UHGV virus genome: UHGV-1981267
Length of the DNA stretch: 31,152 nucleotides
Reading direction: 5' to 3' (one strand)
From: a virus
Below the pieces are notes generated by a model that saw only the letters and a program-made list of their open reading frames with translations, was not told the origin of the DNA and ran no database searches. This document shows positions 1-31,152 of the stretch, in pieces (positions within the stretch are counted from its first letter, which is position 1; the number at the start of each line of letters is the position of its first letter). Made by a program: the position numbers and the translations under genes.

Positions 1-3000
1 CAGTACGCCGGTGCTGGACAGTGAGGGGAATACCAACATCTCCGGCGTCACGGTGGTGTTCCGGGCCGGTGAGCAGGAGCAGTCACCGCCGGAGGGATTT
101 GAATCCTCCGGCTCCGAGACAGTGCTGGGTACGGAAGTGAAATATGACACGCCGATCACCCGGACCATCACGTCGGCAAACATCGACCGTCTGCGCTTTA
201 CCTTCGGTGTACAGGCACTGGTGGAAACCACCTCAAAGGGGGACCGGAATCCGTCGGAAGTCCGCCTGCTGGTTCAGATACAGCGTAATGGTGGCTGGGT
301 GACGGAAAAAGACATCACCATTAAGGGCAAAACCACCTCGCAGTATCTGGCCTCGGTGGTGGTGGATAACCTGCCGCCGCGCCCGTTCAATATACGGATG
401 CGCAGGATGACGCCGGACAGCACCACAGACCAGCTGCAGAACAAAACGCTCTGGTCGTCATACACCGAAATCATCGATGTGAAACAGTGCTACCCGAACA
501 CGGCACTGGTCGGCGTGCAGGTGGATTCGGAGCAGTTCGGCAGCCAGCAGGTGAGCCGTAATTATCATCTGCGCGGGCGCATTCTGCAGGTGCCGTCGAA
601 CTATAACCCGCAGACGCGACAATACAGCGGTATCTGGGACGGAACGTTTAAACCGGCATACAGCAACAACATAGTCTGGTGTCTGTGGGATATGCTGACC
701 CATCCGCGCTACGGCATGGGGAAACGTCTTGGTGCAGCGGATGTGGATAAATGGGCGCTGTATGTCATCGGCCAGAATTGCGACCAGTCAGTGCCGGATG
801 GCTTTGGCGGCACGGAGCCGCGCATTACCTGTAATGCGTACCTGACCACACAGCGCAAGGCGTGGGATGTGCTCAGTGATTTTTGCTCGGCGATGCGCTG
901 TATGCCGGTATGGAACGGGCAGACGCTGACGTTCGTGCAGGACCGACCATCAGATAAGGTGTGGACCTATAACCGCAGTAATGTGGTGATGCCGGATGAT
1001 GGCGCGCCGTTCCGCTACAGCTTCAGCGCCCTGAAGGACCGCCATAATGCCGTTGAGGTGAACTGGATTGACCCGGATAACGGCTGGGAGACGGCGACAG
1101 AGCTTGTGGAGGACACGCAGGCCATTGCCCGTTACGGTCGTAACGTCACGAAGATGGATGCCTTTGGCTGTACCAGTCGGGGGCAGGCACACCGCGCCGG
1201 GCTGTGGCTGATTAAAACAGAACTGCTGGAAACGCAGACCGTGGATTTCAGCGTCGGCGCAGAAGGGCTTCGCCATGTACCGGGCGATGTTATTGAAATC
1301 TGTGATGATGACTATGCCGGTATCAGCACCGGTGGTCGTGTGCTGGCGGTGAACAGCCAGACCCGGACGCTGACGCTCGACCGTGAAATCACGCTGCCAT
1401 CCTCCGGTACCACGCTGATAAGCCTGGTTGACGGAAGTGGCAATCCGGTCAGCGTGGAGGTTCAGTCCGTCACCGACGGCGTGAAGGTAAAAGTGAGCCG
1501 TGTTCCTGACGGTGTTGCTGAATACAGCGTATGGGGGCTGAAGCTGCCGACGCTGCGCCAGCGACTGTTCCGCTGCGTGAGTATCCGTGAGAACGATGAC
1601 GGCACGTATGCCATCACCGCCGTGCAGCATGTGCCGGAAAAAGAGGCCATCGTGGATAACGGGGCGCACTTTGACGGCGAACAGAGTGGCACGGTGAATG
1701 GTGTCACGCCGCCAGCGGTGCAGCACCTGACCGCAGAAGTCACTGCAGACAGCGGGGAATATCAGGTGCTGGCGCGATGGGACACACCGAAGGTGGTGAA
1801 GGGCGTGAGCTTTATGCTTCGCCTGACCGTGGCAGCGGATGACGGCAGTGAGCGGCTGGTCAGCACGGCCCGGACGACGGAAACCACATACCGCTTCAGG
1901 CAGCTGGCGCTGGGAAGCTACAGGCTGACAGTCCGGGCGGCAAATGCCTGGGGGCAGCAGGGCGATCCTGCATCGGTATCGTTCCGGATTGCCGCACCGG
2001 CAGCGCCGTCGCGGATTGAGCTGACGCCGGGCTATTTTCAGATAACCGCCACGCCCCATCTTGCCGTTTATGATCCGACGGTACAGTTTGAGTTCTGGTT
2101 CTCGGAAAAGCGGATTGCGGATATCAGGCTGGTTGAAACTACAGCCCGCTATCTTGGCACGGCGCTGTACTGGATAGCTGCCAGTATCAATATCAAACCG
2201 GGCCATGATTATTATTTTTACATCCGCAGTGTGAACACCGTTGGCAAATCGGCATTTGTGGAGGCTGTCGGTCGGGCGAGCGATGATGCCGAAGGTTACC
2301 TGGATTTTTTCAAAGGCCAGATAACCGAATCCCATCTCGGTAAAGAGCTGCTGGGAAAAGTCGAGTTGACGGAGGATAACGCCAGCAAACTGGAGGAGTT
2401 TTCGAAAGAGTGGAAAGATGCCAACGATAAATGGAATGCCATGTGGGGCGTCAAAATTGAGCAGACCAAAGACGGCAAACATTATGTCGCGGGTATTGGC
2501 CTCAGCATGGAGGACACGGAGGAAGGTAAACTGAGCCAGTTCCTGGTTGCCGCTAACCGTATCGCGTTTATTGACCCGGCAAACGGGAATGAAACGCCGA
2601 TGTTTGTGGCGCAGGGCAACCAGATATTCATGAACGACGTGTTCCTGAAGCGCCTGACGGCCCCCACCATTACCAGCGGCGGTAATCCTCCGGCATTTTC
2701 CCTGACACCGGACGGGCGGCTGACGGCGAAAAATGCCGATATCAGCGGTAACGTGAATGCGAACTCCGGGACGCTCAACAACGTCACGATTAACGAGAAC
2801 TGCCGGGTTCTGGGAAAACTGTCCGCGAACCAGATTGAAGGCGATCTCGTTAAAACAGTGGGCAAAGCTTTCCCCCGTGACTCCCGGGCACCGGAGCGGT
2901 GGCCATCAGGGACCATTACCGTCAGGGTTTATGACGATCAGCCGTTTGACCGGCAAATTGTTATTCCGGCTGTGGCATTCAGTGGCGCTAAGCATGAGAG

Positions 3001-3253
3001 AGAGCATACTGATATTTACTCCTCATGCCGTCTGATAGTGCGGAAAAACGGTGCTGAAATTTATAACCGTACCGCGCTGGATAATACGCTGATTTACAGT
3101 GGCGTTATTGATATGCCTGCCGGTCACGGTCACATGACACTGGAGTTTTCGGTGTCAGCATGGCTGGTAAATGGCTGGTATCCCACAGCAAGTATCAGCG
3201 ATTTGCTGGTTGTGGTGATGAAGAAAGCCACTGCAGGCATCACGATTAGCTGA
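1..3253 (+). CDS. J: Tail tip host-specificity protein (lambda J-like), 5' end cut by window edge
   Basis: Track ORF 11..3253 is open to the window edge. Sits directly upstream of lom and stf as in lambda. Size and context fit J. Confidence 0.85.
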
Positions 3254-3272
3254 ATTTTATAACCCAGATACG

Positions 3273-3297
3273 GGCACCAGAAATGGTGCCTTTTTTA
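3273..3297 (+). terminator. Intrinsic terminator after J
   Basis: Stem GGCACC / GGTGCC with loop AGAAAT, followed by a run of six T. Confidence 0.6.
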
Positions 3298-3320
3298 TTG
3301 CAGAAAAGCGAGAGGTAATT

Positions 3321-3920
3321 ATGCGTAAATTATGTGCTGTTATTCTGTCCGCAGTAGTCTGGCTGGTTGCCGCTGGTACGCCAGCGAACGCAGCAGAGCA
3401 TCAGTCCACACTAAGCGCCGGGTATCTTCAGACCCATACTGATATGCCAGGCAGTGATGACCTGAAGGGCATTAACGTGAAATACCGTTATGAATTTACG
3501 GACACGCTGGGGCTGGTGACGTCATTCAGTTATGCCAATGCCAAAGATGAGCAAAAAACGCATTACAGCGATACCCGCTGGCATGAAGATTCAGTGCGTA
3601 ACCGCTGGTTCAGCATGATGGCGGGGCCATCTGTACGCGTGAATGAATGGTTCAGTGCTTATGCGATGGCAGGTGTGGCTTACAGCCGTGTTTCGACGTT
3701 CTCCGGGGATTATCTCCGCGTAACTGACAACAAGGGGAAAACGCACGATGTGCTGACCGGAAGTGATGACGATCGCCACAGCAACACGTCTCTGGCGTGG
3801 GGAGCTGGCGTGCAGTTTAACCCGACCGAATCCGTGGCCATTGATATTGCTTATGAAGGCTCCGGCAGTGGCGACTGGCGCACTGACGGTTTCATCGTGG
3901 GTGTCGGTTATAAGTTCTGA
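3321..3920 (+). CDS. lom: Lom-like outer membrane protein (Ail/Lom family)
   Basis: 199 aa with signal peptide. Near-colinear with lambda Lom as I recall it (EHQSTLSAGYL..., C-terminal DGFIVGVGYKF). Same position as in lambda. Confidence 0.9.
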   Translation: MRKLCAVILSAVVWLVAAGTPANAAEHQSTLSAGYLQTHTDMPGSDDLKGINVKYRYEFTDTLGLVTSFSYANAKDEQKTHYSDTRWHEDSVRNRWFSMMAGPSVRVNEWFSAYAMAGVAYSRVSTFSGDYLRVTDNKGKTHDVLTGSDDDRHSNTSLAWGAGVQFNPTESVAIDIAYEGSGSGDWRTDGFIVGVGYKF

Positions 3921-3946
3921 TTAGCCAGGTAACACAGTGTTATGAC

Positions 3947-3973
3947 AGCCCGCCGGTTCAGGCGGGCTTTTTT
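3947..3973 (+). terminator. Intrinsic terminator after lom
   Basis: Stem AGCCCGCC / GGCGGGCT with loop GGTTCA, followed by a T-run. Confidence 0.65.
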
Positions 3974-3978
3974 GTGGA

Positions 3979-6363
3979 GTGGATATGGCAGCAGTAAAAA
4001 TCTCAGGTGTGCTGAAAGATGGTGCGGGAAAACCAATACAGAACTGCACTATTCAACTGAAGGCAAAGCGTAACAGCACCACGGTACTGGTGAACACGGT
4101 GGCCTCTGAAAATCCGGATGAAGCCGGGCGTTACAGCATGGACGTTGAGTATGGTCAGTACAGCGTCATCCTGTGGATTGAGGGTTCTCAGCCATCACAT
4201 GTTGGGACCATTACCGTCTATGAAGGTTCCAGTCCGGGGACGCTGAATGATTTTCTCGGTGCCATGACGGAAGATGATGTCATGCCGGAGGCATTGCGCC
4301 GTTTTCAGGCAATGGTGGAAGAAGCGGCACGCAACGCCGAAGCCGCCTCTCAGAGCGCAGCGGCGGCAAAGAAATCCGAAACTGCAGCGGCATCATCGAA
4401 GAACGCGGCGAAAACCTCAGAAACGAATGCAGCTAATAGTGCACAGGCGGCAGCGACCTCAAAGACTGCATCGGCAAACTCCGCGACAGCAGCCAAAAAA
4501 TCAGAAACCAACGCGAAAAATAGCGAGACAGCCGCAAAGACGAGCGAAACCAACGCAAAGTCCAGCCAGACGGCAGCGAAAACCAGCGAAACGAATGCCA
4601 AAGCCAGTGAAACTGCGGCGAAAAACAGCCAGGATGCAGCGGCCCAAAGCGAGAGTGCCGCAGCTGGTTCTGCAAGTGCGGCGGCTTCTTCTGCCACTGC
4701 ATCAGCCAACAGTCAAAAAGCTGCAAAAACCAGCGAAACTAACGCAAAGTCCAGCCAGACGGCAGCGAAGACCAGCGAAACGAATGCCAAAGCCAGCGAA
4801 ACTGCGGCGAAAAACAGTCAGGATGCAGCAGCCCAAAGCGAGAGTGCCGCAGCCAGTTCTGCAAGCGCGGCGGCTGCTTCTGCCACTGCATCAGCCAACA
4901 GTCAAAAAGCAGCAAAAACCAGTGAAACCAACGCAAAGGTGAGCGAAACAGCGGCTGCGAACTCAGCGAAAGCATCGGCAGCAAGCCAGACGGCAGCTAA
5001 AGCAAGCGAAGATGCAGCCAGAGAGTACGCAAGCCAGGCTGCGGAGCCGTATAAATATGTCTTACAGCCGCTGCCTGATGTGTGGATACCATTTAACGAT
5101 TCACTGGATATGATTACGGGCTTTTCGCCATCTTATAAAAAGATTGTTATTGGTGACGACGAAATAACGATGCCTGGTGACAAGGTGGTTAAGTTTAAAC
5201 GCGCATCAAAAGCAACTTACATTAATAAATCGGGTGTGCTGACAGAGGCTACCATTGACGAGCCACGATTTGAACGTGATGGCCTGCTTATTGAGGGGCA
5301 AAGAACGAACTTCTTCCCGAACAGTACAGACCCTTCGAAGTGGAATAAGTCAACTTCACTGGACGTTACAGAAACAGGCACAGATAGTTTCGGTTTTAAT
5401 TATGGCCGGTTTGTCGTACAGGATTCGATTGTTGGTACAAGTAAAGCGCATACCATTATCGGACTGTATTCGAGTACCGGAGGGGTTGATACTTCAGGGG
5501 ACGAAAAGTATGTAACTATATCCTGTCGGGTAAAAAGTGAAGTTGATAATATCGACGTTCGTATTTTATTTGAACATTATGATGGGGAGGTAAGGACATC
5601 AATAGGAACAGCAAGCCTGAACCTTACCACCCGCATAATTAGCAAGACAGGTCAGACAAGCCGTGTTACAGCAAGGTCTGTTAAGGATGATGCAACTGGC
5701 TGGATATTTTTTGAGGCTACATTAAAAGCAGATACAACAGAAAATACGGTTGGTGGTTTCGTCCAGTATTCTCCGGATACAGGTCAGATGGTGGCATCAG
5801 GGGATTGTCTCGATGTAACCACTCCCCAGATTGAGGCTGGTACAGGCGCATCATCTTTTATTGTTACGGGGGCTGCACCGGTAACGCGGGCAAGCGATAT
5901 AGTTACAGTCCCAATTAAGAATAATCTTTATAATCTACCTTTTACGGTTCTTTGTGAGGTACATAAGAACTGGTATAAAACGCCAAATGCAGCACCGCGT
6001 GTTTTTGATACCGGCGGTTATCAAACCGGAGCGGCTATTATTCTTGGCTTCGGTCGTTCAACAGATTACGACGGATTTCCTTATTGCGATATTGGTGGGG
6101 CTAACAGGCGGATAAACGAAAATGCATCGCTTGAAAAAATGGTTATGGGGATGCGTGTAAAGTCAGATCAGTCTACATGCGCAGTAAGTAACGGGCGTAT
6201 ATCCAGCGAAACAAAAACCACATGGTCCTGTATTCAGAACTCCGCAATTATCCGTATTGGAGGCCAGACTACAGCCGGTTTACGCCATTTATTTGGTCAT
6301 GTCAGGAATTTCAGAATATGGCACAAAGCATTGACTGATGCTCAGGTGGGGGAGTTAATCTAA
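3979..6363 (+). CDS. stf: Side tail fibre protein, mosaic: lambda Stf-like N-terminus, Ala/Ser/Thr-rich repeat shaft, unrelated C-terminal domain
   Basis: N-terminus MAVKISGVLKDGAGKPIQNCTIQLKAKRNSTT... closely matches recalled lambda Stf. Centre has KTSETNAK-type repeats. C-terminal ~400 aa is unlike lambda Stf. Confidence 0.85.
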   Translation: MDMAAVKISGVLKDGAGKPIQNCTIQLKAKRNSTTVLVNTVASENPDEAGRYSMDVEYGQYSVILWIEGSQPSHVGTITVYEGSSPGTLNDFLGAMTEDDVMPEALRRFQAMVEEAARNAEAASQSAAAAKKSETAAASSKNAAKTSETNAANSAQAAATSKTASANSATAAKKSETNAKNSETAAKTSETNAKSSQTAAKTSETNAKASETAAKNSQDAAAQSESAAAGSASAAASSATASANSQKAAKTSETNAKSSQTAAKTSETNAKASETAAKNSQDAAAQSESAAASSASAAAASATASANSQKAAKTSETNAKVSETAAANSAKASAASQTAAKASEDAAREYASQAAEPYKYVLQPLPDVWIPFNDSLDMITGFSPSYKKIVIGDDEITMPGDKVVKFKRASKATYINKSGVLTEATIDEPRFERDGLLIEGQRTNFFPNSTDPSKWNKSTSLDVTETGTDSFGFNYGRFVVQDSIVGTSKAHTIIGLYSSTGGVDTSGDEKYVTISCRVKSEVDNIDVRILFEHYDGEVRTSIGTASLNLTTRIISKTGQTSRVTARSVKDDATGWIFFEATLKADTTENTVGGFVQYSPDTGQMVASGDCLDVTTPQIEAGTGASSFIVTGAAPVTRASDIVTVPIKNNLYNLPFTVLCEVHKNWYKTPNAAPRVFDTGGYQTGAAIILGFGRSTDYDGFPYCDIGGANRRINENASLEKMVMGMRVKSDQSTCAVSNGRISSETKTTWSCIQNSAIIRIGGQTTAGLRHLFGHVRNFRIWHKALTDAQVGELI
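4552..4945 (+). repeat. In-frame tandem duplication, 189-bp unit x2 plus partial third copy, inside stf
   Basis: Unit 4552..4740 and unit 4741..4929 are near-identical by eye (63-aa repeat KSSQTAAKTSETNAKASETAAKNSQDAAAQSESAAA...), with a partial copy following. Confidence 0.8.
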
Positions 6364-6644
6364 TGAAAGATTTAACACTCAAATTTGTCGACAGGGCCGA
6401 CTTTTCGGCCTTTATGGAGAGCATTGGCTATTATGATGACGAGTCGATGCAGGATGATATTCTTATTGACGTGATAGGTAATGTGTACAAAGAAACCGGA
6501 GAACTTACTGAAGATGGCGAGCCGGCATGTGTTAAGGAGGACGGATATTTTGTAAGCGTGCGCATCATTAATGATGCAAAAAAATCGTCAATATTCGATA
6601 AATACGCGATTGTTGTTGAGCATCAACTTCGTGGCTGGATGTGA
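6363..6644 (+). CDS. Hypothetical acidic protein coupled to stf (start overlaps stf stop, TAATG)
   Basis: 93-aa ORF. Overlapping stop/start suggests co-translation with stf. No motif recognised. Confidence 0.45.
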   Translation: MKDLTLKFVDRADFSAFMESIGYYDDESMQDDILIDVIGNVYKETGELTEDGEPACVKEDGYFVSVRIINDAKKSSIFDKYAIVVEHQLRGWM

Positions 6645-6653
6645 GGGAGACAA

Positions 6654-7358
6654 ATGGCTACATCGACAGTAATTCCTGATGACATCAAAACGCTAAAGGG
6701 AGATGTCAGTAAAGCCAAGGAAGATATTTCCTCAATTAACAGAAAAGTATCAACGCTTCAGACTGATATGACCAGTGCAAAGCAGGATATCAGCTCCAGA
6801 TACACAAAAACTGAAGTTGATAATAAGCTGAAAAACAAACTGGAAGTGAACGCTCTGGAAAGTGGTCGTTATGGCGGAGATTTTTACCCGCTGACTGGCC
6901 GTGAAGCGTTTTATTTATGGGGATTGGGCACAACTACAGCGGCGGCAAATCTTTATCTTAATCCTGACCCTGCAATTTCGTCTGTGCTGCGGTCAACATC
7001 GTCTATCCGCTATAAACATTCAGTAGAGACGATAGATTCAGAGCACGCCGATCTCATTTTCAGGATGCGCCCTGTGTGGTACAGGTCGCAATGCGAAAAT
7101 GACAGGCGTGACTGGGGATTCTACGGATTGATTGCCGAGGAAGTAGGAGAAATTGCCCCTCAGTTTGTACACTGGCGACCAGCTAACGAAGATGATGCAC
7201 CGGAAGCTATTTCCAGCAATGGCCTTGTTGCCGAAGGTGTAATGTACGAACGTCTGGTTGTTCCACTGATTCACCATATCCAGAAGCTGACTGAAAGAGT
7301 TGATGAACTTGAGTCAGAATTAAAGTTGTTATCCGTTTCCCGAAGCGATATCGGATAA
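6654..7358 (+). CDS. Short fibre-like protein with C-terminal intramolecular-chaperone (peptidase S74-like) domain
   Basis: Motifs resembling the fibre/endosialidase chaperone domain: SSIRYKHSVETID, RPVWY, GFYGLIAEEVGEIAP, and a C-terminal coiled coil ending ELESEL. SD GGAG upstream. Confidence 0.55.
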   Translation: MATSTVIPDDIKTLKGDVSKAKEDISSINRKVSTLQTDMTSAKQDISSRYTKTEVDNKLKNKLEVNALESGRYGGDFYPLTGREAFYLWGLGTTTAAANLYLNPDPAISSVLRSTSSIRYKHSVETIDSEHADLIFRMRPVWYRSQCENDRRDWGFYGLIAEEVGEIAPQFVHWRPANEDDAPEAISSNGLVAEGVMYERLVVPLIHHIQKLTERVDELESELKLLSVSRSDIG

Positions 7359-7368
7359 AGGAGGCGTA

Positions 7369-7662
7369 ATGGATATAACACCTTTCCTTCATGCACTTTG
7401 TGCTGTGGCTGCGCAGGTACTGGTTGGTCTTTTTACCGGAAACTGGGCTTACGGGGCGATAGCTGGTTGTACGTTCTTCATTGCGCGTGAACATACCCAG
7501 GCAGAATATCGCTGGATTGAAATGTTCGGGCATGGCAAGCGAATGAATATGCCGTGGTGGGGCGGTTTTGATCCGCGCGCGTGGGATGTGGCAAGCCTTA
7601 TGGATTTTGCTGTACCGATGGTCGCGTGTCTGCTGGTCTGGCTGTTGGTTTATCGTGGGTGA
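7369..7662 (+). CDS. Small membrane protein (two predicted TM segments), unknown function
   Basis: 97-aa ORF with SD AAGGAGG 6 nt upstream. Hydrophobic N- and C-terminal segments. Confidence 0.5.
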   Translation: MDITPFLHALCAVAAQVLVGLFTGNWAYGAIAGCTFFIAREHTQAEYRWIEMFGHGKRMNMPWWGGFDPRAWDVASLMDFAVPMVACLLVWLLVYRG

Positions 7663-7797
7663 AAAAAGGTGAGCTGTATATGCAACGGAGGAAGAAACCC
7701 CGTTGCTGGAAGCCTGGAAAAAGTATCGGGTGTTGTTGAATCGTGTTGATACATCACTATCTCCAGATATCGAGTGGCCAAGTCAACCATAAATCAA

Positions 7798-7826
7798 TAT
7801 CCCCTGCGATGCAGGGGATATTTCTT
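7798..7826. terminator. Bidirectional hairpin between convergent genes
   Basis: Perfect 10-bp stem TATCCCCTGC / GCAGGGGATA with 3-nt loop. T-rich on plus side (TTTCTT). Sits between the plus-strand membrane-protein gene and the sopB 3' end. Confidence 0.5.
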
Positions 7827-8790
7827 AATTATCAGTAGATTGTTCCTCTAGTAACAACTCAATTCTGCTTAGTATTTCTTTAGATATTTTTCGGCTATCA
7901 ATTTTTATAGTTACAAAATTACCTTTATATCTAGCCGTGATCCCTTCCCCATATTTTTTCTCGTCTTTTGTTTTTTCCTCGTCGCCAACTAGAACAGAGT
8001 CAGATAATATTTGTATAATCCGTGAAGCTTCTAAATCCTCGCCGTTTTTTTTAATTGCCAGAAGATGATGAGCAGCATTGCTCATGGCAGTCATGTTTTT
8101 TTTGTAGACCTTAAACAAAGAATCTCCAGCACGAGCTGACAGTTCTCCTGGATGATTGAAGATAGCTAATATATCTTTTGGTAGACCAGCTGTATTAATA
8201 CAGCGAGTGATAATATTTCTGTCTATATTTTCAGCCTCGGCTAATGCTTTAACGTTACCATCAAAGTCATTTAGCTTGCGTAAGTATCTCTTTCCTCTTT
8301 CGTATGCACTAATAGGCCTATAATCGTTACCAATTTGGGATAACCAATGCATCTGTTCATCGTCGAGATCACCTATTAAGACGCGATAGTCACATCCTGT
8401 TAATATCGCTGCTTTTCTTCTACGTGAGCCGTCAGCGACTTCAACGACTCCAGACACTTTTCTGGCGAAAGCTGGATTTTGTTGTCCAGACGTTAGAAAA
8501 GATGGGATTAAATCGGCTAGAGAGGATTCATTTAATAAATCTTGATCGCGTTCATTACCTAGCCATACCATTGTTGCCATTTCAACTTTATCTGCGGGAA
8601 TTGTCTCTAACTTAAAGTTAACATTACGTCCGCATACTGGCAAAGTTATGCTGTTACCGGTTAATGAACTCAGTTGACGTTTTAAATCACCAACCATAGG
8701 TGATACGGGCTGATGTTCAGGGGCATGATGATTATTACTCATAATGCGATTAATATCTGGAGCATTTTTTAGAAGAGAGCGCTGTTTCAT
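7825..8790 (-). CDS. sopB: Partition protein SopB (ParB family)
   Basis: 321 aa. Blocks match recalled F SopB (ITLPVCGR, GNERDQ, IPSFL-GQQ-PAF, ADGSRRRKAA, GNDYRP-SAYERG). Start overlaps sopA stop. Confidence 0.9.
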   Translation of the reverse strand: MKQRSLLKNAPDINRIMSNNHHAPEHQPVSPMVGDLKRQLSSLTGNSITLPVCGRNVNFKLETIPADKVEMATMVWLGNERDQDLLNESSLADLIPSFLTSGQQNPAFARKVSGVVEVADGSRRRKAAILTGCDYRVLIGDLDDEQMHWLSQIGNDYRPISAYERGKRYLRKLNDFDGNVKALAEAENIDRNIITRCINTAGLPKDILAIFNHPGELSARAGDSLFKVYKKNMTAMSNAAHHLLAIKKNGEDLEASRIIQILSDSVLVGDEEKTKDEKKYGEGITARYKGNFVTIKIDSRKISKEILSRIELLLEEQSTDN

Positions 8791-9956
8791 TATTCGTTCT
8801 CCCAGCGAGGTTTTATTAGATCATCAAAAATTTCTCGGCAAACAGGGTCCCATATAGAAACAGCATTTCTCCATGCATTCAATGTTGAACGTTGGTTTGC
8901 TGCTTGTTCAAATACTGTTCTCATTTTTATCTGGCCTTTACCTACTTCATCGGTAACGCGTACAACCTGACGTAATACCATTGATCCCCATGTATTTCTT
9001 ATTTGTTCTTCCATCCATCGTGATTGATTCCCTGTAGTGAGACTATATTTAGTCAGAAGTAAGCGAACGGTTGGCTCAAATCCACCTAGGTCAACGCTTT
9101 CCAATAGATCGAGAAGCATTGTGAAAAACTGTAGAACAGAAGCGTAATCAAATAATTCTGCAGGTGTAGCAACAACAATAACGTCAGCGGCACAAACAAC
9201 GTTAATGGTTCCTGTACCGAGGTTCGGAGCACTATCTATAACGATAACATCGTAGTTATCCCAAACTGATTCAATAGCTGCGCGCAGCATAAGGTGTGGA
9301 GGATGAGGCAATTTACCCTGAGCATGATATTGCATGAGATCTGTTTCTATACGATGTAAAGCTAGGCAGCTAGGGATAATGTCTAGCCCAGGCCAACATG
9401 TTGGCTTTATAGCATATTCAGCGTTATCGCGTTCTCCTAAGTAAAATGGCAGTAAAGTATCCTCGGCATGGATATGTAAATCAGGAACATAACCGTGATA
9501 CATAGAGGCCGTGCCTTGAGGATCGTTACCTTCAACCAAAAGAACACGATGACCTTGTAATGCTAACCATTGAGCTTGATGTACCGCAGACGATGTTTTA
9601 TAAACGCCGCCTTTGTGTGACATAACGGCAAGCACAACAGGGTTTTTATCTTGTGGTCGTTGGTTTGGGTTGCCAAAAACTGCTCGCATACTGTTGATTT
9701 GATCTATGGTATAACCAGCACGACGTTCAATTCTTCCTCTCATTTCAAAGTCAGGTGCAGGTAAACGCCCGCTCTTCTCAGCATCTCTAATTGCTTGAGG
9801 AGTTACACCAATTAAATCTGCTACTTCAGTTATACCCCATCGGCGGGTGATACGCCGAGCTTCAGGACTATCATCACCGAATTGAGCGATAGCAATTGCT
9901 TGGGTCATTTCTTGACCTCTCGTAACACAATCTTGCAATAACTTTTTCAAAGACAT
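8790..9956 (-). CDS. sopA: Partition ATPase SopA (ParA family)
   Basis: 388 aa with deviant Walker A (KGGVYKTS). N-terminal HTH region. Same length as F SopA. Confidence 0.92.
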   Translation of the reverse strand: MSLKKLLQDCVTRGQEMTQAIAIAQFGDDSPEARRITRRWGITEVADLIGVTPQAIRDAEKSGRLPAPDFEMRGRIERRAGYTIDQINSMRAVFGNPNQRPQDKNPVVLAVMSHKGGVYKTSSAVHQAQWLALQGHRVLLVEGNDPQGTASMYHGYVPDLHIHAEDTLLPFYLGERDNAEYAIKPTCWPGLDIIPSCLALHRIETDLMQYHAQGKLPHPPHLMLRAAIESVWDNYDVIVIDSAPNLGTGTINVVCAADVIVVATPAELFDYASVLQFFTMLLDLLESVDLGGFEPTVRLLLTKYSLTTGNQSRWMEEQIRNTWGSMVLRQVVRVTDEVGKGQIKMRTVFEQAANQRSTLNAWRNAVSIWDPVCREIFDDLIKPRWENE

Positions 9957-9977
9957 ACTGTCATCTCCAGCTTGTAA

Positions 9978-10055
9978 CTTTGCTTAATAATTAAATCTTT
10001 GCTTATTTCTAGCAAATTTGCATGAAAAAGGCAAAGCAAAACGAAAAACGCAAAG
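9978..10055 (-). promoter_or_regulatory. sop promoter/operator with CTTTGC hexamer repeats
   Basis: CTTTGC at 9978 and 9997; inverted GCAAAG at 10031 and 10050. F sopAB operator uses CTTTGC repeats bound by SopA. Confidence 0.55.
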
Positions 10056-10246
10056 GGGAATATTTGAGCTAAATCATCTTTTGTTCCCCTCCCGAAATGC
10101 ATAAAACGAACAACGATATAATCATAACTAATTGATATTTATTGTCTTTTTAAAAGAAAGGAAATCATGTAAAACTAGGGAAACATGATAAGAATCATCA
10201 ATGAGATACGTTTTCTCTATTAGTTCTCCCAATCTTACCAATACAA

Positions 10247-10390
10247 GAACATAAACAAAGAACATAAAAATAAAGTAATGATACAAACACAATAAAGAAC
10301 ATAAATAAAGAATTATAACCAATGCTAAATAAATCAGTACACAATATGAGAACATTACACCAAATGAGAACATTAATCAAGAACATAACG
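10247..10390 (+). repeat. Array of six to seven direct GAACAT(A/T)A motifs flanking telRL
   Basis: Copies at 10247, 10260, 10297, 10350, 10368, 10381 (and 10393 within the telRL arm), all same orientation, irregular spacing, very AT-rich. Confidence 0.5.
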
Positions 10391-10392
10391 AA

Positions 10393-10434
10393 ACATAATT
10401 GCCCATTATACGCGCGTATAATGGGGAATTATGT
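10393..10434. other. telRL: Telomere resolution site (telRL-like palindrome with telO core)
   Basis: 42-bp palindrome ACATAATTGCCCATTATACGC|GCGTATAATGGGGAATTATGT with one mismatch. The central 22 bp CCATTATACGCGCGTATAATGG matches my recollection of N15 telO. Immediately upstream of telN. Confidence 0.8.
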
Positions 10435-10604
10435 GCTGATTTTCAGAACAAAGTCAAGGAACAAATTTTAACGTTCCGATATTGTGTTTTTATTTATTAT
10501 CCGTTATTGTGTTCTGTTAGTTTGTGCCTAAGTTAACGCGTTATTAGTTATATTATTCTCAAATTGTGTTACGATAATCCGAGCGGATAATCAGGAGAGG
10601 AAAG

Positions 10605-12512
10605 ATGAGCAAAGTAAAAATCGGTGAATTAATAAACTCACTTGTTAGCGATGTTGAGTCAATAGATAACTCTGACCGTCCTCAAGGGGAGAAAACAAAA
10701 AAAATAAAGGCTGTTGCATTAAAATTTAAAAATGCATTATTTAATGACAAGCGAAAGTTTAGGGGGAAAGGATTAGAAAAAAGAATTACAGCCAACACAT
10801 TCAATGCCTATATGAGCAGGGCCAGAAAACGGTTTGATGATAAACTTCATCATAGCTTTGAAAAAAATATACATCGCCTATCTGAAAAGTATCCTTTATA
10901 TAATGAGGAGCTATTGTCATGGCTTTCTCTACCTGCTGCCGATATTCGCCAGAGAATGTCAGCTTTACAGGCAAAATTAAAATTAATTCTCCCTCTATCA
11001 GAAGATTTATCTAATATCAGAATTGGCGATAACAAAAGTCATAACAAGTTATTGAAATTATCAAATAAATATAAAGAGTGGCAATTCGCCATTTCTGATT
11101 TAACTAGCGATAACTGGAAAGATAAGCGCGATTATTTATATAAATTACTACAGCAAGGATCTGCCTTACTTGAGGAGTTGAATCAGCTAAAAGTTAACCA
11201 TGAGATTCTCTATCATCTTCAACTAAGCCCTGCCGAACGTGCATCTATCCAGCAACGATGGGCGGACGTTCTGCACAATAAAAAACGTAACGTGGTGGTC
11301 ATTGATTACCCTAAATATATGCAAGCTATTTACGATATTATAAATAGCCCTGCTACATTAAATAATCTAAACACTCGTTCAGGTATGGCTCCTTTGGCAT
11401 TTGCACTTGCTGCATTGTCAGGAAGACGAATGATTGAGATTATGTATCAAGGTACATTTACTGTTTCTGGTAAGTATACCGTTGATTTTTTAGGCCAAGC
11501 TAAAAAAAGAACTTCTGATGATATAACCAGAAAAATATATACATTATGCGAAGCAAAAACATTTGTTTATTTAATAAATGTACTTCGCTCATGCCCAGCA
11601 GCATCTGATTTTGATGATGTCGTTAAAGGTTATGGAGATAACGACACACGCTCTGAAAACGGACGTATTAATGCCATATTAGCAAAGGCTTTTAACCCGT
11701 GGGTTAAATCATTTTTCAAAGATGACCGCCGTGTTTATAAAGATAGTCGTGCTATTTATGCCCGTATTGCGTATGAAATGTTTTTCCGCGTAGATCCTCG
11801 TTGGAAAAACGTAGATGAAGATGTTTTCTTTATGGAAATTTTAGGCCATGACGATGAAAACACTCAATTACACTATAAGCAATTCAAGCTGGCCAACTTC
11901 TCAAAGACATGGAGGCCAAATACTGGAAACGAAAATACCAGGCTGGAAGCATTGCAGCAGCTTGATGACGAAATGCCTGGATTCGCCAGAGGAGATGCCG
12001 GGGTTCGTCTGCATAACACAGTTAAGCAGCTGGTAGAGCAGGACCCCTCTATAAAAATCACGAACAGCACTCTAAGAGCGTTCAAATTTAGCCCAACAAT
12101 GATTAGTCGATACCTAGAATTTGCTGCTGATGCTCTGGGGCAATTTGTTGGCGAAAACGGACAATGGCAACTGAAAATAGATACTCCAGAAATCGTTATG
12201 CCTGACGAAGAAGAACTGGAAGCAATACCTGAACTGGCGGATGAATTATCAGAGGATGACGATCTGGATGACGACGAAATTGAGATAGAGGAAGAGGAGG
12301 AGGAAGAGGAAGAGGAAGAGAGCGTAGAAGAACAGCAACCGCCTGCACCTTCTTCGCCTGTATCTAAGCCGGTATTTAAGCCGGTGAGAAATATTGGTGA
12401 TGGCTCATACGTTGTTGAGTTTCATTATAATGGCCAGAATTATGCGTGGTCCGGCAGTGCAAACAGCCCCATGTCAGCAATGCAGTTAGCATGGCTGACA
12501 TATTTCGGTTAA
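10605..12512 (+). CDS. telN: Protelomerase (TelN-like telomere resolvase)
   Basis: 635 aa. N-terminus MSKVKIGELIN... matches recalled N15 TelN. Strong SD AGGAGAGG. Adjacent to the tel site. C-terminus carries an acidic poly-Glu tract. Confidence 0.9.
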   Translation: MSKVKIGELINSLVSDVESIDNSDRPQGEKTKKIKAVALKFKNALFNDKRKFRGKGLEKRITANTFNAYMSRARKRFDDKLHHSFEKNIHRLSEKYPLYNEELLSWLSLPAADIRQRMSALQAKLKLILPLSEDLSNIRIGDNKSHNKLLKLSNKYKEWQFAISDLTSDNWKDKRDYLYKLLQQGSALLEELNQLKVNHEILYHLQLSPAERASIQQRWADVLHNKKRNVVVIDYPKYMQAIYDIINSPATLNNLNTRSGMAPLAFALAALSGRRMIEIMYQGTFTVSGKYTVDFLGQAKKRTSDDITRKIYTLCEAKTFVYLINVLRSCPAASDFDDVVKGYGDNDTRSENGRINAILAKAFNPWVKSFFKDDRRVYKDSRAIYARIAYEMFFRVDPRWKNVDEDVFFMEILGHDDENTQLHYKQFKLANFSKTWRPNTGNENTRLEALQQLDDEMPGFARGDAGVRLHNTVKQLVEQDPSIKITNSTLRAFKFSPTMISRYLEFAADALGQFVGENGQWQLKIDTPEIVMPDEEELEAIPELADELSEDDDLDDDEIEIEEEEEEEEEEESVEEQQPPAPSSPVSKPVFKPVRNIGDGSYVVEFHYNGQNYAWSGSANSPMSAMQLAWLTYFG

Positions 12513-12523
12513 ATCATACAGTA

Positions 12524-12553
12524 AAGGCACCGAATTAACGGTGCCTTGTTGTG
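12524..12553 (+). terminator. Possible terminator after telN
   Basis: Stem AAGGCACC / GGTGCCTT with 8-nt loop, followed by GTTGTGTG (weak U-tract). Confidence 0.4.
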
Positions 12554-12683
12554 TGACCTACCTCGCCTGCCCCCTGCAAAGGGCAGAAGTAACGGAGGAA
12601 ACGCGGCTGCAACCACAGACATCACCGCCCCGACTGCGAGGCTTCCCTTCTCTAAGAAGGGCATAAATTCGGGCTGGTCAACC

Positions 12684-13457
12684 CTATTTATTGGTGATTT
12701 CTGCTGGCTTTAGCTGCGCGGATAACTGTTCAAGTTTTTGAACTGCCAGTTCAAAATGCGCGGGTAACGCCTTTTCCAGATCAGAGTTAATATCGGTGAT
12801 GGGTAAATCACCACACGACATACTCCGCCTACCCCCACGAACAACATCACGCAACAACTCTCGTTCATACGTGCGCATGTTCCCCAATGCCGACTCAGCA
12901 GCCGTCAAAATCCGGCGCAGTTCTGCCGTAATTGCTGGCAAATCATCAACCGTTATGGGGTTCGGGGATGGATTACGACACGCCCGACGCAAAGCTAACC
13001 ATACACCGCTAATCCAGGCATTTCGGTACTGAAAACTTTGTGCTATATCGTTAATCAGCCCTCGCAGATACTCTTTCTGCCTCCAGTTCAACGGCTCCGC
13101 TGCTCGCATTGGCTCAGGCTCGATGTAAACGTACTCTCCATTTTTGCGAATAGAGGGCAAGACTTCGTTCGTTACCCATTTGCGAAACCGCCAAGCTGTT
13201 GTGCCTTGCTTCACCGCGTCACGGCAGCGGAGAATGAGCGTGTAAAGACCTGATTCACTGATGATATTGGCTTGACCTTGACGGCCTATGTTAAACATAG
13301 ATCGCTCATCTTCATCTAATCGAGCGATAGCTTGTGTGACATTCTGGATGCTTAAAGCATTGCAAATATCATTCGCCACAAACCACGGATCGCCGTTAAT
13401 CATCACTACACGTACCTGATGCTCTTCCTGAAAGGAAAAGACTGCTAACGCGCTCAT
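12684..13457 (-). CDS. Antirepressor (Bro-N / AntA-like N-terminal domain)
   Basis: 257 aa. N-terminal FSFQ...VRVVMINGDPWFVANDICNAL is a typical Bro-N motif. Last gene of an immA-like operon. Confidence 0.8.
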   Translation of the reverse strand: MSALAVFSFQEEHQVRVVMINGDPWFVANDICNALSIQNVTQAIARLDEDERSMFNIGRQGQANIISESGLYTLILRCRDAVKQGTTAWRFRKWVTNEVLPSIRKNGEYVYIEPEPMRAAEPLNWRQKEYLRGLINDIAQSFQYRNAWISGVWLALRRACRNPSPNPITVDDLPAITAELRRILTAAESALGNMRTYERELLRDVVRGGRRSMSCGDLPITDINSDLEKALPAHFELAVQKLEQLSAQLKPAEITNK

Positions 13458-13687
13458 TCAGCCTCCTTACCGTGCAGCAATTGCGACGAGAGCGATGCTG
13501 AATATCCCTGTGCTTCGTGTGTTAACTCACACGCAATTTGAAGGAGTTTCCCTGCTTCTGAGAGATAAATCGACGCCTCACAGCTGGAGACTGTCCGATG
13601 GGCTGATGATACGAGCGCATAGACCTGAGCCAGACGTTCATCCAACGATTCCAGCAGGCCAACAGTGTTCATTTTTACCTGATTCAT
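13454..13687 (-). CDS. Hypothetical protein of the anti-immunity operon
   Basis: 77-aa ORF. Stop overlaps the antirepressor start; start overlaps the stop of the upstream small ORF. Confidence 0.55.
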   Translation of the reverse strand: MNQVKMNTVGLLESLDERLAQVYALVSSAHRTVSSCEASIYLSEAGKLLQIACELTHEAQGYSASLSSQLLHGKEAE

Positions 13688-13848
13688 GCAGCCACCTCGC
13701 GCACCGGAATACGGGCAGACAATACCAGGACAAACCGGCTGGCGAACTGGCGACGAGCTTCCCGTTCAGATGACGCGATGGTGGAAAGATGATGGATGTG
13801 TGACTTTTTGTCTGTGCGAACGACTGCCGCAAATTTGAATTTGAACAT
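13684..13848 (-). CDS. Small ORF (54 aa), possibly Icd-like cell-division inhibitor
   Basis: Hand-translated MFKFKFAAVVRTDKKSHIHHLSTIASSEREARRQFASRFVLVLSARIPVREVAA. SD GGAGTG upstream. ATGA overlap with next gene. Below the track's length cutoff. Confidence 0.4.
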   Translation of the reverse strand: MFKFKFAAVVRTDKKSHIHHLSTIASSEREARRQFASRFVLVLSARIPVREVAA

Positions 13849-13869
13849 GGTATGCACTCCGTTTAATTG

Positions 13870-14070
13870 GTCGTGCTACCACCAGAGTTCTCACGCTCTT
13901 GAATGGTGGTAGCCCAAGCGGGGGTGAGAATACCGGCAAACGAAGAAACCGGCCTGACCGAAGTCAGCCCCGCCTGAGCCACCATAAATCGGATATGCGC
14001 AGGTATATACACACAAAAAAACACGCTGGCGCGTGTTGTGCGCTTCGTTTATCCGGGTTCTCACGCCCGG
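13870..14070 (-). ncRNA. Structured leader / candidate small regulatory RNA of the immA operon (P4 CI / N15 CA RNA-like)
   Basis: On the transcribed strand: GUGAGAAC (from 14057..14064), then UUCUCACCCC (13921..13930), then GUGAGAAC (13887..13894) inside a 10-bp stem (13875..13913). The middle element is complementary to both others. Confidence 0.4.
14012..14035 (-). terminator. Intrinsic terminator inside the immA leader
   Basis: On the minus strand: CACGC-GCCA-GCGUG hairpin followed by UUUUUUUGUGU. Confidence 0.5.
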
Positions 14071-14145
14071 CTGCGGAATTTGCCGCAGCGGAGTAACTTT
14101 ACCGTCAAAACGACGCACACGTCAATAATTTGCAAAGACATTTTA

Positions 14146-14165
14146 CCCCGTGACCAGTCACGGGG
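14146..14165. promoter_or_regulatory. 20-bp palindrome CCCCGTGAC-CA-GTCACGGGG between the upstream gene cluster and the immA promoter region
   Basis: Near-perfect inverted repeat. Could be an operator or a terminator for the gene ending at 14227. Candidate TTGACG -35 elements lie just downstream on the minus strand (about 14100..14130). Confidence 0.4.
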
Positions 14166-14226
14166 ACAGGTGTTTTTATAGTTTGCTTGAACGAGTGATC
14201 AGAAGTTGATCGTTAATCAAAGGCCA

Positions 14227-14514
14227 TTACGGATTAAGAGAGTGGAAATACCTAACTAACTTACCGGCATCATCACATTTTTCTTTATCTTCTTCCTTAA
14301 CATAGCCGCGACAGAAGGCTGAATAAAATTTCGCATTTTCAGAAGCAAAAGCAGCCGTCGAAAGGAGCAGTTCTTTGCATGATTCTTTTGATGCAGCATC
14401 GGGATTATTTTTACATGCAAGCTCCGCTGATGAGTTAATAACAGAAATGCTATCTTCCTGGGCATAAACCGCAGCAGAAAAGGCAAAACATAAAACCAAA
14501 ATAAAACTCTTCAC
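14227..14514 (-). CDS. Small secreted cysteine-containing protein, unknown function
   Basis: GTG start at 14514 preceded by AGGAG. Predicted signal peptide MKSFILVLCFAFSAAVYA. Four Cys in the mature part. Confidence 0.55.
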   Translation of the reverse strand: MKSFILVLCFAFSAAVYAQEDSISVINSSAELACKNNPDAASKESCKELLLSTAAFASENAKFYSAFCRGYVKEEDKEKCDDAGKLVRYFHSLNP

Positions 14515-14541
14515 TTTATCTCCTGTAACAGTTATCACAAC

Positions 14542-14937
14542 TCAATCAACTTTTTTAGCATCAGCCATACGCTTCAACCAGTAATCAACAATCGGCTGCT
14601 CATCCACAGAATGTTTACCAGGTATAACTCGCCAGCTATCTTGCGAAAATCTGCCGTACTTACGCGGGAATAGGCCTTTCTTTATCTCCCGCCATGTACT
14701 AGGAAAACCATCCACAAAAGTACCAATTAACAGGAGAGGGACAAAAATCAGAGCTACAAACCATCGTGCAAGAAAGTGTTCAACAACAACATTTTCACCG
14801 TTGTAGTAATACGCATACGCATCCAATATGCGAATTTTCCTTACCTTAAAAATAGCCTTATGCTGAGAACGACTTAACTTGATACGAATGTATCCCTTAT
14901 CCAAAGGGGATTCGTATTTGTATGATTGAACAGCCAT
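14542..14937 (-). CDS. Hypothetical protein with one hydrophobic segment
   Basis: Track ORF 14542..14949. ATG at 14937 lies 2 nt after the upstream gene stop (coupled). Confidence 0.45.
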   Translation of the reverse strand: MAVQSYKYESPLDKGYIRIKLSRSQHKAIFKVRKIRILDAYAYYYNGENVVVEHFLARWFVALIFVPLLLIGTFVDGFPSTWREIKKGLFPRKYGRFSQDSWRVIPGKHSVDEQPIVDYWLKRMADAKKVD

Positions 14938-14939
14938 TT

Positions 14940-15266
14940 TTAACCCCACTCACCATCAGCAAACAAAGCGTTATACTCTGACAATGGTAGATGGTTGCCC
15001 TCGATGTAGAGATTCAGTTCATACTTCGTCTCCGGGTTTTCCTTGTCGGCTCGTTCCCAACGCTCAGCAGCCTCACGCGCCAATAATTCCACTGCTTTCA
15101 GATAATCCTCCGTACGGAACCAGCCAAAGATAAGGCCACGATCTGTTACAGCCCAGGCAACCTTTTTTTCTTCCTCCTGGATAGCCTTAATGCGTCGATC
15201 GCATTCATCCCGGCAAAACTGCAGCTGACGGTAATCAAGTTTGTCCAAAAATGCAGTAGTAGACAT
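14940..15266 (-). CDS. Hypothetical protein
   Basis: 108-aa ORF, same strand and tightly packed with neighbours downstream of repA. Confidence 0.45.
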   Translation of the reverse strand: MSTTAFLDKLDYRQLQFCRDECDRRIKAIQEEEKKVAWAVTDRGLIFGWFRTEDYLKAVELLAREAAERWERADKENPETKYELNLYIEGNHLPLSEYNALFADGEWG

Positions 15267-15270
15267 ATTT

Positions 15271-15462
15271 TTACTCCCCGTTCACCGAAAAATCACGATA
15301 GAAACGTTTCCACATACGATAAGTCTGCGCGAGTTGTTCACCACGAAACATCGCCTTCCTGGCCTTCATGTTTTCCTTGTGAGACTTTCGATCTATGAAC
15401 CAAAACCATTGCTGGAACACACAAAGCAAGAGACACAAAGATAATATCCACTGATTACCCAT
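15271..15462 (-). CDS. Possible small membrane protein
   Basis: Internal Met of track ORF 15271..15579. Hydrophobic segment WILSLCLLLCVFQQWFWFI. Overlaps repA stop by a few nt. Confidence 0.3.
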   Translation of the reverse strand: MGNQWILSLCLLLCVFQQWFWFIDRKSHKENMKARKAMFRGEQLAQTYRMWKRFYRDFSVNGE

Positions 15463-18400
15463 AGAAAGCGCCCTGCTCTTCGTAGCTGCATGGGCTATTC
15501 CCGGTAATGTATTCACGTAACCGCCGCAGTTCATTGCTGGATAAGTGATCCATGAACTCTGTGAGGTACAGAGATGCAAACGTCATAGCTATGCTGGCTG
15601 ATGACCATGATGACATAGTGGCCAGCTCCTCACCGGAAAGCGCACTCATCGCCCAGGACTCAGGTACAACCACTGGCAACACAGCCAAAGCCTCAGAAAT
15701 TACTGAATGAGGGGCGTTTTGAACCTGCTCGTTTGTGGATCGCGTTTTATCATCCATATATATATTGAGATCCAAATCGCGATCCATTTCGATGGCGGTC
15801 TTCTCGGCTTTACGCGTTTTCAGGGTTAGGCCATCTTTCTGACGCTGAGCAAGAATATCCAGCATAAATGCCGCTGATTCAGGCTCAACAAAACGCAAGG
15901 TTGGACGCTTATCGCCGTCTCTGCCGCGACGTTTACCTGTTTTAAGGCCAAGAGAGTCGCAAATGTTTTTAAACAACGCTTCCGGCACTTTAGGCTTCCC
16001 TTTTGGCGTCATAAAACCACCAATGTGCAGAACGTTATTCAACAGGTCACGGCGTTCGGCTGTCATGAGGTTATCTCGAGCGAATTTGAGACGCTCCTGA
16101 GTCGCCTCGCCGGTCATAGTCTCAGGGTTGATACCGCAGTCGATAAAGTACTGCCGGAGAGTTGCTGATTTAAGCGCATAGAAACCGCGCGCCCCGACTT
16201 CAACAGTAGGAGTAGCTTTTACCTTGTAGTCGATTATTCCAAGGAATTTAGTTTTAAAGACATCATCAGCCTGCTCGCGAGTCATCGCGGTCACTACAAA
16301 ATATTGCCACTGTCCCGCCTGACGGTATGCGTAGGTAAAATTGATGGCTGCTTCTTCCCGGTCGTAACGACGAGCTGTTACCTCATCTAAAAGCATTGTT
16401 TCATAGCGGCGAATTTTGTCTCGAGCACCATCGAAATAGAATTTCAGCGTGCCTTCTTCAACCGGTAGTTTCAGTTCGTTCTCAATATCCCAGCGGACAA
16501 GTTTTGCTTGTTCTTCAAGCGTCAGCGCGCGTTTTTTTAGCAGTTCTTCACGCTCTGATTCTTGTGGAGTTTCTGTATTGAGATGCAGATCCAGTGTCTG
16601 TTCCCACACAATATCCCGCGCTTCTTTACGCAGATCTTTACCGATATCATTCGCAGCATAATCGGTGGCCAGCGGCGATACCTTATAACCGTCGCTGTGC
16701 ATGATGCAGATCATGTTGCTGGCGTAGTCGTTACGCGCAGACGCTTCAATTGCGGCTGCTTTAATTTTCATCCTGGTAAAGTCGGTATTGGCCACCCCCA
16801 TTGATATACGGTCGCCATCGAAAACGACATCCGTCAGTTCACCGTTCATGCCTGCGGTAGCAAGCAATGCCTGGGCGAATGCTCGTTCTATTTTTTGCGG
16901 GTCAGTTTCACGTTTTGCGCGAGCTTTATCAAAGCCGATAATAAATTCTTTTGCTGTACGGTCGCGGCGTAGCATTTGCACTGCGTCGCTGGGTACAACT
17001 TCACCACAGAACATGCCGAAATGACGGTCAAAATGTTTTTGCTCAATTGACACACCGGATGAAATAGACGGGCTATAAATCAGGCCGTCGTATTTTTTGA
17101 CCATCTTTTTCGGTTGATTGGTAAATGCTTCAACTTCTGGCTCTGGTTTGTTTTTCTGGTTTACACACAGAAATTTCTTACCAGGAAAATGCATTCTCAG
17201 GGTGGCGGTCACATCTTCTGCAAAGGTGGAGCTGTCGGTGGCCAACATGATTTTTTCGCCATTCGATACAGCTTTCACCACCTCGGTCATAATGCGATCT
17301 TTTTCTGTATAAAAAACCCGGATTGGCTCACCTGTTTCGCGGTTGCGAAGATCAACAGGTAATTCAATTACGTGGATCTGCAGCCATGCCGGTAAACCTA
17401 GTTCTTCACGGCGTTTCATAGCCAGTTCAGCTAGGTCAACCAGCAGATCGTTCGCATCAGCATCCACCATTATTGGGTGTTGTTCCGTTCTGGCCAGCGC
17501 GTCAATTAACGTATTGAATACAGCCACCGGGTTTTCCATAGCCCGACCGGAAAGAACGGCACGTAGCCCTTGCGTGGCCTCGTCAAAGCCAAAATAGTCG
17601 TGCTGGCGCATCAATGGTTGCCAGCAGTTTTTAACAATCGAGTTTATGCAGATGGTCAGTTTACTGGCGTATGGAGCCATTTCCTGATAGCCAGGGTCCT
17701 GATAGTGCAGGATATCGGCTTTTACACCTTTTCCTTCTGTCATCATTTCCCACAGGCCACCAATAAGGGAAACACGGTGAGCAACAGAGATACCACGTTC
17801 TGAGCTATGCATTAAAGGTCGTAACAATCCAGTAGATTTGCCGGAACCCATACCAGCACGAACGATGACTATCCCCTGTAGTGATTGCACATACTTCAGG
17901 ACGTCATCGGTCATTACCGAAGTTTCAAAACGCTTATAGGTGATATGTTGAGGACGTTTATTGGGATCAGTTATTCGTTCGCTGAATGAGCGCGGAGCCT
18001 GGGCAATACGGCACTTTTTATTCAGGCGACGGGCAATGTGGTCTTTTACCGTAGCGCGATAGATATTTTCCAGCCCAATTTCACGCAGGACGATGCAGAA
18101 CATGTTAAATAAGTCTGACGGACTGTTAGGAACCGGACAGGTTAGCATGCCAATATCCACTGCTCTCAGCAGCTCTTTGGCAAAAGTACGACGGTTATCC
18201 CGCTTAATTGTCTTCAGGCGGTTGAGCGTCAGAGATAGCAAATCAGTGCCAGTTTTCAGGCGGTTTGCAGTTGCAAACAGTTGACGTGCTGTTTCACGAA
18301 GTCCACGTAGTTTGTGCAGGTCGTTGAAGTCACTGCACTCCATTTGCGGATCGTCTTCAAAAGTTGGATAGACGCAGCGGACATCGTTGAATTTCGATAA

Positions 18401-19450
18401 GATTTCATAGCCAGTCCGCAGGCCGGTATTCCCTTTTCCTTCTGTAGCTGATTTCCGGTCATTATCCAGTGCGCAGGTGATTTTTGCCGCCGGGTACATG
18501 TTTACCAGTTGTTCCACAACATGAACCATGTTGTTAGCGGATACAGCGACAACCACAGCGTCAAAGCGTTTATCTTTTTTCGTGGCAAGCCAGATGGATG
18601 CACCAGTAGCAAAACCTTCTGTAACAGCGATGTTTTGCGCCCCTTTCAGCTCACCGATAACAAAGCAGGCACCGACGAAATCGCCGCTGGTTACGGCGCT
18701 GGTCTGGTATTTTCCACCTTGTTTGTCGATTCGCTGCCAACCAACAATACGACCATCGTAACGACCGTCCAGGTGAGCCAGAGGGATAGACATATACGTG
18801 GTTGGCCCCCTGCTCCATTTTGCGCTGTCGTGACTGGTCACGCGACGCACATCACACGAATTAAAAACGTCACGAATACCTTTTTTAATCGCATATGGCC
18901 ATGAGCCGTCTTCTGCAGGAGCATGTTCCCAAGCACTGTGGAATGCCAGCCATCCCAGCAAACGTTCATGGTCCATTTGGTTGTTTTTCAGGTCATTAAT
19001 TCGTTTTTGTTCTTCACGGCGACGACGTGCTTCGGCCTGACGTTCTATTCTTGCCCGTTCTTCTTCCGGTTGTGCGACCACGGTCGCATTATTCCGTTGT
19101 TGCTCACGGCGATATTCAGAAAACAGGAAGGAGAAACCGCTCCATGAGCCAGCATCGCTGCCTTTATGGACGAAGTTAATGAACGGGTAATCAATCCCTT
19201 TGCTGTGTTCCAGCCGGGAGTAAATTTCTACGCGTCCTTTGAGGCTCTTCTCGAGAGCTTCTGGAGATGTTTTATTGTATGAAGAGTAACGCTCAACACC
19301 CCCGCGAGGGTTGAGTTGGATGTTGTCGGAACAGGCAGACCAGTTGATACCAGCCATCTGTGCCAGCTCGGTTAGTTCATCCCGTGCTGCTTCAATTAGC
19401 GAGAACGGATCGCTGCCAAAGCGATCCGCATAGAAATCGTTTAATGTCAT
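15455..19450 (-). CDS. repA: Replication protein RepA (primase plus helicase, N15 RepA-like)
   Basis: 1331-aa ORF. Walker A GMGSGKS in the central helicase region. Size and position next to cB as in N15. Confidence 0.9.
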   Translation of the reverse strand: MTLNDFYADRFGSDPFSLIEAARDELTELAQMAGINWSACSDNIQLNPRGGVERYSSYNKTSPEALEKSLKGRVEIYSRLEHSKGIDYPFINFVHKGSDAGSWSGFSFLFSEYRREQQRNNATVVAQPEEERARIERQAEARRRREEQKRINDLKNNQMDHERLLGWLAFHSAWEHAPAEDGSWPYAIKKGIRDVFNSCDVRRVTSHDSAKWSRGPTTYMSIPLAHLDGRYDGRIVGWQRIDKQGGKYQTSAVTSGDFVGACFVIGELKGAQNIAVTEGFATGASIWLATKKDKRFDAVVVAVSANNMVHVVEQLVNMYPAAKITCALDNDRKSATEGKGNTGLRTGYEILSKFNDVRCVYPTFEDDPQMECSDFNDLHKLRGLRETARQLFATANRLKTGTDLLSLTLNRLKTIKRDNRRTFAKELLRAVDIGMLTCPVPNSPSDLFNMFCIVLREIGLENIYRATVKDHIARRLNKKCRIAQAPRSFSERITDPNKRPQHITYKRFETSVMTDDVLKYVQSLQGIVIVRAGMGSGKSTGLLRPLMHSSERGISVAHRVSLIGGLWEMMTEGKGVKADILHYQDPGYQEMAPYASKLTICINSIVKNCWQPLMRQHDYFGFDEATQGLRAVLSGRAMENPVAVFNTLIDALARTEQHPIMVDADANDLLVDLAELAMKRREELGLPAWLQIHVIELPVDLRNRETGEPIRVFYTEKDRIMTEVVKAVSNGEKIMLATDSSTFAEDVTATLRMHFPGKKFLCVNQKNKPEPEVEAFTNQPKKMVKKYDGLIYSPSISSGVSIEQKHFDRHFGMFCGEVVPSDAVQMLRRDRTAKEFIIGFDKARAKRETDPQKIERAFAQALLATAGMNGELTDVVFDGDRISMGVANTDFTRMKIKAAAIEASARNDYASNMICIMHSDGYKVSPLATDYAANDIGKDLRKEARDIVWEQTLDLHLNTETPQESEREELLKKRALTLEEQAKLVRWDIENELKLPVEEGTLKFYFDGARDKIRRYETMLLDEVTARRYDREEAAINFTYAYRQAGQWQYFVVTAMTREQADDVFKTKFLGIIDYKVKATPTVEVGARGFYALKSATLRQYFIDCGINPETMTGEATQERLKFARDNLMTAERRDLLNNVLHIGGFMTPKGKPKVPEALFKNICDSLGLKTGKRRGRDGDKRPTLRFVEPESAAFMLDILAQRQKDGLTLKTRKAEKTAIEMDRDLDLNIYMDDKTRSTNEQVQNAPHSVISEALAVLPVVVPESWAMSALSGEELATMSSWSSASIAMTFASLYLTEFMDHLSSNELRRLREYITGNSPCSYEEQGAFYG
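15736..15786. other. Candidate replication origin element inside the repA 3' region
   Basis: Inverted repeat TGGATCGCG ... CGCGATCCA flanking the AT tract CATATATATATT. Three GATC sites within about 50 bp. Confidence 0.35.
19073..19088. other. sopC-like centromere palindrome (inside repA coding sequence)
   Basis: TGCGACCACGGTCGCA: 7-bp inverted arms with 2-bp spacer. One base per arm different from the F sopC core TGGGACC-AC-GGTCCCA as recalled. Confidence 0.7.
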
Positions 19451-19504
19451 TTTTTAGCCATTCCATGCGAATTATGTTTTTTCGGGTTGAAAAAATCCGC
19501 AGGA

Positions 19505-19601
19505 GCAGCCACAATAAACGCATCTTGAATTGACGGAATCCGTCGCGTTGTTGTGGCTGCTTCCTGAAAAGGACCCGAGTTTGCCGACTCGGGTTTTTTT
19601 T
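19505..19601 (+). other. Stem-loop plus strong plus-strand intrinsic terminator in the cB-repA intergenic region
   Basis: 10-bp inverted arms GCAGCCACAA / TTGTGGCTGC (19505..19514, 19551..19560) enclosing the palindrome GACGGAATCCGTC. Then stem CCCGAGT / ACTCGGG with an 8-T run (19574..19601). Confidence 0.45.
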
Positions 19602-19695
19602 CGTCTTTTTTCTGCTGCTGTAACCTGAGTCAACCCACAGAACATATGCCCTGCATTAAACCAGATTTACAGTAAACAATAAACCCCATATTAAG

Positions 19696-20292
19696 TCATC
19701 TACCCTCAACCATGAATGATTTGATCGTTCCGACTATTTGGTGAACAAATTCAAGATCGCTTTTCCTGAAGATGGCGCGTTGTGAGTTTGTTCCATCCAG
19801 ATAGTAATTTTCATCATCAAAACGGGCCAGGCGCTGGATAGTGATATTTCCTGCAGTATCACGAACCAGAACATCCTCGCCGGGGACCAGTTCCAGCGCA
19901 GAATCGACCAGGAGAAAATCGCCTGGCTGATAGTTTCCCTGCGTAAGATTGCTGATAGTTAACGCATACACAGTATTGCGCTGGCTGATGAATGGCAGGA
20001 ATCGCTCAGTATTTGGAACCTGTCCCGGCTTCCACTCTTCATCCGGCCCACTTTCAGTTGTGCCAATAACAGGAATGCGATCAGGGTCATATTCTGTCCC
20101 ATATAGCACCCAATGCACTGGCTTGCGTAAGCACTTAGCCAGGGCAATACCTATCTCCAGTGACGGCATTACGTCGCCACGTTCTAAGTTTTGGACGCCT
20201 GCTATAGAGATATCGACAGCCTCAGCAACTTCTCGCAACGTCAGCTTCATCTCTAAACGGCGTGCTTTCAGTCGTTCGCCTCGTGTTTTCAT
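19696..20292 (-). CDS. cB: Prophage repressor CB (HTH plus LexA/S24-like C-terminal domain)
   Basis: 198 aa. N-terminal HTH (LTLREVAEAVDISIAGVQNLERG). C-terminal domain typical of CI/LexA-type repressors. Divergent from cro. Confidence 0.88.
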   Translation of the reverse strand: MKTRGERLKARRLEMKLTLREVAEAVDISIAGVQNLERGDVMPSLEIGIALAKCLRKPVHWVLYGTEYDPDRIPVIGTTESGPDEEWKPGQVPNTERFLPFISQRNTVYALTISNLTQGNYQPGDFLLVDSALELVPGEDVLVRDTAGNITIQRLARFDDENYYLDGTNSQRAIFRKSDLEFVHQIVGTIKSFMVEGR

Positions 20293-20314
20293 AGCTTAAT
20301 CATAAATGATCTTC

Positions 20315-20356
20315 TTATAGCTGGCTATAAAATTTATTTATTATAGCTGGCTTTAA
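20315..20356. promoter_or_regulatory. immB operator repeats between cB and cro
   Basis: TTATAGCTGGCTATAA (20315..20330, inverted arms TTATAGC / GCTATAA) and a second copy TTATAGCTGGCTTTAA (20341..20356). TATAAT at 20372..20377 precedes the cro ATG. Confidence 0.5.
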
Positions 20357-20383
20357 TTGTTGTTTATTGTTTATAATAACAAC

Positions 20384-20605
20384 ATGAAACCAGAAGAACT
20401 TATTCGCCATTTTGGCAGTGTAGAAAAAGCAGCGGCAGGGGTAGGTGTAACACCCGGAGCTGTTTACCAATGGTTAACCGCTGGAGAGATTCCTTCATTG
20501 CGGCAAAGCGATATTGAAGTTCGTACTGCTTATAAGCTGAAGAGTGACTTTACAACTCGGCGGGTAAAGCAGTCGATTAAGGAGAGTCGTAAGCGTGGAG
20601 CTTGA
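20384..20605 (+). CDS. cro: Cro-like HTH regulator
   Basis: ATG at 20384 gives MKPEELIRHFGSVEKAAAGVGVTPGAVYQWL... (HTH). No SD and a -10 hexamer just upstream suggest a leaderless mRNA. Track ORF begins at TTG 20357. Confidence 0.7.
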   Translation: MKPEELIRHFGSVEKAAAGVGVTPGAVYQWLTAGEIPSLRQSDIEVRTAYKLKSDFTTRRVKQSIKESRKRGA

Positions 20606-21305
20606 GTATATACGCAGCTGCGTCTCTACGGCATTGGCTGATGTTCATTATCGCCAGCGTGGCATTCTGGAGGTCCAGCTTGAGCAGATGCGTCTCGGTA
20701 GGTCAGGACGGTTTAACAATAAACCAGTCTGGTCAATCAGTGTGGGGGATGATAACTCATACGAAGTGTCCGTTCCTGCTGAGCCGGTTAGATTCCACCA
20801 GGGGAAAACATTTAAACAATCATCAATGTTGCTCACTGATATTGATTTTCAGAGCGCCAGCTGGCGCAGGGCTATTGGTCAGTTGAATAACGAGGAATCA
20901 GCCTGGCTTTATTATTGCTACGGATGCAAGCCTGATTACAACAATGATGTGATTGTTTGTCAGTGGTTATGGCTTGATTTTCTGGTTGCTCATTCGGGGG
21001 GCGGCTTTAAAAAAATGAAGGCCTCCACGAAAAAAGCCATGCGGAAATTGATTTATTACGCGGCACAGCAGGTTAAATCAGAACTTACGTGTGCTGAAGC
21101 AGTTGATGAGAGAGAACAGGACAGGCATCTGAGTTTTCTACTGAATATATCTATTGATAGCTGGAGACAAGATTATAAAGAGCGCTGGCTTTTAATTAAG
21201 TCGCGATGTCTGAGCTTAAATCGAACTGCATTATTAAATGCGGCGGAGAAGCGCAGTGAAATCATCAAACGCCATCGGGCAGGAAGTGCCATTCTGCCTT
21301 TGTAA
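20595..21305 (+). CDS. Possible late-gene antiterminator (Q-like), otherwise hypothetical
   Basis: 236-aa ORF with GTG start overlapping the cro stop. Cys cluster YYCYGC...C. Position after cro as recalled for N15 Q. No sequence match could be verified. Confidence 0.4.
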   Translation: MELEYIRSCVSTALADVHYRQRGILEVQLEQMRLGRSGRFNNKPVWSISVGDDNSYEVSVPAEPVRFHQGKTFKQSSMLLTDIDFQSASWRRAIGQLNNEESAWLYYCYGCKPDYNNDVIVCQWLWLDFLVAHSGGGFKKMKASTKKAMRKLIYYAAQQVKSELTCAEAVDEREQDRHLSFLLNISIDSWRQDYKERWLLIKSRCLSLNRTALLNAAEKRSEIIKRHRAGSAILPL

Positions 21306-21312
21306 ACAAGTT

Positions 21313-21558
21313 ATGTTCAGGAAACCGTCGAAGCCAGAATTAAGGTATTCGGGGGTAAGAAATGAATATGTTATCTGGTGTCCAACTTGTGGTTACAGGA
21401 CACGACCAGATAGTAATAAGCAGTCTGTAATTGCCGATTGGTATTTATCAAATCAGCCAGGTAATAAGCATATAGAAAATCTTTGGATTAAGCGTTACTT
21501 GGAAATCAGAGAGGGTGCGACCGTGGTCGCACAAGAAAATGAAAATAACGCCATTTAA
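21313..21558 (+). CDS. Small zinc-ribbon protein
   Basis: Internal ATG of track ORF 21238..21558. CPTCGY motif. Contains a sopC-like site at its 3' end. Confidence 0.4.
   Translation: MFRKPSKPELRYSGVRNEYVIWCPTCGYRTRPDSNKQSVIADWYLSNQPGNKHIENLWIKRYLEIREGATVVAQENENNAI
21516..21531. other. sopC-like centromere palindrome
   Basis: TGCGACCGTGGTCGCA. Confidence 0.7.
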
Positions 21559-21742
21559 GCAGGGGCCGATGACGCATGATGAAGCAGAGCGTCTTTCAGA
21601 TACTTATCGGCGGCGTGGTAAGAAAGTTCTGGTTGTTCGTTCTGATTTTTTAGGTGATGGATATTGCGTTTATGTTCATTTACCTGAATCAGAAAGAACG
21701 CCAAAACCATCCAGAACATATCAACAGAAAATTTGGGTATAG
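21539..21742 (+). CDS. Hypothetical small protein (start uncertain; alternative ATG 21569)
   Basis: Track ORF 21515..21742. No motif recognised. Confidence 0.3.
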   Translation: MKITPFKQGPMTHDEAERLSDTYRRRGKKVLVVRSDFLGDGYCVYVHLPESERTPKPSRTYQQKIWV

Positions 21743-21765
21743 ATAAACGTTGAGGAGAATTATTC

Positions 21766-22365
21766 GTGACTAATCAGATTATTTACGACAGGAAACGGTC
21801 TGATGTAATGATTGACCTTGAAACAATGGGTACTAACACATGTGCTCCAATTGTTTCTATCGGGGCAGTGTTTTTTTCTCCAGAAAGTGAGGAATTAGGT
21901 CCTACTTTTTATGTGCCAGTGAATCTCAGAAGCTCGATGTTGAATGGTGGTATCGCCGATGGTGATACCATTTTATGGTGGTTGAAACAGAGCAAGGAAG
22001 CCAGAGCCGCTATTTGTACTAATGATGCCCTTGATATTAAGGATGCACTTTTTGAATTATCACACTTTATTACTTGCCATGCATGTAATTTAAAAAAGTT
22101 GAAAGTATGGGGAAATGGAGCAACGTTCGATAATGTAATTTTACGCGGTGCTTATGAGCGCGTTGGCTTAGCCTGTCCGTGGGAATATTTTAATGATCAG
22201 GATGTTCGAACAATCGTTAATCTTGGTCAGTTTATTGGTTTTAATCCTAAAAAAGATATGCCATTTGATGGCGAACGACACAATGCCCTGGCTGATGCTA
22301 TTCATCAGGCTAAATATGTATCCGCAATTTTCTCCCGTCTTGTAAAAGGGCAAGGAGAATCGTAA
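21766..22365 (+). CDS. 3'-5' exonuclease, DnaQ-like DEDDh family
   Basis: GTG start with SD GAGGAG 8 nt upstream. Motifs IDLETMG (Exo I), GNGATFDNVIL (Exo II), ERHNALADA (Exo III). Confidence 0.75.
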   Translation: MTNQIIYDRKRSDVMIDLETMGTNTCAPIVSIGAVFFSPESEELGPTFYVPVNLRSSMLNGGIADGDTILWWLKQSKEARAAICTNDALDIKDALFELSHFITCHACNLKKLKVWGNGATFDNVILRGAYERVGLACPWEYFNDQDVRTIVNLGQFIGFNPKKDMPFDGERHNALADAIHQAKYVSAIFSRLVKGQGES

Positions 22366-22784
22366 TGGCAAAGGCTTTTACACCAGAACAGAGGGAAGAA
22401 CTGAATAAACAAATTGTGGAACTCGTGCGCCTGAATGGACGAGGAACGGTTAGGCAACTTGCGGATGAAACTGGTATTAGCCGGTGTGCTGTTAGTCGTT
22501 TATCAAGAGAGCTTGCTGCCAGTGGTGATTTGTATATCTCTGGCTCCGGGATATTTCTGTCTGCACAAGCACGCAAGGACTGGCAAAACGCCCGTAAAAA
22601 ACTATCAAGAGTAAAGCCGAAGAAATCGGTAGTGGTTGATCCAGACCTTATCTGGTCATTACCTGACGGAGAAATACGTCGTTACGACAGGCGCTTGAAC
22701 ATGATTTGTCACGATTGCCGGAAAAGTGAAGTTATGCAGCGTGTGCTGGCTTTTTATCAGGGAAATTTACAGGAGGTGGCGTAG
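22365..22784 (+). CDS. Putative DNA-binding protein (HTH-like)
   Basis: 139-aa ORF. Segment TVRQLADETGISRCAVSRLSREL resembles an HTH. Start overlaps upstream stop. Confidence 0.45.
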   Translation: MAKAFTPEQREELNKQIVELVRLNGRGTVRQLADETGISRCAVSRLSRELAASGDLYISGSGIFLSAQARKDWQNARKKLSRVKPKKSVVVDPDLIWSLPDGEIRRYDRRLNMICHDCRKSEVMQRVLAFYQGNLQEVA

Positions 22785-23074
22785 TGAATATCGACACCAC
22801 GATAACGATCGATACGGCCCTAAATATCGGTCTGGCACTTCTCGGTTGGTTTTACATCATGTTCAGTGCGGGGAAGTGGGCGGCCTCTGTTTTTCTAAAG
22901 CAGTGGGGAAAGCACCGCAAACAGGAAAGACGCCAGAAAGTGTTAGAGGCGTTCTATGACGCATTTGAACTTAGCCGCATTGAGCCAGGCACAACAGCCA
23001 AGATAGCGAAAAAAGGCGACCTGATGATAGTGATGTTCCGACAGGAGAGAGCAGAGAAAGGGGAATCAGCATGA
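22784..23074 (+). CDS. Small membrane protein
   Basis: 96-aa ORF with one hydrophobic segment (LNIGLALLGWFYIMF). Confidence 0.4.
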   Translation: MNIDTTITIDTALNIGLALLGWFYIMFSAGKWAASVFLKQWGKHRKQERRQKVLEAFYDAFELSRIEPGTTAKIAKKGDLMIVMFRQERAEKGESA

Positions 23075-23730
23075 AATTTTCCAAATTTTCTGAGTTGGTG
23101 AATCGTATTTTGTCCAACAACCACAGCCATCGTCGCGATATGGATGTAACAATCGTTATTCATTCGCCTGGCAGCATTGGTTCAACACCCTCAGTTGAGG
23201 TTCAGTCAATTCACGCTGGTTTTGATTGGGATTCCGGGAAAGTGCTGATTTTCCCAGCACAGCCACTGACTACGCTAACACCAGAACAGATTACTGATAT
23301 TACTGATAGTGTGCGCAAAGGTCAGTCCTGGCACGCATATCAGGAATACAAGAAGCATAAAGAGCAGTTGGAAAAATTGTCGATTGAACTGGATGCTGCA
23401 AAACAGCGCGTAGCAGAACTGGAAGCCAAACCTGTAAGCCAAACTTACAAGTTAACTTTTGAGCAATGGCTGGAACAGCAGCATGACAAAATTGATGTTG
23501 ATTGTGGATGCGTAAGTACTGAAATGTTTATGCACTGGATAAGGGTCGCGTATGAGGCTGGCAACTCTCCGGTAACTCCGGATGGTCATGTTCAGTTTTC
23601 TGTTTCACTTCCTGCAGCGTTTGGTGGAGATAAATATTTTATTGATGGTGTATTTCAACCTTTGAGATATGAGCGTGACTGTGAAAGGGCGGTTGTGGCC
23701 GCTGGCGGTGTAGTTAATTGGGTTAAGTAA
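23071..23730 (+). CDS. Hypothetical protein with central coiled coil
   Basis: 219-aa ORF. Heptad-like segment KEQLEKLSIELDAAKQRVAELEAK. No catalytic motif recognised. Confidence 0.5.
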   Translation: MKFSKFSELVNRILSNNHSHRRDMDVTIVIHSPGSIGSTPSVEVQSIHAGFDWDSGKVLIFPAQPLTTLTPEQITDITDSVRKGQSWHAYQEYKKHKEQLEKLSIELDAAKQRVAELEAKPVSQTYKLTFEQWLEQQHDKIDVDCGCVSTEMFMHWIRVAYEAGNSPVTPDGHVQFSVSLPAAFGGDKYFIDGVFQPLRYERDCERAVVAAGGVVNWVK

Positions 23731-23745
23731 TTTTCAGGAGGATTT

Positions 23746-24072
23746 ATGGCGCTGACACCGGCAGAACGGCAAAGGAGACGCAGGGAACGGTTGAAGAAGG
23801 AAGGCACATCAAGACGGGACTGGATTCTAGAACCTGACGAGTTACGTATGTTGGGGGAAATTTGTGTATTGCGTAGACCAGGGCGAGTTCCATATTCGGA
23901 GAACGAAGTCATTGGTTTGCTGATCAGGAAAAACTATAAGGAGCTGCAGAAGCAGCTATCTACTACTTGCCCGCGATGTGGTCAAAAAATGCCTGTTTCA
24001 GAATGCATTTTTGATGGCGAAGGGTCATGCCACCTTACAACCACGAGGCTGAAACTTGCGCTCAAAGCGTGA
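23746..24072 (+). CDS. Hypothetical basic protein with zinc-ribbon-like CPRCG...C...C
   Basis: 108-aa ORF. SD AGGAGG upstream. Arg-rich N-terminus. Confidence 0.5.
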   Translation: MALTPAERQRRRRERLKKEGTSRRDWILEPDELRMLGEICVLRRPGRVPYSENEVIGLLIRKNYKELQKQLSTTCPRCGQKMPVSECIFDGEGSCHLTTTRLKLALKA

Positions 24073-24090
24073 CTGGTCACGGAGGGATAA

Positions 24091-24333
24091 ATGGATAAAA
24101 AGGCATTGCTTTTTGAAATGATACGAAAACGGAGCGAAAAGAGCTTTTCTGATGGTGGTGATGGGTTTGTTTTCGCTTCGATGCTTGCTTTTGATGTTGG
24201 GTTAAATAGCAGAATTGTTAAAAGGATGCTTGATTCTGCTGTCCGTACTGGACTTCTTGAGAAAGTTGATCGTGGCATAGGGAGAGAGCATAAGTATCGG
24301 GCCACACAGCAGTTTACGCAGTTAATTCATTGA
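24091..24333 (+). CDS. Hypothetical protein
   Basis: 80-aa ORF with SD GGAGGG upstream. Confidence 0.45.
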   Translation: MDKKALLFEMIRKRSEKSFSDGGDGFVFASMLAFDVGLNSRIVKRMLDSAVRTGLLEKVDRGIGREHKYRATQQFTQLIH

Positions 24334-24415
24334 AAATTGACCGTAAAGTTTGAGTTTTACCCTGTAATTTTATACAGTACAAACAACCTTTTTTAGTTAA
24401 ATGGTATGAGATTTA

Positions 24416-24619
24416 ATGTCTGAAGCAGCCGTATCAACTCTTGAACAACTCGATTCAAATTTAAGAGATATTGACGCCATTCTGGATCTGGTTAGCGTCA
24501 CCCTGGCTTCTCCAGAAGCCAGCCTACATATTGGTGAGGTTTCACGACTCATCAACATGTCGCGAGAGATTGCCCAGCATTGTCAGAAAACTATCGCTGT
24601 TGAGCGTTCACATCATTGA
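24416..24619 (+). CDS. Hypothetical protein
   Basis: 67-aa ORF. Convergent with the toxin-antitoxin pair. Confidence 0.4.
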   Translation: MSEAAVSTLEQLDSNLRDIDAILDLVSVTLASPEASLHIGEVSRLINMSREIAQHCQKTIAVERSHH

Positions 24620-24661
24620 TGCACACCCCGCCCTTCTGGACGGGGTAGTAAAAGAGTCTAA

Positions 24662-24949
24662 TTAATAAACAGCGCGAATATCGATGGCTGCGCCGCAGGC
24701 ATGAGCATATTTAGCCAAAGTTTTCATACTTGCCCCTAAAGGATTGCTTTCCAGGCGGCTGATGGCTGACGGTCGTAACCCCATTCGTTCAGCCAGAGCT
24801 GATTTCGTTAAACCTGCTCTTTCCCTCATTTCGTATAACATTTCGACCATCTCCAGCTCTTTGTCGGCCTCTTCATATCCTTTGACGGCTTCTGGAGTGT
24901 TGAGGAGTTTTTCTTTTACTTCGTTAAACGGGATGCCTTTCGCTTTCAT
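24662..24949 (-). CDS. HTH antitoxin (HigA / Xre-like)
   Basis: 95 aa. HTH LTKSALAERMGLRPSAISRLES. Immediately downstream of, and overlapping, the toxin gene. Confidence 0.8.
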   Translation of the reverse strand: MKAKGIPFNEVKEKLLNTPEAVKGYEEADKELEMVEMLYEMRERAGLTKSALAERMGLRPSAISRLESNPLGASMKTLAKYAHACGAAIDIRAVY

Positions 24950-25260
24950 CAGTTCATCTCCTTCAGGCGAGTTCTGGCGATTTCGATAGCCTTCACCGGT
25001 GTTTTCTGTGTCTTTTTTACAAATGCATGCAATAGATAAATTTCGTTACCAGTCGCGTAGACGTACAGCGTTCTTGCGATGTTTTTATCCCCTACTCGTA
25101 GTTCAAAAAGCCCTCCACCTATTACACGGCTATGGGGCATCTTCAGTTTGTTGCCTTCTTTCTCCAGTCGCTCAATTAATCTGGCCATGCGACCTCGCAA
25201 ATCATCTGGTAGTTCAAGCAGTTCATCCAGTGCTGCAGGGTGGGTTATCACGTTAAACAT
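24949..25260 (-). CDS. RelE/ParE-superfamily toxin (HigB / Gp49-like)
   Basis: ATG at 25260 with SD GGAGG. Motifs GGGLFELRVGDK..IARTLYVYATGNEIYLLHAFVKKTQKTP typical of this toxin family. Track ORF extends to 25305. Confidence 0.8.
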   Translation of the reverse strand: MFNVITHPAALDELLELPDDLRGRMARLIERLEKEGNKLKMPHSRVIGGGLFELRVGDKNIARTLYVYATGNEIYLLHAFVKKTQKTPVKAIEIARTRLKEMN

Positions 25261-25425
25261 ATTATAGCCTCCACATCCATAAAATACACCAAAACAAGAA
25301 AACAATGTAAATTAAAAATTTCACTAAAAAGCGAAAAATAACACTGGATGTGTTCGTTTGGCAGAGTTACAGTTCGTGTCATTGAGGGGCAATAACCCAC
25401 TAACTATATGAATTTGGAGGATATT

Positions 25426-25647
25426 ATGAATTATCAAGGTAACGAAAAAATGCGCGACGACGTTGCGGAGATAGCTAACGAACTGTATGAGTTGTGGCAG
25501 AAGGTTGAACGTTTCGAAAAGGAATATGGTTTCAACAGTACCAACCTGGCAGACCGACTGGCTGGTCGCTTAGTTGGGACTATGGGGCCAAAACTGGCTG
25601 AGTTGAACCGCTTTATGGCTGATGTTGATTTCCAGTTTCAAGATTGA
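25426..25647 (+). CDS. Hypothetical protein
   Basis: ATG at 25426 with SD GGAGG (25416..25420). Track ORF begins at 25408. Confidence 0.5.
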   Translation: MNYQGNEKMRDDVAEIANELYELWQKVERFEKEYGFNSTNLADRLAGRLVGTMGPKLAELNRFMADVDFQFQD

Positions 25648-25660
25648 TTAGAGAGGCGTT

Positions 25661-25888
25661 ATGAATATTAATGAAATTCGTGGAAATATGACTGAAGCGG
25701 CCCTGAGTGTGGAATGTGTTATGCGTGGATACCCACGCATTTCCCTGAAAGAGTTAAGCGAAGCCTGTTTTTTGAGTCAAGCTGCCGTTGAATTTATCAT
25801 CGAACAGATGATCTGTTTTGGGGTTGCAAAGCGTAGCGGGTCTGGTCGATATTCTTTGACCGATGAATATAAGCAGGCAACTTTCTAA
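25661..25888 (+). CDS. Hypothetical protein
   Basis: 75-aa ORF closely following the previous gene. Confidence 0.45.
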   Translation: MNINEIRGNMTEAALSVECVMRGYPRISLKELSEACFLSQAAVEFIIEQMICFGVAKRSGSGRYSLTDEYKQATF

Positions 25889-25894
25889 AAACTG

Positions 25895-25910
25895 TGCGAC
25901 CACGGTCGCA
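25895..25910. other. sopC-like centromere palindrome
   Basis: TGCGACCACGGTCGCA, within the longer palindrome CTGTGCGACCACGGTCGCACAG. Confidence 0.7.
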
Positions 25911-25930
25911 CAGCACAAAAACGAAAAAGC

Positions 25931-25960
25931 TTGGCAAAATTACGGTTTTTAGTTATTGTT
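25931..25960 (+). promoter_or_regulatory. Candidate sigma70 promoter (possible late promoter)
   Basis: TTGGCA (25931..25936), 18-bp spacer, TATTGT (25955..25960). Followed closely by hairpins and a terminator. Confidence 0.35.
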
Positions 25961-25997
25961 TTGTTAAGTTGGGTTTTTTGTACCCAACAGCCAACAA

Positions 25998-26022
25998 GCC
26001 GCCTTTATGGCGGTTTTTTTGT
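25998..26022 (+). terminator. Intrinsic terminator downstream of the candidate promoter (tR'-like)
   Basis: Stem GCCGCC / GGCGGT, loop TTTAT, then a 7-T run. A second hairpin GTTGGG...CCCAAC lies at 25968..25988. Confidence 0.6.
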
Positions 26023-26110
26023 GCCTGAAAAGTGGGCGCAGGACAAGTTGCAGCTTGTCCTGCGGTCAACCCATGCCAGAGCTATAGGCTGAACCTAAAG
26101 CCCACCCGCG

Positions 26111-27232
26111 ATGCGCATCGCCGGGTTAGCTTACCCAGGCAAAAAAATAATAGCTATGTTCAAAACCACTAATATTCATGGCGCGCAACTCGTTTGCGCA
26201 GATTCTCTGCAATTTATCAAAACCATCCCTGATAACTCGGTCAATTTGATTGCAACAGACCCACCATACTTCGGCGTAAAGGCTAACGCATGGGATAACC
26301 AGTGGGATAGCGATGCTGACTTTTTGGGGTGGATTGATGAATTTTTGGCAGAATTTTGGCGGATATTGGCCCCTAATGGCAGCCTGTATATGTTTACCGG
26401 CTCTCGCCTTGCGTCAAAAATTGAATTATTAACTCGCGACCGTTTCAATGTTCTGAACCATATCATTTGGGCTAAACCCAGTGGTATGTGGCGCGGTTGT
26501 CATAAAGAAAGTTTAAGGGCTTATTTTCCTGCCACTGAAAGAATATTATTTGCAGAGCATTACGGCGCGTCAGGTTATGCTAAAGGTCAGTCAGGTTATG
26601 CTTCAAAATGTGCAGATTTAAGAAAAAATATTTTTTCTCCACTAATTGATGCTTTTTCGCTGGCTCGCCGTCAGTTAGATATATCAGCCGCAGACATTAA
26701 TTCAGCAACAGGAAAGCAGATGTGTTCGCACTGGTTTTCTTATTCGCAGTGGCGGCTTCCATCATTAAGTGATTTTAATAAACTATGCGAATTATTTCGC
26801 AGGAAGGCAGATTCACTCGGTGTCCCGTGTCCATATCCTTTTAATGTTGATTATTCAGAACATGAAAAGCGTTATAGCGATCTGAAATTGCGTTATGAGG
26901 AAGTAAAGAAGCAGTATGATGATTTGAAGGCTCAGTATGAAAATTTGCGCCGCCCATTTCATGTTACTGCTGATGTACCTTATACCGATGTATGGGAGTT
27001 TCCTCCTGTGCAATATTATCCTGGCAAGCACCCATGTGAAAAACCTGCAGCGATGATGGAACATATTATAAAAAGTAGTTCCCGCCCCGGAGATATCGTT
27101 GCCGATTTCTTTATGGGATCAGGCTCTACTATTAAAGCCGCGCTGAAGTTAGGTCGTCAGGCAATCGGTATTGAGATTGAGGGTGAACGTTATCTTCAGA
27201 CAGTTGATGAAGTGAAAAAGTTATTTGAGTAA
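26111..27232 (+). CDS. DNA methyltransferase, likely N6-adenine (beta-class amino-MTase)
   Basis: DPPY motif near the N-terminus (LIATDPPYFG). FxGxG-type AdoMet motif near the C-terminus (DFFMGSGST). Alternative start ATG 26156. Confidence 0.8.
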   Translation: MRIAGLAYPGKKIIAMFKTTNIHGAQLVCADSLQFIKTIPDNSVNLIATDPPYFGVKANAWDNQWDSDADFLGWIDEFLAEFWRILAPNGSLYMFTGSRLASKIELLTRDRFNVLNHIIWAKPSGMWRGCHKESLRAYFPATERILFAEHYGASGYAKGQSGYASKCADLRKNIFSPLIDAFSLARRQLDISAADINSATGKQMCSHWFSYSQWRLPSLSDFNKLCELFRRKADSLGVPCPYPFNVDYSEHEKRYSDLKLRYEEVKKQYDDLKAQYENLRRPFHVTADVPYTDVWEFPPVQYYPGKHPCEKPAAMMEHIIKSSSRPGDIVADFFMGSGSTIKAALKLGRQAIGIEIEGERYLQTVDEVKKLFE

Positions 27233-27327
27233 CTGAAGAATATATTCCCCTGCCGTTTTTGATGGGGTTATTTCTCGCCGTATAGTTTCCAAGCCGAAAC
27301 CTCAGCAACTATTGCGAGGTAAGAGAT

Positions 27328-27600
27328 ATGAAGATGGATGAACGATACAGCAGCGCATCTTATGGTAGTGCTGGTCTTACTGCGTTCTTTGCCAGCCTGT
27401 CATTGCAGGATTGGGGCTTCATTATCGGTGTCGCGTTCAGCATTATCCTCGGTGTACTTACATACCGGCTCAATAAACGCGAGCAGATGAAGCGCACGAA
27501 GATATTGCAGGACATATTGGATAAAACTGATGCCAATAATATTTCCGCCACGGCGATGGTTATTGGTGAATTGGGAAAGAGAGCACCGAAGGAAATATGA
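27328..27600 (+). CDS. Pinholin (phage 21 S21-like class II holin) with dual-start motif
   Basis: MKM dual start. Pattern [35 protein letters not shown] parallels recalled S21. Directly precedes a SAR endolysin. Confidence 0.75.
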
Positions 27601-28097
27601 TGCAGTCATCATTACGCAAAGCTGTCGCAACAGCTATTGGTGGCGGGGCTATTGCCATAGCATCTGTGCTCATCTCTGGTCCGAGCGGCAACGATGGTCT
27701 GGAAGGTGTGAGACATAACCCCTACAAAGACATCGTTGGTGTATGGACTGTATGTTACGGGCATACAGGAAAAGACATTATGCTCGGTAAAACGTATACC
27801 GAAGCAGAATGCAAAGCTCTCCTGAATAAAGACCTTGCTACTGTCGCCAGACAAATTAACCCGTACATCAAAGTCGATATACCGGAAACAACGCGTGGTG
27901 CTCTTTACTCGTTCGTTTACAACGTGGGTGCAGGCAATTTCAGAACATCGACACTTCTTCGCAAAATCAACCAGGGCGATATCAAAGGTGCATGTGATCA
28001 ACTACGTCGCTGGACATATGCTGGCGGTAAGCAATGGAAAGGGCTGATGACTCGCCGTGAGATTGAGCGTGAAGTCTGTTTGTGGGGGCAGCAATGA
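27597..28097 (+). CDS. SAR endolysin (lysozyme, phage 21 R-like)
   Basis: N-terminal signal-anchor-release segment [33 protein letters not shown] and lysozyme core. ATG overlaps the holin stop. Confidence 0.9.
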
Positions 28098-28561
28098 GCA
28101 GAGTAACCGCAATTATCTCCGCACTGGTTATCTGCATCATCGTCTGCCTGTCGTGGGCTGTTAATCATTACCGTGATAACGCCATCGCCTACAAAGAACA
28201 GCGTGATAAAAAAGTCAGTGAGCTGAAGCAGGCGACCGCCACCATCGCTGACATGCAGCAGCGTCAGCGTGATGTTGCTGCGCTCGATGCAAAATACACG
28301 AAGGAGTTGGCTGATGCGAAAGCTGAAAATGATGCTCTTCGGCGCAAGCTTGATAATGGTGGTCGGGTGCTCGTCAAAGGAAAATGCTCTGTGCCATCCT
28401 CAGCCGAAACCTCCAGCGCCTCCGGCATGGGCAATGATGCCACCGTCGAACTCTCTCCAGTTGCTGGACGAAACGTTCTCGGTATCCGGGACGGAATCAT
28501 CAGAGACCAGACAGCACTGAGAACGCTTCAGGAATACATCAAGACGCAATGCCCGAATTAA
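28094..28561 (+). CDS. Rz: Spanin inner-membrane subunit Rz
   Basis: [30 protein letters not shown]... closely matches recalled lambda Rz. ATG overlaps the endolysin stop. Confidence 0.88.
28314..28520 (+). CDS. Rz1: Spanin outer-membrane lipoprotein subunit Rz1, embedded in the +1 frame of Rz
   Basis: SD AAGGAG 7 nt upstream of ATG 28314. Lipobox VVGC. Proline-rich mature part [11 protein letters not shown]. Confidence 0.8.
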
Positions 28562-28602
28562 TCCCTCTGTATCAAAAACGAACTCAATTTGTTGGATAGT
28601 GA

Positions 28603-28914
28603 ATGAAAATTTATATTGCCGGGCCAATGACTGGATATGAGAACTTTAATCGTGACGCCTTTAATAAAGAGGCAGATCGTTTGTCACGACATGGTCACTC
28701 TGTCTTGAATCCAGCCACTTTGCCTAATGGTCTGACACAACGTGAATACATGGATATTTGCTTTGCAATGCTTCGTTGTGCTGATGCTATTTTGATGCTT
28801 CCTGGCTGGAAAGCGTCTGCTGGAGCAACTGCTGAGTATCATTACGCATACAAGATGGAGATGCCGGTATTCACTACGCTGAATTACCCGCCAGCTTGTT
28901 CCTCTGTAGCATAA
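28603..28914 (+). CDS. DUF4406-like small protein (nucleoside 2-deoxyribosyltransferase-like fold family)
   Basis: N-terminal MKIYIAGPMTG motif, which I recall as typical of this prophage protein family. Confidence 0.5.
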   Translation: MKIYIAGPMTGYENFNRDAFNKEADRLSRHGHSVLNPATLPNGLTQREYMDICFAMLRCADAILMLPGWKASAGATAEYHYAYKMEMPVFTTLNYPPACSSVA

Positions 28915-28934
28915 AAATCTCTTTGTTTCTCGTG

Positions 28935-28950
28935 TGCGACCGTGGTCGCA
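28935..28950. other. sopC-like centromere palindrome
   Basis: TGCGACCGTGGTCGCA. Confidence 0.7.
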
Positions 28951-28961
28951 CATTAAATACC

Positions 28962-29138
28962 GCGCTGCATCGTCGCCGTATTTCCGCATTAACCATGACC
29001 GTAGCCCGACGGGGAACTCCTCTGCGCGAGTGTGCGGAAATAATCAAAAACGATGCACACCGGGTTTTTACCGCGCTAATGATTCGCGGGTTTGTCCCTC
29101 ATGCTCGCCAGTCCTGTGCGAGGGTGGAAGAAACAGGG
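28962..29138 (+). repeat. Direct repeat copy 1 (duplicate of the cos-proximal sequence at 30744..30921)
   Basis: About 178 bp, roughly 85-90% identical by eye to copy 2, with one 1-bp indel. Flanked on both sides by sopC-like palindromes. Confidence 0.8.
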
Positions 29139-29154
29139 CATGTATTCAGGAGCG

Positions 29155-29170
29155 TGCGACCGTGGTCGCA
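29155..29170. other. sopC-like centromere palindrome
   Basis: TGCGACCGTGGTCGCA. Confidence 0.7.
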
Positions 29171-29194
29171 CGGTATCTTTGTCAGGAGGTTTTG

Positions 29195-30055
29195 ATGAAA
29201 GAGTTGCAAAAAATTAATTCAATAATGGAAAGATTAAGTGCTCTTGAGCGTAAGCTGGACGATTGTGGAAAGCTGTGTGTTGAAAAGCAAAATGAGCTTT
29301 ACCGGGAATTTTTTACAATCGTAAGTGAGCTGATGCCAATTGTTAATAACTGCCTGATGACATCCAGATTTTTTAATGTCGATGCTACTACATCCAGAAA
29401 ATTTTCTGTGAAAATTCAAGAAAGAGTTTCTGGTAGTGTGACAAGAGAGATGGCTGAACAGTTGGTGGCAATGAGCAATAAAACAAAAAGAAAAAAGGCA
29501 TTGCTTGTAACAGCAAATCAGCTTTCAGGGCGCGTTGACTTTCAGGTCAGACAGGGTGGGCGTGTACTGGTAAATGATGCGTTCGTTGGACGTAGCTTTA
29601 GTCCTTACTCGATAAAATATGATGTTGATGCAGATGATCAGGATATCAGCATTTCCTGGAAATCTGAGACAGCAGGGATTGTATTAACAGCAGAGTTGTT
29701 GAGTGATGATAAAAATGATGTCCAGCATCATTTGGACGAAAAGAATCATATTTCTGAAATTTGTATGAAGCCACGCAGCGGAATGACTTTATTGTCACGC
29801 ACTCTTGCTGCTGGCTTTTCTGCACCGGAAAAACGTGTGCTTCTGGTAGTGCCTGAAGATGCAGATATTCGACCACTGAATGGCTGTGATGTTATTAGTG
29901 CAAAAACATTGCATACCCGCGTCATTCCTGTACCGGATGTGGTCATTATTGATGATGTTGAGAAATGCAAGTCTGTTTCCTCAACTGCCACAATCAAGCG
30001 AATTTTACGTTGTAGCACGTCGGCTGTTGTATTCCGGAAGCAGTTACATAACTAA
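29195..30055 (+). CDS. Hypothetical protein (287 aa), no recognisable motif; first gene of the repeat-bracketed cargo
   Basis: Strong SD AGGAGG 5 nt before ATG 29195. Visibly AT-rich. Track ORF 28934..30055 extends upstream through the repeat, and I treat that extension as non-coding. Confidence 0.6.
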   Translation: MKELQKINSIMERLSALERKLDDCGKLCVEKQNELYREFFTIVSELMPIVNNCLMTSRFFNVDATTSRKFSVKIQERVSGSVTREMAEQLVAMSNKTKRKKALLVTANQLSGRVDFQVRQGGRVLVNDAFVGRSFSPYSIKYDVDADDQDISISWKSETAGIVLTAELLSDDKNDVQHHLDEKNHISEICMKPRSGMTLLSRTLAAGFSAPEKRVLLVVPEDADIRPLNGCDVISAKTLHTRVIPVPDVVIIDDVEKCKSVSSTATIKRILRCSTSAVVFRKQLHN

Positions 30056-30178
30056 CCAGTTTTGTTTTGCAGAACATCCTCAACTAAAAGCTTATAGAAA
30101 GAGAGCCTGAGATATTTTTTCTGTCTCTCGTAGTTGTTTATTTTTCTCGAACAGGCTTACAACTTACAGGATATAAAC

Positions 30179-30628
30179 ATGCAAGAAGAAGCAAATAAAA
30201 TTCTTGTTGATTTATTGAAGAAGGCCAGCGATGGAATTGATTCCGCCATTGCATTCAGTCAGGCTCAGATTCCGGATGTTGTTCATCAGTTGCTGGTATG
30301 GAATATGGTTGATAGCCTGATTAAAACATTAATAGCCATTTCAACAATCCCGCTGGTTTTCTGGTTTATGAAAAAACAGTACCAAAAAGTTGAAATTGGT
30401 ATATTCGATAATGAAGGATGGTCATGGGAGAAGGGAAAGCCTAAATACAAACCGACTATGATTTGGGAAAGTAACGGTGAGATTAGTTTTCTTATCTTAC
30501 CATTAGCAGCAGTTTTTGTTCTGTGGGTAAGTTTTATTATTGCTGTAGTAACCAATATGACATGGTTAAAAATCTGGTTGGCACCTAAGTTATATCTAAT
30601 CGAATACGCAGCATCACTAATTAAATAG
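30179..30628 (+). CDS. Small membrane protein (two predicted TM helices); second gene of the cargo
   Basis: ATG 30179 within track ORF 30134..30628. Hydrophobic segments LIKTLIAISTIPLVFWF and ISFLILPLAAVFVLWVSFIIAVV. Confidence 0.5.
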   Translation: MQEEANKILVDLLKKASDGIDSAIAFSQAQIPDVVHQLLVWNMVDSLIKTLIAISTIPLVFWFMKKQYQKVEIGIFDNEGWSWEKGKPKYKPTMIWESNGEISFLILPLAAVFVLWVSFIIAVVTNMTWLKIWLAPKLYLIEYAASLIK

Positions 30629-30743
30629 TCCATTACAAAAGCCATTCGCTACTGAGTGGCTTTGATAATGGCTTATACCCTGCACGGGATAACTTAACTG
30701 ATATCCCTTTTAACGGATAAAGGTATTCAAGCCTGACACATCA

Positions 30744-30921
30744 TGCGCTGCATCGTCGCCGTATTTCCGCATTAACCATGACCGTAGCCCGACGGGGAAT
30801 TCCTTCTGCGCGAGTGTGCGTAAATAATCAAAAACGATGCACACCGGGTTTTTACCGCGTTTATGGTGCGCGGTTTTGTCCCTCATAGTCGCCCGTCCGG
30901 TGCGATGGTGGAAGAAGCTGG
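30744..30921 (+). repeat. Direct repeat copy 2, contiguous with cos
   Basis: Matches copy 1 at 28962..29138 and runs into the lambda-like cosQ/cosN region. Confidence 0.8.
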
Positions 30922-30924
30922 ATA

Positions 30925-31152
30925 TTAATGCAAGTGATAATTATTCTCACCTTTGCGGGTCCTTTCCGGCGATCCGGCAGGCTACGGGGCGGAAGGCGCG
31001 CGGGTTTTCGCTATTTATGAAAATTTTCCGGTTTAAGGCGTTTCCGTTCTTCTTCGCCGTAACTTAATGTTTTTATTTAAAACACCCCCTGAAAAGAAAG
31101 GAAACGACAGATGCTGAAAACGGGCTTTTTGTCCTATGTCGTTTCCTTTCTC
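30925..31152 (+). other. cos: Lambda-like cos region (cosQ, cosN, start of cosB)
   Basis: Near-colinear with recalled lambda termini (...GGGTCCTTTCCGGCGATCC...TTACG | GGGCGG...CGCGGGTTTTCGCTATTTATGAAAATTTTCCGGTTTAAGGCG...). The presumptive 12-nt cosN at 30987..30998 reads GGGCGGAAGGCG. Confidence 0.8.

What the first reader, a model, noticed from the sequence alone, without database searches (positions are those of the whole stretch)
3979..7358. Mosaic tail fibre locus: duplicated shaft repeat, non-lambda distal domain, and a separate chaperone-domain gene
stf has a lambda-like N-terminus, a perfect-looking in-frame 189-bp tandem duplication (4552..4929), and a C-terminal part unlike lambda Stf. 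In place of lambda tfa there is a 93-aa coupled ORF and a 234-aa protein carrying what looks like a peptidase S74 intramolecular-chaperone domain as a stand-alone gene. This suggests host-range module exchange.
Basis: partly seen in the sequence, partly recalled or inferred. Interest (0 to 1): 0.4.

Follow-up and report, generated by a model that had tools for sequence, protein, structure and literature searches.

The report
Mosaic two-fibre side tail fibre locus
This is the side tail fibre operon of an N15-like E. coli plasmid-prophage, in which lambda's fibre tip and its helper gene have been replaced by a widely shared cassette: a sugar-binding-type tip, a small partner protein that always accompanies it, and probably a short, self-processing second fibre. 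It is a common, ordinary kind of host-range mosaic, and only its parts are uncharacterised.

Summary
The observation largely holds. stf (start probably ATG 3985, ends 6363) has a lambda-type N-terminus. It carries an in-frame 189-nt tandem duplication that is 94% identical, not perfect. Its distal part is unrelated to lambda Stf. ORF93 is translationally coupled to stf (TAATG). ORF234 passes Pfam Peptidase_S74.

New points:
- The distal 430 aa are an RcGTA head-spike-fibre domain followed by a pentraxin/LamG-like domain, which suggests a glycan-binding tip.
- stf-distal/ORF93/ORF234 is a conserved cassette. It also forms the lateral-fibre locus of T1-like Drexlerviridae.
- A 36-aa lambda-type tfa remnant (7682-7789) marks the replacement.
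- An ORF93-like gene follows the distal domain in all 63 IMG/VR loci with enough downstream sequence (one only as a remote homologue) and in 11 of 17 loci from other species. It is the constant partner.
- ORF234 is optional and exchangeable. Its first roughly 15-30 residues are shared by a 346-aa S74 protein and by a 340-aa gp37-like protein that has its own Tfa.

I therefore read ORF234 as a short accessory fibre (anchor, coiled coil, small tip, self-cleaving chaperone), not a detached chaperone for Stf. This is inferred, not shown.

One-copy and two-copy repeat alleles both exist. The duplication is old (dS 0.24) and is not an assembly artefact. Interest is modest.

The parts
3321..3920 (+). 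lom (Ail/Lom outer-membrane protein). It is the upstream neighbour, as in lambda.
   Evidence: Pfam Ail_Lom E 4e-127.
3947..3968 (+). Terminator-like GC hairpin followed by a T-run, between lom and stf.
   Evidence: Consensus scan only.
3985..6363 (+). stf, side tail fibre, 792 aa from ATG 3985. The mechanical ORF starts at GTG 3979, and residue numbers in this report count from 3979.
   Evidence: PHROG 1419 matches over full length, 793 positions.
3991..4380 (+). Stf N-terminal tail-attachment domain (phage_tail_N), lambda-like.
   Evidence: Pfam PF08400 E 9e-64, residues 5-134. 57% identity to lambda orf-401.
4315..5043 (+). Ala/Ser/Thr/Lys-rich shaft built of 7-aa (21-nt) repeats. A trimeric alpha-helical coiled coil is inferred.
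   Evidence: TRF periods 21, 42 and 189. Repeat families D1-D5. 21-residue layout.
4552..4740 (+). Copy 1 of the 189-nt (63-aa) higher-order shaft repeat.
4741..4929 (+). Copy 2 of the 189-nt repeat. It is 94% identical in nt and 97% in aa to copy 1.
   Evidence: One-copy alleles P0064, P0076 and P0102.
5068..6360 (+). Exchangeable distal module of Stf. It starts at the conserved PLPDVWIPFNDS junction and is always C-terminal in its family.
   Evidence: 2,092 cluster representatives at E<=1e-3, on varied N-terminal parts. Alignment A2.
5287..5892 (+). GTA head-spike-fibre-like domain (Stf residues 437-638). Glycan binding is likely.
   Evidence: NCBIfam NF048003, 69.2 bits against a cut-off of 36. 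Profile against PDB 6tb9 Rcc01080, E 7.7e-42.
5947..6357 (+). C-terminal pentraxin/LamG-like (ConA-like) jelly-roll domain, about Stf residues 657-793.
   Evidence: Profile A2 against PDB: 4qvs E 4.8e-6, C-reactive protein E 4e-4, botulinum toxin HCN ~5e-3. Weak Laminin_G_3 hit in the KarlJaspers homologue.
6363..6644 (+). ORF93, an acidic 10.7-kDa protein (pI 4.3) coupled to stf by TAATG. It is the constant partner of the distal module. Its fold and function are unknown.
   Evidence: PHROG 1361. Co-occurrence. No Pfam, PDB or Tfa similarity.
6654..6746 (+). ORF234 N-terminal anchor (MATSTVIPDDIKTLKGDVS...). Alternative second-fibre proteins share it.
   Evidence: PHROG 4563 and 19752 N-termini. 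Same start on the 346-aa protein of L044 and the 340-aa protein of L080. The homology breakpoint with L044 falls at window 6697.
6654..7358 (+). ORF234, a short fibre-like protein. Layout: anchor; helix/coiled coil (about residues 9-60); small conserved tip (61-115); S74 intramolecular chaperone (116-234). The predicted self-cleavage site is before Ser116 (codon 6999-7001). The catalytic partner Lys121 is at 7014-7016.
   Evidence: Pfam S74. S116 and K121 invariant in 32 homologues. AF2 model. Foldseek hits to ICA/IMC structures. T5-like fibre 8hqz. dN/dS 0.17-0.26.
7369..7662 (+). ORF97, a small hydrophobic protein with a strong AGGAGG ribosome-binding site. It is the last gene of the operon. 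It is present in all lambdoid versions of the locus but was not detected in the one Drexlerviridae locus tested.
   Evidence: PHROG 1443, unknown function. No hit in KarlJaspers.
7682..7789 (+). Remnant of a lambda-type tfa: 36 codons, 83% identical to Tfa residues 156-191, with no start codon.
   Evidence: tblastn E 3e-15. PGAP marks the same stretch as an incomplete tail fiber assembly protein in L001.
7796..7822 (.). 12-bp-stem hairpin between the fibre operon and the convergent sopB. It resembles a bidirectional terminator.
   Evidence: (I1).

Best explanation
The locus is a four-gene side-tail-fibre operon, stf-orf93-orf234-orf97. Recombination replaced the lambda-type receptor-binding end of stf, together with tfa, with a mobile cassette.

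Shown:
- Stf keeps lambda's tail-attachment domain and a heptad-repeat shaft. Shaft length varies between alleles in units of 7 and 63 residues.
- The distal 430 residues are a GTA-head-spike-fibre domain followed by a pentraxin/LamG-like domain.
- ORF93 accompanies this distal module wherever it occurs.
- ORF234 carries a complete S74 intramolecular-chaperone domain with the catalytic Ser-Lys pair.
- ORF234 shares its N-terminal segment with alternative proteins that have other distal parts.

Inferred:
- The Stf tip binds a surface polysaccharide (O-antigen, capsule or similar) for reversible first contact. The 63-aa duplication adds about 9 nm of reach.
- ORF93 is a dedicated assembly or docking partner of the lectin-like tip.
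- ORF234 trimerises from its C-terminal chaperone domain and cuts itself before Ser116. This leaves a 115-residue coiled-coil stub with a small conserved tip.
- That stub plugs by its N-terminal anchor into the Stf/ORF93 end (or elsewhere on the tail tip) as an optional, exchangeable second fibre.
For: Domains:
- phage_tail_N and S74.
- GTA_spike_fiber.
- Profile against PDB 6tb9 at E 7.7e-42, and pentraxin/LamG-like hits.
- The RcGTA head fibre is a single subunit that binds capsule polysaccharide (PMC7296036; PMC10218006).

Cassette:
- Drexlerviridae KarlJaspers, SLUR29, SECphi27 and Jahat all have fibre, a 92-aa gene and an S74 protein. Identities for KarlJaspers are 46%, 51% and 58%.

Replacement scar:
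- tfa remnant.
- Breakpoints at the stf stop codon, at codon ~15 of ORF234 and at the ORF97 start.

ORF93 linkage:
- tblastn found an ORF93-like gene in 62 of 63 IMG/VR loci with at least 1.1 kb downstream.
- In the 63rd locus, reading the ORFs and a profile search showed a remote homologue.
- It is also present in 11 of 17 loci from other species, including Aeromonas, Buttiauxella and Silvania, where the tip is about 30% identical.

ORF234 as a fibre:
- Absent from type C loci.
- Replaced in type B by a 346-aa protein with the same first ~31 aa and its own S74 (E 1e-13).
- Replaced in L080 by a 340-aa gp37-like protein followed by a Tfa.
- Every locus with a type I ORF93 has an anchor-bearing gene next to it. 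No other locus does.
- S116 and K121 are invariant.
- The model has a confident IMC fold that hits MyRF ICA, GA-1 and K1F chaperones.
- Purifying selection.
- In a solved phage, the S74 part and its C-terminal coiled coil are absent from the mature virion (10.1101/2024.10.28.620165).
Against: - No experiment or multimer model shows that ORF234 or ORF93 is in the virion, or where either would dock.
- ORF234's mature part would be unusually small (about 55 residues beyond the coiled coil). It is conserved rather than hypervariable, which is atypical for a host-range determinant.
- The perfect association between type I ORF93 and the anchor gene rests on few independent lineages (about four) and could be plain linkage.
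- The ORF93 model was unusable (pLDDT 50).
- Glycan binding by the Stf tip is inferred from homology only. The LamG-like assignment rests on weak profile hits.
- Database annotators (BASEL) call the ORF234 homologue a 'putative lateral tail fiber chaperone'.
Confidence: 0.55

Rival explanations
1. ORF234 is a trans-acting assembly chaperone for Stf. On this view it is a detached version of the intramolecular chaperone and the functional replacement of Tfa, and it is not part of the virion.
For: - It carries the S74 'chaperone of endosialidase' domain.
- It lies where tfa lies in lambda.
- GenBank annotators call its homologues a 'putative lateral tail fiber chaperone' or 'chaperone of endosialidase'.
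- Its mature part would be very small.
Against: - The same Stf tip (86% identical) occurs in many loci with no such gene (type C).
- The Stf tip is homologous to a domain that works as a single subunit in RcGTA. It is not the kind of triple beta-helix that S74 domains fold.
- The same N-terminal anchor heads a 346-aa protein with its own receptor-type middle part and S74. It also heads a gp37-like protein served by a separate Tfa. This pattern fits fibres rather than chaperones.
- Known S74 domains act in cis on the chain they are cut from (established for K1F endosialidase and T5 pb1; from my own knowledge).
Confidence: 0.2
2. ORF234 is a decaying leftover: the 3' end of a formerly longer S74-type fibre gene, cut off when the new tip and ORF93 were inserted. 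On this view it has no present function.
For: - The whole of ORF234 aligns to the C-terminal 238 positions of a 1,385-position PHROG family (phrog_3299). That family also matches the Stf shaft repeats.
- PGAP names some E. coli proteins 'prophage tail fiber N-terminal domain and S74 family'.
- A tfa remnant shows that leftovers persist in this locus.
Against: - Full-length, start-to-stop conservation at 55-58% identity between lambdoid prophages and lytic Drexlerviridae.
- Its own GGGAG ribosome-binding site.
- dN/dS of 0.17-0.26.
- The catalytic Ser and Lys, and 17 other positions, are invariant.
- Its N-terminus is also the N-terminus of other independent proteins.
Confidence: 0.07
3. ORF234 is a real short fibre that attaches on its own to the tail tip or baseplate, not to Stf or ORF93. 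ORF93 would then be only a folding chaperone of the lectin-like tip and would be absent from virions.
For: - ORF93-like genes persist in loci that have no second fibre, so ORF93's core role does not depend on ORF234.
- In DT57C the position of the second fibre, LtfB, is still uncertain even with cryo-EM (PMC10713586).
Against: - The cassette moves between lambdoid, P2-like-anchored and T1-like fibres as a unit. This is easier to explain if the docking site travels with it, on Stf's distal part or on ORF93, rather than lying on three different tail tips.
- Type I ORF93 and the anchor gene are strictly associated.
Confidence: 0.18

Closest known systems
Phage lambda (Ur-lambda) side tail fibre Stf with its assembly protein Tfa
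   Same: - Gene order J-lom-stf.
- N-terminal phage_tail_N attachment domain and Ala/Ser-rich repeat shaft (57% identity over 330 aa).
- A tfa 3' fragment is still present.
   Different: - The receptor-binding end (lambda orf-314, T4 gp37-like) and a functional Tfa are both absent.
- They are replaced by a GTA-spike/LamG-like tip, ORF93 and ORF234.
Lateral tail fibre locus of Drexlerviridae Tempevirinae (KarlJaspers/Bas06, SLUR29, SECphi27, Jahat_MG145)
   Same: - The same three genes in the same order and with the same coupling: fibre with this distal module, a 92-aa protein, and a 221-245-aa S74 protein with the MATVT.IP.DI..LK start.
- Identities to KarlJaspers are 46%, 51% and 58%.
   Different: - The fibre's N-terminal attachment part is different (T1-like).
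- ORF97 and the tfa remnant were not detected in KarlJaspers, the one locus tested.
- These are lytic phages.
- None of these genes has been characterised experimentally. BASEL only infers that the fibres bind O-antigen (PMC8594841).
RcGTA head spike fibre Rcc01080 (PDB 6tb9)
   Same: The Stf distal domain is homologous to it (NF048003, 69 bits; profile E 7.7e-42). The RcGTA protein binds capsular polysaccharide.
   Different: - In RcGTA it sits as one subunit on a pentameric capsid spike base.
- Here it ends a presumably trimeric tail fibre and is followed by an extra LamG/pentraxin-like domain.
T5 pb1 and DT57C LtfA/LtfB L-shaped tail fibres, and K1F endosialidase (C-terminal intramolecular chaperone, peptidase S74)
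   Same: - ORF234's residues 116-234 are an S74/IMC domain with the Ser-Lys pair.
- The family profile hits the DT57C fibre C-terminus (8hqz, E 1e-6).
- The model hits 3gud and 3gw6.
- DT57C offers a precedent for a branched fibre made of two proteins (PMC4728585, PMC10713586).
   Different: - ORF234 is tiny, with only 115 residues ahead of the cleavage site against about 900-1,260 in those fibres.
- Its pre-cleavage part is mostly coiled coil.
- Attachment to another fibre is inferred here, not shown.
Phage N15 (Ravinvirus) linear plasmid-prophage
   Same: The window's backbone matches: TelN 78%, SopA 93% and SopB 75% identity, plus a tel-like palindrome.
   Different: - N15's own fibre region (genes 22-26) is unrelated.
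- The window's J is lambda-like, only 32% identical to N15 gp21.
- N15 gp25 has no match in the window.

Membership tests
Lambda-type side tail fibre (Stf) | N-terminal phage_tail_N attachment domain | tested here: met
   PF08400 E 9e-64, residues 5-134. 57% identity to lambda orf-401.
Lambda-type side tail fibre (Stf) | gp37-like C-terminal receptor-binding region (lambda orf-314) that depends on Tfa | tested here: not met
   No BLASTP hit to orf-314 or Tfa. Only a 36-codon tfa remnant remains.
Peptidase S74 / intramolecular chaperone (ORF234) | Match to the family HMM above the curated threshold | tested here: met
   PF13884, 27.4 bits against a gathering score of 22, residues 116-172, covering the whole profile.
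Peptidase S74 / intramolecular chaperone (ORF234) | Catalytic Ser-Lys pair (S-x4-K) at the start of the domain | tested here: met
   S116 and K121 are invariant in 32 homologues of 27-95% identity. Residues confirmed in the window protein.
Peptidase S74 / intramolecular chaperone (ORF234) | IMC/ICA fold | tested here: met
   In the AF2 model, residues 120-234 have pLDDT 85-95. Foldseek hits: 7dc3 MyRF ICA E 8e-6, 3gud, 3gw6.
Peptidase S74 / intramolecular chaperone (ORF234) | Autoproteolytic release after trimer folding | not testable with these tools
   Needs protein expression, or a gel or mass spectrometry of virions.
GTA head spike fibre domain (NF048003), Stf distal part | Match to the family HMM above the curated threshold | tested here: met
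   69.2 bits against a cut-off of 36, Stf residues 437-638, profile positions 1-181 of 182. PDB 6tb9: E 9.7e-6 with the single sequence, 7.7e-42 with the profile.
GTA head spike fibre domain (NF048003), Stf distal part | Binds cell-surface polysaccharide | not testable with these tools
   Known for Rcc01080 only.
ConA-like lectin / LamG / pentraxin fold (Stf residues ~657-793) | Significant match to family models or structures | tested here: inconclusive
   Profile A2 against PDB: 4qvs E 4.8e-6, CRP E 4e-4. Pfam Laminin_G_3 is seen only in the KarlJaspers homologue and below threshold (21.4 bits against 27.6). No structure model was made.
Tail fibre assembly protein Tfa (candidate identity of ORF93) | Sequence or profile similarity to Tfa | tested here: not met
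   No BLASTP hit. hhalign probability 0.06%. No Pfam, NCBIfam or PDB match.
Branched two-protein lateral fibre (DT57C LtfA/LtfB type) | The second fibre protein lacks a tail-attachment domain and is carried by the first | not testable with these tools
   Only indirect support. A shared short anchor sits on exchangeable proteins, and it is strictly linked with type I ORF93.
N15-like linear plasmid-prophage (context of the window) | Protelomerase, tel site and SopAB partition genes | tested here: met
   TelN 78%, SopA 93% and SopB 75% identity to N15. A tel-like palindrome lies at about 10381-10488.

The most novel reading that the evidence does not exclude
The 93-aa protein defines an uncharacterised, widespread family that is the universal partner of GTA-spike/LamG-type fibre tips. 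One of its subtypes would serve as the socket for a plug-in second fibre recognised by a ~15-30-residue N-terminal anchor. Lambdoid, P2-like-anchored and T1-like phages would then share a branched, dual-specificity side fibre whose two receptor-binding ends can be swapped independently. ORF234 would be the minimal plug-in: coiled coil, about 55-residue tip and self-cleaving chaperone.
Probability: 0.35. Interest if true: 0.55.

Novelty: new variant of a known kind. Interest (0 to 1): 0.35.

Why it matters
Side and lateral fibres decide which surface glycans a phage can pass, and they are the parts swapped when phages or phage-derived delivery particles are retargeted. This cassette is very common. 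In the complete E. coli genomes searched, about a thousand carry this two-copy shaft variant, and the tip family has over 2,000 clusters. Yet none of its three proteins has been studied.

If ORF93 is needed for the tip, and ORF234-type genes are plug-in second fibres, then chimeric Stf designs must carry ORF93 along. They could also add a second specificity through a short anchor. The result also corrects a database label ('lateral tail fiber chaperone') that probably misdescribes a structural protein.

Otherwise the finding is an ordinary example of tail-fibre mosaicism.

Tried and rejected
- AlphaFold2 of ORF93 with 20 near-identical homologues gave pLDDT 50. I did not use that model for a fold search.
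- ORF93 has no match in Pfam, NCBIfam, PADLOC or PDB, whether searched as a single sequence or as a profile. It also does not match lambda Tfa by hhalign.
- I made no structure model of the Stf tip. Both prediction jobs went to ORF93 and ORF234, and the available homologues of the tip were at least 85% identical.
- An assembly artefact for the duplication is rejected.
- N15 itself as the source of the fibre genes is rejected.
- A defence-system role for ORF93, ORF234 or ORF97 found no support in PADLOC.
- Literature searches found no description of this cassette, of a stand-alone S74 gene in lambdoid phages, or of ORF93.
- The long ORFs on other frames and strands across 4274-4984 are by-products of the repeat composition.

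Full report
CONTEXT

The window is an N15-like linear plasmid-prophage. After the fibre genes come, on the minus strand, SopB (75% identical to N15) and SopA (93%). Then come a tel-like palindrome (about 10381-10488) and a protelomerase (78%). A near-identical linear E. coli plasmid is annotated the same way. The tail-tip region is not N15-like. J is only 32% identical to N15 gp21, N15 gp25 has no match, and the order J-lom-stf is that of lambda. The same lom-stf-orf93-orf234-orf97 block occurs at 98.5% identity in chromosomal lambdoid prophages integrated next to dusA.

CHECK OF THE OBSERVATION

stf
- The mechanical ORF is 3979-6363 (GTG). ATG 3985 behind a GGAG is the likelier start, and it is the one PGAP uses.
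- Residues 5-134 are Pfam phage_tail_N (E 9e-64).
- Residues 5-331 are 57% identical to lambda orf-401. Nothing matches lambda orf-314 or Tfa.

The tandem repeat
- It is real, in frame and at the stated coordinates, but it is not perfect. The two copies share 178 of 189 nt and 61 of 63 aa.
- Nine of the eleven differences are synonymous (dS 0.24, dN 0.014).
- The copies are therefore old, or were joined by unequal recombination between diverged alleles. Both are under purifying selection.
- In other loci the two copies are only 83-87% identical.
- In a spread sample of the 1,002 complete E. coli genomes that cover at least 80% of the 801-nt query, the first ~25 rows match it in one ungapped piece of 786-801 nt at 91-97% identity.
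- One-copy alleles that are otherwise nearly identical exist: P0064, 729 aa = 792 - 63, plus P0076 and P0102.
- The repeat is a higher-order unit of a 7-aa (21-nt) repeat that makes up the whole shaft. By inference this is an alpha-helical trimeric coiled coil, so one unit adds about 9 nm.

Downstream genes
- ORF93 starts on the last base of the stf stop codon (TAATG).
- ORF234 follows 9 nt later behind GGGAG.
- ORF97 follows 10 nt later behind AGGAGG.
- ORF234 passes Pfam Peptidase_S74 (27.4 bits against 22).

THE STF TIP

- NCBIfam places Stf residues 437-638 in the 'GTA_spike_fiber' domain (69 bits against a cut-off of 36).
- A profile of 50 cluster representatives hits the Rhodobacter capsulatus GTA head spike fibre Rcc01080 at E 7.7e-42.
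- The last ~135 residues of that profile hit pentraxins, an S-layer lectin-like domain and the lectin-like domain of botulinum toxins (E 5e-6 to 5e-3). This indicates a ConA-like jelly roll. A sub-threshold Laminin_G_3 hit in a homologue agrees.
- In RcGTA the head fibre is a single flexible subunit that binds the capsule polysaccharide.
- I therefore infer a lectin-like, glycan-binding tip.
- The ~430-residue module starting at PLPDVWIPF is a large family: 2,092 clusters at 50% identity with E<=1e-3. It is always C-terminal and sits on many different N-terminal parts.

THE CASSETTE AND ITS BORDERS

The lateral-fibre loci of four Drexlerviridae (KarlJaspers/Bas06, SLUR29, SECphi27, Jahat) have the same three genes in the same arrangement. 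KarlJaspers shows 46%, 51% and 58% identity for the fibre tip, ORF93 and ORF234.

Downstream of ORF97 the window keeps 36 codons of a lambda-type tfa (83% identical to Tfa 156-191) without a start. A hairpin terminator follows. This is a scar of the replacement.

DNA comparison with related loci puts the homology breaks at functional borders:
- Against type C loci, homology stops at the stf stop codon and resumes at the ORF97 start.
- Against type B loci, it runs to window 6697 (codon ~15 of ORF234) and resumes at ORF97.
- Against PhiR49_1, only the core of the tip (5275-6247) is swapped.

ORF93 VERSUS ORF234

Among 80 IMG/VR loci with this tip there are three designs:
- Type A, as in the window.
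- Type B, in which ORF234 is replaced by a 346-aa protein. It has the same first ~31 residues, a different ~190-residue middle part, and its own S74 domain (E 1e-13).
- Type C, with a 92-aa ORF93 relative (38% identical) followed directly by ORF97, and no second gene.

In a further locus (L080) the primary fibre has a tail-collar-type N-terminus. ORF92 is followed by a 340-aa protein with the same anchor (MATVTTIPADITNLK) and a lambda/T4 gp37-like end. A 175-aa Tfa comes next.

Co-occurrence
- tblastn found an ORF93-like gene in 62 of 63 loci with enough downstream sequence. In the 63rd, reading the ORFs and a profile search showed a remote homologue.
- It is also present in 11 of 17 loci from other species (one genome per species). 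These include Aeromonas, Buttiauxella, Silvania, Leclercia and Atlantibacter, where the tip is about 30% identical.
- Anchor-bearing genes occur only, and always, next to 'type I' ORF93. The number of independent lineages behind this association is small.

ORF234 ITSELF

- In 32 homologues (27-95% identity) Ser116 and Lys121 are invariant. This is the S-x4-K pair of S74 domains.
- The family profile hits the C-terminus of the DT57C/T5-like L-shaped fibre (8hqz, E 1e-6).
- The AF2 model has a long helix at residues 9-60 and a low-confidence stretch at 63-115. Low confidence is expected for a segment that folds only as an intertwined trimer.
- Residues 120-234 form a confident domain (pLDDT 85-95). 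Its best structural matches are the MyRF ICA domain and the GA-1 and K1F intramolecular chaperones.
- dN/dS between prophage alleles is 0.17-0.26.
- In a solved phage, the S74 part and its trailing coiled coil are missing from the mature virion.

INTERPRETATION

The part that always travels with the new tip is ORF93: a small acidic protein (pI 4.3) of unknown fold and unrelated to Tfa.

ORF234 behaves like one of several interchangeable short fibres that share a docking peptide. It carries its own folding and cleavage device. It is probably not a chaperone for Stf, because Stf tips of the same kind do without it, and because the tip's homologue in RcGTA is a single subunit rather than a triple beta-helix.

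Where the anchor docks, and whether ORF93 is a chaperone, an adaptor or both, remain inferences. The closest functional precedent is the branched LtfA/LtfB fibre of DT57C.

NOVELTY

- The genes are abundant and already annotated generically: 'prophage tail fiber N-terminal domain-containing protein', 'phage head spike fiber domain-containing protein', 'tail fiber domain-containing protein', 'putative lateral tail fiber chaperone'.
- Mosaic fibre loci are a textbook phenomenon.
- I found no published description of the three-gene logic, of the ORF93 family, or of the shared anchor.
- I rate the finding a new variant of a known kind, of modest interest.

Noticed in passing
window 7825-12512 and about 10381-10488: The backbone is N15-like: SopB 75%, SopA 93% and protelomerase 78% identity to N15, plus a tel-like palindrome. 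The J-lom-stf block is lambda-like (J only 32% identical to N15 gp21). The phage is therefore a larger-scale hybrid of Ravinvirus and lambdoid modules.
   Followed up: partly
window 7682-7789: A 36-codon 3' remnant of a lambda-type tfa gene (83% identical to Tfa 156-191) without a start codon. The same remnant follows ORF97 in many related loci, and PGAP flags it as an incomplete tail fiber assembly protein.
   Followed up: yes
window 7369-7662: ORF97 is a small hydrophobic protein with a strong ribosome-binding site. Hydrophobic segments lie at about residues 1-27 and 71-97. It ends every lambdoid version of the locus (types A, B and C) but was not detected in the KarlJaspers locus. PHROG 1443, function unknown, no PADLOC hit. 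It could be a membrane-acting moron such as an exclusion protein.
   Followed up: partly
L044 5614-6654; L080 3961-4983 and 4985-5512: Alternative second-fibre genes share ORF234's N-terminal anchor. One is a 346-aa protein with its own S74 domain. The other is a 340-aa gp37-like protein followed by a 175-aa Tfa.
   Followed up: yes
L004 (KarlJaspers MZ501090) 5989-6666, and homologues in SECphi27 and Jahat_MG145: Database product names 'putative lateral tail fiber chaperone' and 'chaperone of endosialidase' are given to whole proteins. These proteins look like short fibres that carry an intramolecular chaperone, so the labels are probably misleading.
   Followed up: partly
L002 (plasmid NZ_CP104505.1), locus 9488-10654 and 11569-12401: The linear plasmid record lists sopA twice, with the same protein accession, in inverted orientation near one end. 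This may be an assembly that read through the hairpin telomere.
   Followed up: no
window 3947-3968: A terminator-like GC hairpin with a T-run lies between lom and stf, directly upstream of the stf ribosome-binding site. How stf is transcribed past it was not examined.
   Followed up: no
L045 and L046 (IMGVR_UViG_2724679539_000001, 3104-12423 and 13074-22393): One IMG/VR contig holds two copies of the whole fibre locus in inverted orientation. This is either a duplication or a mis-assembly.
   Followed up: no
window 4274-4984, other frames and minus strand: Several long ORFs (up to 222 aa) overlap the shaft repeats. They are by-products of the low-complexity GC-rich repeat and should not be called as genes.
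   Followed up: partly

What the first reader, a model, noticed from the sequence alone, without database searches (positions are those of the whole stretch)
10247..10434. Telomere-resolution site with a conserved 22-bp core but divergent arms, beside an array of GAACATAA repeats
The 42-bp palindrome at 10393..10434 has the 22-bp core CCATTATACGCGCGTATAATGG, which matches my recollection of N15 telO. The flanking arms differ from the N15 telRL arms I recall. Upstream are six to seven direct GAACAT(A/T)A motifs in a very AT-rich tract. They may be accessory binding sites for TelN or partition proteins, or promoter elements of the divergent sop and telN promoters. The presence of telRL inside a contiguous sequence means this is the unresolved (virion or replicative) form.
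Basis: partly seen in the sequence, partly recalled or inferred. Interest (0 to 1): 0.5.

Follow-up and report, generated by a model that had tools for sequence, protein, structure and literature searches.

The report
Telomere site of N15-like phage-plasmid
This is the hairpin-telomere resolution site of an N15-like linear plasmid-prophage of E. coli, and the GAACATAA repeats beside it are the already described, conserved "tos" flank repeats, so the locus is an ordinary new member of a known system.

Summary
A 42-bp palindrome lies at 10393-10434, with 20 of 21 arm pairs complementary. Its 22-bp core (10403-10424) is identical to N15 telO. It sits between sopA (minus strand) and an intact protelomerase gene.

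Six exact GAACATWA copies, all on the + strand, lie in 10247-10388. About 0.07 are expected from local shuffles.

The repeats are not peculiar to this element. Their AACAY cores occur at the same distances from the cleavage centre in N15, and partly in phiKO2, although the surrounding sequence is only about 50% identical. Inverted copies (ATTGTGTT) lie on the telN side at +75, +100 and +157 in all three clades. This is the tos region described for N15: degenerate copies of the outer-arm motif on both flanks.

Partition-protein sites are elsewhere. The SopA operator (CTTTGC hexamers) is at 9978-10055, and five SopB centromere-like palindromes lie at 19-29 kb.

The most likely function is accessory binding of TelN, for resolution efficiency, end protection or telN autoregulation. 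This is inferred and has not been shown for any member.

A contiguous telRL does not prove an unresolved molecule, because assemblies of hairpin-ended plasmids often show it.

Verdict: new member of a known kind, low interest.

The parts
10403..10424 (.). telO, the 22-bp perfect palindrome CCATTATACGCGCGTATAATGG. The cleavage centre is 10413|10414.
   Evidence: Identical to N15 telO inside the annotated N15 inverted repeat. An exact scan of IMG/VR found 37 loci with it.
10393..10434 (.). 42-bp imperfect palindrome: telO plus the inner arms ACATAATT / AATTATGT. The one mismatch is at 10401/10426.
   Evidence: The mismatched position varies (G/C/T/A) among near-identical relatives.
10386..10441 (.). 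56-bp equivalent of N15 telRL, 46/56 identical to N15. The sop-side outer arm is TAACGAA instead of TATCAGC.
   Evidence: The variant arm is conserved in 7 distinct close relatives. It also occurs as a telLL-type inverted duplication in pG749_3.
10247..10388 (+). Sop-side repeat array. It has six exact GAACATWA copies (10247, 10260, 10297, 10350, 10368, 10381), a degenerate GAATTATA at 10310 and AACACAAT at 10286. Three 22-nt bipartite units start at 10246, 10296 and 10367.
   Evidence: The AACA cores of five of the six exact copies are 82-95% conserved in ten N15/phiKO2-clade arms, and the sixth (10368) 75%. Non-motif columns are 38% conserved. Distances from the centre are conserved.
10181..10188 (+). 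Outlying sop-side copy AAACATGA, 232-233 bp from the centre.
   Evidence: The AACA core is 97% conserved across distant arms. It lies at 233 bp in both the window clade and the N15 clade.
10481..10488 (-). telN-side inverted copy (AACACAAT on the - strand), 75 bp from the centre.
   Evidence: Present at 75/76 bp in the window, N15 and phiKO2 clades.
10506..10513 (-). telN-side inverted copy (GAACACAAT on the - strand), 100 bp from the centre.
   Evidence: Invariant distance of 100 bp in all three clades. In Pantoea lineage L052 the copy here follows that lineage's own arm motif.
10563..10570 (-). telN-side distal inverted copy (TAACACAAT on the - strand), 157 bp from the centre. It overlaps the candidate telN promoter.
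   Evidence: The block TTGTGTTA(C/T)GAT is conserved in all clades. Related GTTACGAT blocks occur before the tel gene in PY54 and in L050, L052 and L053.
10567..10575 (+). Candidate extended -10 element of the telN promoter (TGTTACGAT), 30 nt upstream of the telN start codon region.
   Evidence: Read directly from the sequence and from conservation. The consensus scan did not call it. Inferred only.
10445..10466 (+). Pair AGAACAAAG..GGAACAAAT just right of the telN-side arm, in the same (not inverted) orientation as the sop-side units.
   Evidence: N15 has GAGAACATAAGCGCAGAACAAT at the same place. Function unknown.
10605..12512 (+). telN, the protelomerase gene (635 aa).
   Evidence: E = 2.5e-295 to TelK 2V6E, with Tyr424 in the motif LHYKQF. 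Pfam TelK_N, muzzle, catalytic and stirrup domains. 77% identical to N15 TelN.
8790..9956 (-). sopA (ParA-type ATPase), transcribed away from the tel site.
   Evidence: Annotated as sopA in the matching plasmids.
9978..10055 (.). SopA operator: CTTTGC at 9978 and 9997, GCAAAT at 10012, GCAAAG at 10031 and 10050. Spacing is 19-bp start-to-start and 28-bp spacers.
   Evidence: Sequence. The spacing rules for F, N15 and phiKO2 are given in PMC8465637. The hexamers are invariant in all 27 arms.

Best explanation
The locus is telRL, the telomere-resolution site of an N15-like (Ravinvirus-type) linear plasmid-prophage of Escherichia. It lies inside the element's roughly 365-400-bp tos region, about 10181/10222 to 10586.

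Mechanism at the core. The adjacent TelN dimer binds the telO palindrome plus the arms and makes staggered cuts around 10413|10414. It then reseals each half into a covalently closed hairpin. This yields the sop-side end (telR in prophage nomenclature) and the telN-side end (telL).

The repeats. The GAACATAA copies are the sop-side reiterations of the outer-arm motif (consensus RAACAYAAT; read from the other side, ATTRTGTT). Every copy points towards the cleavage centre. Three inverted copies lie on the telN side.

Most likely function. The copies are low-affinity docking sites for further TelN molecules, probably through the stirrup (CTD1) domain that contacts the outer arm. Three consequences would follow:
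- TelN is concentrated at the junction or at the hairpin.
- A subtelomeric nucleoprotein complex forms.
- Through the distal telN-side copy, which overlaps the -10 region, telN transcription is tied to TelN occupancy.

Shown here: the identity of telO; the gene context; an intact TelN; enrichment, polarity and position-specific conservation of the repeats; and their homology with the N15 tos region.

Inferred: that TelN binds the flank copies, and what that binding achieves.
For: Identity of the site:
- telO is 22/22 and telRL 46/56 identical to N15.
- The order sopB-sopA / tel / telN is as in N15 and phiKO2.
- TelN has four TelK domains and the catalytic Tyr.
- Relatives occur as telLL/telRR inverted duplications or as contigs that end at this centre, as expected for hairpin ends.
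- PhiR46_1, 97.7% identical on the telN side, is deposited with telL and telR annotated at this site.

Repeats are real and constrained:
- 6 copies against 0.07 expected.
- AACAY pointing towards versus away from the centre is 9:0 in the window, 9:0 in N15 and 5-11: 0-1 in all 27 distinct sop-side arms. On the telN side it is 3-6 towards and 0-2 away in 25 of 26 arms; the exception is L042, with 1.
- Distances from the centre are conserved to the base pair. On the sop side they are 233, 167, 154, 116-119, 106, 63/64, 45 (in the window clade and phiKO2, absent from N15-clade arms) and 32. On the telN side they are 157, 100 and 75/76.
- Motif columns are 63% identical to the window in distant arms, against 38% for other columns. 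Only 15 of 5000 circular shifts reach that difference.

Link to TelN:
- The copies resemble positions 15-22 of the arms (AACATAAT / CACATAAT).
- In more distant lineages the flank copies partly follow the lineage's own arm. PY54 has arms CACCTATT/AACCTATT and flanks GTAACCCAT. In Pantoea L052 the arm is CACCAAT and the copy at +100 is AACCAAT. In L053 the arm and two flank copies share GTTACGAT.

Literature:
- N15's natural target is a 310-bp region with degenerate copies L1/L2 and R1/R2 of the arm motifs, and TelN CTD1 binding to them is described as 'conceivable' (PMC12624138).
- The N15 tos PCR primers map to window positions of about 10222-10586 (PMC2847241; alignment).
- A flanking inverted repeat was proposed to matter in vivo for PY54 (PMC10612081).
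- TelK monomers slide on DNA and bind the target preferentially (PMC3575837).
Against: - No experiment in the literature I could read shows TelN bound to the flank copies. PMC12624138 reports that CTD1 is dispensable for end protection.
- The 56-bp telRL alone is sufficient for processing by N15 TelN (PMC3540006).
- The P840 telRL is processed in vivo without its flanking inverted repeat (PMC10612081).
- The covariation test across lineages is not clean. PY54 flanks also contain 5 near-matches to the N15 arm motif.
- The copy number is very asymmetric, about 9 on the sop side and 3 on the telN side. Simple symmetric TelN loading does not explain this.
- The pair at 10445-10466 has the 'wrong' orientation.
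Confidence: 0.7

Rival explanations
1. The repeats bind a protein other than TelN. This could be a host nucleoid protein attracted to AT-rich, A-tract DNA (H-NS, Fis, IHF) or an unidentified phage protein. It would organise or silence the subtelomeric DNA, or regulate the divergent sop and telN promoters.
For: The tract has 25.5% GC with a strong A/T strand skew. The copy number is asymmetric, about 9 against 3. CTD1 of TelN is dispensable for end protection (PMC12624138). TelN binding to the flank copies has never been demonstrated.
Against: The conserved part is a specific AACAY core at base-pair-conserved distances, while the AT-rich spacers diverge freely. The polarity inverts exactly at the TelN cleavage centre. 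The motif equals the outer arm of the TelN site and partly follows it in PY54, L052 and L053. I saw no IHF consensus in the array on inspection.
Confidence: 0.17
2. The repeats are partition sites, either a SopA operator extension or a SopB centromere.
Against: The SopA hexamers CTTTGC/GCAAAG, with the canonical 13-bp intervals and 28-bp spacer, lie at 9978-10055. They are invariant in all relatives. Five copies of TGCGACCACGGTCGCA, a 2-mismatch variant of the F sopC core, lie at 19073-29170 against 0.09 expected. GAACATAA resembles neither. The array begins about 190 bp beyond the operator.
Confidence: 0.03
3. The repeats are functionless low-complexity or slippage products of an AT-rich spacer, or part of a small ORF on the minus strand.
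For: The tract is AT-rich. ORFs of 81 and 62 aa overlap it on the - strand.
Against: The AACA cores are 75-97% conserved at fixed positions in clades that share only about 50% identity here. The ORFs differ in frame and length between clades and are absent in N15 and phiKO2. No Rfam family matches the region.
Confidence: 0.03

Closest known systems
N15 telRL / tos (telomerase occupancy site) with TelN
   Same: - telO is identical (22 bp).
- The position between sopA and telN is the same.
- The AACAY flank copies sit at the same distances from the centre: 233, 167, 154, about 117, 106, 64 and 32 on the sop side, and 157, 100 and 76 on the telN side.
- The distal copy overlaps TGTTACGAT upstream of telN, as in N15.
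- TelN is 77% identical.
   Different: - The arms carry ACATAAT instead of ACACAAT.
- The sop-side outer arm is CGAA instead of CAGC, so dyad symmetry is 42 bp rather than 56 bp.
- The flank copies are mostly the T variant (GAACATAA).
- The sop-side intergenic region is only about 53% identical and 30 bp shorter.
phiKO2 telRL with TelK (crystal structure 2V6E)
   Same: - telO is identical.
- TelN here is about 80% identical to TelK over the crystallised 538 residues, including the stirrup domain.
- phiKO2 itself has one ACACAA arm and one ACATAA arm, so the C/T difference lies within what this enzyme family tolerates.
- The telN-side copies are at 157, 100 and 76.
   Different: The sop-side copies in phiKO2 lie at 199, 186, 128, 120, 63 and 45, and are mostly TAACA rather than GAACA. 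The intergenic region is 60 bp longer.
PY54 pal (42-bp palindrome) with flanking inverted repeats
   Same: - Central TACGCGCGTA.
- A palindrome of about 42-50 bp.
- Flank copies resemble the outer arm and point to the centre.
- GGGTTACGATAA lies just upstream of the tel gene.
   Different: The Tel protein is only 43% identical. The arm motif is AACCTATT and the flank motif GTAACCCAT. The left neighbour is icd, not sopA.
F-plasmid / N15 SopA operator and sopC centromere
   Same: Both are present in the same window, at 9978-10055 and in five dispersed palindromes.
   Different: They are distinct motifs at distinct places. The GAACATAA array is not one of them.

Membership tests
N15/phiKO2-type protelomerase target (telRL) | 22-bp telO palindrome CCATTATACGCGCGTATAATGG with a central (CG)3 | tested here: met
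   Exact match at 10403-10424. Aligned with the annotated N15 repeat.
N15/phiKO2-type protelomerase target (telRL) | Inverted arm repeats flanking telO (14 bp each in N15, separated from telO by non-symmetric bases) | tested here: inconclusive
   The inner 8 bp (ACATAATT) are symmetric. The telN-side outer arm is N15-like. The sop-side outer arm is changed at 4 of 6 positions, so only 42 of 56 bp are symmetric. The variant is conserved, and it occurs at a telLL duplication in pG749_3, so it is probably functional.
N15/phiKO2-type protelomerase target (telRL) | Adjacent gene for a protelomerase with a catalytic tyrosine | tested here: met
   10605-12512. E = 2.5e-295 to TelK 2V6E, Tyr424 in LHYKQF, four TelK Pfam domains.
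N15/phiKO2-type protelomerase target (telRL) | Cleavage and rejoining into two hairpin ends by the cognate enzyme | not testable with these tools
   Indirect evidence only. Relatives are assembled as telLL/telRR inverted duplications or as contigs that end at the centre. The PhiR46_1 record is annotated with telL and telR.
tos (telomerase occupancy site) of N15 | Degenerate copies of the arm motif in both flanks, over about 310-400 bp, in inverted orientation about telRL | tested here: met
   There are 9 copies of AACAY towards the centre on the sop side and 3 on the telN side, with none pointing away. The region aligns with the N15 tos amplicon defined by the primers in PMC2847241.
tos (telomerase occupancy site) of N15 | Positional homology of the copies with those of N15 | tested here: met
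   Same distances from the centre in the window and N15 clades. Motif columns are 63% conserved against 38% for the rest.
tos (telomerase occupancy site) of N15 | Occupancy of the flank copies by TelN | not testable with these tools
   Described as 'conceivable', not shown, in PMC12624138.
SopA (ParA) operator of F/N15 type | CTTTGC hexamers at 13-bp intervals plus an inverted hexamer after a 28-bp spacer | tested here: not met
   These features are found at 9978-10055, not in 10247-10388.
SopB centromere (sopC-like) | 16-bp palindrome related to TGGGACCACGGTCCCA | tested here: not met
   Five copies of TGCGACCACGGTCGCA lie at 19073-29170. None is near the array.

The most novel reading that the evidence does not exclude
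The flank copies may form a polar, multi-site TelN loading platform, a bacterial 'subtelomere'. Its spacing has been held to the base pair across N15, phiKO2 and this clade. It is deliberately asymmetric, with about 9 copies at the sop-side end and 3 at the telN-side end. On this reading the two hairpin ends of the prophage would be packaged, resolved or protected differently, and the distal telN-side copy would make TelN its own repressor. The literature describes only 'at least two degenerate copies' per side and has no binding data.
Probability: 0.35. Interest if true: 0.45.

Novelty: new member of a known kind. Interest (0 to 1): 0.2.

Why it matters
As it stands it matters little. It correctly places the telomere of one more E. 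coli / E. albertii N15-like phage-plasmid. Relatives 94-99% identical over parts of it are already public, usually with the tel site unannotated and often mis-assembled as circles or inverted duplications.

The useful by-product is comparative. The flank copies are more numerous than the two per side cited for N15. They are strictly polar and positionally conserved while the spacers diverge. This gives a precise mutagenesis map for testing whether TelN builds a higher-order end-protection or autoregulatory complex, a question raised but left open in the 2025 work on TelN and Mre11-Rad50.

The naturally asymmetric arm (42-bp symmetry) also indicates which outer-arm positions TelN tolerates. That is relevant to the use of TelN/telRL for making closed linear DNA.

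Tried and rejected
- Literature access. The two papers that define tos (Deneke et al. 2000, 2002), Ravin & Lane 1999, Aihara et al. 2007 and Casjens et al. 2004 are not held. The L1/L2/R1/R2 correspondence therefore rests on a secondary description (PMC12624138) and on the tos primers in PMC2847241.
- Apparent mosaic breakpoint. At first there seemed to be a breakpoint at 10393 against phage YDC107_1 and many plasmids. It is mostly an artefact: those records carry telRR or telLL inverted duplications, or end at the telomere.
- Covariation matrix. I counted each lineage's arm 8-mer in every lineage's flanks. The result was suggestive for PY54 (4 against 0.9 expected) but not clean, since PY54 flanks also match the N15 arm motif. 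It was uninformative for VP882, whose arm geometry differs.
- Promoter scan. The consensus scan gave 2 hits against 4.1 expected, both on the minus strand, so it gives no support for promoter elements in the array.
- Coding potential. The 81-aa and 62-aa minus-strand ORFs over the array are not conserved.
- RNA families. Rfam gave nothing in 9950-10620.
- Excess divergence. The sop-side tos region looked too diverged (91% while sopA is 100% identical to L036). Module exchange explains this, because telN synonymous-level divergence is similar. Subtelomeric hypermutation is not needed.

Full report
**What is in the sequence**

The finding lies in the 648-bp intergenic region between sopA (8790-9956, minus strand) and a 635-codon gene (10605-12512, plus strand).

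Positions 10393-10413 and 10414-10434 form a palindrome with 20 of 21 pairs complementary. The mismatch is G10401 against G10426. It is the longest palindrome in the 31-kb window. As single-stranded DNA it folds at -15.7 kcal/mol, z = -6.3 against shuffles.

The 22-bp core CCATTATACGCGCGTATAATGG is at 10403-10424.

GAACATWA occurs six times between 10247 and 10388, always on the + strand. The whole window holds 10 copies against 2.7 expected. Dinucleotide shuffles of the AT-rich tract itself give 0.06-0.07 copies, and none of 2000 shuffles reaches six.

The tract has 25.5% GC and an A-over-T skew of +0.40. The skew changes sign to the right of the palindrome.

**What the element is**

The right-hand gene encodes a protelomerase.
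- It matches TelK of phiKO2 (PDB 2V6E) at E = 2.5e-295 over residues 1-536, and is 81% identical to the TelK crystal construct.
- It carries the tyrosine of the LHYKQF motif at position 424.
- It has the four Pfam domains TelK_N, muzzle, catalytic and stirrup.
- It is 77% identical to N15 TelN.

The left-hand genes are sopA and sopB.

The N15 record annotates a 56-bp inverted repeat 'containing cut site for prophage formation' at the homologous place. Aligned with it, the window is 22/22 identical in telO and 46/56 identical over the whole repeat.

The window belongs to a common group of Escherichia phage-plasmids.
- Eight PLSDB plasmids from E. coli and E. albertii cover the whole intergenic region at 84-94.5% identity.
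- Other records match the telN side at up to 99.3%.
- Phage PhiR46_1, 97.7% identical on the telN side, is deposited in prophage form. Its ends are annotated at this site: telL at the telN end and telR at the ParA end.

**The arms**

'Divergent arms' overstates the case.
- The inner arm is ACATAATT on both sides, against ACACAATT in N15.
- phiKO2 itself has one arm of each kind, so this difference is within what the enzyme family accepts.
- The telN-side outer arm (GTGCTGAT) is as in N15.
- Only the sop-side outer arm has changed, from TATCAGC to TAACGAA. This cuts the dyad symmetry from 56 to 42 bp.

The variant arm is conserved in seven distinct close relatives, while a sister group keeps ATCAGC. 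In plasmid pG749_3 the variant arm is assembled as a perfect inverted duplication around the same centre. Reads that run around a hairpin end produce exactly that. The variant arm therefore appears to work as a telomere in vivo. This is an inference from an assembly, not an experiment.

The mismatched position next to telO is G, C, T or A among near-identical relatives. It corresponds to the non-symmetric bases of the N15 site.

**The repeats are conserved, polar and positioned**

I collected every IMG/VR contig with an exact telO (37 loci), plus N15, phiKO2 and four plasmids. Flanks were sorted by the gene they lead to. This gave 27 distinct sop-side arms and 26 distinct telN-side arms.

The N15 and phiKO2 clades are only 45-53% identical to the window on the sop side. 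Even so, the alignment shows islands of conservation that coincide with the repeats.

An alignment-free count shows the polarity. For AACAY pointing towards versus away from the cleavage centre:
- The sop side gives 9:0 in the window, 9:0 in N15, and 5-11 : 0-1 in all 27 arms.
- The telN side gives 3-6 towards and 0-2 away in 25 of the 26 arms. The exception is L042, with one copy.

The distances from the centre to the copies are conserved to the base pair.
- Sop side, window and N15 clades: 233, 167, 154, 116-119, 106, 63/64 and 32. A further copy at 45 is present in the window clade and in phiKO2 but absent from N15-clade arms.
- telN side, window, N15 and phiKO2 clades: 157, 100 and 75/76.

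In ten distant arms the motif columns are 63% identical to the window, against 38% for other columns. Only 15 of 5000 circular shifts of the mask reach that difference. The AACA cores of five of the six exact copies are 82-95% conserved, and that of the sixth (10368) 75%.

The array is therefore functional and ancestral to the whole group, not a peculiarity of this element. Within it, the repeat finder shows three 22-nt bipartite units (AGAACAYAA-N4-AGAACAYAA) at 10246, 10296 and 10367.

**Relation to what is known**

PMC12624138 summarises the work of Deneke et al. The natural TelN target in N15 is about 310 bp. The 56-bp telRL contains arm motifs L3/R3, and at least two degenerate copies (L1, L2 / R1, R2) lie in the flanks. 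It is 'conceivable' that the TelN CTD1 domain binds them.

The N15 tos primers given in PMC2847241 map, through the alignment, to about 10222-10586 of the window. That interval contains all six GAACATWA copies and the three inverted copies.

My count finds more conserved copies than the two per side cited: about eight plus the arm on the sop side, and three on the telN side.

A caution on names. In 'telRL' the sop side is the prophage right end, so I use 'sop side' and 'telN side' throughout.

**Which protein binds**

Partition proteins are accounted for elsewhere.
- CTTTGC at 9978 and 9997, GCAAAT at 10012, and GCAAAG at 10031 and 10050 reproduce the 13-bp intervals and 28-bp spacer of the SopA operator of F, N15 and phiKO2 (PMC8465637). 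These hexamers are invariant in all arms.
- Five copies of TGCGACCACGGTCGCA lie at 19073, 21516, 25895, 28935 and 29155, against 0.09 expected. This is a two-mismatch variant of the F sopC core, which I recalled from memory.

The minus-strand ORFs over the array are not conserved, and no Rfam family matches there.

TelN remains the best candidate, for three reasons.
- The copies (RAACAYAAT) match positions 15-22 of the arms (AACATAAT / CACATAAT).
- They invert polarity exactly at the TelN cleavage centre.
- In more distant lineages the flank copies partly follow the lineage's own arm.

The lineage comparisons are as follows.
- PY54 has arms CACCTATT/AACCTATT and flank copies GTAACCCAT.
- In a Pantoea lineage (TelN 56% identical) the arm is CACCAAT and the copy at +100 is AACCAAT.
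- In another lineage (55%) the arm and two flank copies share GTTACGAT.

This covariation is suggestive only. A formal cross-count was not clean.

**Likely mechanism**

The following is established for N15 and TelK and transferred here by homology. TelN dimerises on telO plus the arms, cuts both strands in a staggered way, and reseals each half into a hairpin.

The following is inferred. The flank copies act as weak, oriented docking sites for further TelN molecules. TelK monomers slide along DNA and bind the target preferentially before dimerising (PMC3575837). An oriented array would therefore raise the local concentration of TelN. It could also seed the higher-order end complex proposed in PMC12624138.

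The distal telN-side copy (10563-10570) overlaps TGTTACGAT (10567-10575). This is an extended -10-like element conserved in all clades. Related GTTACGAT blocks precede the tel gene in PY54 and in three of the four 55-60% lineages. Occupancy of that copy would repress telN.

Several observations count against a necessary role.
- The 56-bp site suffices for processing (PMC3540006).
- CTD1 is dispensable for protection.
- P840 telRL needs no flanking repeat in vivo.
- The 9-versus-3 asymmetry, and a same-orientation pair at 10445-10466, are unexplained.

**The 'unresolved form' claim**

The window is colinear with the N15 virion map, so the sequence as written is the telRL junction. This says little about the molecule that was sequenced.
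- Eight relatives are deposited as circles with the same junction.
- Others appear as telLL or telRR inverted duplications. These include phage YDC107_1, where the duplication created spurious 'protelomerase domain protein' genes, and pG749_3.
- Others are contigs that stop 9-30 nt past the centre.

**Verdict**

This is a correctly spotted telomere-resolution site with its tos flank repeats, in a new but ordinary member of the N15-like phage-plasmids. I put the identification at about 0.97 and TelN binding to the repeats at about 0.6. The 0.7 given for the best explanation covers the two claims together. Interest is low (0.2). The comparative map of polar, position-conserved copies is a modest refinement that makes the open question of TelN higher-order assembly directly testable.

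Noticed in passing
window 9978-10055: SopA (ParA) operator. CTTTGC is at 9978 and 9997, GCAAAT at 10012, and GCAAAG at 10031 and 10050. The spacing (19-bp start-to-start, 28-bp spacers) is that described for F, N15 and phiKO2. The hexamers are invariant in all 27 relatives' arms.
   Followed up: partly
window 19073-19088, 21516-21531, 25895-25910, 28935-28950, 29155-29170: Five identical copies of TGCGACCACGGTCGCA, a two-mismatch variant of the F sopC core palindrome, against 0.09 expected. They are probably the dispersed SopB centromere sites of this element, as in N15.
   Followed up: partly
window 13902-14102 (- strand): Rfam hits above gathering score: C4 antisense RNA (13902-13989), isrK (14016-14089) and the c4 a1/b1 targets (14050-14102). 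This is an N15 immA-like secondary immunity (antirepressor control) region downstream of a Bro-N gene (12684-13457).
   Followed up: no
window 10057-10402 versus 10425-12512; loci L036, L037, L029: The modules on either side of the tel site have different histories. Against L037, the sop-side tos is 78% and sopA 94% identical, but the telN-side tos is 97% and telN 98%. Against L036, sopA is 100% but the sop-side tos is 91%. A breakpoint at the tel site is what a single crossover between two linear prophages would leave; this is an inference.
   Followed up: partly
L005 (CP025712.1 YDC107_1), L049 (NZ_CP014491.1 pG749_3), L010, L018, L028, L034, L038: Public records of relatives contain perfect inverted duplications (telRR or telLL) around the tel centre. 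This is very probably read-through of hairpin ends by the assembler. In YDC107_1 it yields duplicated, fragmented 'protelomerase' CDS. pG749_3 is called circular at 62.6 kb and has TACGTGCGTA at the centre.
   Followed up: partly
window 10567-10575: TGTTACGAT resembles an extended -10 element for telN and is conserved in the window, N15 and phiKO2 clades, with related GTTACGAT blocks in PY54 and three of the four 55-60% lineages. It overlaps the distal inverted repeat copy. The consensus promoter scan did not report it.
   Followed up: partly
window 10445-10466: The pair AGAACAAAG / GGAACAAAT lies immediately right of the telN-side arm. It has the same orientation as the sop-side units, that is, pointing away from the centre. 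It is conserved as GAGAACATAAGCGCAGAACAAT in N15. No explanation.
   Followed up: no
window 10401 and 10426: The single mismatched pair of the palindrome is hypervariable (G/C/T/A) among relatives that are otherwise 92-99% identical in the arms. This suggests TelN makes no base-specific contact there.
   Followed up: partly
L050-L053 (contigs encoding TelN homologues 55-60% identical, from NCBI and ENA assemblies incl. Xenorhabdus and Pantoea): Contigs of 18-43 kb. Three (L050, L052, L053) begin 9-30 nt before a tel palindrome centre, so they are probably complete or near-complete linear prophages cut at the telomere. No palindrome was found at the start of L051. Two of them have a different core (AAATATACGCGCGTATATTT) with perfect 54-60-bp palindromes.
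   Followed up: partly
window 10428-10457 (- strand): A sigma-70-like match (TTGACT-18-CATAAT, 10 of 12) is oriented to read from the telN side across the tel site. The number of such matches in the region is below the shuffle expectation, so it is probably chance.
   Followed up: no

What the first reader, a model, noticed from the sequence alone, without database searches (positions are those of the whole stretch)
13684..14165. immA-like anti-immunity leader with a three-part complementary sequence set and an internal terminator
On the transcribed (minus) strand, the 8-mer GUGAGAAC occurs twice (from 14057..14064 and 13887..13894). Between them lies UUCUCACCCC (from 13921..13930), complementary to both. 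The downstream copy sits in the loop of a 10-bp stem, and an intrinsic terminator lies between the first and second elements. This mirrors the seqA/seqB/seqC logic of P4 CI RNA and the N15 CA RNA that controls antirepressor expression. A 54-aa ORF (possibly Icd-like) begins right after the structure and is coupled to the downstream genes.
Basis: partly seen in the sequence, partly recalled or inferred. Interest (0 to 1): 0.6.

Follow-up and report, generated by a model that had tools for sequence, protein, structure and literature searches.

The report
N15-type antirepressor operon RNA switch
This is the leader of the anti-immunity (antirepressor) operon of an N15-like linear plasmid-prophage of E. 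coli, controlled by a small C4/CI-type antisense RNA cut out of its own transcript; the system is already known, and this copy differs only in carrying the recognition sequence of satellite phage P4 instead of that of N15.

Summary
On the minus strand GUGAGAAC lies at 14064..14057 and 13894..13887, UUCUCAC at 13930..13924, an intrinsic terminator at 14037..14013, and an Icd-like ORF at 13848..13684. Rfam finds isrK/seqA (68 bits), c4-a1b1 (49 bits) and C4 antisense RNA (82 bits) here. The locus is syntenic with N15 immA, and Icd, AntA and AntB are 94, 62 and 73% identical to the N15 proteins.

The triple alone is not beyond chance: shuffled windows give about 1.3 such triples. Homology and covariation carry the case. 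In 33 N15-like leaders the three elements change together in at least five classes, while the scaffold stays 78-92% identical.

- A second co-varying triple. The loop of C4 hairpin 2 (13948..13937) pairs with 14051..14043 and with 13865..13857, which covers the icd Shine-Dalgarno, as in P1 c4.
- The seqC stem shares an arm with the C4 closing stem, so the two folds exclude each other.
- The window's seqA/B/C are identical to those of P4, not N15.

Verdict: a new member of a known kind. Interest is modest, apart from the modular specificity code.

The parts
14146..14165 (-). Perfect palindrome CCCCGTGAC-TG-GTCACGGGG, 20 nt upstream of the -35 hexamer. Role unknown: either a terminator that insulates the operon or a protein operator.
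   Evidence: Read. The inner arms are conserved in all N15-like leaders. It folds as an 8-bp hairpin (-15.5 kcal/mol, z -3.1) but has no U-tract.
14096..14125 (-). Promoter of the anti-immunity operon (Pa equivalent): TTGACG, 18-nt spacer, TAAAGT. The predicted transcription start is near 14089.
   Evidence: It is the only sigma-70-like site found in 12600..14600. It is conserved in all relatives. The isrK model match starts at 14089.
14013..14089 (-). IsrK/seqA-type short leader RNA. It consists of hairpin 1 (14089..14070), the seqA hairpin (stem 14069..14066 / 14057..14054, loop CGUGAGAA 14065..14058), element a1 and terminator t1.
   Evidence: Rfam RF01394 isrK 68.1 bits (gathering score 50); RF03163 c4-a1b1 48.8 bits (gathering score 46.7). 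Hairpin 1 is 100% paired, with 4 pairs changed on both sides.
14058..14064 (-). seqA core GUGAGAA, the upstream target of seqB.
   Evidence: The A:B pairing is 86.6% paired, with covariation 0.558 against 0.12 in shuffles (0 of 500 shuffles reach it).
14043..14051 (-). a1, UAAACGAAG: the upstream target of the C4 hairpin-2 loop.
   Evidence: 9-bp duplex, -9.0 kcal/mol. It co-varies with the loop in 33 leaders: cognate -11.6 against non-cognate -5.9 kcal/mol.
14013..14037 (-). Intrinsic terminator (equivalent of P4 t1 and of the IsrK terminator): AACACGC-GCCA-GCGUGUU followed by a U-run.
   Evidence: Its stem is invariant or changed on one side only in relatives. The corresponding site is annotated as a putative rho-independent terminator in N15 and phiKO2.
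13902..13989 (-). C4-family antisense RNA (equivalent of N15 CA RNA and P4 CI RNA). It has a 17-bp closing stem (13984..13968 / 13923..13907), hairpin 1 (13967..13954), hairpin 2 (13953..13932) and a 3' tail CCAUU.
   Evidence: Rfam RF01695, 82.2 bits (gathering score 45), E 6.5e-15. Its minimum-free-energy fold equals the Rfam fold: -47.9 kcal/mol, z -6.6. The helices are 98.7% paired, with 10 pairs changed on both sides.
13937..13948 (-). Loop of C4 hairpin 2, UUUCUUCGUUUG: the second antisense module, which pairs with a1 and a2.
13924..13930 (-). seqB core UUCUCAC, in the single-stranded junction of the C4 RNA. It is the first antisense module and is identical to seqB of P4.
13875..13913 (-). 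Alternative seqC hairpin: GCUACCACCA / UGGUGGUAGC plus GAG/CUC, with loop CGUGAGAA. Its 5' arm is the 3' arm of the C4 closing stem.
   Evidence: -19 kcal/mol, z -3.2. 94% paired in N15-like leaders. Compensatory changes keep it in P4, phiKO2, the Stx phage and the Ralstonia phage. It is present in the minimum-free-energy fold of the whole leader.
13888..13894 (-). seqC core GUGAGAA, the downstream target of seqB.
   Evidence: The B:C pairing is 91.5% paired, with covariation 0.645 against 0.128 in shuffles (0 of 500 shuffles reach it).
13857..13865 (-). a2, UAAACGGAG: the downstream target of the hairpin-2 loop. It contains the icd Shine-Dalgarno GGAG (13860..13857).
   Evidence: 9-bp duplex, -8.6 kcal/mol. 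In all 33 leaders the loop2:a2 duplex ends 7-12 nt before the icd AUG. The same arrangement is seen in P4, PY54, phiKO2, phiARM81ld, the Stx phage and the Ralstonia phage.
13684..13848 (-). icd: an Icd-like cell-division inhibitor of 54 aa.
   Evidence: NCBIfam NF033153, 67 bits. 94% identical to N15 Icd. 50% identical to the first ORF after seqC in P4.
13454..13687 (-). antA homologue (77 aa). Its start overlaps the icd stop (ATGA).
   Evidence: 62% identical to N15 gp31. Matches phrog_10889, annotated anti-repressor. phiKO2 Gp28 is annotated as similar to N15 AntA.
12684..13457 (-). antB homologue (257 aa, Bro-N domain). Its start overlaps the antA stop (ATGA).
   Evidence: Pfam Bro-N, 74.7 bits. 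73% identical to N15 gp30. Matches PHROG anti-repressor Ant families.

Best explanation
The region is the regulatory leader of the secondary-immunity (anti-immunity, immA-type) operon icd-antA-antB of an N15-like telomere phage-plasmid.

1. A promoter at 14125..14096 starts transcription near 14089.
2. Most transcripts probably stop at the intrinsic terminator (14037..14013). This yields a 77-nt IsrK/seqA-type RNA.
3. Read-through transcripts contain a tRNA-like C4-family element (13989..13902). It is excised to give a stable RNA of about 80-90 nt, the counterpart of N15 CA RNA, P4 CI RNA and P1 c4 RNA.
4. This RNA carries two exposed antisense modules: the loop of hairpin 2 (CUUCGUUUG) and seqB (UUCUCAC).
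5. Upstream, the modules pair with seqA (14064..14058) and a1 (14051..14043), just 5' of the terminator. This raises termination there and autoregulates the RNA.
6. Downstream, they pair with seqC (13894..13888) and a2 (13865..13857), which covers the icd Shine-Dalgarno. This blocks icd translation and, through translational coupling and premature termination, keeps antA and antB (the antirepressor) off in the lysogen.

What is shown here: the anatomy, the homology, and the covariation of both pairing modules and of the RNA scaffold. What is inferred from the homologous N15, P4 and P1 systems: processing of the RNA, the direction of the effect, and which terminator is used.

The specificity sequence of this copy (GUGAGAA/UUCUCAC) is that of P4, not that of N15 (UCUCAAC/GUUGAGA). 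This phage should therefore be hetero-specific to N15 at immA.
For: - **RNA family matches.** Rfam C4 82.2 bits, isrK 68.1 bits and c4-a1b1 48.8 bits, all above their gathering scores.
- **DNA homology.** The region matches N15 cA (76.6%), phiKO2, PY54 and P4 cI.
- **Synteny.** The order repA ... leader, icd, antA, antB, then telN convergent, is the same as in N15 and phiKO2.
- **Protein homology.** Icd matches NF033153 and is 94% identical to N15 Icd. AntA is 62% and AntB 73% identical to the N15 proteins, and both hit anti-repressor PHROG families.
- **Promoter and terminator.** Both are found at the expected places.
- **C4 fold.** Its minimum-free-energy fold equals the Rfam fold, with z -6.6. 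The scaffold helices are 98.7% paired, with 10 pairs changed on both sides.
- **Covariation of seqA:seqB and seqB:seqC.** Across 33 leaders the scores are 0.558 and 0.645 against 0.12-0.13 in shuffles (0 of 500 shuffles reach them), and at most 0.24 when the partner is slid.
- **Duplex energies, cognate against non-cognate.** seqB with seqA or seqC gives -8.8 to -8.9 against about -0.9 to -1.0 kcal/mol. The hairpin-2 loop gives -11.6 with a1 and -9.7 with a2, against about -5.9.
- **Position of a2.** The a2 duplex abuts or covers the Shine-Dalgarno in all 33 leaders and in six distant relatives.
- **Literature.** P4 CI RNA is processed from the leader and causes termination by pairing with seqA and seqC. 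IsrK is the structural homologue of seqA (PMC4825925; PMC3632133). Control of the N15 antirepressor by a small processed RNA is the title finding of Ravin et al. 1999, cited. That paper is not held, so its details rest on my memory.
Against: - No expression data exist for this element. Processing, RNA ends and the sign of regulation are all transferred from homologues.
- In Gifsy-1 the homologous short RNA acts as an activator, not as a passive target.
- Thermodynamic co-folding of the C4 RNA with either target shows no net gain: -0.5 and -0.8 kcal/mol. The interaction must therefore be a loop-loop kissing contact, which that model cannot represent.
- seqC lies 39 nt upstream of the AUG and does not itself touch the ribosome-binding site.
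- The three-part repeat by itself is within chance expectation.
Confidence: 0.82

Rival explanations
1. IsrK-type activation logic. The abundant short terminated leader RNA (14089..14013) is the active regulator. By pairing in trans with the seqB and loop-2 region of read-through transcripts, or of the processed C4 RNA, it opens an inactive long-range fold or titrates the repressor RNA. This switches ON translation of the downstream genes, as shown for Gifsy-1 IsrK. It could coexist with the repressor model as the counter-acting arm.
For: - isrK scores above its gathering score.
- The minimum-free-energy fold of the whole leader pairs seqA and a1 with seqB and loop 2 in cis (-104.9 kcal/mol, z -5.4). 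This corresponds to the inactive 'structure A' helix b-I of the IsrK paper.
- Region 14069..14043 is almost continuously complementary to 13945..13919.
- In Gifsy-1, short IsrK in trans activates translation of the read-through mRNA.
Against: - In N15 and P4, the closest relatives by synteny and sequence, the processed C4-type RNA is the immunity or repressor factor.
- The Gifsy-1 mechanism needs translation of an ORF across the C4 region. Here that ORF has no conserved frame or length in relatives, and icd has its own Shine-Dalgarno.
Confidence: 0.3
2. Purely P1-like control. The C4 RNA acts only by blocking icd translation at seqC and a2, with Rho-dependent polarity on antA and antB. The upstream seqA/a1 copy and the intrinsic terminator are merely a decoy or an attenuator independent of the RNA.
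For: - a2 covers the icd Shine-Dalgarno in every relative.
- icd, antA and antB have overlapping stop and start codons.
- The two-module design matches the a'/b' design of P1 c4. This comparison rests on my knowledge of Citron and Schuster 1990 and the review, and was not tested on the P1 sequence.
Against: - seqA and a1 co-vary with the C4 modules as strictly as seqC and a2 do, so the upstream site is under selection for pairing.
- In P4, termination at the homologous t1 depends on CI RNA and seqA. This rests on my memory of Briani et al. 2000, which is cited but not held.
Confidence: 0.2
3. The middle element lies in a protein-coding gene (an 'Ash'/cA repressor protein), and the repeats are incidental.
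For: - ORF 14024..13863 hits Pfam PF10554 Phage_ASH (40.4 bits).
- It is annotated 'ash family protein' in the near-identical plasmid.
- N15 and P4 records annotate a cA/cI protein in this position.
Against: - The length of the region varies by non-multiples of three, and stop codons interrupt the homologous frame in most relatives.
- Substitutions follow RNA pairing, with compensatory changes.
- The Rfam C4 score is 82 bits.
- The literature states that the P4 immunity factor is an RNA.
Confidence: 0.02
4. The repeats are a chance coincidence with no function.
For: Shuffled windows contain 1.3 such triples on average. GTGAGAA is not over-represented in the window.
Against: Three elements change together in at least 5 classes across 33 leaders and 6 distant relatives. 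The Rfam matches also argue against chance.
Confidence: 0.01

Closest known systems
Phage-plasmid N15 immA anti-immunity operon and its CA RNA (Ravin, Svarchevsky and Deho 1999)
   Same: - The genomic position between repA and telN is the same.
- The order is the same: promoter, seqA hairpin, terminator, C4-type RNA, seqC hairpin, icd, antA, antB.
- The leader scaffold is about 85% identical.
- Icd, AntA and AntB are 94, 62 and 73% identical.
   Different: - All three recognition elements are replaced. N15 has CUCUCAAC / GUUGAGAA / UUCUCAAC; the window has GUGAGAAC / UUCUCAC / GUGAGAAC.
- The second module also differs. N15 has ACAAGAAG / CUUCUUGU / ACAAGA; the window has UAAACGAAG / CUUCGUUUG / UAAACGGAG.
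- The two RNAs are therefore predicted to be hetero-specific.
Satellite phage P4 immunity: CI RNA with seqA, seqB and seqC
   Same: - The isrK-type leader, terminator, C4-type RNA and seqC hairpin are homologous (77% DNA identity; Rfam hits in both).
- seqA, seqB and seqC are identical in sequence to the window's.
- The first downstream ORF is Icd-like, 50% identical.
- The second module is also present in P4: UUCACAGG / CCUGUGAA / UUCACAGGAGG.
   Different: - In P4 the cassette is the primary immunity system and controls the replication (left) operon. Here it controls an antirepressor operon.
- P4 has about 90 extra nucleotides between the terminator and the RNA.
- The hairpin-2 loop module differs, so predicted cross-pairing is limited to the seqB site.
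P1/P7 immI: c4 antisense RNA, icd and ant
   Same: - A C4-family RNA is cut from the leader of an icd-antirepressor operon.
- There are two antisense modules and two target sets.
- The downstream target overlaps the icd ribosome-binding site.
- Specificity differences give heteroimmunity (review text; Rfam family RF01695).
   Different: - The P1 sequence was not examined here: it was not retrieved by BLAST or tblastn.
- N15-type leaders carry an intrinsic terminator between target set 1 and the RNA, a feature shared with P4 and IsrK.
Gifsy-1 IsrK / orf45 (STnc1160) / anrP locus of Salmonella
   Same: - An isrK-family short RNA ends at an intrinsic terminator.
- Read-through RNA contains a C4-like processed RNA.
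- There is a long-range cis helix between the seqA region and the C4 region.
- An antirepressor gene lies downstream.
   Different: - In Gifsy-1 the short RNA was shown to activate translation, through an ORF that overlaps the C4 region.
- Here no conserved ORF spans the RNA, and the first gene is icd.

Membership tests
Rfam RF01695 C4 antisense RNA | Covariance-model score at or above the gathering score of 45 bits. | tested here: met
   82.2 bits, E 6.5e-15, full-length match to model positions 1-87 at 13989..13902.
Rfam RF01695 C4 antisense RNA | Long closing stem enclosing two hairpins, supported by covariation. | tested here: met
   The minimum-free-energy fold reproduces it. On 33 leaders the closing stem is 100% paired, and hairpin 1 has 4 of 5 pairs changed on both sides.
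Rfam RF01695 C4 antisense RNA | Exposed segments complementary to targets upstream and downstream on the same transcript. | tested here: met
   seqB pairs with seqA and seqC. The hairpin-2 loop pairs with a1 and a2.
Rfam RF01695 C4 antisense RNA | Excised from the precursor transcript (by RNase P in P1 and P4). | not testable with these tools
   Only the tRNA-like stem followed by CCA (13906..13904) is visible.
Rfam RF01394 isrK / P4 seqA RNA | Score at or above 50 bits; two hairpins followed by an intrinsic terminator; a promoter directly upstream. | tested here: met
   68.1 bits at 14089..14016. Terminator and promoter found.
N15-type immA (anti-immunity) operon | Location between repA and telN on a telomere phage-plasmid. 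| tested here: met
   RepA-like 1331-aa ORF at 19450..15455; TelN ORF at 10605..12512; telO core at 10403..10424.
N15-type immA (anti-immunity) operon | icd-antA-antB homologues in that order, translationally coupled. | tested here: met
   94, 62 and 73% identity to N15. ATGA overlaps at both junctions.
N15-type immA (anti-immunity) operon | AntA inactivates the primary repressor CB, and the RNA prevents this in the lysogen. | not testable with these tools
   This needs genetics. Only family annotation is available.
P4 immunity system | seqA, seqB and seqC complementary elements around a processed CI RNA. | tested here: met
   The element sequences are identical to those of P4.
P4 immunity system | The cassette controls the replication (alpha) operon and is the element's primary immunity. 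| tested here: not met
   The downstream genes are icd, antA and antB, not primase or replication genes. A separate immB-like region with operator repeats lies at about 19.7-20.6 kb.
P1/P7 c4-icd-ant (immI) | Two antisense modules, with the downstream target overlapping the icd ribosome-binding site. | tested here: met
   a2 at 13865..13857 contains GGAG at 13860..13857, 8 nt before the AUG.
P1/P7 c4-icd-ant (immI) | Sequence homology to the P1 immI region. | tested here: inconclusive
   P1 was not among the blastn or tblastn hits. The relationship rests only on the shared Rfam family.

The most novel reading that the evidence does not exclude
The two short recognition modules of the C4-type RNA (seqB and the hairpin-2 loop), each with its two targets, form a modular, freely re-assorting 'address code'. 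This code sets anti-immunity specificity among otherwise near-identical N15-like phage-plasmids. I found at least 5 seqB classes and at least 7 loop classes, in 14 combinations among 33 leaders. Because this phage carries the P4 seqB/seqA/seqC module, its CA RNA and the CI RNA of P4-type satellites could cross-react at one of the two sites. That would link the lysis-lysogeny circuits of unrelated mobile elements in the same E. coli cell. The conserved alternative hairpin would act as a processing and expression switch.
Probability: 0.3. Interest if true: 0.5.

Novelty: new member of a known kind. Interest (0 to 1): 0.3.

Why it matters
The finding confirms that a tool-less reader correctly recognised a classic RNA-controlled antirepressor switch, so no new class of element is involved.

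What it adds is comparative. The scaffold of the leader is nearly frozen. Two sets of three short elements (seqA/seqB/seqC and a1/loop 2/a2) are swapped as matched sets and assort independently. This is the pattern expected if phage-plasmids are selected to escape each other's anti-immunity RNA.

It gives an experimentally easy system for studying how RNA-RNA specificity diversifies: elements of 7-9 nt, many natural alleles, and reporter read-outs. It also allows a test of whether an N15-like plasmid prophage and a P4-type satellite that share one module interfere with each other.

Finally, it flags that 'ash family protein' annotations (Pfam PF10554) over this locus are translations of an RNA gene.

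Tried and rejected
- **14-mer scan.** An exact scan for TTATGGTGGCTCAG in viral contigs returned mostly unrelated chance hits and was not used.
- **Genome scan.** The genome-contig scan with Icd gave only 2 loci.
- **Papers not held.** Mardanov and Ravin 2007 and Sabbattini et al. 1995 are not in the library. Ravin et al. 1999 and Briani et al. 2000 were not looked up and are known here only from citations. Mechanistic details of N15 and of P4 t1/t4 therefore rest on my memory and on secondary citations.
- **Co-folding.** Co-folding the C4 RNA with the short leader or with the downstream segment gave no net stabilisation. The model cannot represent kissing loops, so I treated this as uninformative rather than as negative evidence.
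- **Antiterminator idea.** I considered pairing of GCGUG in seqA with CACGC of the terminator arm. I dropped it because the other specificity classes lack GCGUG.
- **LexA box idea.** I considered whether the upstream palindrome is a LexA box, since one relative reads CTGT-N8-ACAG. The window reads CCGT...ACGG, and the site lies about 66 nt upstream of the start, so this is unsupported.
- **Operator idea.** I considered whether it is a CB operator. Its half-sites differ from the TTATAGC-TG-GCTATAA repeats at 20315..20368.
- **Over-representation.** Window-level over-representation of GTGAGAAC or GTGAGAA is not significant.
Full report
**Context.** The window is part of an N15-like linear plasmid-prophage of E. 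coli.
- It carries a TelN protelomerase ORF (10605..12512, +) and an intact telO core at 10403..10424.
- It carries a 1331-aa RepA-type ORF (19450..15455, -).
- The finding region is 99.9% identical to plasmid pF16EC0617-5 (CP088379.1), 93.8% to phage PhiR46_1 and 76.6% to N15.
- The finding lies between repA and telN, where N15 and phiKO2 have their secondary immunity (immA) operon.

**Check of the observation.**
- GUGAGAAC lies at 14064..14057 and at 13894..13887.
- UUCUCACCCC lies at 13930..13921.
- An intrinsic terminator lies at 14037..14013.
- A 10-bp stem (13913..13904 with 13884..13875), plus three inner pairs, places the downstream copy in an 8-nt loop.
- A 54-aa ORF at 13848..13684 is Icd-like (NCBIfam NF033153, 67 bits). 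It is 94% identical to N15 Icd.
- Its stop overlaps the start of a 77-aa AntA homologue (62% identical). That gene in turn overlaps the start of a 257-aa Bro-N AntB homologue (73% identical).

The observation needs some qualification.
- The complementarity is 7 bp, not 8-10.
- The three-part set alone is not statistically remarkable. Dinucleotide shuffles of the window contain 1.3 such triples on average, and 69% contain at least one.

**What it is.** Three Rfam families match above their curated thresholds, in the expected order on the minus strand.
- c4-a1b1: 14102..14050, 48.8 bits.
- isrK: 14089..14016, 68.1 bits.
- C4 antisense RNA: 13989..13902, 82.2 bits.

According to the literature, IsrK and C4 are the structural homologues of what the P4 field calls seqA and CI RNA. 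N15, P1 and P7 use structurally similar systems (PMC3632133; PMC4825925). A promoter-like site, TTGACG-18-TAAAGT at 14125..14096, sits 7 nt upstream of the isrK match and is conserved in all relatives.

**Covariation test.** I collected 48 loci from IMG/VR through the Icd protein and aligned 33 leaders, 31 of them distinct.
- The scaffold is nearly invariant. Leader positions outside the recognition elements are 78-92% identical to the window, and local helices are 98.7% paired with 10 pairs changed on both sides.
- The three short elements change together, in at least five classes:
  - GUGAGAA / UUCUCAC / GUGAGAA (the window);
  - UCUCAAC / GUUGAGA / UCUCAAC (N15);
  - GUAGGAA / UUCCUAC / GUAGGAA;
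  - UCGCAA / UUGCGA / UCGCAA;
  - UUGGAAC / GUUCCAA / UUGGAAC.
- Formal counts give 86.6% (A:B) and 91.5% (B:C) paired cells. Covariation scores are 0.558 and 0.645 against 0.12-0.13 in column shuffles (0 of 500 shuffles reach them), and at most 0.24 when the partner is slid.
- Cognate duplexes average -8.8 to -8.9 kcal/mol, against about -0.9 to -1.0 for non-cognate pairs.

There is a second triple.
- The 12-nt loop of C4 hairpin 2 (13948..13937, UUUCUUCGUUUG) is complementary to UAAACGAAG (14051..14043). That element lies between the seqA hairpin and the terminator.
- The loop is also complementary to UAAACGGAG (13865..13857), which contains the icd Shine-Dalgarno GGAG, 8 nt before the AUG.
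- This module also co-varies, in at least seven loop types. Cognate energies are -11.6 and -9.7 kcal/mol against about -5.9 for non-cognate.
- In all 33 leaders the downstream duplex ends 7-12 nt before the icd AUG.
- The same arrangement is visible in P4, phiKO2, PY54, Aeromonas phiARM81ld, a Ralstonia P2-like phage and an Stx phage.

The RNA therefore has two antisense modules and two target sets. To my knowledge and per the review, this is the design described for P1/P7 c4. The downstream set occludes the ribosome-binding site of the first gene.

- The 5' arm of the seqC stem (GCUACCACCA) is the 3' arm of the C4 closing stem plus its CCA tail. The mature C4 fold and the seqC hairpin are therefore mutually exclusive.
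- Within N15-like leaders the hairpin is 94% paired, but with one-sided changes only.
- In more distant relatives it is kept by compensatory changes on both arms: GCUAUCGCC/GGCGAUAGC in P4, GUCACCACC/GGUGGUGAU in phiKO2, CCACCGC/GCGGUGG in the Stx phage, and GGCCCGCC/GGCGGGCC in the Ralstonia phage.
- The minimum-free-energy fold of the whole 241-nt leader (-104.9 kcal/mol, z -5.4) uses this hairpin. It also pairs seqA and a1 with seqB and loop 2 in cis.
- This corresponds to the translationally inactive 'structure A' shown experimentally for the homologous Gifsy-1 isrK transcript.
- The function of the switch here is not resolved.

- P4 has seqA CGUGAGAAC, seqB AUUCUCACCCCCG and seqC GCGUGAGAAC. 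These are identical to the window's elements and different from N15's.
- The loop module differs between P4 and the window. Predicted cross-pairing is therefore full at the seqB sites (-9.2 kcal/mol) but weak at the loop sites (-3.4 to -7.1, against -8.6 to -14.0 for cognate).
- The same seqB core also occurs in a Ralstonia phage. The match may reflect a limited sequence space rather than a specific link to P4.
- The first ORF after seqC in P4 is 50% identical to the window's Icd. The whole cassette from promoter to icd/kil is thus one homologous module with different cargo downstream.

**Modularity.**
- The five seqB classes and the loop classes occur in 14 combinations among the 33 leaders.
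- The relatives closest to the window in scaffold (L008 and L014, 91.7% identical) carry a different seqB class but the same loop class.
- Loci with 100% identical Icd carry four different seqB classes.

The modules therefore re-assort or turn over faster than their surroundings. This is what selection for hetero-specificity would produce. I did not find this described for N15-like elements in the papers I could search, but the library is incomplete.

**Most likely mechanism.**
1. Transcription starts near 14089.
2. Most transcripts end at the terminator and give the 77-nt seqA/IsrK-type RNA.
3. Read-through transcripts fold the tRNA-like C4 element, which is excised.
4. The mature RNA kisses seqA and a1 on nascent transcripts. 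This raises termination and autoregulates the RNA, by analogy with P4 t1 (from my memory of Briani et al. 2000, cited).
5. It also pairs with seqC and a2. This blocks icd translation and, through coupling and premature termination, keeps antA and antB off.

Shown here: the anatomy, the homology and the covariation of both modules. Inferred: processing, the sign of the effect and the terminators used.

The main rival is the Gifsy-1 logic, in which the short RNA is an activator. It may coexist as the counter-acting arm. A protein-coding reading of the middle element is rejected. ORF 14024..13863 hits Pfam Phage_ASH, but its frame and length are not conserved. The substitutions follow RNA pairing instead.

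**Verdict.** The element is a new member of a known kind: an N15-type immA leader with C4/CI-type RNA control. Interest is modest (0.3). The parts worth following up are the two-module specificity code, the sharing of one module with P4, and the conserved alternative hairpin.

Noticed in passing
window 14146..14165 (- strand): A perfect palindrome, CCCCGTGAC-TG-GTCACGGGG, lies 20 nt upstream of the -35 of the operon promoter. Its inner arms are conserved in all N15-like relatives, and one relative changes both arms together. It folds as an 8-bp hairpin but has no U-tract. It could be a terminator that insulates the operon from repA-operon read-through, or a protein-binding site; this is not resolved.
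   Followed up: partly
window 13863..14024 (- strand): A 53-aa ORF lying over the C4 RNA hits Pfam PF10554 Phage_ASH (40 bits). It is annotated 'ash family protein' in the near-identical plasmid CP088379.1. Its frame and length are not conserved in relatives, so the protein family seems to be partly built on translations of an RNA gene.
   Followed up: yes
window 10393..10434: The 22-bp telO core CCATTATACGCGCGTATAATGG sits intact inside a palindrome with 21-nt arms, upstream of telN. This is an uncut telRL site, so the window represents the circular or phage-form junction, or an assembly across the telomeres.
   Followed up: partly
window 4530..5018: A 189-bp tandem repeat (2.6 copies, 85-93% matches) lies inside the 794-aa ORF 3979..6363. 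This corresponds to repeats of 63 aa, probably in a tail or fibre protein.
   Followed up: no
window 20315..20368: A 26-bp direct repeat containing the palindrome TTATAGCTGGCTATAA lies between the divergent ORFs 19696..20292 (-) and 20595..21305 (+). These are probably the operators of the primary immunity region (immB).
   Followed up: no
window 12287..12320: An (AGAGGA)n repeat encodes a run of glutamates near the C-terminus of the protelomerase.
   Followed up: no
L006 (P4, NC_001609.1 8177..8332): The first ORF downstream of seqC in P4 is 50% identical to the window's Icd. The whole cassette from promoter through seqA, terminator, C4 RNA and seqC to icd/kil is therefore shared between P4 and N15-like phages, with different downstream cargo.
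   Followed up: partly
window 14227..14538 (- strand): The 103-aa ORF just upstream of the leader is annotated 'Spackle exclusion protein' in phage PhiR46_1. Here it matches only a PHROG family of unknown function (phrog_26765) and no Pfam or NCBIfam model.
   Followed up: partly

What the first reader, a model, noticed from the sequence alone, without database searches (positions are those of the whole stretch)
15736..15786. Candidate origin element inside the repA 3' coding region
Inverted repeats TGGATCGCG and CGCGATCCA flank an AT tract (CATATATATATT), with three GATC sites within about 50 bp, all inside the 3' part of repA. I recall the N15 ori being mapped within the 3' part of repA, so this element is a plausible ori core.
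Basis: partly seen in the sequence, partly recalled or inferred. Interest (0 to 1): 0.45.

Follow-up and report, generated by a model that had tools for sequence, protein, structure and literature searches.

The report
Replication origin inside phage repA gene
A 47-bp symmetric DNA signal (GATC-bearing repeats around an easily melted AT tract) inside the replication gene of an N15-like linear phage-plasmid is very probably its replication origin, the counterpart of the origin already known in phage N15, so it is real but expected.

Summary
The window is an N15-like telomere phage-plasmid: protelomerase, SopAB, and a 1331-aa RepA at 15455-19450 on the minus strand. The inverted repeat and the GATC triple are each unremarkable by chance. 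Four other results are not.

- TGGATC clusters here (simulated P about 4e-4).
- The AT tract is the least stable duplex in all of repA.
- The 90 bp at 15707-15799 show the strongest suppression of synonymous change in the 1331-codon gene.
- Nucleotides are more conserved than the gene average, while amino acids are less conserved.

The same architecture sits 280-380 nt before the repA stop in every relative examined down to about 34% identity. These include N15, phiKO2, PY54 and a Salmonella plasmid; a looser version occurs in Vibrio. In 19 of 20 lineages the outer GATCs are exactly 43 bp apart, and the inner GATCs are placed symmetrically in differing codon frames.

An old N15 record annotates repeats at the homologous spot, and held papers place the N15 ori within repA.

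Best reading: this is the ori core, where RepA binds, melts the AT tract and primes. It is a new member of a known kind. Function was not tested directly. The GATC geometry suggests Dam/SeqA control, which is unproven.

The parts
15455..19450 (-). repA: multifunctional replication initiator (primase, helicase and origin-binding protein), 1331 aa. It contains the element in its 3' part.
   Evidence: ORF. Family matches: Pfam Toprim_3 at residues 274-383 and Herpes_ori_bp at 522-674; NCBIfam CyRepA1 at 525-1034; PHROG 4913 'replication' over the full length. About 75% aa identity to N15 gp37.
15738..15784 (.). 47-bp dyad unit, the proposed ori core. It runs from outer GATC to outer GATC, 43 bp start to start, with the AT tract in the middle.
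   Evidence: It is the only GATC-N39-GATC in the window and in the whole N15 genome. The 43-bp spacing is invariant in 19 of 20 RepA lineages.
15736..15748 (+). Left arm of the inverted repeat, TGGATCGCGTTTT, with TGGATC motif copy 1 and the GATC at 15738.
15745..15777 (.). AT-rich tract (TTTTATCATCCATATATATATTGAGATCCAAAT), the proposed unwinding element.
   Evidence: It holds the least stable 12-, 20- and 30-bp duplex stretches of the whole repA gene, and is in the top 0.07% of the 31-kb window at 12-20 bp. The same is true of the homologous tract in N15, in Salmonella and Vibrio plasmids, and in about three quarters of the IMG/VR relatives that carry the element.
15769..15774 (-). Inner TGGATC motif (copy 2), with the GATC at 15769, which is 12 bp from the right outer GATC.
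   Evidence: An inner GATC at +12/13 is present in 14 of 20 lineages.
15774..15786 (+). Right arm of the inverted repeat, AAATCGCGATCCA, with TGGATC motif copy 3 on the minus strand and the GATC at 15781.
15707..15799 (.). Zone of suppressed synonymous change, marking the likely full extent of the cis-acting element.
   Evidence: Observed/expected synonymous differences are 0.13-0.35 here against 1.0 gene-wide, rank 1 of about 1350 sliding windows at 15 and 25 codons. There is a sharp edge at 15799 and a gradual return by about 15707.

Best explanation
This is the core of the plasmid-prophage replication origin (ori), embedded in the coding sequence of its own initiator gene repA.

Proposed mechanism:
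1. RepA, a fused primase-helicase-origin-binding protein, recognises the GATC-bearing repeats. These are of TGGATC type and are arranged with dyad symmetry over 47 bp.
2. RepA probably binds as two oppositely oriented units.
3. It opens the intervening AT tract, which is the weakest duplex in the gene, loads itself as helicase and lays down primers.
4. Forks then leave in both directions. The leftward fork reaches the telomere 5.35 kb away, where the protelomerase resolves it.

What is shown here:
- The element exists.
- It is under selection at the DNA level, independently of the protein it encodes.
- Its geometry is conserved across distant RepA lineages.
- It is the positional homologue of repeats annotated in N15.

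What is inferred: that RepA binds these repeats, that the AT tract is where melting starts, and that initiation is bidirectional. The last point is taken from N15 literature.

A further inferred layer is that the conserved GATCs are Dam targets, so methylation state and SeqA binding to hemimethylated sites may time or limit re-initiation.
For: Context:
- The window carries a protelomerase with TelK domains, SopA/SopB, a CB-like repressor and Q.
- RepA has primase and helicase/origin-binding signatures.

Homology with N15:
- The element aligns with N15 30143-30193.
- U63085 annotates three repeat_regions at that spot.
- Held papers place the N15 ori within repA and report bidirectional initiation there.

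Selection on the DNA:
- The lowest synonymous divergence in all 1331 codons is at 15707-15799.
- Against N15, the element is 82% identical in nucleotides (gene 70%) but 59% identical in amino acids (gene 75%).

Geometry:
- The densest GATC cluster of the 3' 1.5 kb lies 279-378 nt before the stop in all 55 distinct relatives.
- The outer GATCs are exactly 43 bp apart in 19 of 20 lineages, down to about 34% aa identity.
- The inner GATCs are at mirror positions (+6/+37, +12/13 and +30/31) and fall in different codon frames between lineages.
- PY54, Salmonella and Vibrio show the architecture even though the encoded peptide cannot be aligned there.

Melting:
- The AT tract is the least stable stretch of repA here and in N15.
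- TGGATC clustering has a simulated P of about 4e-4.

Alternatives that failed:
- No sigma-70-like promoter or terminator.
- No Rfam family.
- No DnaA box.
- No credible overlapping ORF.
- The centromere palindromes lie elsewhere.
Against: - No experiment on this phage exists, and none can be done here.
- The papers that map the N15 and PY54 origins could not be read. The claim that the mapped ori coincides with this exact 50-90 bp rests on position, on the U63085 annotation and on my memory of those papers.
- The full N15 genome record carries no rep_origin feature.
- The orientation of the flanking bases is not uniform. In PY54 the two TGGATC copies are direct rather than inverted, so a simple 'inverted RepA boxes' model may be too neat.
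- The most distant RepA relatives, at about 27% identity with a non-homologous C-terminus, lack the element.
- GC skew in the window follows gene orientation and gives no independent origin signal.
- The single-sequence structure model was too poor to say whether the encoded peptide is a disordered linker.
Confidence: 0.8

Rival explanations
1. The element is a conserved cis-acting DNA site with a role other than the start of replication. It could be a copy-control or handcuffing site for RepA, a SeqA/Dam-dependent regulatory site, or a host-factor site, with the true initiation point elsewhere in repA.
For: The DNA-level constraint and GATC geometry show function but do not identify it. GATC pairs on the same helical face at set spacings are what SeqA prefers (PMC2691817). 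The held literature says only 'within repA'.
Against: The element contains the least stable duplex of the gene both here and in N15, which is what an unwinding element needs. No other segment of repA combines constraint with an AT tract. The second constraint peak, at 18812-18844, is a GC-rich palindrome. From memory, the N15 and PY54 mapping points to the 3' part of repA.
Confidence: 0.11
2. The inverted repeat acts at the RNA level as a hairpin in repA mRNA. It could be a processing, pausing or attenuation signal affecting RepA or the downstream genes.
For: The single strand can fold, with dG -11.8 kcal/mol and z = -2.4 against shuffles.
Against: - The arms show no compensatory change. Only the TGGATC(G) core is shared, and the flanking arm bases mismatch in the Klebsiella-type and N15 lineages.
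- In PY54 the motifs are direct repeats.
- There is no T-run and no terminator-like site.
- There is no Rfam family.
- Conservation of a palindromic Dam site at fixed spacing is a DNA feature.
Confidence: 0.04
3. There is no cis function. The repeat, the GATCs and the AT run are by-products of the amino-acid sequence and of chance.
For: The inverted repeat alone is ordinary, ranking 21st of 28 in the window. The GATC triple alone has P = 0.19.
Against: - Synonymous sites are the most constrained in the gene, while amino acids are less conserved than average.
- The GATCs persist although the neighbouring codons and even the reading frame differ.
- The architecture is retained where the peptide cannot be aligned.
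Confidence: 0.02
4. It is the partition (centromere) site known to lie within repA of N15-type plasmids.
For: PMC2847241 states that an N15 centromere site lies within repA.
Against: The centromere palindromes TGCGACC-NN-GGTCGCA are at 19073 (5' part of repA), 21516, 25895, 28935 and 29155. The phiKO2 record annotates the repA-internal copy as the partition site. The element shares no sequence with them.
Confidence: 0.01

Closest known systems
ori of linear plasmid-prophage N15 (within repA/gene 37; Ravin et al. 2003; Mardanov & Ravin 2006)
   Same: - Same gene and same position: 257-307 nt before the stop in N15 and 281-331 nt here.
- Same distance from telRL: 5.37 kb against 5.35 kb.
- Same GATC offsets (0/12/43) and an AT tract that is the stability minimum of repA.
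- 82% nucleotide identity in the element.
- U63085 annotates the repeats.
   Different: - The arms differ. Here they are TGGATCGCG/CGCGATCCA (9/9, extending to 12/13), while in N15 only TGGATCG/CGATCCA match.
- The AT tract is ATATATATAT here and ATATAGATAT in N15.
- The encoded peptide differs (NIYMDDKTRST against NIDIHGNPRSK).
- The exact experimentally mapped limits in N15 could not be checked, because the papers are not held.
PY54 origin (212 bp within the 3' portion of repA; Ziegelin et al. 2005, from memory)
   Same: Four GATCs at offsets 0/13/31/43 around GATATAGATATA, 243-290 nt before the repA stop. The initiator family is the same.
   Different: - 37% aa identity in this region, and the peptide cannot be aligned.
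- The second GATC is in another codon frame.
- The TGGATC copies are direct, and the inverted repeat is GATCTGATAT/ATATAAGATC instead.
- The coincidence with the mapped 212 bp was not verifiable here.
E. coli oriC unwinding element (13-mers GATCTnTTnTTTT; Dam/SeqA sequestration)
   Same: GATC immediately followed by AT-rich DNA (GATCTCAATATATAT on the coding strand), several GATCs packed around the melting region, and spacings compatible with same-face binding (PMC2691817).
   Different: There are no DnaA boxes within about 850 bp. The initiator is a phage primase-helicase, not DnaA. The unit is a single 47-bp dyad rather than a 245-bp multi-site origin. From memory, PY54 replication is independent of DnaA, DnaB and DnaG.
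Herpes simplex oriS with UL9 origin-binding helicase
   Same: Initiator sites in opposed orientation flank a short AT spacer, and the initiator is itself a helicase. RepA residues 522-674 match Pfam Herpes_ori_bp (E = 4e-6).
   Different: This is an analogy of layout only. The site sequences are unrelated, the domain match is short and weak, and RepA also carries its own primase.

Membership tests
N15/PY54-type intragenic origin of telomere phage-plasmids | Lies inside the 3' part of the repA gene of a protelomerase-encoding phage-plasmid | tested here: met
   The element is at codons 1222-1239 of 1331. TelK-domain protelomerase at 10605-12512 and SopAB are present.
N15/PY54-type intragenic origin of telomere phage-plasmids | Positional and sequence homology to the N15 element | tested here: met
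   The codon alignment places it on N15 30143-30193, with identical GATC offsets 0/12/43 and 82% nt identity. Repeat_regions are annotated there in U63085.
N15/PY54-type intragenic origin of telomere phage-plasmids | Easily melted AT-rich tract flanked by repeats | tested here: met
   Least stable 12/20/30-bp stretches of repA. The flanking TGGATC repeats cluster with a simulated P of about 4e-4.
N15/PY54-type intragenic origin of telomere phage-plasmids | DNA sequence conserved beyond what the protein requires | tested here: met
   Synonymous observed/expected of 0.13-0.35, rank 1 in the gene. GATCs are kept across different frames and residues.
N15/PY54-type intragenic origin of telomere phage-plasmids | Coincides with the experimentally delimited minimal ori of N15 or PY54 | tested here: inconclusive
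   Held papers say only 'within repA'. The mapping papers are not held, and no rep_origin feature exists in the N15, PY54 or phiKO2 records.
N15/PY54-type intragenic origin of telomere phage-plasmids | Fragment supports replication when RepA is supplied in trans | not testable with these tools
   Requires a two-plasmid origin test.
DnaA-dependent, Dam/SeqA-controlled origins (oriC, P1 oriR type) | DnaA boxes next to the unwinding element | tested here: not met
   No TTATCCACA with one mismatch or fewer lies nearer than 14897. The window-wide count equals chance.
DnaA-dependent, Dam/SeqA-controlled origins (oriC, P1 oriR type) | Cluster of GATC sites in or around the unwinding element | tested here: met
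   Three GATCs in 47 bp here and 3-5 in relatives. This is the tightest GATC triple of the window and of the whole N15 genome.
Iteron-type plasmid origins | Array of tandem direct repeats of about 17-22 bp | tested here: not met
   No direct-repeat family with more than two copies occurs in 15400-16200. Only the 6-nt TGGATC recurs.
SopC/ParS-type centromere | SopB-type palindrome TGCGACC-NN-GGTCGCA | tested here: not met
   Five such palindromes lie elsewhere, at 19073, 21516, 25895, 28935 and 29155, and none is in the element.

The most novel reading that the evidence does not exclude
The origin may be a methylation-reading dyad. The bases actually selected would be the Dam sites themselves: two outer GATCs held exactly 43 bp apart and inner GATCs at mirror positions, kept across lineages regardless of reading frame. 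RepA loading, SeqA sequestration, or both would then depend on the methylation state of this 47-bp unit, giving telomere phage-plasmids a once-per-cycle or copy-number control. This could also explain why GATC is otherwise depleted in these genomes. As far as I could check, this geometry and its conservation down to about 34% RepA identity have not been described. I could not read the primary N15 and PY54 origin papers to be sure.
Probability: 0.3. Interest if true: 0.5.

Novelty: new member of a known kind. Interest (0 to 1): 0.3.

Why it matters
- For this phage-plasmid it pins the origin to about 90 bp inside repA. That is useful for annotation, for building mini-replicons or linear vectors of the pJAZZ type from a second incompatibility group, and for interpreting repA mutations, since changes that are silent in the protein may hit the ori.
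- More generally, the comparison gives a compact, testable definition of the origin for the whole N15/phiKO2/PY54 RepA family. The definition is GATC-N39-GATC with mirrored inner GATCs around the weakest duplex of the gene, 280-380 nt before the stop.
- It raises a concrete question: does Dam methylation gate initiation in these elements?
- It does not change the known picture of how telomere phages replicate.

Tried and rejected
- **Literature.** Eight full-text searches and several look-ups were made. The papers that map the N15 and PY54 origins are not held. Only general statements ('ori within repA') were found.
- **GC skew.** It follows gene orientation and is uninformative for the origin.
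- **GATC clustering as sole evidence.** Not significant (P = 0.19).
- **Inverted repeat as sole evidence.** Ordinary.
- **Hairpin or cruciform as the selected feature.** Rejected, because the arms do not covary and PY54 has direct motif copies.
- **Promoter or terminator.** None found.
- **Known RNA family.** None at the element.
- **Overlapping ORF.** Only mechanical ORFs of 35-52 aa on the plus strand.
- **DnaA boxes.** None.
- **Centromere.** Those sites lie elsewhere.
- **Structure prediction of the RepA C-terminus.** The single-sequence model had mean pLDDT 40. Its lowest-confidence stretch includes the element-encoded residues, but the model is too poor to use.
- **Genome-contig scan.** It yielded only 3 loci, two of them probably contaminant contigs in unrelated genera.
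- **Large protein-database searches.** Not used, because the phage, plasmid and IMG/VR collections already gave relatives down to 27% identity.

Full report
**What the window is.** The 31-kb window comes from an N15-like telomere phage-plasmid.
- The stretch around the finding is 98.5% identical to Escherichia phage PhiR46_1 and 99.9% to an E. coli plasmid record. It is about 76% identical to a large group of Klebsiella phage-plasmids and about 66% to N15 and phiKO2.
- The window encodes a protelomerase with all four TelK domains (10605-12512), SopA and SopB, a CB-like repressor, a Bro-N antirepressor, Q and a DNA methylase.
- repA is the 1331-codon ORF at 15455-19450 on the minus strand. It matches Toprim and helicase/origin-binding profiles and the NCBIfam CyRepA1 family.

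**Check of the observation.**
- TGGATCGCG lies at 15736-15744 and CGCGATCCA at 15778-15786, extendable to 13-nt arms with 12/13 complementary.
- CATATATATATT lies at 15755-15766.
- GATC starts at 15738, 15769 and 15781.
- The element occupies codons 1222-1239 of repA.

Taken singly, the named features are weak.
- The window holds 28 comparable inverted repeats, and this one ranks 21st.
- Three GATCs this close have a simulated probability of 0.19.

Three other measures make the place exceptional.
- TGGATC occurs eight times in the window and three of those are here, with a simulated P of about 4e-4.
- The AT tract is the least stable duplex stretch of the whole repA gene at 12, 20 and 30 bp.
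- The place shows the strongest constraint on synonymous sites in the gene, described next.

**Selection on the DNA, not on the protein.** I collected 40 distinct full-length repA genes: IMG/VR loci plus N15, phiKO2, PY54, KpLi5 and MStein. I built a codon alignment and compared observed with expected synonymous differences.
- With 15- and 25-codon windows, the minimum of the whole gene is at window 15713-15799, with an observed/expected ratio of 0.13-0.35.
- The upper edge at 15799 is sharp, and the ratio returns gradually to normal by about 15707.
- Against N15, the element is 82% identical in nucleotides, compared with 70% for the gene. It is only 59% identical in amino acids, compared with 75% for the gene.
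- No credible overlapping ORF, promoter, terminator or Rfam family explains this.

**Conserved geometry.** I used an alignment of RepA C-terminal halves to fetch more distant relatives.
- In all 55 distinct sequences, the densest GATC cluster of the last 1.5 kb of repA lies 279-378 nt before the stop.
- In 19 of 20 lineages, down to about 34% amino-acid identity, the two outer GATCs are exactly 43 bp apart.
- The inner GATCs sit at mirror positions, +6 with +37 or +12/13 with +30/31, around an AT-rich centre. That centre is the least stable 20-mer of 2.7 kb in about three quarters of the IMG/VR relatives that carry the element.
- The inner GATCs fall in different codon frames in different lineages, and the residues encoded next to the outer GATCs vary (R/H/L/P after Asp; R/G before Ser). 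The tetranucleotide itself is therefore what is kept.
- PY54 (37% identity, peptide not alignable here) has GATCs at 0/13/31/43 around GATATAGATATA. A Salmonella plasmid has the same pattern.
- A Vibrio chagasii plasmid at 29% identity, next to a protelomerase gene, has GTGATCCACG/CGTGGATCA arms around its weakest AT tract, at a 46-bp spacing.
- Relatives at about 27% identity, with a different C-terminus, lack the element.
- In both the window and the complete N15 genome there is exactly one GATC-N39-GATC. In N15 it is also the tightest GATC triple of the 46-kb genome.

**Link to the known origin.** The element aligns with N15 30143-30193.
- The N15 element is 5.37 kb from the telRL cut site. 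The window element is 5.35 kb from the centre of the telRL-type palindrome at 10393-10434.
- The early N15 repA record U63085 annotates three repeat_regions exactly on these GATC repeats.
[quoted passage not shown] They also state that RepA initiates bidirectional replication within repA (PMC2847241).
- From memory only: Mardanov & Ravin 2006 place the N15 ori in the 3' part of repA. Ziegelin et al. 2005 define a 212-bp PY54 origin in the 3' portion of repA that works with RepA in trans and without DnaA, DnaB or DnaG. Neither paper is held, so the exact overlap with the mapped fragments is unverified.

**Most likely mechanism.** RepA binds the GATC-bearing repeats of the 47-bp dyad, probably as two opposed units. 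It melts the central AT tract, loads as helicase and primes, and forks leave in both directions.
- Shown here: DNA-level selection, conserved geometry, the stability minimum, and homology to the N15 repeats.
- Inferred: binding, melting and directionality.
- The layout resembles HSV oriS with its UL9 helicase. RepA residues 522-674 match Pfam Herpes_ori_bp at E = 4e-6. The GATC-plus-AT-rich motif recalls the oriC 13-mers. There are no DnaA boxes nearby and no iterons, so these are analogies and not memberships.
- GATC, rather than its flanks, is the invariant. SeqA prefers hemimethylated GATC pairs on one helical face at set spacings (PMC2691817). Dam/SeqA gating of initiation is therefore a reasonable but untested extra layer.

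**Rivals.**
- *A conserved cis site with another role,* such as copy control or SeqA/host-factor binding, cannot be excluded without experiments. It is less likely because the element holds the only AT-rich stability minimum under constraint.
- *An RNA hairpin* is unlikely. The arms do not covary, and in PY54 the motifs are direct repeats.
- *Pure coding constraint or chance* is contradicted.
- *The repA-internal centromere* is a different palindrome at 19073.

**Verdict.** This is the orthologue of the known intragenic origin of N15-type linear plasmid-prophages in a so far uncharacterised relative, so it is a new member of a known kind and of modest interest. The fixed 43-bp GATC dyad, conserved across the family, is the one aspect that may add something new.

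Noticed in passing
window 10393-10434: Near-perfect 42-bp palindrome ACATAATTGCCCATTATACGC|GCGTATAATGGGGAATTATGT, 170 bp upstream of the protelomerase gene (10605-12512). It looks like an intact telRL/telO telomere-resolution site, so the window represents the uncut (phage or circular-assembly) form rather than a prophage end (compare the N15 repeat_region at 24775-24830).
   Followed up: partly
window 18829-18842 (inside repA, codons about 203-208); also 14149-14162, 24068-24081, and a degenerate copy at 25044-25057: A second palindrome family, CGTGAC(CA/TG)GTCACG, has 3 perfect copies against 0.18 expected by chance. The repA copy is the second strongest peak of synonymous-site constraint and is invariant in all N15-like repA genes but absent from PY54. 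N15 has three copies at syntenic places: 28549, 33236 and 39268. The function is unknown. It could be an operator for an unidentified regulator or another kind of dispersed site.
   Followed up: partly
window 19073-19088, 21516-21531, 25895-25910, 28935-28950, 29155-29170: Five dispersed palindromes TGCGACC(AC/GT)GGTCGCA, against 0.56 expected for the relaxed pattern. They match the site that the phiKO2 record annotates as a putative plasmid partitioning site inside repA. These are the SopB-type centromere sites, and one lies in the 5' part of repA.
   Followed up: partly
window 13902-14102, minus strand: Rfam matches to the C4 antisense RNA (13902-13989), isrK (14016-14089) and the c4 a1/b1 target (14050-14102). 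They lie upstream of the Bro-N antirepressor gene (12684-13457). This is a P1/N15-type antisense-RNA-controlled antirepressor (immC-like) locus.
   Followed up: no
whole window; methylase gene 26111-27232 (+): GATC is strongly under-represented, with 61 found against 112 +/- 11 expected. The window also encodes an N6/N4 DNA methyltransferase of unknown specificity. Whether the two facts are related, and whether the methylase acts on the origin GATCs, was not examined.
   Followed up: no
L006 and L007 (genome-contig hits): Near-identical repA fragments (80-93% aa identity) occur on contigs labelled Limoniibacter endophyticus (an alphaproteobacterium) and Microbacterium barkeri (an actinobacterium). 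For an enterobacterial phage-plasmid, contamination of those assemblies is the likeliest explanation.
   Followed up: no

What the first reader, a model, noticed from the sequence alone, without database searches (positions are those of the whole stretch)
19073..29170. Five dispersed sopC-like centromere sites, two inside coding sequences
Copies of TGCGACC-(AC or GT)-GGTCGCA are at 19073, 21516, 25895, 28935 and 29155. The 7-bp arms differ by one base from the F sopC core as I recall it. Dispersed centromeres are a known N15 trait (four sites reported, as I recall). Here there are five in this window. The copies at 19073 (in repA) and 21516 (in a small ORF) both encode the peptide ATVVAQ, so the sites are embedded in reading frames.
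Basis: partly seen in the sequence, partly recalled or inferred. Interest (0 to 1): 0.55.

Follow-up and report, generated by a model that had tools for sequence, protein, structure and literature searches.

The report
Dispersed SopB centromeres in N15-like prophage
The five palindromes are real and are almost certainly the scattered docking sites that the partition protein SopB uses to segregate this linear plasmid-prophage, a known arrangement of phage N15 and its relatives, so the finding is correct but largely ordinary.

Summary
All five exact copies of TGCGACC-NN-GGTCGCA are at the stated coordinates. About 7e-5 are expected by chance, and none appeared in 100 shuffles. The window is an N15-like linear plasmid-prophage with sopAB, a telRL palindrome, protelomerase and repA. 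Its arms are identical to the published N15 centromere sites IR1-IR4, and they differ from F sopC by one base per arm, as the literature states. The window's SopB has the N15-type recognition helix (D-R-N). PY54 and F have S-R-K and use TGGGACC. Sites 1-4 sit at the four syntenic N15/phiKO2 positions: in repA, at the 3' end of a conserved but often unannotated Lar-like gene after Q, 20 bp upstream of the late promoter, and after the DUF4406 gene. In the two coding sites, synonymous variation is suppressed inside the 16-mer. The fifth site (29155) lies in lambdoid cos-proximal DNA. Exact or decayed copies of it occur at the same position in integrated lambdoid prophages. Site number varies among relatives: 4 in N15 and phiKO2, 7 in 48ST307, 8-11 in PY54. 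Verdict: a new member of a known kind. The only mildly novel part is the lambdoid origin of the fifth site.

The parts
19073..19088 (.). Site 1 (IR1 orthologue), TGCGACCACGGTCGCA, inside repA codons ~121-126
   Evidence: same position as N15 IR1 and the site annotated in phiKO2. 1 of 14 specified bases varies, against 27 of 30 flanking third-codon positions.
21516..21531 (.). Site 2 (IR2 orthologue), TGCGACCGTGGTCGCA, in the last codons of the Lar-like gene, 211 bp after the Q stop
   Evidence: 0 of 14 specified bases vary in 9 distinct homologues, while the centre NN does vary.
25895..25910 (.). Site 3 (IR3 orthologue), 20 bp upstream of the -35 element of the presumptive late promoter
   Evidence: layout conserved with the annotated late promoters of N15 and phiKO2.
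28935..28950 (.). Site 4 (IR4 orthologue by synteny), 20 bp after the stop of the DUF4406 gene
   Evidence: relatives place a site directly after this gene (phiKO2 gp58, L013, L028).
29155..29170 (.). Site 5 (extra site), at the end of a lambdoid cos-proximal fragment, 24 bp before the orf29195 start codon; hairpin with a U-rich tail
7825..8790 (-). sopB, centromere-binding protein with an N15-type recognition helix (ENIDRNIITRCIN)
   Evidence: Pfam SoPB_HTH.
8790..9956 (-). sopA, ParA-type partition ATPase
   Evidence: (93% identical to N15 SopA).
10393..10434 (.). telRL palindrome (telomere resolution site), centre at 10413/10414
   Evidence: PhiR46_1 telL maps here.
10605..12512 (+). Protelomerase telN
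   Evidence: TelK domains.
15455..19450 (-). repA (replication protein), host gene of site 1
20595..21305 (+). Q-like late antiterminator
21238..21558 (+). Lar-like zinc-ribbon gene ('orf QD1'), host gene of site 2
25931..25959 (+). Presumptive late promoter (TTGGCA-17-TATTGT), followed by the terminator at 25996-26016
28603..28914 (+). DUF4406 / nucleoside 2-deoxyribosyltransferase-like gene (homologue of N15 gene 57 and phiKO2 gp58)
28962..29148 (+). Lambdoid right-end fragment, copy 1 (between S4 and S5)
30745..30932 (+). Lambdoid right-end fragment, copy 2, lacking the palindrome and followed by cos

Best explanation
The five 16-bp palindromes are the dispersed centromere (SopB-binding) sites of an N15-like linear plasmid-prophage. 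Inferred mechanism, by homology with N15 and F: a SopB dimer recognises each palindrome through its helix-turn-helix plus a conserved arginine outside it. It nucleates a larger SopB-DNA partition complex, and the ParA-type ATPase SopA then positions plasmid copies on either side of the division plane. All sites lie 8.7-18.7 kb from the telL end, while sopBA lies at the opposite end next to telR. Sites 2 and 3 probably also serve the second role proposed for N15 IR2 and IR3, which is helping Q-dependent late transcription. Site 2 follows Q and site 3 sits 20 bp upstream of the late promoter. Sites 1-4 are orthologues of N15 IR1-IR4. Site 5 is an additional exact site that arrived with, or was retained in, a lambdoid cos-proximal DNA module. 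What is shown here: sequence identity, synteny, DNA-level constraint, and covariation with the SopB recognition helix. What is inferred: binding, partition activity and the late-expression role.
For: Exact, non-chance motif. Identity to N15 IR1-IR4 (PMC7205306). phiKO2's GenBank record annotates four 'putative plasmid partitioning sites' at the same four positions. The cognate sopA and sopB are present, and SopB carries the Pfam SoPB_HTH domain. The arginines equivalent to F SopB R190, R195 and R219 are conserved. The recognition helix covaries with site type in six systems: D-R-N with TGCGACC in the window, PhiR46_1, N15 and phiKO2, and S-R-K with TGGGACC in PY54 and F. Published domain swaps place specificity in this segment (PMC2910045). 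DNA-level constraint inside genes: in repA, 1 of 6 site third-codon positions varies against 27 of 30 in the flanks (Fisher p=8e-4), and the preceding codon changes amino acid (N/H/R/C/G) but always ends in T. In the Lar-like gene, 0 of 14 specified bases vary against 36 of 90 flank bases (p=0.002), while the unspecified centre NN varies. The spacing from site 3 to the late promoter is conserved in N15, phiKO2 and 48ST307. The element is found only on plasmids, in 18 of 5426 complete E. coli genomes. 86 of 120 viral loci with the motif are N15-like.
Against: There is no binding or stability data for this element. Everything functional is by homology to N15 and F. Site 5 lies in DNA shared with integrating lambdoid phages that have no Sop system, and it also looks like an intrinsic terminator. 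Its presence may therefore owe nothing to partition, even though SopB should bind it. The sequences in the constraint tests are related by descent, so the p-values overstate independence. The late-expression role rests on my recollection of Ravin et al. 2008 (only the title was seen).
Confidence: 0.9

Rival explanations
1. The palindromes are primarily RNA hairpins or intrinsic transcription terminators, and their resemblance to SopB sites is secondary.
For: All fold as 8-9 bp GC-rich hairpins. S5 is flagged as terminator-like with a U-rich tail. N15 IR4 is annotated as a putative rho-independent terminator. Some lambdoid variants at the S5 position keep pairing: the symmetric A/T change in 2B8 and the TGTGACT variant, which would pair through G-U.
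Against: S1-S4 have no U-run. S1 and S2 lie inside genes that must be read through. Across N15-type genomes the sequence is invariant rather than the pairing, with no compensatory changes. The only arm change seen, C to G, tracks the SopB recognition helix.
Confidence: 0.05
2. Site 5 is a passive passenger. It is a relic carried in a lambdoid cos-proximal module that recombined into this lineage, contributing nothing essential to partition, so the functional centromere is the canonical four sites.
For: Window 28962-29172 is 94% identical to the right end of lambdoid phage 2B8. The same position in lambdoid contigs holds exact, decayed, truncated or deleted versions. An integrated, defective prophage in the E. 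coli M18 chromosome has the exact site. A same-lineage variant, L106, lacks S5 altogether, and another, L017, has one more.
Against: Every N15-like locus in which the site precedes orf29195 keeps it exact: four distinct flank sequences from eight loci, centre GT or AC. In lambdoid contexts where the position is recognisable, most copies are degenerate. This hints at selection in Sop-bearing hosts. An exact site would be bound by SopB regardless of its origin.
Confidence: 0.35
3. The palindromes are targets of a different element-encoded protein, such as the CB repressor, the protelomerase or a methylase/restriction function, rather than SopB.
For: The element encodes several DNA-binding proteins and a DNA methylase.
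Against: The N15 CB operators are annotated at other positions, next to gene 38. The telRL palindrome has a different sequence. The site type covaries specifically with the SopB helix. N15 SopB forms foci on an array of these four sites (PMC7205306).
Confidence: 0.03

Closest known systems
N15 centromere sites IR1-IR4 (SopB-binding inverted repeats of phage-plasmid N15)
   Same: Identical 7-bp arms with a free 2-bp centre. The same four syntenic positions: in repA, after Q, upstream of the late promoter, and at the right end. The same Sop proteins (SopA 93%, SopB 73% identical) with the same D-R-N recognition helix. Sites are far from sopAB.
   Different: There are five exact sites instead of four. 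N15 IR1 carries one mismatch in the deposited sequence. The right-end region is rebuilt with lambdoid lysis and cos-proximal DNA, and it carries two sites 220 bp apart.
phiKO2 'putative plasmid partitioning sites' and the 48ST307-type Klebsiella phage-plasmids
   Same: The same 16-mer and the same four positions, annotated in GenBank for phiKO2. 48ST307 also has doubled sites at the IR4 position.
   Different: 48ST307 has 6 exact sites plus 1 near-exact one. These include a 47-bp tandem pair before the late promoter and a site after the major capsid gene. The DNA between paired right-end sites is not homologous to the window's.
F plasmid sopC
   Same: A 16-bp palindrome bound by a homologous SopB. 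The arms differ by one base (TGGGACC against TGCGACC). The arginine contacts are conserved.
   Different: F has about ten tandem 43-bp repeats next to sopB. Here the sites are dispersed over 10 kb, more than 9 kb from sopB, and there is no tandem array near sopB. F SopB does not function with N15 sites (PMC7205306).
PY54 (Yersinia linear plasmid-prophage) dispersed sites
   Same: Dispersed palindromes at homologous positions, including repA and the 3' end of the Lar-like gene, in the same reading frame.
   Different: The arms are F-type (TGGGACC) with an S-R-K SpyB helix. There are 8 exact and 3 near-exact sites, including some in the head genes and one in spyB itself.

Membership tests
N15-type dispersed Sop centromere (IR sites) | 16-bp palindrome TGCGACC-NN-GGTCGCA identical to N15 IR1-IR4 | tested here: met
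   published IR oligonucleotides in PMC7205306
N15-type dispersed Sop centromere (IR sites) | Cognate sopA/sopB operon on the same replicon | tested here: met
N15-type dispersed Sop centromere (IR sites) | SopB helix-turn-helix carries the N15-type specificity determinants (segment equivalent to N15 residues 179-200) | tested here: met
   Window GNVKALAEAENIDRNIITRCIN against N15 GNVKALAEAEGIDRNIVNRCMN. D-R-N is shared, whereas F and PY54 have S-R-K. Specificity was mapped to this segment in PMC2910045.
N15-type dispersed Sop centromere (IR sites) | Sites dispersed, remote from sopAB, at the syntenic IR1-IR4 positions | tested here: met
   the fifth site is extra
N15-type dispersed Sop centromere (IR sites) | Host replicon is a linear plasmid-prophage (protelomerase plus telRL; extrachromosomal) | tested here: met
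   18 of 18 E. coli occurrences are on plasmids
N15-type dispersed Sop centromere (IR sites) | SopB binds the sites, and the sites confer Sop-dependent stability | not testable with these tools
   Needs EMSA or ChIP and plasmid-loss assays
F-type sopC centromere | Arms are TGGGACC / GGTCCCA | tested here: not met
   All five have TGCGACC
F-type sopC centromere | Tandem array of 43-bp repeats adjacent to sopB | tested here: not met
   No array near sopB. Sites are 0.2-4.4 kb apart and more than 9 kb from sopB.
Intrinsic (rho-independent) terminator | GC-rich hairpin immediately followed by a U-run | tested here: inconclusive
   Only S5 passes the scan. S1-S4 lack the U-run.

The most novel reading that the evidence does not exclude
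The fifth site belongs to a cos-proximal module shared with integrating lambdoid phages. Exact N15-type SopB sites therefore sit in chromosomal prophages that have no Sop system, for example in E. coli M18. If these chromosomal copies are bound by SopB from a co-resident N15-like plasmid, they could act as incompatibility or titration determinants. They could also couple the two phages' late regions. More generally, the conserved palindromes may serve as portable junctions for module exchange between phage-plasmids and lambdoid phages. S4 and S5 sit within 4-11 bp of mosaic boundaries, and site number changes between 4, 5 and 6 within one lineage.
Probability: 0.15. Interest if true: 0.55.

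Novelty: new member of a known kind. Interest (0 to 1): 0.25.

Why it matters
It confirms that the dispersed-centromere design of N15 is conserved, at the level of individual positions, in a lineage of E. coli phage-plasmids found in about 0.3% of complete E. coli genomes. It also shows that the sites are held fixed at the DNA level even inside two protein-coding genes. It gives a clean natural covariation between the SopB recognition helix and the centromere base that distinguishes N15-type from F-type systems. The practical uses are annotation, since these sites and the Lar-like gene are missing from current records, and incompatibility prediction. The lambdoid connection of the fifth site is a small, testable lead on gene flow between phage-plasmids and integrating phages.

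Tried and rejected
(1) A new SopB specificity was rejected. The arms equal N15's and the recognition helix is N15-type.
(2) Treating the shared ATVVAQ peptide as meaningful was rejected. It is the same 16-mer read in the same one of three frames. The relevant signal is DNA-level constraint, not the peptide.
(3) The idea that the ORF at site 2 is spurious was rejected. It is a conserved Lar-like gene.
(4) A sopC-like tandem array near sopB was looked for and not found.
(5) The Rfam scan of the window gave nothing at the sites, only the C4/isrK immunity RNAs elsewhere.
(6) Homology between the inter-site DNA of paired right-end sites in different lineages was looked for and not found.
(7) The primary N15 papers (PMC94163, PMC2394991) could not be read because they are not held.
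(8) The literature searches found no description of SopB-type sites in lambdoid phages.
(9) The direction of transfer of the S5 palindrome, from lambdoid phages to N15-like elements or the reverse, could not be resolved from the variants seen.
Full report
OBSERVATION. A pattern search finds exactly five copies of TGCGACCNNGGTCGCA, at 19073, 21516, 25895, 28935 and 29155, with centres AC, GT, AC, GT, GT. None of 100 dinucleotide-preserving shuffles gave a match. Base composition predicts about 7e-5 copies per window. Allowing two mismatches adds nothing. Allowing three adds a single chance-level hit at 20076.

WHAT THE REPLICON IS. The window is 98.7% identical over its right two-thirds to Escherichia phage PhiR46_1, and it is related at 74-77% to N15, phiKO2 and Klebsiella N15-like phages. 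It encodes the following:
- SopA at 8790-9956 on the minus strand, 93% identical to N15 SopA.
- SopB at 7825-8790 on the minus strand, 73% identical to N15 SopB, with the Pfam SoPB_HTH domain.
- A 42-bp telRL palindrome centred at 10413/10414.
- A protelomerase at 10605-12512.
- RepA at 15455-19450 on the minus strand, then a cB/cro/Q region, and a lambdoid lysis cassette.
A 2.8-kb segment spanning sites 1 and 2 occurs in 18 of 5426 complete E. coli genomes, always on plasmids of 27-75 kb and never on a chromosome. The complete genome of PhiR46_1 has the same five sites and no others, so five is the whole-replicon count. In the linear prophage map the sites lie 8.7, 11.1, 15.5, 18.5 and 18.7 kb from telL. 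The sopBA operon sits at the other end, next to telR.

IDENTITY WITH KNOWN CENTROMERE SITES. N15 carries the same 16-mer at 35931, 41125 and 45562, plus a one-mismatch copy inside repA at 33480. These are IR2, IR3, IR4 and IR1, whose sequences are printed in the oligonucleotide table of PMC7205306. That paper also states three things. F SopB functions only with sopC. N15 SopB forms foci on an array of the four IRs. N15 SopB has relaxed specificity and can also use the F site. PMC2910045 states that the N15 and F centromeres differ in one nucleotide per half-site, and that residues 179-200 of N15 SopB hold the specificity determinants. The phiKO2 GenBank record annotates four 'putative plasmid partitioning sites': in repA, after Q, 20 bp upstream of the putative late promoter, and after gp58.

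SYNTENY OF SITES 1-4.
- Site 1 is at repA codons ~121-126, the same position as in N15, phiKO2, MStein and PY54.
- Site 2 is 211 bp after the Q stop, in the last codons of a 106-aa ORF (21238-21558). That ORF is conserved in N15 (35653-35973, unannotated in RefSeq), phiKO2, MStein and PY54 (ORF44, annotated as Lar-like). It matches PHROG 6795, a Lar-like restriction alleviation protein, at E=1.5e-45.
- Site 3 ends 20 bp before TTGGCA-17-TATTGT (25931-25959), which is followed by a strong terminator (25996-26016). This layout aligns with the annotated late promoters of N15 and phiKO2.
- Site 4 lies 20 bp after the stop of the DUF4406 gene (28603-28914). This gene is the homologue of N15 gene 57 and phiKO2 gp58, which are followed by a site in many relatives.

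EVIDENCE THAT THE DNA SEQUENCE ITSELF IS CONSTRAINED. I compared 11 distinct repA contexts of the N15 type. Only 1 of the 14 specified site bases varies, against 40 of 90 flanking bases. At third-codon positions the figures are 1 of 6 against 27 of 30 (Fisher p=8e-4). The codon just before the site encodes N, H, R, C or G but always ends in the T that starts the palindrome. Among 9 distinct Lar-gene contexts, 0 of 14 specified bases vary against 36 of 90 flanking bases (p=0.002). The two unspecified centre bases do vary, giving V, T, S, M or A. These sequences are related by descent, so the p-values are only indicative. The shared peptide ATVVAQ is a by-product. In PY54, which uses F-type sites, both genes read G-T-T-V-P at the same place.

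COVARIATION WITH SOPB. The recognition helix reads as follows:
- Window: ENIDRNIITRCIN.
- PhiR46_1: EGVDRNIISRCIN.
- N15: EGIDRNIVNRCMN.
- phiKO2: EGVDRNIITRCIS.
- PY54 SpyB: ENISRKIIMRCIK.
- F SopB: ENISRKIITRCIN.
The first four use TGCGACC. PY54 and F use TGGGACC. The arginines equivalent to F R190, R195 and R219, which contact the conserved guanines, are all present in the window's SopB. This is the strongest in-silico link between these palindromes and this SopB.

THE FIFTH SITE. The 204 bp between S4 and S5 are lambdoid. Interval positions 12-200 match 85-96% a region 110-300 bp from the cos end of 424 lambda-like phage records. Window 28962-29172, which includes S5, is 94% identical to phage 2B8. 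At the orthologous position, about 90 bp before cosN, 2B8 has TGCAACCGTGGTTGCA, a symmetric one-base-per-arm variant. I sampled 120 viral contigs that carry the fragment. In those where the position is recognisable, lambdoid contexts show:
- the exact site (7 loci in two flank types),
- TGTGACTGTGGTCGCA (7 loci),
- single-arm changes (3 loci),
- a truncated right arm (4 loci),
- a clean deletion (4 loci).
Every N15-like locus in which the site precedes orf29195 keeps it exact: four distinct flank sequences from eight loci. The fragment is present in 3798 of 5426 E. coli genomes, nearly always on the chromosome. A defective integrated prophage in E. coli M18, with int and xis beside mdtA, carries the exact 16-mer.

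In the window the fragment is duplicated. Copy 1 is at 28962-29148 and copy 2 at 30745-30932. The two copies bracket S5, orf29195 (PHROG 2571, function unknown) and orf30179 (PHROG 3054, function unknown). Copy 2 has lost the palindrome and runs into cos. Variants of the same lineage exist without the whole S5-orf29195-orf30179 segment (L106: S4, one fragment copy, then cos). Others keep a further site after copy 2 (L017).

So S4 is the IR4 orthologue by synteny. S5 is an extra site associated with lambdoid cos-proximal DNA. Site number is labile even within this lineage. I cannot tell whether the palindrome moved from N15-like elements into lambdoid phages and is decaying there. The alternative is that a lambdoid late-region terminator hairpin was the source. 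S5 and N15 IR4 both have a U-rich tail, and two lambdoid variants preserve pairing.

HOW COMMON AND HOW SPECIFIC. The site count per genome is 4 in N15, phiKO2 and MStein. It is 5 here and in PhiR46_1 and YDC107_1. 48ST307 has 6 exact sites plus 1 near-exact one, including a 47-bp tandem pair at IR3 and a site after the capsid gene. PY54 has 8 exact plus 3 near-exact F-type sites. Of the first 120 viral loci with the exact motif, 86 have N15-like flanks, 5 are partial, and 29 are unrelated single-site loci with arbitrary centres, which looks like chance background.

MECHANISM. Binding of SopB dimers to each palindrome is inferred from N15 and F. So are the growth of a partition complex and SopA-driven segregation. 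The proposed second role of sites 2 and 3 in Q-dependent late transcription rests on Ravin, Rech and Lane 2008. I saw only the title of that paper and recall its content from memory: IR2 and IR3 mutants delay lysis. The conserved geometry here is compatible with it. The significance of dispersion for linear plasmids was addressed by Dorokhov, Ravin and Lane 2010 (reference seen, paper not read).

VERDICT. This is a new member of a known kind: N15-type dispersed Sop centromeres. The added details are modest:
- a real Lar-like gene hosting site 2,
- DNA-level constraint inside two genes,
- natural covariation between the recognition helix and the centromere base,
- a fifth site embedded in lambdoid cos-proximal DNA, with exact or decayed copies of it in integrated prophages.

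Noticed in passing
window 13902-14102 (minus strand): Rfam hits above gathering score to C4 antisense RNA (82 bits), isrK (68 bits) and the c4 a1/b1 target (49 bits). This is a P1/P7-type antisense immunity module in the antirepressor region.
   Followed up: no
window 28962-29148 and 30745-30932: Direct repeats (86-98% identical) of a lambdoid cos-proximal fragment bracket S5, orf29195 and orf30179. A same-lineage contig (L106) lacks the bracketed segment, and another (L017) keeps a site after copy 2. This is consistent with insertion or deletion by recombination between the repeats.
   Followed up: partly
L238 (E. coli M18 chromosome NZ_CP010219.1) 6169-6184; L014, L057, L096, L218: An exact N15-type SopB site, TGCGACCGTGGTCGCA, sits about 90 bp from cos in integrated or defective lambdoid prophages that show no Sop genes nearby. 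Many other lambdoid contigs hold decayed or deleted versions at the same position.
   Followed up: partly
L239 (Klebsiella phage 48ST307) 15133-15195, 18427/18581, 27548: Two sites lie 47 bp apart with duplicated flanks just upstream of the late promoter. This spacing is close to the 43-bp repeat of F sopC and could be an incipient tandem array. There is also a pair at the IR4 position and a site just after the major capsid gene. That head-module site is very common in IMG/VR Klebsiella-type contigs.
   Followed up: partly
L125 (PY54) 508, 6566, 22251, 26513, 30984, 31240, 34394, 39870, 40976, 41121, 44409: PY54 carries 8 exact and 3 near-exact F-type palindromes (TGGGACC-NN-GGTCCCA) across the genome. 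These include sites in the head genes, two in repA and a hybrid half-site inside spyB itself.
   Followed up: partly
L002 (N15 NC_001901) 33480-33495: The deposited N15 sequence has AGCGACC...GGTCGCA at IR1, a one-base mismatch. The IR1 oligonucleotide published in PMC7205306 Table 4 has TGCGACC at that arm. This is either a deliberate idealisation or a sequence discrepancy.
   Followed up: no
window 21238-21558; L002 35653-35973: A conserved 106-aa Lar-like zinc-ribbon gene overlaps the 3' end of Q by 68 bp. It is not annotated in PhiR46_1 or the N15 RefSeq record. It is called 'orf QD1' in older or other records.
   Followed up: yes
window 25931-26092: The small CDS that PhiR46_1 annotates here (record 14790-14951) covers the conserved late promoter, leader and terminator, and has no family match. 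It is probably not a gene.
   Followed up: partly
window 7825-8790 versus L001 43667-44656: SopB is only 82-84% identical to that of PhiR46_1, although the right arm is 98.7% identical. The partition and tail side of the window therefore has a different history from the replication and lysis side.
   Followed up: no
L123 (CP025712.1, YDC107_1): The record contains an inverted duplication of the telN-repA arm and lacks sopAB. It looks like a mis-assembly read through the hairpin telomere, which inflates its apparent site count.
   Followed up: no
window 10240-10375: Short tandem repeats (13-bp unit x5.7 copies, 18-bp unit x2.1 copies) lie just left of the telRL palindrome, between sopA and telN. 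They may be protein-binding repeats of the telomere or sop-promoter region.
   Followed up: no

What the first reader, a model, noticed from the sequence alone, without database searches (positions are those of the whole stretch)
19451..19695. Structured cB-repA intergenic region with a strong plus-strand terminator antisense to the repA leader
A 10-bp inverted repeat (19505..19514 and 19551..19560) enclosing a small palindrome is followed by a hairpin with an 8-T run at 19574..19601. The terminator is strongest on the plus strand, opposite to repA. A weak candidate promoter (TTGAAA at 19487, CACAAT at 19510) could drive a short antisense RNA of about 80 nt. Alternatively the same structures attenuate the repA leader on the minus strand. 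Either would be a copy-number control element.
Basis: inference. Interest (0 to 1): 0.45.

Follow-up and report, generated by a model that had tools for sequence, protein, structure and literature searches.

The report
Antisense RNA control region before repA
The region between the repressor gene and the replication gene of this N15-like linear plasmid prophage very probably encodes a short antisense RNA, with its promoter and terminator, that helps set plasmid copy number; the same element was already predicted in phage N15 in 1996, so this is a re-discovery.

Summary
Window 19451-19695 is the cB-repA intergenic region of an N15-like linear plasmid prophage. It holds a long inverted repeat (19500-19566), a GC-rich hairpin with a T8 run (19574-19601) that is stronger on the + strand, and a TTGAAA-17-CACAAT promoter match (19487-19515).

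The interpretation matches GenBank U45242.1 (N15 immB). That record annotates the same sites as 'Pinc; promoter of putative antisense RNA', a terminator for that RNA, a terminator for the repA leader, and the CB operators OL1/OL2.

New comparative support:
- The promoter block is the longest invariant run (42 nt) in 3.7 kb across 35 distinct relatives, and the terminator stem-loop is also invariant.
- The ~45 nt between them drift at about the synonymous rate but always keep a long hairpin.
- The PY54-like and VP882-like families cannot be aligned to the window here, yet show the same layout: a -10 inside a hairpin arm, then a terminator pointing against repA. That terminator is often one-directional.

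Best reading: an ~80-nt countertranscript, made of an unstructured 5' tail plus a terminator hairpin, pairs with the repA leader and lowers RepA synthesis alongside CB repression. No transcript data were available, and the step after pairing is unresolved. Known kind, modest interest.

The parts
19455..19467 (-). repA ribosome-binding region (CAUGGAAUGGCUA). The repA start codon is at 19450-19448.
   Evidence: Mapped from the N15 RBS annotation. RNAfold predicts that it is mostly paired with repA codons 5-9, with or without the antisense target blocked.
19473..19499 (-). Small A/U-rich leader hairpin III (GCGGAUUUUUUCAACCCGAAAAAAC...). It overlaps the -35 of the antisense promoter.
   Evidence: It lies within the 42-nt invariant run. 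The equivalent small hairpin of the PY54 family carries G.U pairs only in leader sense, 8 cells against 0.
19487..19515 (+). Candidate sigma-70 promoter Pinc: -35 TTGAAA (19487-19492), 17-nt spacer, -10 CACAAT (19510-19515). The predicted start is near 19522.
   Evidence: Scan. The hexamers are identical to those annotated 'Pinc; promoter of putative antisense RNA' in N15 record U45242.1. Diversity is pi = 0.003 against 0.39 at repA third codon positions. It is present in all 43 loci that were collected through RepA alone.
19500..19566 (-). Leader hairpin II. The 5' arm is 19566-19548 and is variable among relatives. The apical loop is about 19547-19518 and contains the small GACGG/CCGUC stem. 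The 3' arm is 19517-19500, is invariant, and is the complement of the Pinc -10.
   Evidence: It folds to -35.0 kcal/mol with z = -6.9. The hairpin is kept in all 27 sequence variants, at -27 to -40 kcal/mol against -18 +/- 3 when the variable part is shuffled. The PY54-family counterpart shows compensatory changes and leader-sense G.U pairs.
19522..19601 (+). Predicted ~80-nt antisense RNA (countertranscript). It has a ~50-nt 5' tail (19522-19573) followed by the terminator hairpin and U8.
   Evidence: The tail has no significant structure of its own: -11.0 kcal/mol, z = -0.41. The whole RNA gives z = -4.0 because of the terminator. The tail is complementary to the loop and 5' arm of hairpin II. 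Tail sequences fall into two classes, and the window's class is at most 66% identical to the N15/phiKO2 class. The transcript itself has not been observed.
19566..19601 (+). Intrinsic terminator: A-rich run, stem CCCGAGTT/GACTCGGG (19574-19593), T8 (19594-19601). It is weakly bidirectional.
   Evidence: It is annotated as a terminator in both orientations in N15 and as 'putative bidirectional' in phiKO2. The stem-loop is invariant in 35 relatives.
19644..19683 (-). repA promoter PL (-35 at 19683-19678, -10 at 19660-19655) overlapped by CB operators OL1 (19644-19659) and OL2 (19667-19682). The leader starts near 19648.
   Evidence: Mapped from the N15 annotation. Both sites keep the TA-N10-TA operator pattern. 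CB binding to OL1/OL2 and its effect on copy number are reported for N15 and phiKO2 (PMC4997575).

Best explanation
The cB-repA intergenic region is the replication-control region of an N15-type linear plasmid prophage. It is orthologous to the N15 repA leader.

repA is transcribed leftward from PL, near 19648. The CB repressor shuts PL at operators OL1 and OL2. The ~198-nt leader folds into three elements: a hairpin complementary to the terminator, a long hairpin II (19500-19566) with a large apical loop, and a small A/U hairpin just before the ribosome-binding site.

On the opposite strand, a constitutive promoter (TTGAAA-17-CACAAT) has its -10 inside one arm of hairpin II. It fires into the loop and makes an ~80-nt RNA that stops at the strong plus-strand terminator. 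This RNA is an unstructured ~50-nt 5' tail followed by a terminator hairpin.

Its 5' end is complementary to the exposed loop of leader hairpin II. Pairing would start there (tail-to-loop), spread through the 5' arm and the terminator-complement hairpin, and give a long duplex that lowers RepA synthesis. The amount of this RNA follows gene dosage, so it provides negative feedback on copy number on top of CB repression. In N15 and phiKO2, and only weakly in this window, the same hairpin also terminates part of the PL transcripts.

Shown here: the sequence elements, their conservation, and the same layout in two distant families. Inferred: that the promoter fires, that the RNA pairs with the leader, and that pairing is inhibitory. 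The step after pairing is not resolved. Candidates are cleavage and decay of the duplex, refolding of the leader near the ribosome-binding site, or interference between the convergent promoters.
For: 1. Orthology. The region is 82% identical to N15 and 99% identical to the YDC107_1 and PhiR46_1 phages. N15 record U45242.1 annotates Pinc, both terminators, and OL1/OL2/PL at the homologous sites.

2. Selection. In 35 distinct 3.7-kb relatives, 19478-19519 is the longest invariant run (42 nt). Diversity is pi = 0.003 over Pinc and 0.034 over the terminator, against 0.39 and 0.30 at repA and cB third codon positions. The 44 nt in between have pi = 0.335, about neutral. They still keep hairpin II in all 27 variants.

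3. Independent families with the same layout. PY54-like loci have a RepA N-terminus 46% identical to the window's and an intergenic region that BLAST does not align. They carry a -35 block, an 18-nt spacer that varies in sequence but not in length, a TACAAT or TAAAAT -10 inside the arm of a long inverted repeat with 29 nt between its arms, and then a terminator with a T-run only on the strand opposite repA. Compensatory changes support this structure: 4 pairs changed on both sides (1 of 500 shuffles reaches this) and a covariation score of 0.131 against 0.066 (0 of 500). Among VP882-like loci, 9 of 11 have a GC-rich terminator in the antisense orientation, with no leader-sense terminator in L100-L105. 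Each has a TTGnnn-16/17-TA(C/A)ACT promoter match about 100-130 nt upstream of that terminator.

4. A terminator that points against both flanking genes has no role unless a transcript starts between repA and it.

5. The predicted RNA has the tail-plus-terminator-hairpin form of the proven replication-control RNA II of pMV158, which also works together with a repressor protein. Tail-to-loop pairing is documented for hok/sok and for plasmid p42d (PMC4485353).

6. CB control of repA and of copy number is experimental for N15 and phiKO2 (PMC4997575).
Against: - No transcript data were available. The promoter is only a 9 of 12 consensus match, with C instead of T at the first -10 position. Matches of that quality occur at chance frequency in this region.
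- The invariance covers the whole 42 nt, not only the two hexamers, so something beyond a promoter constrains it.
- The predicted RNA stops about 70 nt short of the repA ribosome-binding site, so it cannot block the site directly.
- Two tests of indirect mechanisms failed. Blocking the target region does not change the predicted accessibility of the Shine-Dalgarno region: 0.11 against 0.10 in N15-likes, and no consistent change in PY54-likes. A leader ORF that begins at the antisense 5' end has no conserved stop position relative to repA.
- In the PY54 family the G.U pairs show that hairpins II and III are selected in the repA mRNA. This fits a target role, but it also fits a purely cis-acting leader.
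- No Rfam family covers the region.
- No paper in the searchable library reports the RNA. A 2025 review of phage small RNAs has no N15 entry.
Confidence: 0.62

Rival explanations
1. The region acts only in cis as a leader. The hairpins and U-runs are structures of the repA mRNA that attenuate transcription, by partial termination at the bidirectional terminator, or that set mRNA stability and translation. The plus-strand promoter match is fortuitous and no functional antisense RNA is made.
For: - N15 and phiKO2 have a leader-sense terminator match.
- In the PY54 family, hairpins II and III carry 13 and 8 G.U cells in leader sense, against 1 and 0 in the other sense.
- The promoter match alone is at chance level.
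- The invariance extends well beyond the two hexamers.
Against: - The leader-sense U-tract is degraded in the window (GGGUCCUUUUC).
- It is absent in PY54-like loci (CUUCGUAC) and in the distant VP882-like loci.
- The antisense-orientation T-run is kept in all N15-like and PY54-like loci and in 9 of 11 VP882-like loci. In L091 and L092 it is even lengthened by a change that gives G.U only on that strand.
- The -35 and -10 blocks sit at fixed spacing with a variable spacer in the PY54 family.
Confidence: 0.2
2. The plus-strand terminator is an insulator. It stops stray plus-strand transcription that runs out of the antisense side of repA, so that this transcription does not collide with PL and the cB gene. 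Any short RNA made is a by-product.
For: The terminator lies 47 nt before the PL start and faces both flanking genes. The arrangement with convergent promoters makes protection of PL plausible.
Against: - No other plus-strand promoter match lies between 19000 and 19486.
- An insulator role does not explain why a promoter-like block is the most conserved sequence of the locus.
- It also does not explain why the -10 is built into a conserved hairpin in three families.
Confidence: 0.1
3. The element works at the DNA level. The inverted repeats (19473-19499, 19500-19566) are binding sites for a regulator such as RepA, CB or a host protein, or they form a cruciform. They are not RNA structures.
For: The 42-nt invariance is typical of protein-binding DNA. 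The small palindromes overlap the -35 in both the N15-like and the PY54-like families.
Against: - One arm of the long repeat is free to vary, with indels and bulges, which would disrupt a symmetric protein site.
- The PY54-family repeats tolerate G.U pairs but not A.C pairs, which is an RNA signature.
- phiKO2 CB bound only the right-hand part of the region, which holds OL1 and OL2 (PMC4997575).
Confidence: 0.05

Closest known systems
Phage N15 repA leader region: Pinc putative antisense RNA, bidirectional terminator, OL1/OL2 operators and PL (GenBank U45242.1; Lobocka et al. 1996, recalled from memory)
   Same: - Same position between cB and repA.
- Identical -35 and -10 hexamers and spacing.
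- Identical terminator stem-loop and T8.
- Same operator pattern and the same PL hexamers.
   Different: - The ~45 nt between promoter and terminator, which form the body of the RNA, are at most 66% identical to N15.
- The operator sequences differ.
- The leader-sense U-tract is weaker in the window.
- In N15 the features are themselves labelled 'putative'. I could not read the original papers.
pMV158 antisense RNA II with the CopG repressor (PMC4485353)
   Same: - Dual control of the initiator gene by a transcriptional repressor and a countertranscript.
[quoted passage not shown]
- Binding does not depend on loop-loop kissing.
   Different: - RNA II is 48 nt with a 17-nt tail, and it ends immediately upstream of the repB translation signals.
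- Here the RNA is about 80 nt with a ~50-nt tail, and it ends about 70 nt from the repA start.
- The replicon type is unrelated: rolling-circle, against a primase-helicase initiator here.
R1 (IncFII) CopA/CopT with CopB, and the ColIb-P9/IncB Inc RNA (from general knowledge)
   Same: - An antisense RNA targets a structured leader well upstream of the rep start codon.
- A repressor protein acts on the rep promoter in parallel.
- Inhibition must therefore be indirect.
   Different: - Those systems work through an obligatory leader peptide (tap or repY) or an activator pseudoknot.
- Here the candidate leader ORF has no conserved stop relative to repA.
- No conserved loop-to-RBS pairing was found.
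- CopA has two stem-loops and uses loop-loop kissing.
hok/sok of R1 and the repABC plasmid p42d antisense RNA (as summarised in PMC4485353)
   Same: The single-stranded 5' tail of the antisense RNA is positioned to pair with a hairpin loop of the target (loop-linear recognition).
   Different: The targets and outcomes differ: toxin mRNA, or transcription and translation of repC. The recognition mode here is inferred only from folding.

Membership tests
N15-type repA leader control region (as annotated in GenBank U45242.1) | Lies between the 3' end of the prophage repressor gene cB and the 5' end of the primase-helicase gene repA, with both genes on the same strand | tested here: met
   repA is at 15455-19450(-) and cB at 19696-20292(-). 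The homologous genes are annotated in N15, phiKO2 and a 100%-identical plasmid.
N15-type repA leader control region (as annotated in GenBank U45242.1) | Pinc promoter hexamers TTGAAA-17-CACAAT on the strand opposite repA | tested here: met
   Identical hexamers and spacing at 19487-19515. They are invariant in all relatives.
N15-type repA leader control region (as annotated in GenBank U45242.1) | Terminator hairpin CCCGAGTTTGCCGACTCGGG with T8, annotated in both orientations | tested here: met
   An exact match lies at 19574-19601. The plus orientation is strong. The leader orientation is weaker than in N15.
N15-type repA leader control region (as annotated in GenBank U45242.1) | Two CB operators (TA-N10-TA) overlapping the repA promoter PL | tested here: met
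   OL1 at 19644-19659 and OL2 at 19667-19682 keep the pattern and the PL hexamers. Their binding by this phage's CB was not tested.
N15-type repA leader control region (as annotated in GenBank U45242.1) | An antisense transcript is made and affects repA expression or copy number | not testable with these tools
   No expression data were available. The feature is labelled 'putative' in the N15 record itself.
Countertranscript (antisense RNA) control of plasmid initiator genes | A promoter inside the rep leader, reading opposite to rep, followed by an intrinsic terminator, giving a small untranslated RNA fully complementary to the leader | tested here: met
   A candidate promoter and a strong terminator lie 80 nt apart. 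The same layout is found in the PY54-like and VP882-like families. Promoter activity is inferred, not shown.
Countertranscript (antisense RNA) control of plasmid initiator genes | Acts in trans, is unstable, and determines incompatibility | not testable with these tools
   Only indirect evidence exists. N15 and phiKO2, whose tails fall in one broad class, are reported to be incompatible (PMC4488713). Partition and CB cross-reaction could equally explain that.
Leader-peptide-coupled antisense control (R1 tap, IncB/IncI repY) | A leader ORF whose start is covered by the antisense RNA and whose stop is placed so that its translation activates the rep start | tested here: not met
   An ORF (M/V-RLLWLLLRIFSTRK...) starts at 19525-19523(-), facing the antisense 5' end, in 79 of 80 loci. 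Its stop lies at -24, -4, +1, +35 or +56 nt from the repA AUG, depending on the clade, and at +56 in the window. PY54-like loci give -11, +1 and +32/33. The +1 cases are what frame chance would give, because repA begins AUGA.
Antisense-induced transcription attenuation (pT181, pIP501 type) | Binding of the antisense RNA lets a terminator hairpin with a U-run form just upstream of the rep ribosome-binding site | tested here: inconclusive
   In N15-likes, hairpin II is 4 nt from a U6 run. In PY54-likes a small hairpin lies 4-5 nt from a U6-U8 run. Neither is a canonical terminator. Antisense pairing would open hairpin II rather than form it. No alternative fold that forms a terminator appeared in constrained folding.
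Rfam RNA families | Match at or above a family's gathering score | tested here: not met
   The best hit is NsiR1 at 26.4 bits against a gathering score of 39, and it covers the terminator only. Nothing in 19451-19695 reaches gathering threshold.

The most novel reading that the evidence does not exclude
The countertranscript module may be the ancestral copy-number controller of telomere (linear plasmid) phages as a whole. Its features are a -10 built into the arm of a leader hairpin, so that the RNA starts in the loop, a long unstructured 5' tail, and a terminator pointing against repA. It is conserved from N15-like through PY54-like to VP882/Hapunavirus-like elements without detectable sequence similarity. 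Its freely drifting tail would define specificity classes. Two appear here, the window/YDC107_1 type and the N15/phiKO2/Klebsiella type, and they would decide which related phage-plasmids can share a cell. It acts through an indirect mechanism not yet described, because neither ribosome-binding-site occlusion, leader-peptide coupling nor a standard attenuator fits.
Probability: 0.3. Interest if true: 0.55.

Novelty: already known. Interest (0 to 1): 0.28.

Why it matters
N15-like linear phage-plasmids are common in clinical Klebsiella and E. coli: 214 plasmid records in PLSDB carry this region. The N15 replicon is also the basis of linear cloning vectors such as pJAZZ (PMC2847241).

Copy number and compatibility of these elements are usually explained by the CB repressor alone. 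If the antisense RNA is real, it is a second, dosage-sensing control layer and a candidate determinant of which related prophages can coexist. It would also be a handle for tuning vector copy number.

What this analysis adds is comparative evidence, not a new idea. The element is under strong selection, and the same design recurs in distant telomere phages. That makes a 30-year-old prediction worth a direct test.

Tried and rejected
1. RBS switch. I tested whether antisense pairing frees the invariant 3' arm of hairpin II to sequester the repA Shine-Dalgarno region. I folded 39 N15-like and 9 PY54-like leaders with and without the target region blocked. Mean SD accessibility was 0.11 against 0.10 in N15-likes, and there was no consistent shift in PY54-likes. 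By eye I saw anti-SD complementarity in PY54 (UUUCCGC/GCGGAAA, apparently covarying in L091), but the model gives it no switching role. Not supported.

2. Leader-peptide coupling as in R1 tap. The start codon is conserved (AUG or GUG in 79 of 80 loci), but the stop position is not. Rejected as a conserved mechanism.

3. Strand assignment of hairpin II in N15-likes from wobble pairs and energies. The leader sense is more stable in 13 of 27 variants, and G.U pairs number 33 against 36. Inconclusive. The test worked only in the PY54 family.

4. RNAalifold on the 27 N15-like variants. It failed to recover hairpin II because MAFFT misaligns the indel-rich arm. I relied on single-sequence folds with shuffles instead.

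5. 'Hypervariable, therefore diversifying selection'. The segment's diversity (0.335) is no higher than at synonymous sites (0.30-0.39). It is neutral-like, so this idea is rejected.

6. Hairpin II plus U6 as an intrinsic terminator. The U-run is 4 nt from the stem in N15-likes and 22 nt away in PY54. Considered unlikely.

7. Rfam. There are no significant hits.

8. Literature. Eight full-text searches were run. Five look-ups by id failed because the papers are not held, and these included the primary N15 papers (Lobocka 1996; Mardanov and Ravin 2006). No held paper tests the RNA. VpdS of VP882 is an unrelated trans-acting small RNA.

9. Limoniibacter relative (L048, RepA 68% identical). Its upstream region cannot be aligned and has no terminator, so the module is not universal among RepA homologues.
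Full report
**What the window is**

The 245-nt region 19451-19695 lies between a 1331-aa ORF (15455-19450, minus strand) and a 198-aa ORF (19696-20292, minus strand). The region is 99% identical to Escherichia phages YDC107_1 and PhiR46_1, and about 82% identical to N15, phiKO2 and many Klebsiella phage-plasmids.

**Checking the observation**

Every feature is present.
- The inverted repeat is longer than stated. Its arms are 19504-19517 and 19548-19561 (14 nt, one G.T, 30 nt apart). With the CAGGA/TCCTG extension it spans 19500-19566.
- It encloses the palindrome GACGG-AAT-CCGTC at 19532-19544.
- The terminator is CCCGAGTT-TGCC-GACTCGGG (19574-19593) followed by T8 (19594-19601).
- As RNA, the plus strand folds to -19.7 kcal/mol with a U8 tail. 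The minus strand folds to -15.3 kcal/mol with the tail UCCUUUUC.
- The consensus scan reports the terminator only on the plus strand here, but on both strands in N15 and phiKO2.
- The promoter match TTGAAA-17-CACAAT is at 19487-19515.

Within this single sequence the numbers of promoter-like and terminator-like sites do not exceed the shuffled expectation. The case for function has to come from comparison with relatives.

**It is already annotated in N15**

GenBank U45242.1, the N15 immB region, carries the following features at the homologous positions. I mapped them onto the window.

| N15 annotation | Window coordinates |
|---|---|
| 'Pinc; promoter of putative antisense RNA', -35 | 19487-19492 |
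| 'Pinc; promoter of putative antisense RNA', -10 | 19510-19515 |
| 'putative terminator of RNA antisense to repA transcript' | 19574-19601 |
| 'putative terminator of repA leader transcript' | 19563-19593 |
| CB operator OL1 | 19644-19659 |
| CB operator OL2 | 19667-19682 |
| repA promoter PL, -10 | 19660-19655 |
| repA promoter PL, -35 | 19683-19678 |
| repA ribosome-binding site | 19455-19467 |

The phiKO2 record calls the hairpin a 'putative bidirectional' terminator. From memory, not verified here, the abstract of Lobocka et al. 1996 concludes that N15 replication is controlled by CB, by an antisense RNA, and by a balance of termination and antitermination. Experimental work that I could read shows only the protein layer. 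CB binds OL1 and OL2, and loss of CB raises copy number in N15 and phiKO2 (PMC4997575; PMC4488713).

**Comparative evidence within the N15-like family**

I collected 43 loci from viral contigs and 2 from genomes through the RepA N-terminus alone. A further 32 came from metagenomes through a flanking-sequence pattern. All except the Limoniibacter locus L048 carry the element, and there are 27 distinct sequences between promoter and terminator.

An alignment of 35 distinct 3.7-kb loci gives these diversity values.

| Segment | Diversity (pi) |
|---|---|
| repA third codon positions | 0.387 |
| cB third codon positions | 0.303 |
| 19487-19521 (Pinc) | 0.003 |
| 19566-19612 (terminator and T-runs) | 0.034 |
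| 19522-19565 (between promoter and terminator) | 0.335 |

- The longest invariant run of the whole alignment is 19478-19519 (42 nt).
- The terminator stem-loop 19574-19593, including its loop, is the third longest invariant run.
- The segment between promoter and terminator evolves at roughly the neutral rate, with indels. It is not faster than neutral, so there is no sign of diversifying selection.
- Pairing is nevertheless retained. In every one of the 27 variants the variable arm still forms a long, bulged hairpin with the invariant arm. The energies are -27 to -40 kcal/mol, against -18 +/- 3 when the variable part is shuffled, and 0 or 1 of 200 shuffles reach the observed value.

**The same design in two unalignable families**

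PY54-like family. The RepA N-terminus of PY54 is 46% identical to the window's, and its cI-repA spacer gives no BLAST match. In the same order and at similar distances it has:
- a small palindrome carrying TTGCGC;
- an 18-nt spacer;
- TACAAT inside the left arm of a 15-nt inverted repeat with 29 nt between its arms;
- a GC-rich hairpin followed by TTTTTATT;
- a repA promoter farther on.

In repA-mRNA sense that hairpin is followed by CUUCGUAC, so it terminates only the strand opposite repA.

Nine PY54-like loci show the -35 and -10 blocks conserved at fixed spacing while the spacer varies. One member has TAAAAT instead of TACAAT, with the matching change TTGTAG to TTTTAG in the other arm. The terminator shows a T..A to A..T swap, and one change that gives G.U only on the antisense strand. 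On the leader-sense alignment:
- 96% of cells are paired;
- 4 pairs carry changes on both sides (1 of 500 shuffles reaches this);
- the covariation score is 0.131 against 0.066 (0 of 500);
- slid controls pair only 34-45% of cells.

VP882-like (Hapunavirus-like) family. The RepA N-termini are 38-99% identical to VP882. Nine of 11 loci have a strong terminator in the antisense orientation 170-230 nt from the repA start, and L100-L105 have none in leader sense. Each of the eight loci examined has a promoter match about 100-130 nt upstream of that terminator: TTGCTA-17-TACACT, TTGCTA-17-TAAACT, TTGAAG-17-TACACT or TTGACG-16-TAAACT. By my reading of the sequences and folds, the -10 lies at the foot of a long hairpin.

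A terminator that faces both neighbouring genes, preserved in three lineages, is hard to explain unless a transcript starts between repA and it. This is the strongest argument for the antisense RNA.

**Anatomy of the RNA pair**

With a start about 7 nt after the -10, the RNA would run from about 19522 to 19601, which is 80 nt.
- Its first ~50 nt have no significant structure (-11.0 kcal/mol, z = -0.41). The remainder is the terminator hairpin.
- The repA leader (about 19648 to 19451) is strongly structured, with z = -4.6 for 211 nt. Hairpin II alone gives -35 kcal/mol and z = -6.9.
- Because the -10 sits in the arm of hairpin II, the 5' end of the antisense RNA is complementary to the apical loop of that hairpin. 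The rest of the tail is complementary to the 5' arm.
- This geometry is shared by all three families. It corresponds to the loop-linear recognition described for hok/sok and p42d. The tail-plus-terminator form corresponds to RNA II of pMV158, which works alongside the CopG repressor (PMC4485353).
- In the PY54 family the G.U pairs of hairpins II and III fall almost entirely in leader sense: 13 against 1, and 8 against 0. These hairpins are therefore selected in the repA mRNA, as expected of a structured target.
- In N15-likes this test is uninformative: 33 against 36 G.U pairs, and 13 of 27 variants more stable in leader sense.

**How it most likely works**

My best-supported model is a constitutive countertranscript whose level tracks gene dosage. 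It pairs with the repA leader and reduces RepA synthesis. It acts together with CB repression at PL and, in N15 and phiKO2 more than here, with partial termination of PL transcripts at the bidirectional terminator. I put this at about 0.6.

The step after pairing is open. The RNA ends about 70 nt from the repA start, so inhibition must be indirect.
- I tested a switch in which the freed 3' arm captures the Shine-Dalgarno region. Constrained folding shows no change.
- I tested leader-peptide coupling. An ORF (AUG here, GUG elsewhere; MRLLWLLLRIF...) begins opposite the antisense 5' end, but its stop ranges from -24 to +56 nt relative to the repA AUG among clades, and is +56 in the window. The cases that overlap the AUG are what frame chance predicts.
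- Neither hairpin II nor the small hairpin is a canonical attenuator.
- What remains is cleavage and decay of the long duplex, a refolding that thermodynamic models miss, or interference between the convergent promoters. These need experiments.

**Rivals**

- A purely cis-acting leader (0.2) is weakened by the one-directional antisense terminators and the degraded leader-sense U-tract in the window.
- An insulator role for the terminator (0.1) does not explain the conserved promoter block.
- A DNA-level protein site (0.05) does not fit the indel-tolerant arm or the G.U pattern.

One fact is unexplained by any model. The whole 42 nt are invariant, not only the hexamers. Overlapping constraints from both strands are the likeliest reason, but this was not shown.

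**Specificity**

The first 40 nt of the tail fall into two classes. The window/YDC107_1 type has 29 loci. The N15/phiKO2/Klebsiella type has 51 loci and is at most 66% identical to the first. N15 and phiKO2 are reported to be incompatible with each other, which is consistent with one class but equally explained by shared partition or CB cross-binding. Whether the tail sets compatibility is a testable prediction, not a result.

**Verdict**

The element is the orthologue of one already predicted and annotated in N15, and it belongs to the well-known class of countertranscript replication controls. It has no Rfam family, and I found no accessible experimental demonstration of the RNA. The comparative evidence here strengthens an old hypothesis and extends it to PY54-like and VP882-like phages. 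Interest is modest at 0.28.

Noticed in passing
window 13902-14102 (-): There are three Rfam matches above gathering score: C4 antisense RNA (RF01695, 13902-13989), isrK (RF01394, 14016-14089) and the c4 a1/b1 targets (RF03163, 14050-14102). From general knowledge this is the secondary-immunity (antirepressor) RNA region known from N15 and P1. It lies on the far side of repA from the finding.
   Followed up: no
window 20252-20293: The first ~40 nt of the cB coding sequence are invariant in 35 distinct relatives (runs 20270-20293 and 20252-20268), although cB third codon positions have pi = 0.30. This suggests an extra constraint on the 5' end of cB, such as an RNA or operator function.
   Followed up: no
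window 19392-19525 (-): A small ORF, MRLLWLLLRIFSTRKN..., starts exactly opposite the predicted 5' end of the antisense RNA. Its start codon (AUG or GUG) is kept in 79 of 80 loci. In N15 it ends in a UGA overlapping the repA AUG, but in the window it runs 56 nt into repA in another frame. The stop position is not conserved.
   Followed up: yes
window 19422-19470 (-): RNAfold pairs the repA Shine-Dalgarno region (UUCGCAUGGAAU) with repA codons 5-9. The predicted SD accessibility is therefore low (0.01-0.4) in nearly all N15-like leaders, whatever the state of the antisense target. Covariation was not tested.
   Followed up: partly
window 19613-19625 (leader sense ACAGCAGCAG; GCAGCAGCCG in N15): A conserved GCAGC-rich segment upstream of the terminator in the leader is a second possible partner for the invariant 3' arm GGCUGCU of hairpin II. 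Constrained folding pairs the two when the antisense target is blocked. Its significance is unknown.
   Followed up: partly
loci L009/L010, L019/L022, L025/L027, L028/L032, L086/L087: Several IMG/VR contigs hold two inverted copies of the repA locus on one contig. This looks like head-to-head assembly of hairpin-ended linear plasmids rather than two co-resident elements.
   Followed up: no
L048 (NZ_BMZO01000013.1, Limoniibacter endophyticus): A RepA N-terminus 68% identical to the window's occurs on a 52-kb contig of an alphaproteobacterium (Bartonellaceae). Its upstream region cannot be aligned and has no terminator-like site.
   Followed up: partly
window 19478-19519: The whole 42 nt around Pinc, including the spacer, are invariant among relatives whose RepA proteins are only 82-87% identical. 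A promoter alone would not require this, and no model tested here fully explains it.
   Followed up: partly

What the first reader, a model, noticed from the sequence alone, without database searches (positions are those of the whole stretch)
22365..24619. Run of six uncharacterised small genes between the exonuclease and the toxin-antitoxin pair
The run comprises an HTH-like protein, a one-TM protein, a 219-aa coiled-coil protein, a zinc-ribbon basic protein and two further small ORFs. They are densely packed with good SDs but no recognisable catalytic motifs. Early-region blocks like this often carry host-takeover or anti-defence functions in lambdoid phages.
Basis: inference. Interest (0 to 1): 0.4.

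Follow-up and report, generated by a model that had tools for sequence, protein, structure and literature searches.

The report
Mosaic early genes plus SOS antirepressor
The six small genes are real but are not one block: three are swappable accessory genes borrowed from lambda-like prophages, two are conserved genes of the N15 linear-plasmid phage family, and the sixth is very probably that family's DNA-damage-triggered switch gene (AntC), which databases leave unnamed.

Summary
The window is an N15-like linear plasmid-prophage of E. coli, 99.4% identical to phages YDC107_1 and PhiR46_1. All six ORFs exist at the stated coordinates and are under purifying selection. They fall into three groups.

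1. o1-o3 (22365-23730) are an accessory cassette absent from N15, phiKO2, NAR688, KpLi5 and MStein. It holds a lambda-Ren/DUF977 winged-helix protein, a DUF4752 one-TM protein, and a modular coiled-coil protein. That last protein is an in-frame deletion chimera that lost a DUF551 C-terminal domain. o1 DNA occurs in 1585 of 5426 E. coli genomes, mostly in chromosomal prophages.

2. o4 and o5 are orthologues of N15 gp46 and gp47. Their function is unknown.

3. o6 (24416-24619) is not part of the packed operon. It sits after an 82-nt gap that holds the only exact LexA box in the 31-kb window. That box is the most conserved element of this spacer in six telomere phages. o6 is 54% identical to an unannotated N15 ORF in the same slot, and the cognate CB repressor lacks the LexA-type Ser/Lys dyad. 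o6 is therefore most likely the orthologue of AntC, N15's published LexA-controlled antirepressor.

The finding is ordinary and mostly already explained. The anti-defence reading has support only for o1.

The parts
22365..22784 (+). o1: 139-aa Ren/YdaW-family protein (DUF977) with an N-terminal winged HTH and the C-terminal motif CRxSxxMxRVLAxY. It is the first gene of the variable accessory cassette.
   Evidence: PF06163 3.9e-29. phrog_142 'Ren-like exclusion protein' 9.7e-42, against lambda Ren 1.6e-41 for the same family. BLASTP to lambda Ren matches only the last 20 aa. Absent from N15, phiKO2, NAR688, KpLi5 and MStein. Its DNA is in 1585/5426 E. coli genomes, almost all chromosomal. dN/dS is 0.20 against the E2348/69 prophage copy.
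22784..23074 (+). o2: 96-aa DUF4752 protein with one N-terminal transmembrane segment (residues 12-30) and a basic tail. GTG start overlaps the o1 stop.
   Evidence: PF15944 1.5e-37 and phrog_667 2.9e-40. Hydrophobic 19-mer. About 92-95% nt identity in P1-like, D6-like and SSU5-like phage-plasmids and in chromosomal prophages.
23071..23730 (+). o3: 219-aa modular protein. It has an N-terminal domain, a coiled coil (about 87-119), a middle module, the linker AGNSPVTPDG and a 45-aa alternative C-terminal domain. It is an in-frame deletion chimera with its junction at 23556-23586.
   Evidence: phrog_6026 2.3e-54 (N-terminal part) and phrog_368 6.2e-43. There are 1684 homologues, most carrying a DUF551 C-terminal domain instead. 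Window 22365-23586 equals pPEC011-4 locus 301-1522, and window 23556-24619 equals locus 2308-3371, with a 31-nt overlap at the linker. In the AF2 model only helix 87-119 is confident.
23746..24072 (+). o4: 108-aa orthologue of N15 gp46. It has a basic N-terminal helix, a strand-helix-helix (RHH-like) pattern and a C-terminal Cys4 zinc-ribbon-like motif. It is a probable DNA-binding regulator.
   Evidence: 79% identical to N15 gene 46 and 77-82% to the four other telomere phages. phrog_536 'transcriptional regulator' 5.6e-32. R8, R13, C78 and C95 are invariant and C75 nearly invariant across 43 distant members. No Pfam family among those 43 members. Also present in epsilon15/phiV10-like and Vibrio phages.
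24091..24333 (+). o5: 80-aa orthologue of N15 gp47. It is small, basic and winged-helix-like, and is specific to telomere phages.
   Evidence: 67.5% identical to N15 gene 47. phrog_13995 2.8e-47. Found in 16 phage records, all telomere phages including PY54 and P840. Only weak wHTH-type Pfam hits.
24350..24379 (+). SOS-controlled promoter of o6: -35 TTGAGT (24350-24355), a 17-nt spacer and -10 TACAGT (24373-24378). The LexA box is the 20-mer 24360-24379, with core CTGTAATTTTATACAG at 24362-24377, and it overlaps the -10.
   Evidence: It is the only exact CTGT-N8-ACAG in the 31,152-bp window. It is the top-scoring site with a LexA PSSM: 20.3 bits, inside the training range 16.2-26.2, with the next site at 15.9. 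It is the most conserved block of the spacer in six phages. The hexamers are my own reading; they score 8 of 12, below the scan threshold.
24416..24619 (+). o6: 67-aa acidic protein, the probable orthologue of the N15 antirepressor AntC. It carries the invariant core motif SPEASLH.
   Evidence: 54% identical to an unannotated N15 ORF at NC_001901 39619-39807, between genes 47 and 48. Homologues occur only in 13 telomere-phage records and in 37 protein clusters, all named 'hypothetical'. phrog_6301 3.7e-35 and phrog_10889 'anti-repressor' 4.5e-8. 26 of 67 residues are invariant in 6 phages.
24623..24649 (.). GC-rich hairpin between o6 and the convergent antitoxin gene. It is a probable stop for the convergent transcripts but has no T-run.
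   Evidence: dG is -15.9 kcal/mol on the + strand and -21.4 on the - strand (z -3.6). N15 has a stronger hairpin at the same place.
19696..20292 (-). CB-type prophage repressor, the inferred target of o6. It lies outside the finding's coordinates.
   Evidence: 78% identical to N15 CB. LexA S119 aligns with T and K156 with Q. Its Peptidase_S24 score is below the Pfam cut-off. N15 CB has been shown to be non-proteolytic (PMC10432266).

Best explanation
The run is a composite of three units in the right arm of an N15-type linear plasmid-prophage.

Unit A (o1-o3, together with the upstream exonuclease) is a replaceable accessory cassette. It comes from the gene pool of lambdoid, P1-like and SSU5-like prophages and occupies the slot that holds genes 41-45.1 in N15. 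It encodes a Ren-family winged-helix protein, a small DUF4752 membrane protein, and a coiled-coil scaffold protein. The C-terminal domain of that third protein has been exchanged by recombination at a conserved linker. These genes are transcribed from the early-right promoter after repressor loss. They most likely modulate infection outcome (exclusion escape, lysis-lysogeny bias) rather than carry out core functions.

Unit B (o4, o5) is the conserved gp46-gp47 pair of telomere phages, probably two small DNA-binding proteins. Their role is unknown.

Unit C (o6) is a separate transcription unit. In the lysogen, host LexA sits on a box that overlaps the -10 of the o6 promoter. DNA damage cleaves LexA and o6 is made. 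o6, the AntC orthologue, then binds the non-cleavable CB repressor and takes it off its operators. That opens cro-Q and the early-right operon, which includes o1-o5.

Shown here: the gene structures, family memberships, mosaic distribution, the LexA box and its conservation, the orthology to the N15 ORF, and the loss of the catalytic dyad in CB.
Inferred: that the N15 ORF is the published antC, that o6 binds CB, and every function proposed for o1-o5.
For: Element identity:
- SopAB, a TelN-size ORF, a 1331-aa RepA, a cB-like repressor, cro and Q are present, with 99.4% matches to Ravinvirus phages and 46-kb E. coli plasmids.

Mosaic structure:
- o4, o5 and o6, plus the Lar-like gene, the 75-aa ORF, gp50 and gp51, are present in all five relatives. 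The exonuclease and o1-o3 are present in none.
- o4-o6 DNA occurs in 17 of 5426 E. coli genomes, all on plasmids. o1 DNA occurs in 1585 of 5426, nearly all chromosomal.
- The chimeric origin of o3 is shown by the two overlapping matches to pPEC011-4.

Unit C:
- o6 follows an 82-nt gap and has a weak SD.
- The window has a single exact LexA box, and it scores 20.3 bits.
- The box is conserved in N15, NAR688, KpLi5 and MStein, with one mismatch in phiKO2, although the proteins are only 49-51% identical in the global alignment.
- N15 has only two credible LexA boxes. One precedes umuD-like gene 26. The other precedes this unannotated ORF.
- The literature states that N15 induction depends on antC, a LexA-controlled antirepressor gene separate from immA and immB (PMC4488713 and PMC3121763; PMC11652158).
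- N15 CB is non-proteolytic (PMC10432266). The window's CB is 78% identical to it and lacks the Ser/Lys dyad.
- o6 has a weak PHROG 'anti-repressor' match, and so does the N15 ORF.
- In the NAR688 lysogen proteome none of the o4-o6 homologues was detected, as expected for repressed genes.
Against: - The primary paper (Mardanov and Ravin 2007) is not in the library. The coordinates of antC in N15 could not be read, so the identification rests on elimination and on my recollection that antC lies between genes 47 and 48.
- No database names any family member as an antirepressor.
- The promoter hexamers are weak (8 of 12) and were not picked up by the scan.
- No binding or complex prediction between o6 and CB could be run.
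- For o1-o5 there is no functional evidence at all. AF2 models were poor (pLDDT 57 and 51) and no solved-structure relative exists.
- The link between lambda Ren and DUF977 comes through PHROG only. Lambda Ren itself does not hit Pfam DUF977.
Confidence: 0.75

Rival explanations
1. The six genes form one co-regulated early block of host-takeover or anti-defence genes.
For: All six lie downstream of cro-Q on the same strand and upstream of the late promoter. o1 is in the Ren-like exclusion family. A Lar-like restriction-alleviation gene lies just upstream. o1-o3 are accessory and horizontally mobile, as anti-defence genes often are.
Against: o6 has its own LexA-box promoter and is an orthologue of a regulatory locus. 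o4-o6 are lineage-core genes, not accessory ones. There are no significant PADLOC hits and no anti-defence family hits. The two annotated proteins nearest to o3 point elsewhere: published data for lambda Ea22 show a pro-lysogenic effect, not anti-defence (PMC7093339, PMC10834534).
Confidence: 0.15
2. o6 is SOS-regulated but is not an antirepressor. It could instead be a small SOS effector such as a DinI-like RecA modulator, a division inhibitor or a toxin.
For: LexA control by itself does not specify function. In PY54 the syntenic slot carries a LexA box followed by a DinI-like gene and then antA. No member of the o6 family is annotated.
Against: o6 has no similarity to DinI or to any Pfam family. 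The family is confined to phages that carry N15-type CB repressors and is absent from PY54, whose switch differs. N15 needs an antirepressor because CB is not cleaved, and this is the only free LexA-controlled ORF in N15. There is also a weak anti-repressor PHROG match.
Confidence: 0.08
3. o4 and o5, rather than being passive neighbours, form one regulatory module with o6. For example, they could set the threshold of antC expression or enforce commitment after induction.
For: o4-o5-o6 are strictly syntenic in six telomere phages. o4 looks like an RHH plus zinc-ribbon DNA binder and o5 like a winged helix. o5 is confined to telomere phages.
Against: o4 also occurs in epsilon15-like and Vibrio phages that lack o5 and o6. 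PY54 keeps o5 without o4 or o6. The spacer alignment shows no conserved operator-like repeat other than the LexA box.
Confidence: 0.15

Closest known systems
AntC of phage-plasmid N15 (LexA-controlled antirepressor of CB; Mardanov and Ravin 2007, as cited in PMC4488713 and PMC3121763)
   Same: o6 occupies the same slot, between the gp47 homologue and the convergent Tad-Ata-type TA pair. It has the same size class (67 vs 70 aa) and a conserved LexA box about 40 nt upstream. It is 54% identical, and the partner repressor is 78% identical to N15 CB.
   Different: The protein is only half identical, so specificity for its own CB is assumed rather than shown. No public record of either phage annotates it as AntC.
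Other LexA-controlled small antirepressors: Tum of coliphage 186, and GfoA and GftA of the Salmonella Gifsy prophages (PMC3121763)
   Same: The logic is the same. A non-cleavable repressor is inactivated by a small protein whose gene lies outside the immunity region and is repressed directly by LexA.
   Different: No detectable sequence similarity was tested or found, apart from the weak phrog_10889 match. Tum carries a DinI-like half that o6 lacks.
Lambda Ren (ren gene, downstream of P)
   Same: o1 and lambda Ren both match phrog_142 at about 1e-41. They share a winged HTH and the C-terminal CRxSxxMxRVLAxY motif.
   Different: o1 is 43 aa longer and belongs to Pfam DUF977, which lambda Ren does not hit. 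Here it follows an exonuclease, not replication genes. No Rex system is known to be relevant to this phage.
Ea22 and DUF551-type modular proteins of the lambdoid exo-xis region (PMC10834534, PMC7093339)
   Same: o3 shares the tripartite design of an N-terminal segment, a coiled coil and a swappable C-terminal domain. Close relatives carry DUF551, as the Ea22 V2 variant does. o3 and lambda Ea22 share the phrog_368 match.
   Different: o3 has no Ead_Ea22 Pfam signature and no BLASTP similarity to lambda Ea22. It has lost the DUF551 domain through a 786-bp deletion. It sits in a PR-type operon of a telomere phage, not between exo and xis.
N15 gp46 and gp47
   Same: o4 and o5 are clear orthologues (79% and 67.5% identical) in the same order.
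   Different: Nothing is known about their function in N15 either.

Membership tests
N15 AntC-type LexA-controlled antirepressor | Sequence and positional orthology to the N15 locus | tested here: met
   54% identity over 63 aa by tblastn (1e-15 against the phage collection; 1.1e-20 against the N15 locus alone). Same position between the gp47 homologue and the TA pair in 6 phages.
N15 AntC-type LexA-controlled antirepressor | LexA operator in the promoter | tested here: met
   CTGTAATTTTATACAG lies at 24362-24377 and is unique in the window. It is the top PSSM site at 20.3 bits and is conserved in the alignment of 6 phages.
N15 AntC-type LexA-controlled antirepressor | Cognate repressor is not self-cleaving | tested here: met
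   CB is 78% identical to N15 CB. The LexA Ser119 and Lys156 positions are Thr and Gln. The S24 score is below the cut-off. N15 CB has been shown experimentally to be non-proteolytic (PMC10432266).
N15 AntC-type LexA-controlled antirepressor | The N15 ORF at 39619-39831 is the gene published as antC | not testable with these tools
   The primary paper is not held. The identification is by elimination: the only other credible LexA box in N15 precedes the umuD-like gene 26, and antC is described as separate from immA and immB.
N15 AntC-type LexA-controlled antirepressor | Binds CB and induces the prophage | not testable with these tools
   This needs an experiment or a multimer structure prediction.
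Lambda Ren / DUF977 | Profile match above the family threshold | tested here: met
   PF06163 scores 101.9 bits against a cut-off of 22.1. phrog_142 is matched at 9.7e-42 by o1 and at 1.6e-41 by lambda Ren.
Lambda Ren / DUF977 | Direct similarity to lambda Ren across the protein | tested here: inconclusive
   BLASTP aligns only 20 C-terminal residues (50% identity, E 9e-6). Lambda Ren has no DUF977 hit at E<=0.1.
Lambda Ren / DUF977 | Position immediately downstream of the replication genes | tested here: not met
   Here o1 follows the exonuclease, and repA lies on the other side of the immunity region. The feature is met by the chromosomal copy in E2348/69.
Ea22 (Ead_Ea22) | Ead_Ea22 signature or similarity to lambda Ea22 | tested here: not met
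   The Pfam scan of o3 gave no Ead_Ea22 hit. BLASTP to lambda Ea22 gave E 0.36. The only link is a shared phrog_368 match.
Ea22 (Ead_Ea22) | N-terminal segment, coiled coil and variable C-terminal domain | tested here: met
   Alignment A6 and the AF2 helix at 87-119. The architecture is as described in PMC10834534.
DUF551 domain proteins | Presence of the DUF551 domain | tested here: not met
   o3 has no PF04448 hit. The domain is present in relatives and was lost here by deletion. NCBI nevertheless names identical proteins 'DUF551 domain-containing'.
DksA/TraR C4 zinc-finger proteins (considered for o4) | CxxC-X17-CxxC finger, acidic N-terminal helix tip, and a significant profile match | tested here: not met
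   The best PDB profile hit is TraR at E 0.031, which is not significant. The o4 motif is CxxC-x8-C-x7-C and its N-terminus is strongly basic.
DUF4752 | Profile match above threshold | tested here: met
   PF15944 scores 127.9 bits against a cut-off of 27.

The most novel reading that the evidence does not exclude
The strictly syntenic gp46-gp47-AntC trio of telomere phages may be a single three-part induction module. In this reading an RHH/zinc-ribbon protein and a winged-helix protein, made only after derepression, feed back on the LexA-controlled antirepressor promoter or on CB operators and so make induction irreversible.

A separate novel possibility concerns o3. The conserved 31-nt linker in the o3 family may act as a built-in recombination site that shuffles C-terminal 'warhead' domains between neighbouring genes, giving a polymorphic host-interaction or anti-defence protein family.
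Probability: 0.12. Interest if true: 0.5.

Novelty: new member of a known kind. Interest (0 to 1): 0.25.

Why it matters
The practical value is for annotation. The SOS-controlled antirepressor that decides induction of N15-type phage-plasmids is labelled 'hypothetical protein', or is not called at all, in every public record examined, including N15 itself. These elements are common in Klebsiella and occur in clinical E. coli. Knowing where their induction switch lies helps predict which antibiotics will mobilise them.

The analysis also separates lineage-core genes (gp46, gp47, AntC) from a swappable cassette. That separation tells experimenters which genes to test for maintenance or regulatory roles and which for accessory roles. 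Nothing here overturns current understanding.

Tried and rejected
- Structure prediction of o4 (18-sequence alignment) and o3 (22-sequence alignment) gave mean pLDDT of 57 and 51. I ran no fold searches, because matches to such models would be meaningless.
- Sequence and profile searches of the PDB found nothing significant for o1-o5 or for the gp46 and AntC family profiles.
- The TraR/YbiI hit for the gp46 profile (E 0.03) was rejected. The cysteine spacing and the charge of the N-terminus do not fit.
- PADLOC gave only noise: CasR and AriA, each at E 0.003. NCBIfam gave nothing for the six.
- 'gp46' reported in the NAR688 lysogen proteome looked like evidence that o4 is expressed in lysogens. 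In that paper's numbering gp46 is the cB repressor, so I dropped the lead.
- The TF-smORF induction modules of Silpe et al. (PMC10432266) were considered for o5 and o6. Those modules lie between repA and telN or near par, and N15-like phages were excluded from that study.
- Rfam and tRNA scans found nothing inside the finding.
- The repeat search found no operator-like repeats in the block.
- A deep search with o4 found 68 representative clusters but no annotated relative.
- The primary AntC paper, the pKO2 genome paper and the Thomason and Court Ren paper are not held.
Full report
**What the window is**

The ORF map shows sopB/sopA-size genes (7825-9956, - strand), a 635-aa ORF of protelomerase size at the telN position of N15, and a 1331-aa RepA-type gene (15455-19450, -). 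After these come a cB-like repressor (19696-20292, -), cro, and a Q antiterminator (PF06323, 1.2e-82). The finding's 2255 bp is 99.4% identical over its full length to Escherichia phages YDC107_1 (genus Ravinvirus) and PhiR46_1. It is 99.3-99.7% identical to a handful of E. coli plasmids, most of them about 46 kb. The element is therefore an N15-type linear plasmid-prophage (telomere phage), not a classical lambdoid phage.

**Checking the observation**

The six ORFs are at the stated coordinates.
- o1-o5 have strong Shine-Dalgarno motifs and are separated by -1, -1, -4, 15 and 18 nt.
- o6 follows an 82-nt spacer and has a weak SD.
- Every ORF matches a Pfam or PHROG family.
- Non-synonymous divergence is far below synonymous divergence for o1, o4, o5 and o6 against diverged relatives.

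The descriptors HTH, one TM, coiled coil and basic zinc ribbon are all borne out.

**The block is a mosaic**

- tblastn against N15, phiKO2, NAR688, KpLi5 and MStein-2023a finds o4 (77-82% identical), o5 (61-68%) and o6 (52-55%) in all five, in the same order. The flanking Lar-like gene, 75-aa ORF, gp50 and gp51 are also found in all five.
- The exonuclease, o1, o2 and o3 are found in none of them. In N15 that slot holds genes 41-45.1.
- At the DNA level, o4-o6 occur in 17 of 5426 complete E. coli genomes, always on plasmids.
- o1 occurs in 1585 of 5426, almost always in chromosomal prophages.
- o2 and the 5' half of o3 recur at 92-95% identity in P1-like, D6-like and 108-kb phage-plasmids and in chromosomal prophages.

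**Unit A (o1-o3)**

*o1.* It is a DUF977 protein (3.9e-29). It matches phrog_142, 'Ren-like exclusion protein', at 9.7e-42. Lambda Ren matches the same profile at 1.6e-41. Direct BLASTP aligns only the last 20 residues, and lambda Ren itself does not hit Pfam DUF977. In the E2348/69 prophage the DUF977 gene sits directly after the replication genes, which is the ren position. Here it does not.

*o2.* It is a DUF4752 protein with one membrane segment. No literature on this family was found.

*o3.* It has 1684 homologues. Most share its first 180 residues or so but end in a DUF551 domain. Comparison with plasmid pPEC011-4 shows how this arose:
- Window 22365-23586 equals locus 301-1522.
- Window 23556-24619 equals locus 2308-3371.
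- The two matches overlap by 31 nt, which encode the shared linker AGNSPVTPDG.

The window's o3 is thus an in-frame fusion made by deleting 786 bp. The lost DNA carried the DUF551 domain, a 73-aa ORF and the 5' part of a 176-aa gene.

The design of N-terminal segment, coiled coil and swappable C-terminal domain is the one described for Ea22 proteins (PMC10834534). However, o3 has no Ead_Ea22 signature and no BLASTP similarity to lambda Ea22. I therefore do not file it as Ea22.

The function of all three genes is unknown. An accessory role in exclusion escape or lysis-lysogeny bias is inference from the Ren and Ea22 literature.

**Unit B (o4, o5)**

*o4.* It is the gp46 orthologue. A library-wide search found 68 representative clusters. 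An alignment of 43 members keeps R8, R13, C78 and C95 invariant and C75 nearly so. It shows a basic helix, a short strand, two helices and a Cys-rich end. I read this as a ribbon-helix-helix core plus a zinc ribbon; that reading is my inference. No member hits Pfam. The best PDB profile hit, TraR, is not significant and does not fit. The AF2 monomer model was poor. Homologues also occur in epsilon15/phiV10-like and Vibrio phages. In phiV10 the homologue is the last gene of the early-right region.

*o5.* It is the gp47 orthologue. It occurs only in telomere phages, including PY54 and P840.

**Unit C (o6 and its promoter)**

The o5-o6 spacer holds CTGTAATTTTATACAG at 24362-24377.
- It is the only exact CTGT-N8-ACAG in the whole window.
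- With a weight matrix built from E. coli LexA sites that I recalled from memory, the 20-mer at 24360-24379 is the best site in the window. It scores 20.3 bits against a training range of 16.2-26.2, and the next site scores 15.9.
- The box overlaps a possible -10 (TACAGT, 24373-24378), which lies 17 nt from TTGAGT. These hexamers are my own reading and fall below the scan threshold.

In an alignment of the same spacer from six phages, the box is the longest conserved block. It is exact in N15, NAR688, KpLi5 and MStein and has one mismatch in phiKO2. The downstream proteins are only 49-51% identical in the global alignment.

Homologues of o6 exist only in 13 phage records, all telomere phages of the N15/phiKO2 type. 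A profile search found 37 protein clusters, every one called 'hypothetical'.

In N15 the homologous ORF (39619-39807 matched) lies in the unannotated gap between genes 47 and 48. N15 has three exact boxes:
- one inside the tape-measure gene, with a GC-rich centre;
- one upstream of umuD-like gene 26;
- this one.

The literature states three relevant points:
- antC is a locus separate from immA and immB.
- antC is LexA-controlled.

These come from PMC4488713, PMC3121763 and PMC11652158. N15 CB is not cleaved after SOS induction (PMC10432266; see also PMC4997575). The window's CB is 78% identical to N15 CB and has Thr and Gln at the LexA Ser119 and Lys156 positions.

Both o6 and the N15 ORF give a weak match to a PHROG annotated 'anti-repressor'. 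By elimination, and from my own recollection that antC lies between genes 47 and 48, o6 is the AntC orthologue. The primary paper could not be read. This last step is therefore inference.

**Mechanism proposed**

1. In the lysogen, CB represses the early-right promoter and LexA represses the o6 promoter. Consistent with this, none of the homologues of o4-o6 was among the nine phage proteins detected in a NAR688 lysogen.
2. DNA damage removes LexA and o6 is made.
3. o6 inactivates CB.
4. cro, Q, the Lar-like gene, the exonuclease and o1-o5 are then transcribed.

A hairpin at 24623-24649 separates o6 from the convergent Tad-Ata-type TA pair.

**Comparison and novelty**

All six genes belong to families already catalogued, and the element is nearly identical to deposited phages. 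AntC-type control is published for N15, and the logic is shared with 186 Tum and the Gifsy antirepressors. Three things are new here:
- an AntC orthologue at about 54% identity;
- comparative evidence that fixes the LexA box and the ORF across the family;
- the chimeric origin of o3.

I rate the finding as a new member of a known kind, with low interest. The residual novel possibilities are a gp46-gp47-AntC module and linker-mediated domain shuffling in the o3 family. Neither is excluded, and neither is supported beyond synteny.

Noticed in passing
window 21515-21533 and 25893-25912: A 19-nt palindrome (GTGCGACCGTGGTCGCACA / GTGCGACCACGGTCGCACA) occurs twice and brackets the early-right region. 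The positions correspond to the 'putative plasmid partitioning site' features in the phiKO2 record, so these are probably dispersed SopB centromere sites of the N15 type.
   Followed up: partly
window 21238-21558 (+): A Lar-like restriction-alleviation gene (phrog_6795 1.5e-45; PF14354 below cut-off) overlaps the 3' end of Q by 68 nt. It is conserved in all five telomere-phage relatives but is not annotated in the RefSeq plasmid record. It is a better anti-defence candidate than any of the six ORFs.
   Followed up: partly
window 13902-14102 (-): Rfam finds a C4 antisense RNA (82 bits), isrK, and the a1/b1 target element. Together these are the immA anti-immunity system, next to a Bro-N Ant-like gene at 12684-13457.
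   Followed up: no
window 25931-26016 (+): A promoter-like site (TTGGCA-17-TATTGT) is followed by a strong terminator (25996-26016) just upstream of the methyltransferase gene. It lies at the position of the annotated late promoter and terminator of N15 and phiKO2, and is the probable site of Q action.
   Followed up: partly
L014 (PY54) 4403-4418, upstream of ORF56: PY54 lacks an o6 homologue. It has an exact LexA box (CTGTATACATATACAG) in front of a DinI-like gene followed by antA, in the slot downstream of its gp47 homologue. This suggests that SOS-controlled induction genes of different kinds occupy a syntenic position in telomere phages.
   Followed up: partly
L006 6270, L007 6303, L009 6301, L014 6367: A second exact CTGT-N8-ACAG (CTGT[AG]AAAATAAACAG) lies near the 5' end of the large DNA methyltransferase gene. 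In phiKO2 and PY54 it starts about 10 nt inside the annotated gene. It is seen in phiKO2, NAR688, KpLi5 and PY54 but is absent from this window and from N15. It could be LexA control of the methylase or a coincidence of coding sequence.
   Followed up: no
window 24662-25305 (-): The toxin-antitoxin pair is a Gp49/DUF891 (RelE-like) toxin with an Xre-HTH antitoxin. It is homologous to N15 gp49 and gp48, the Tad-Ata-type stabilisation system described by Dziewit et al. 2007 (cited in PMC2701414).
   Followed up: partly
L015 (pPEC011-4) 1951-2482: The gene annotated there as a partial pseudogene 'missing N-terminus' has an intact ATG-initiated 176-aa reading frame (MMHKAVAGEFQ...). It may be a real gene that shares the AGNSPVTPDG linker with its neighbour.
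   Followed up: no
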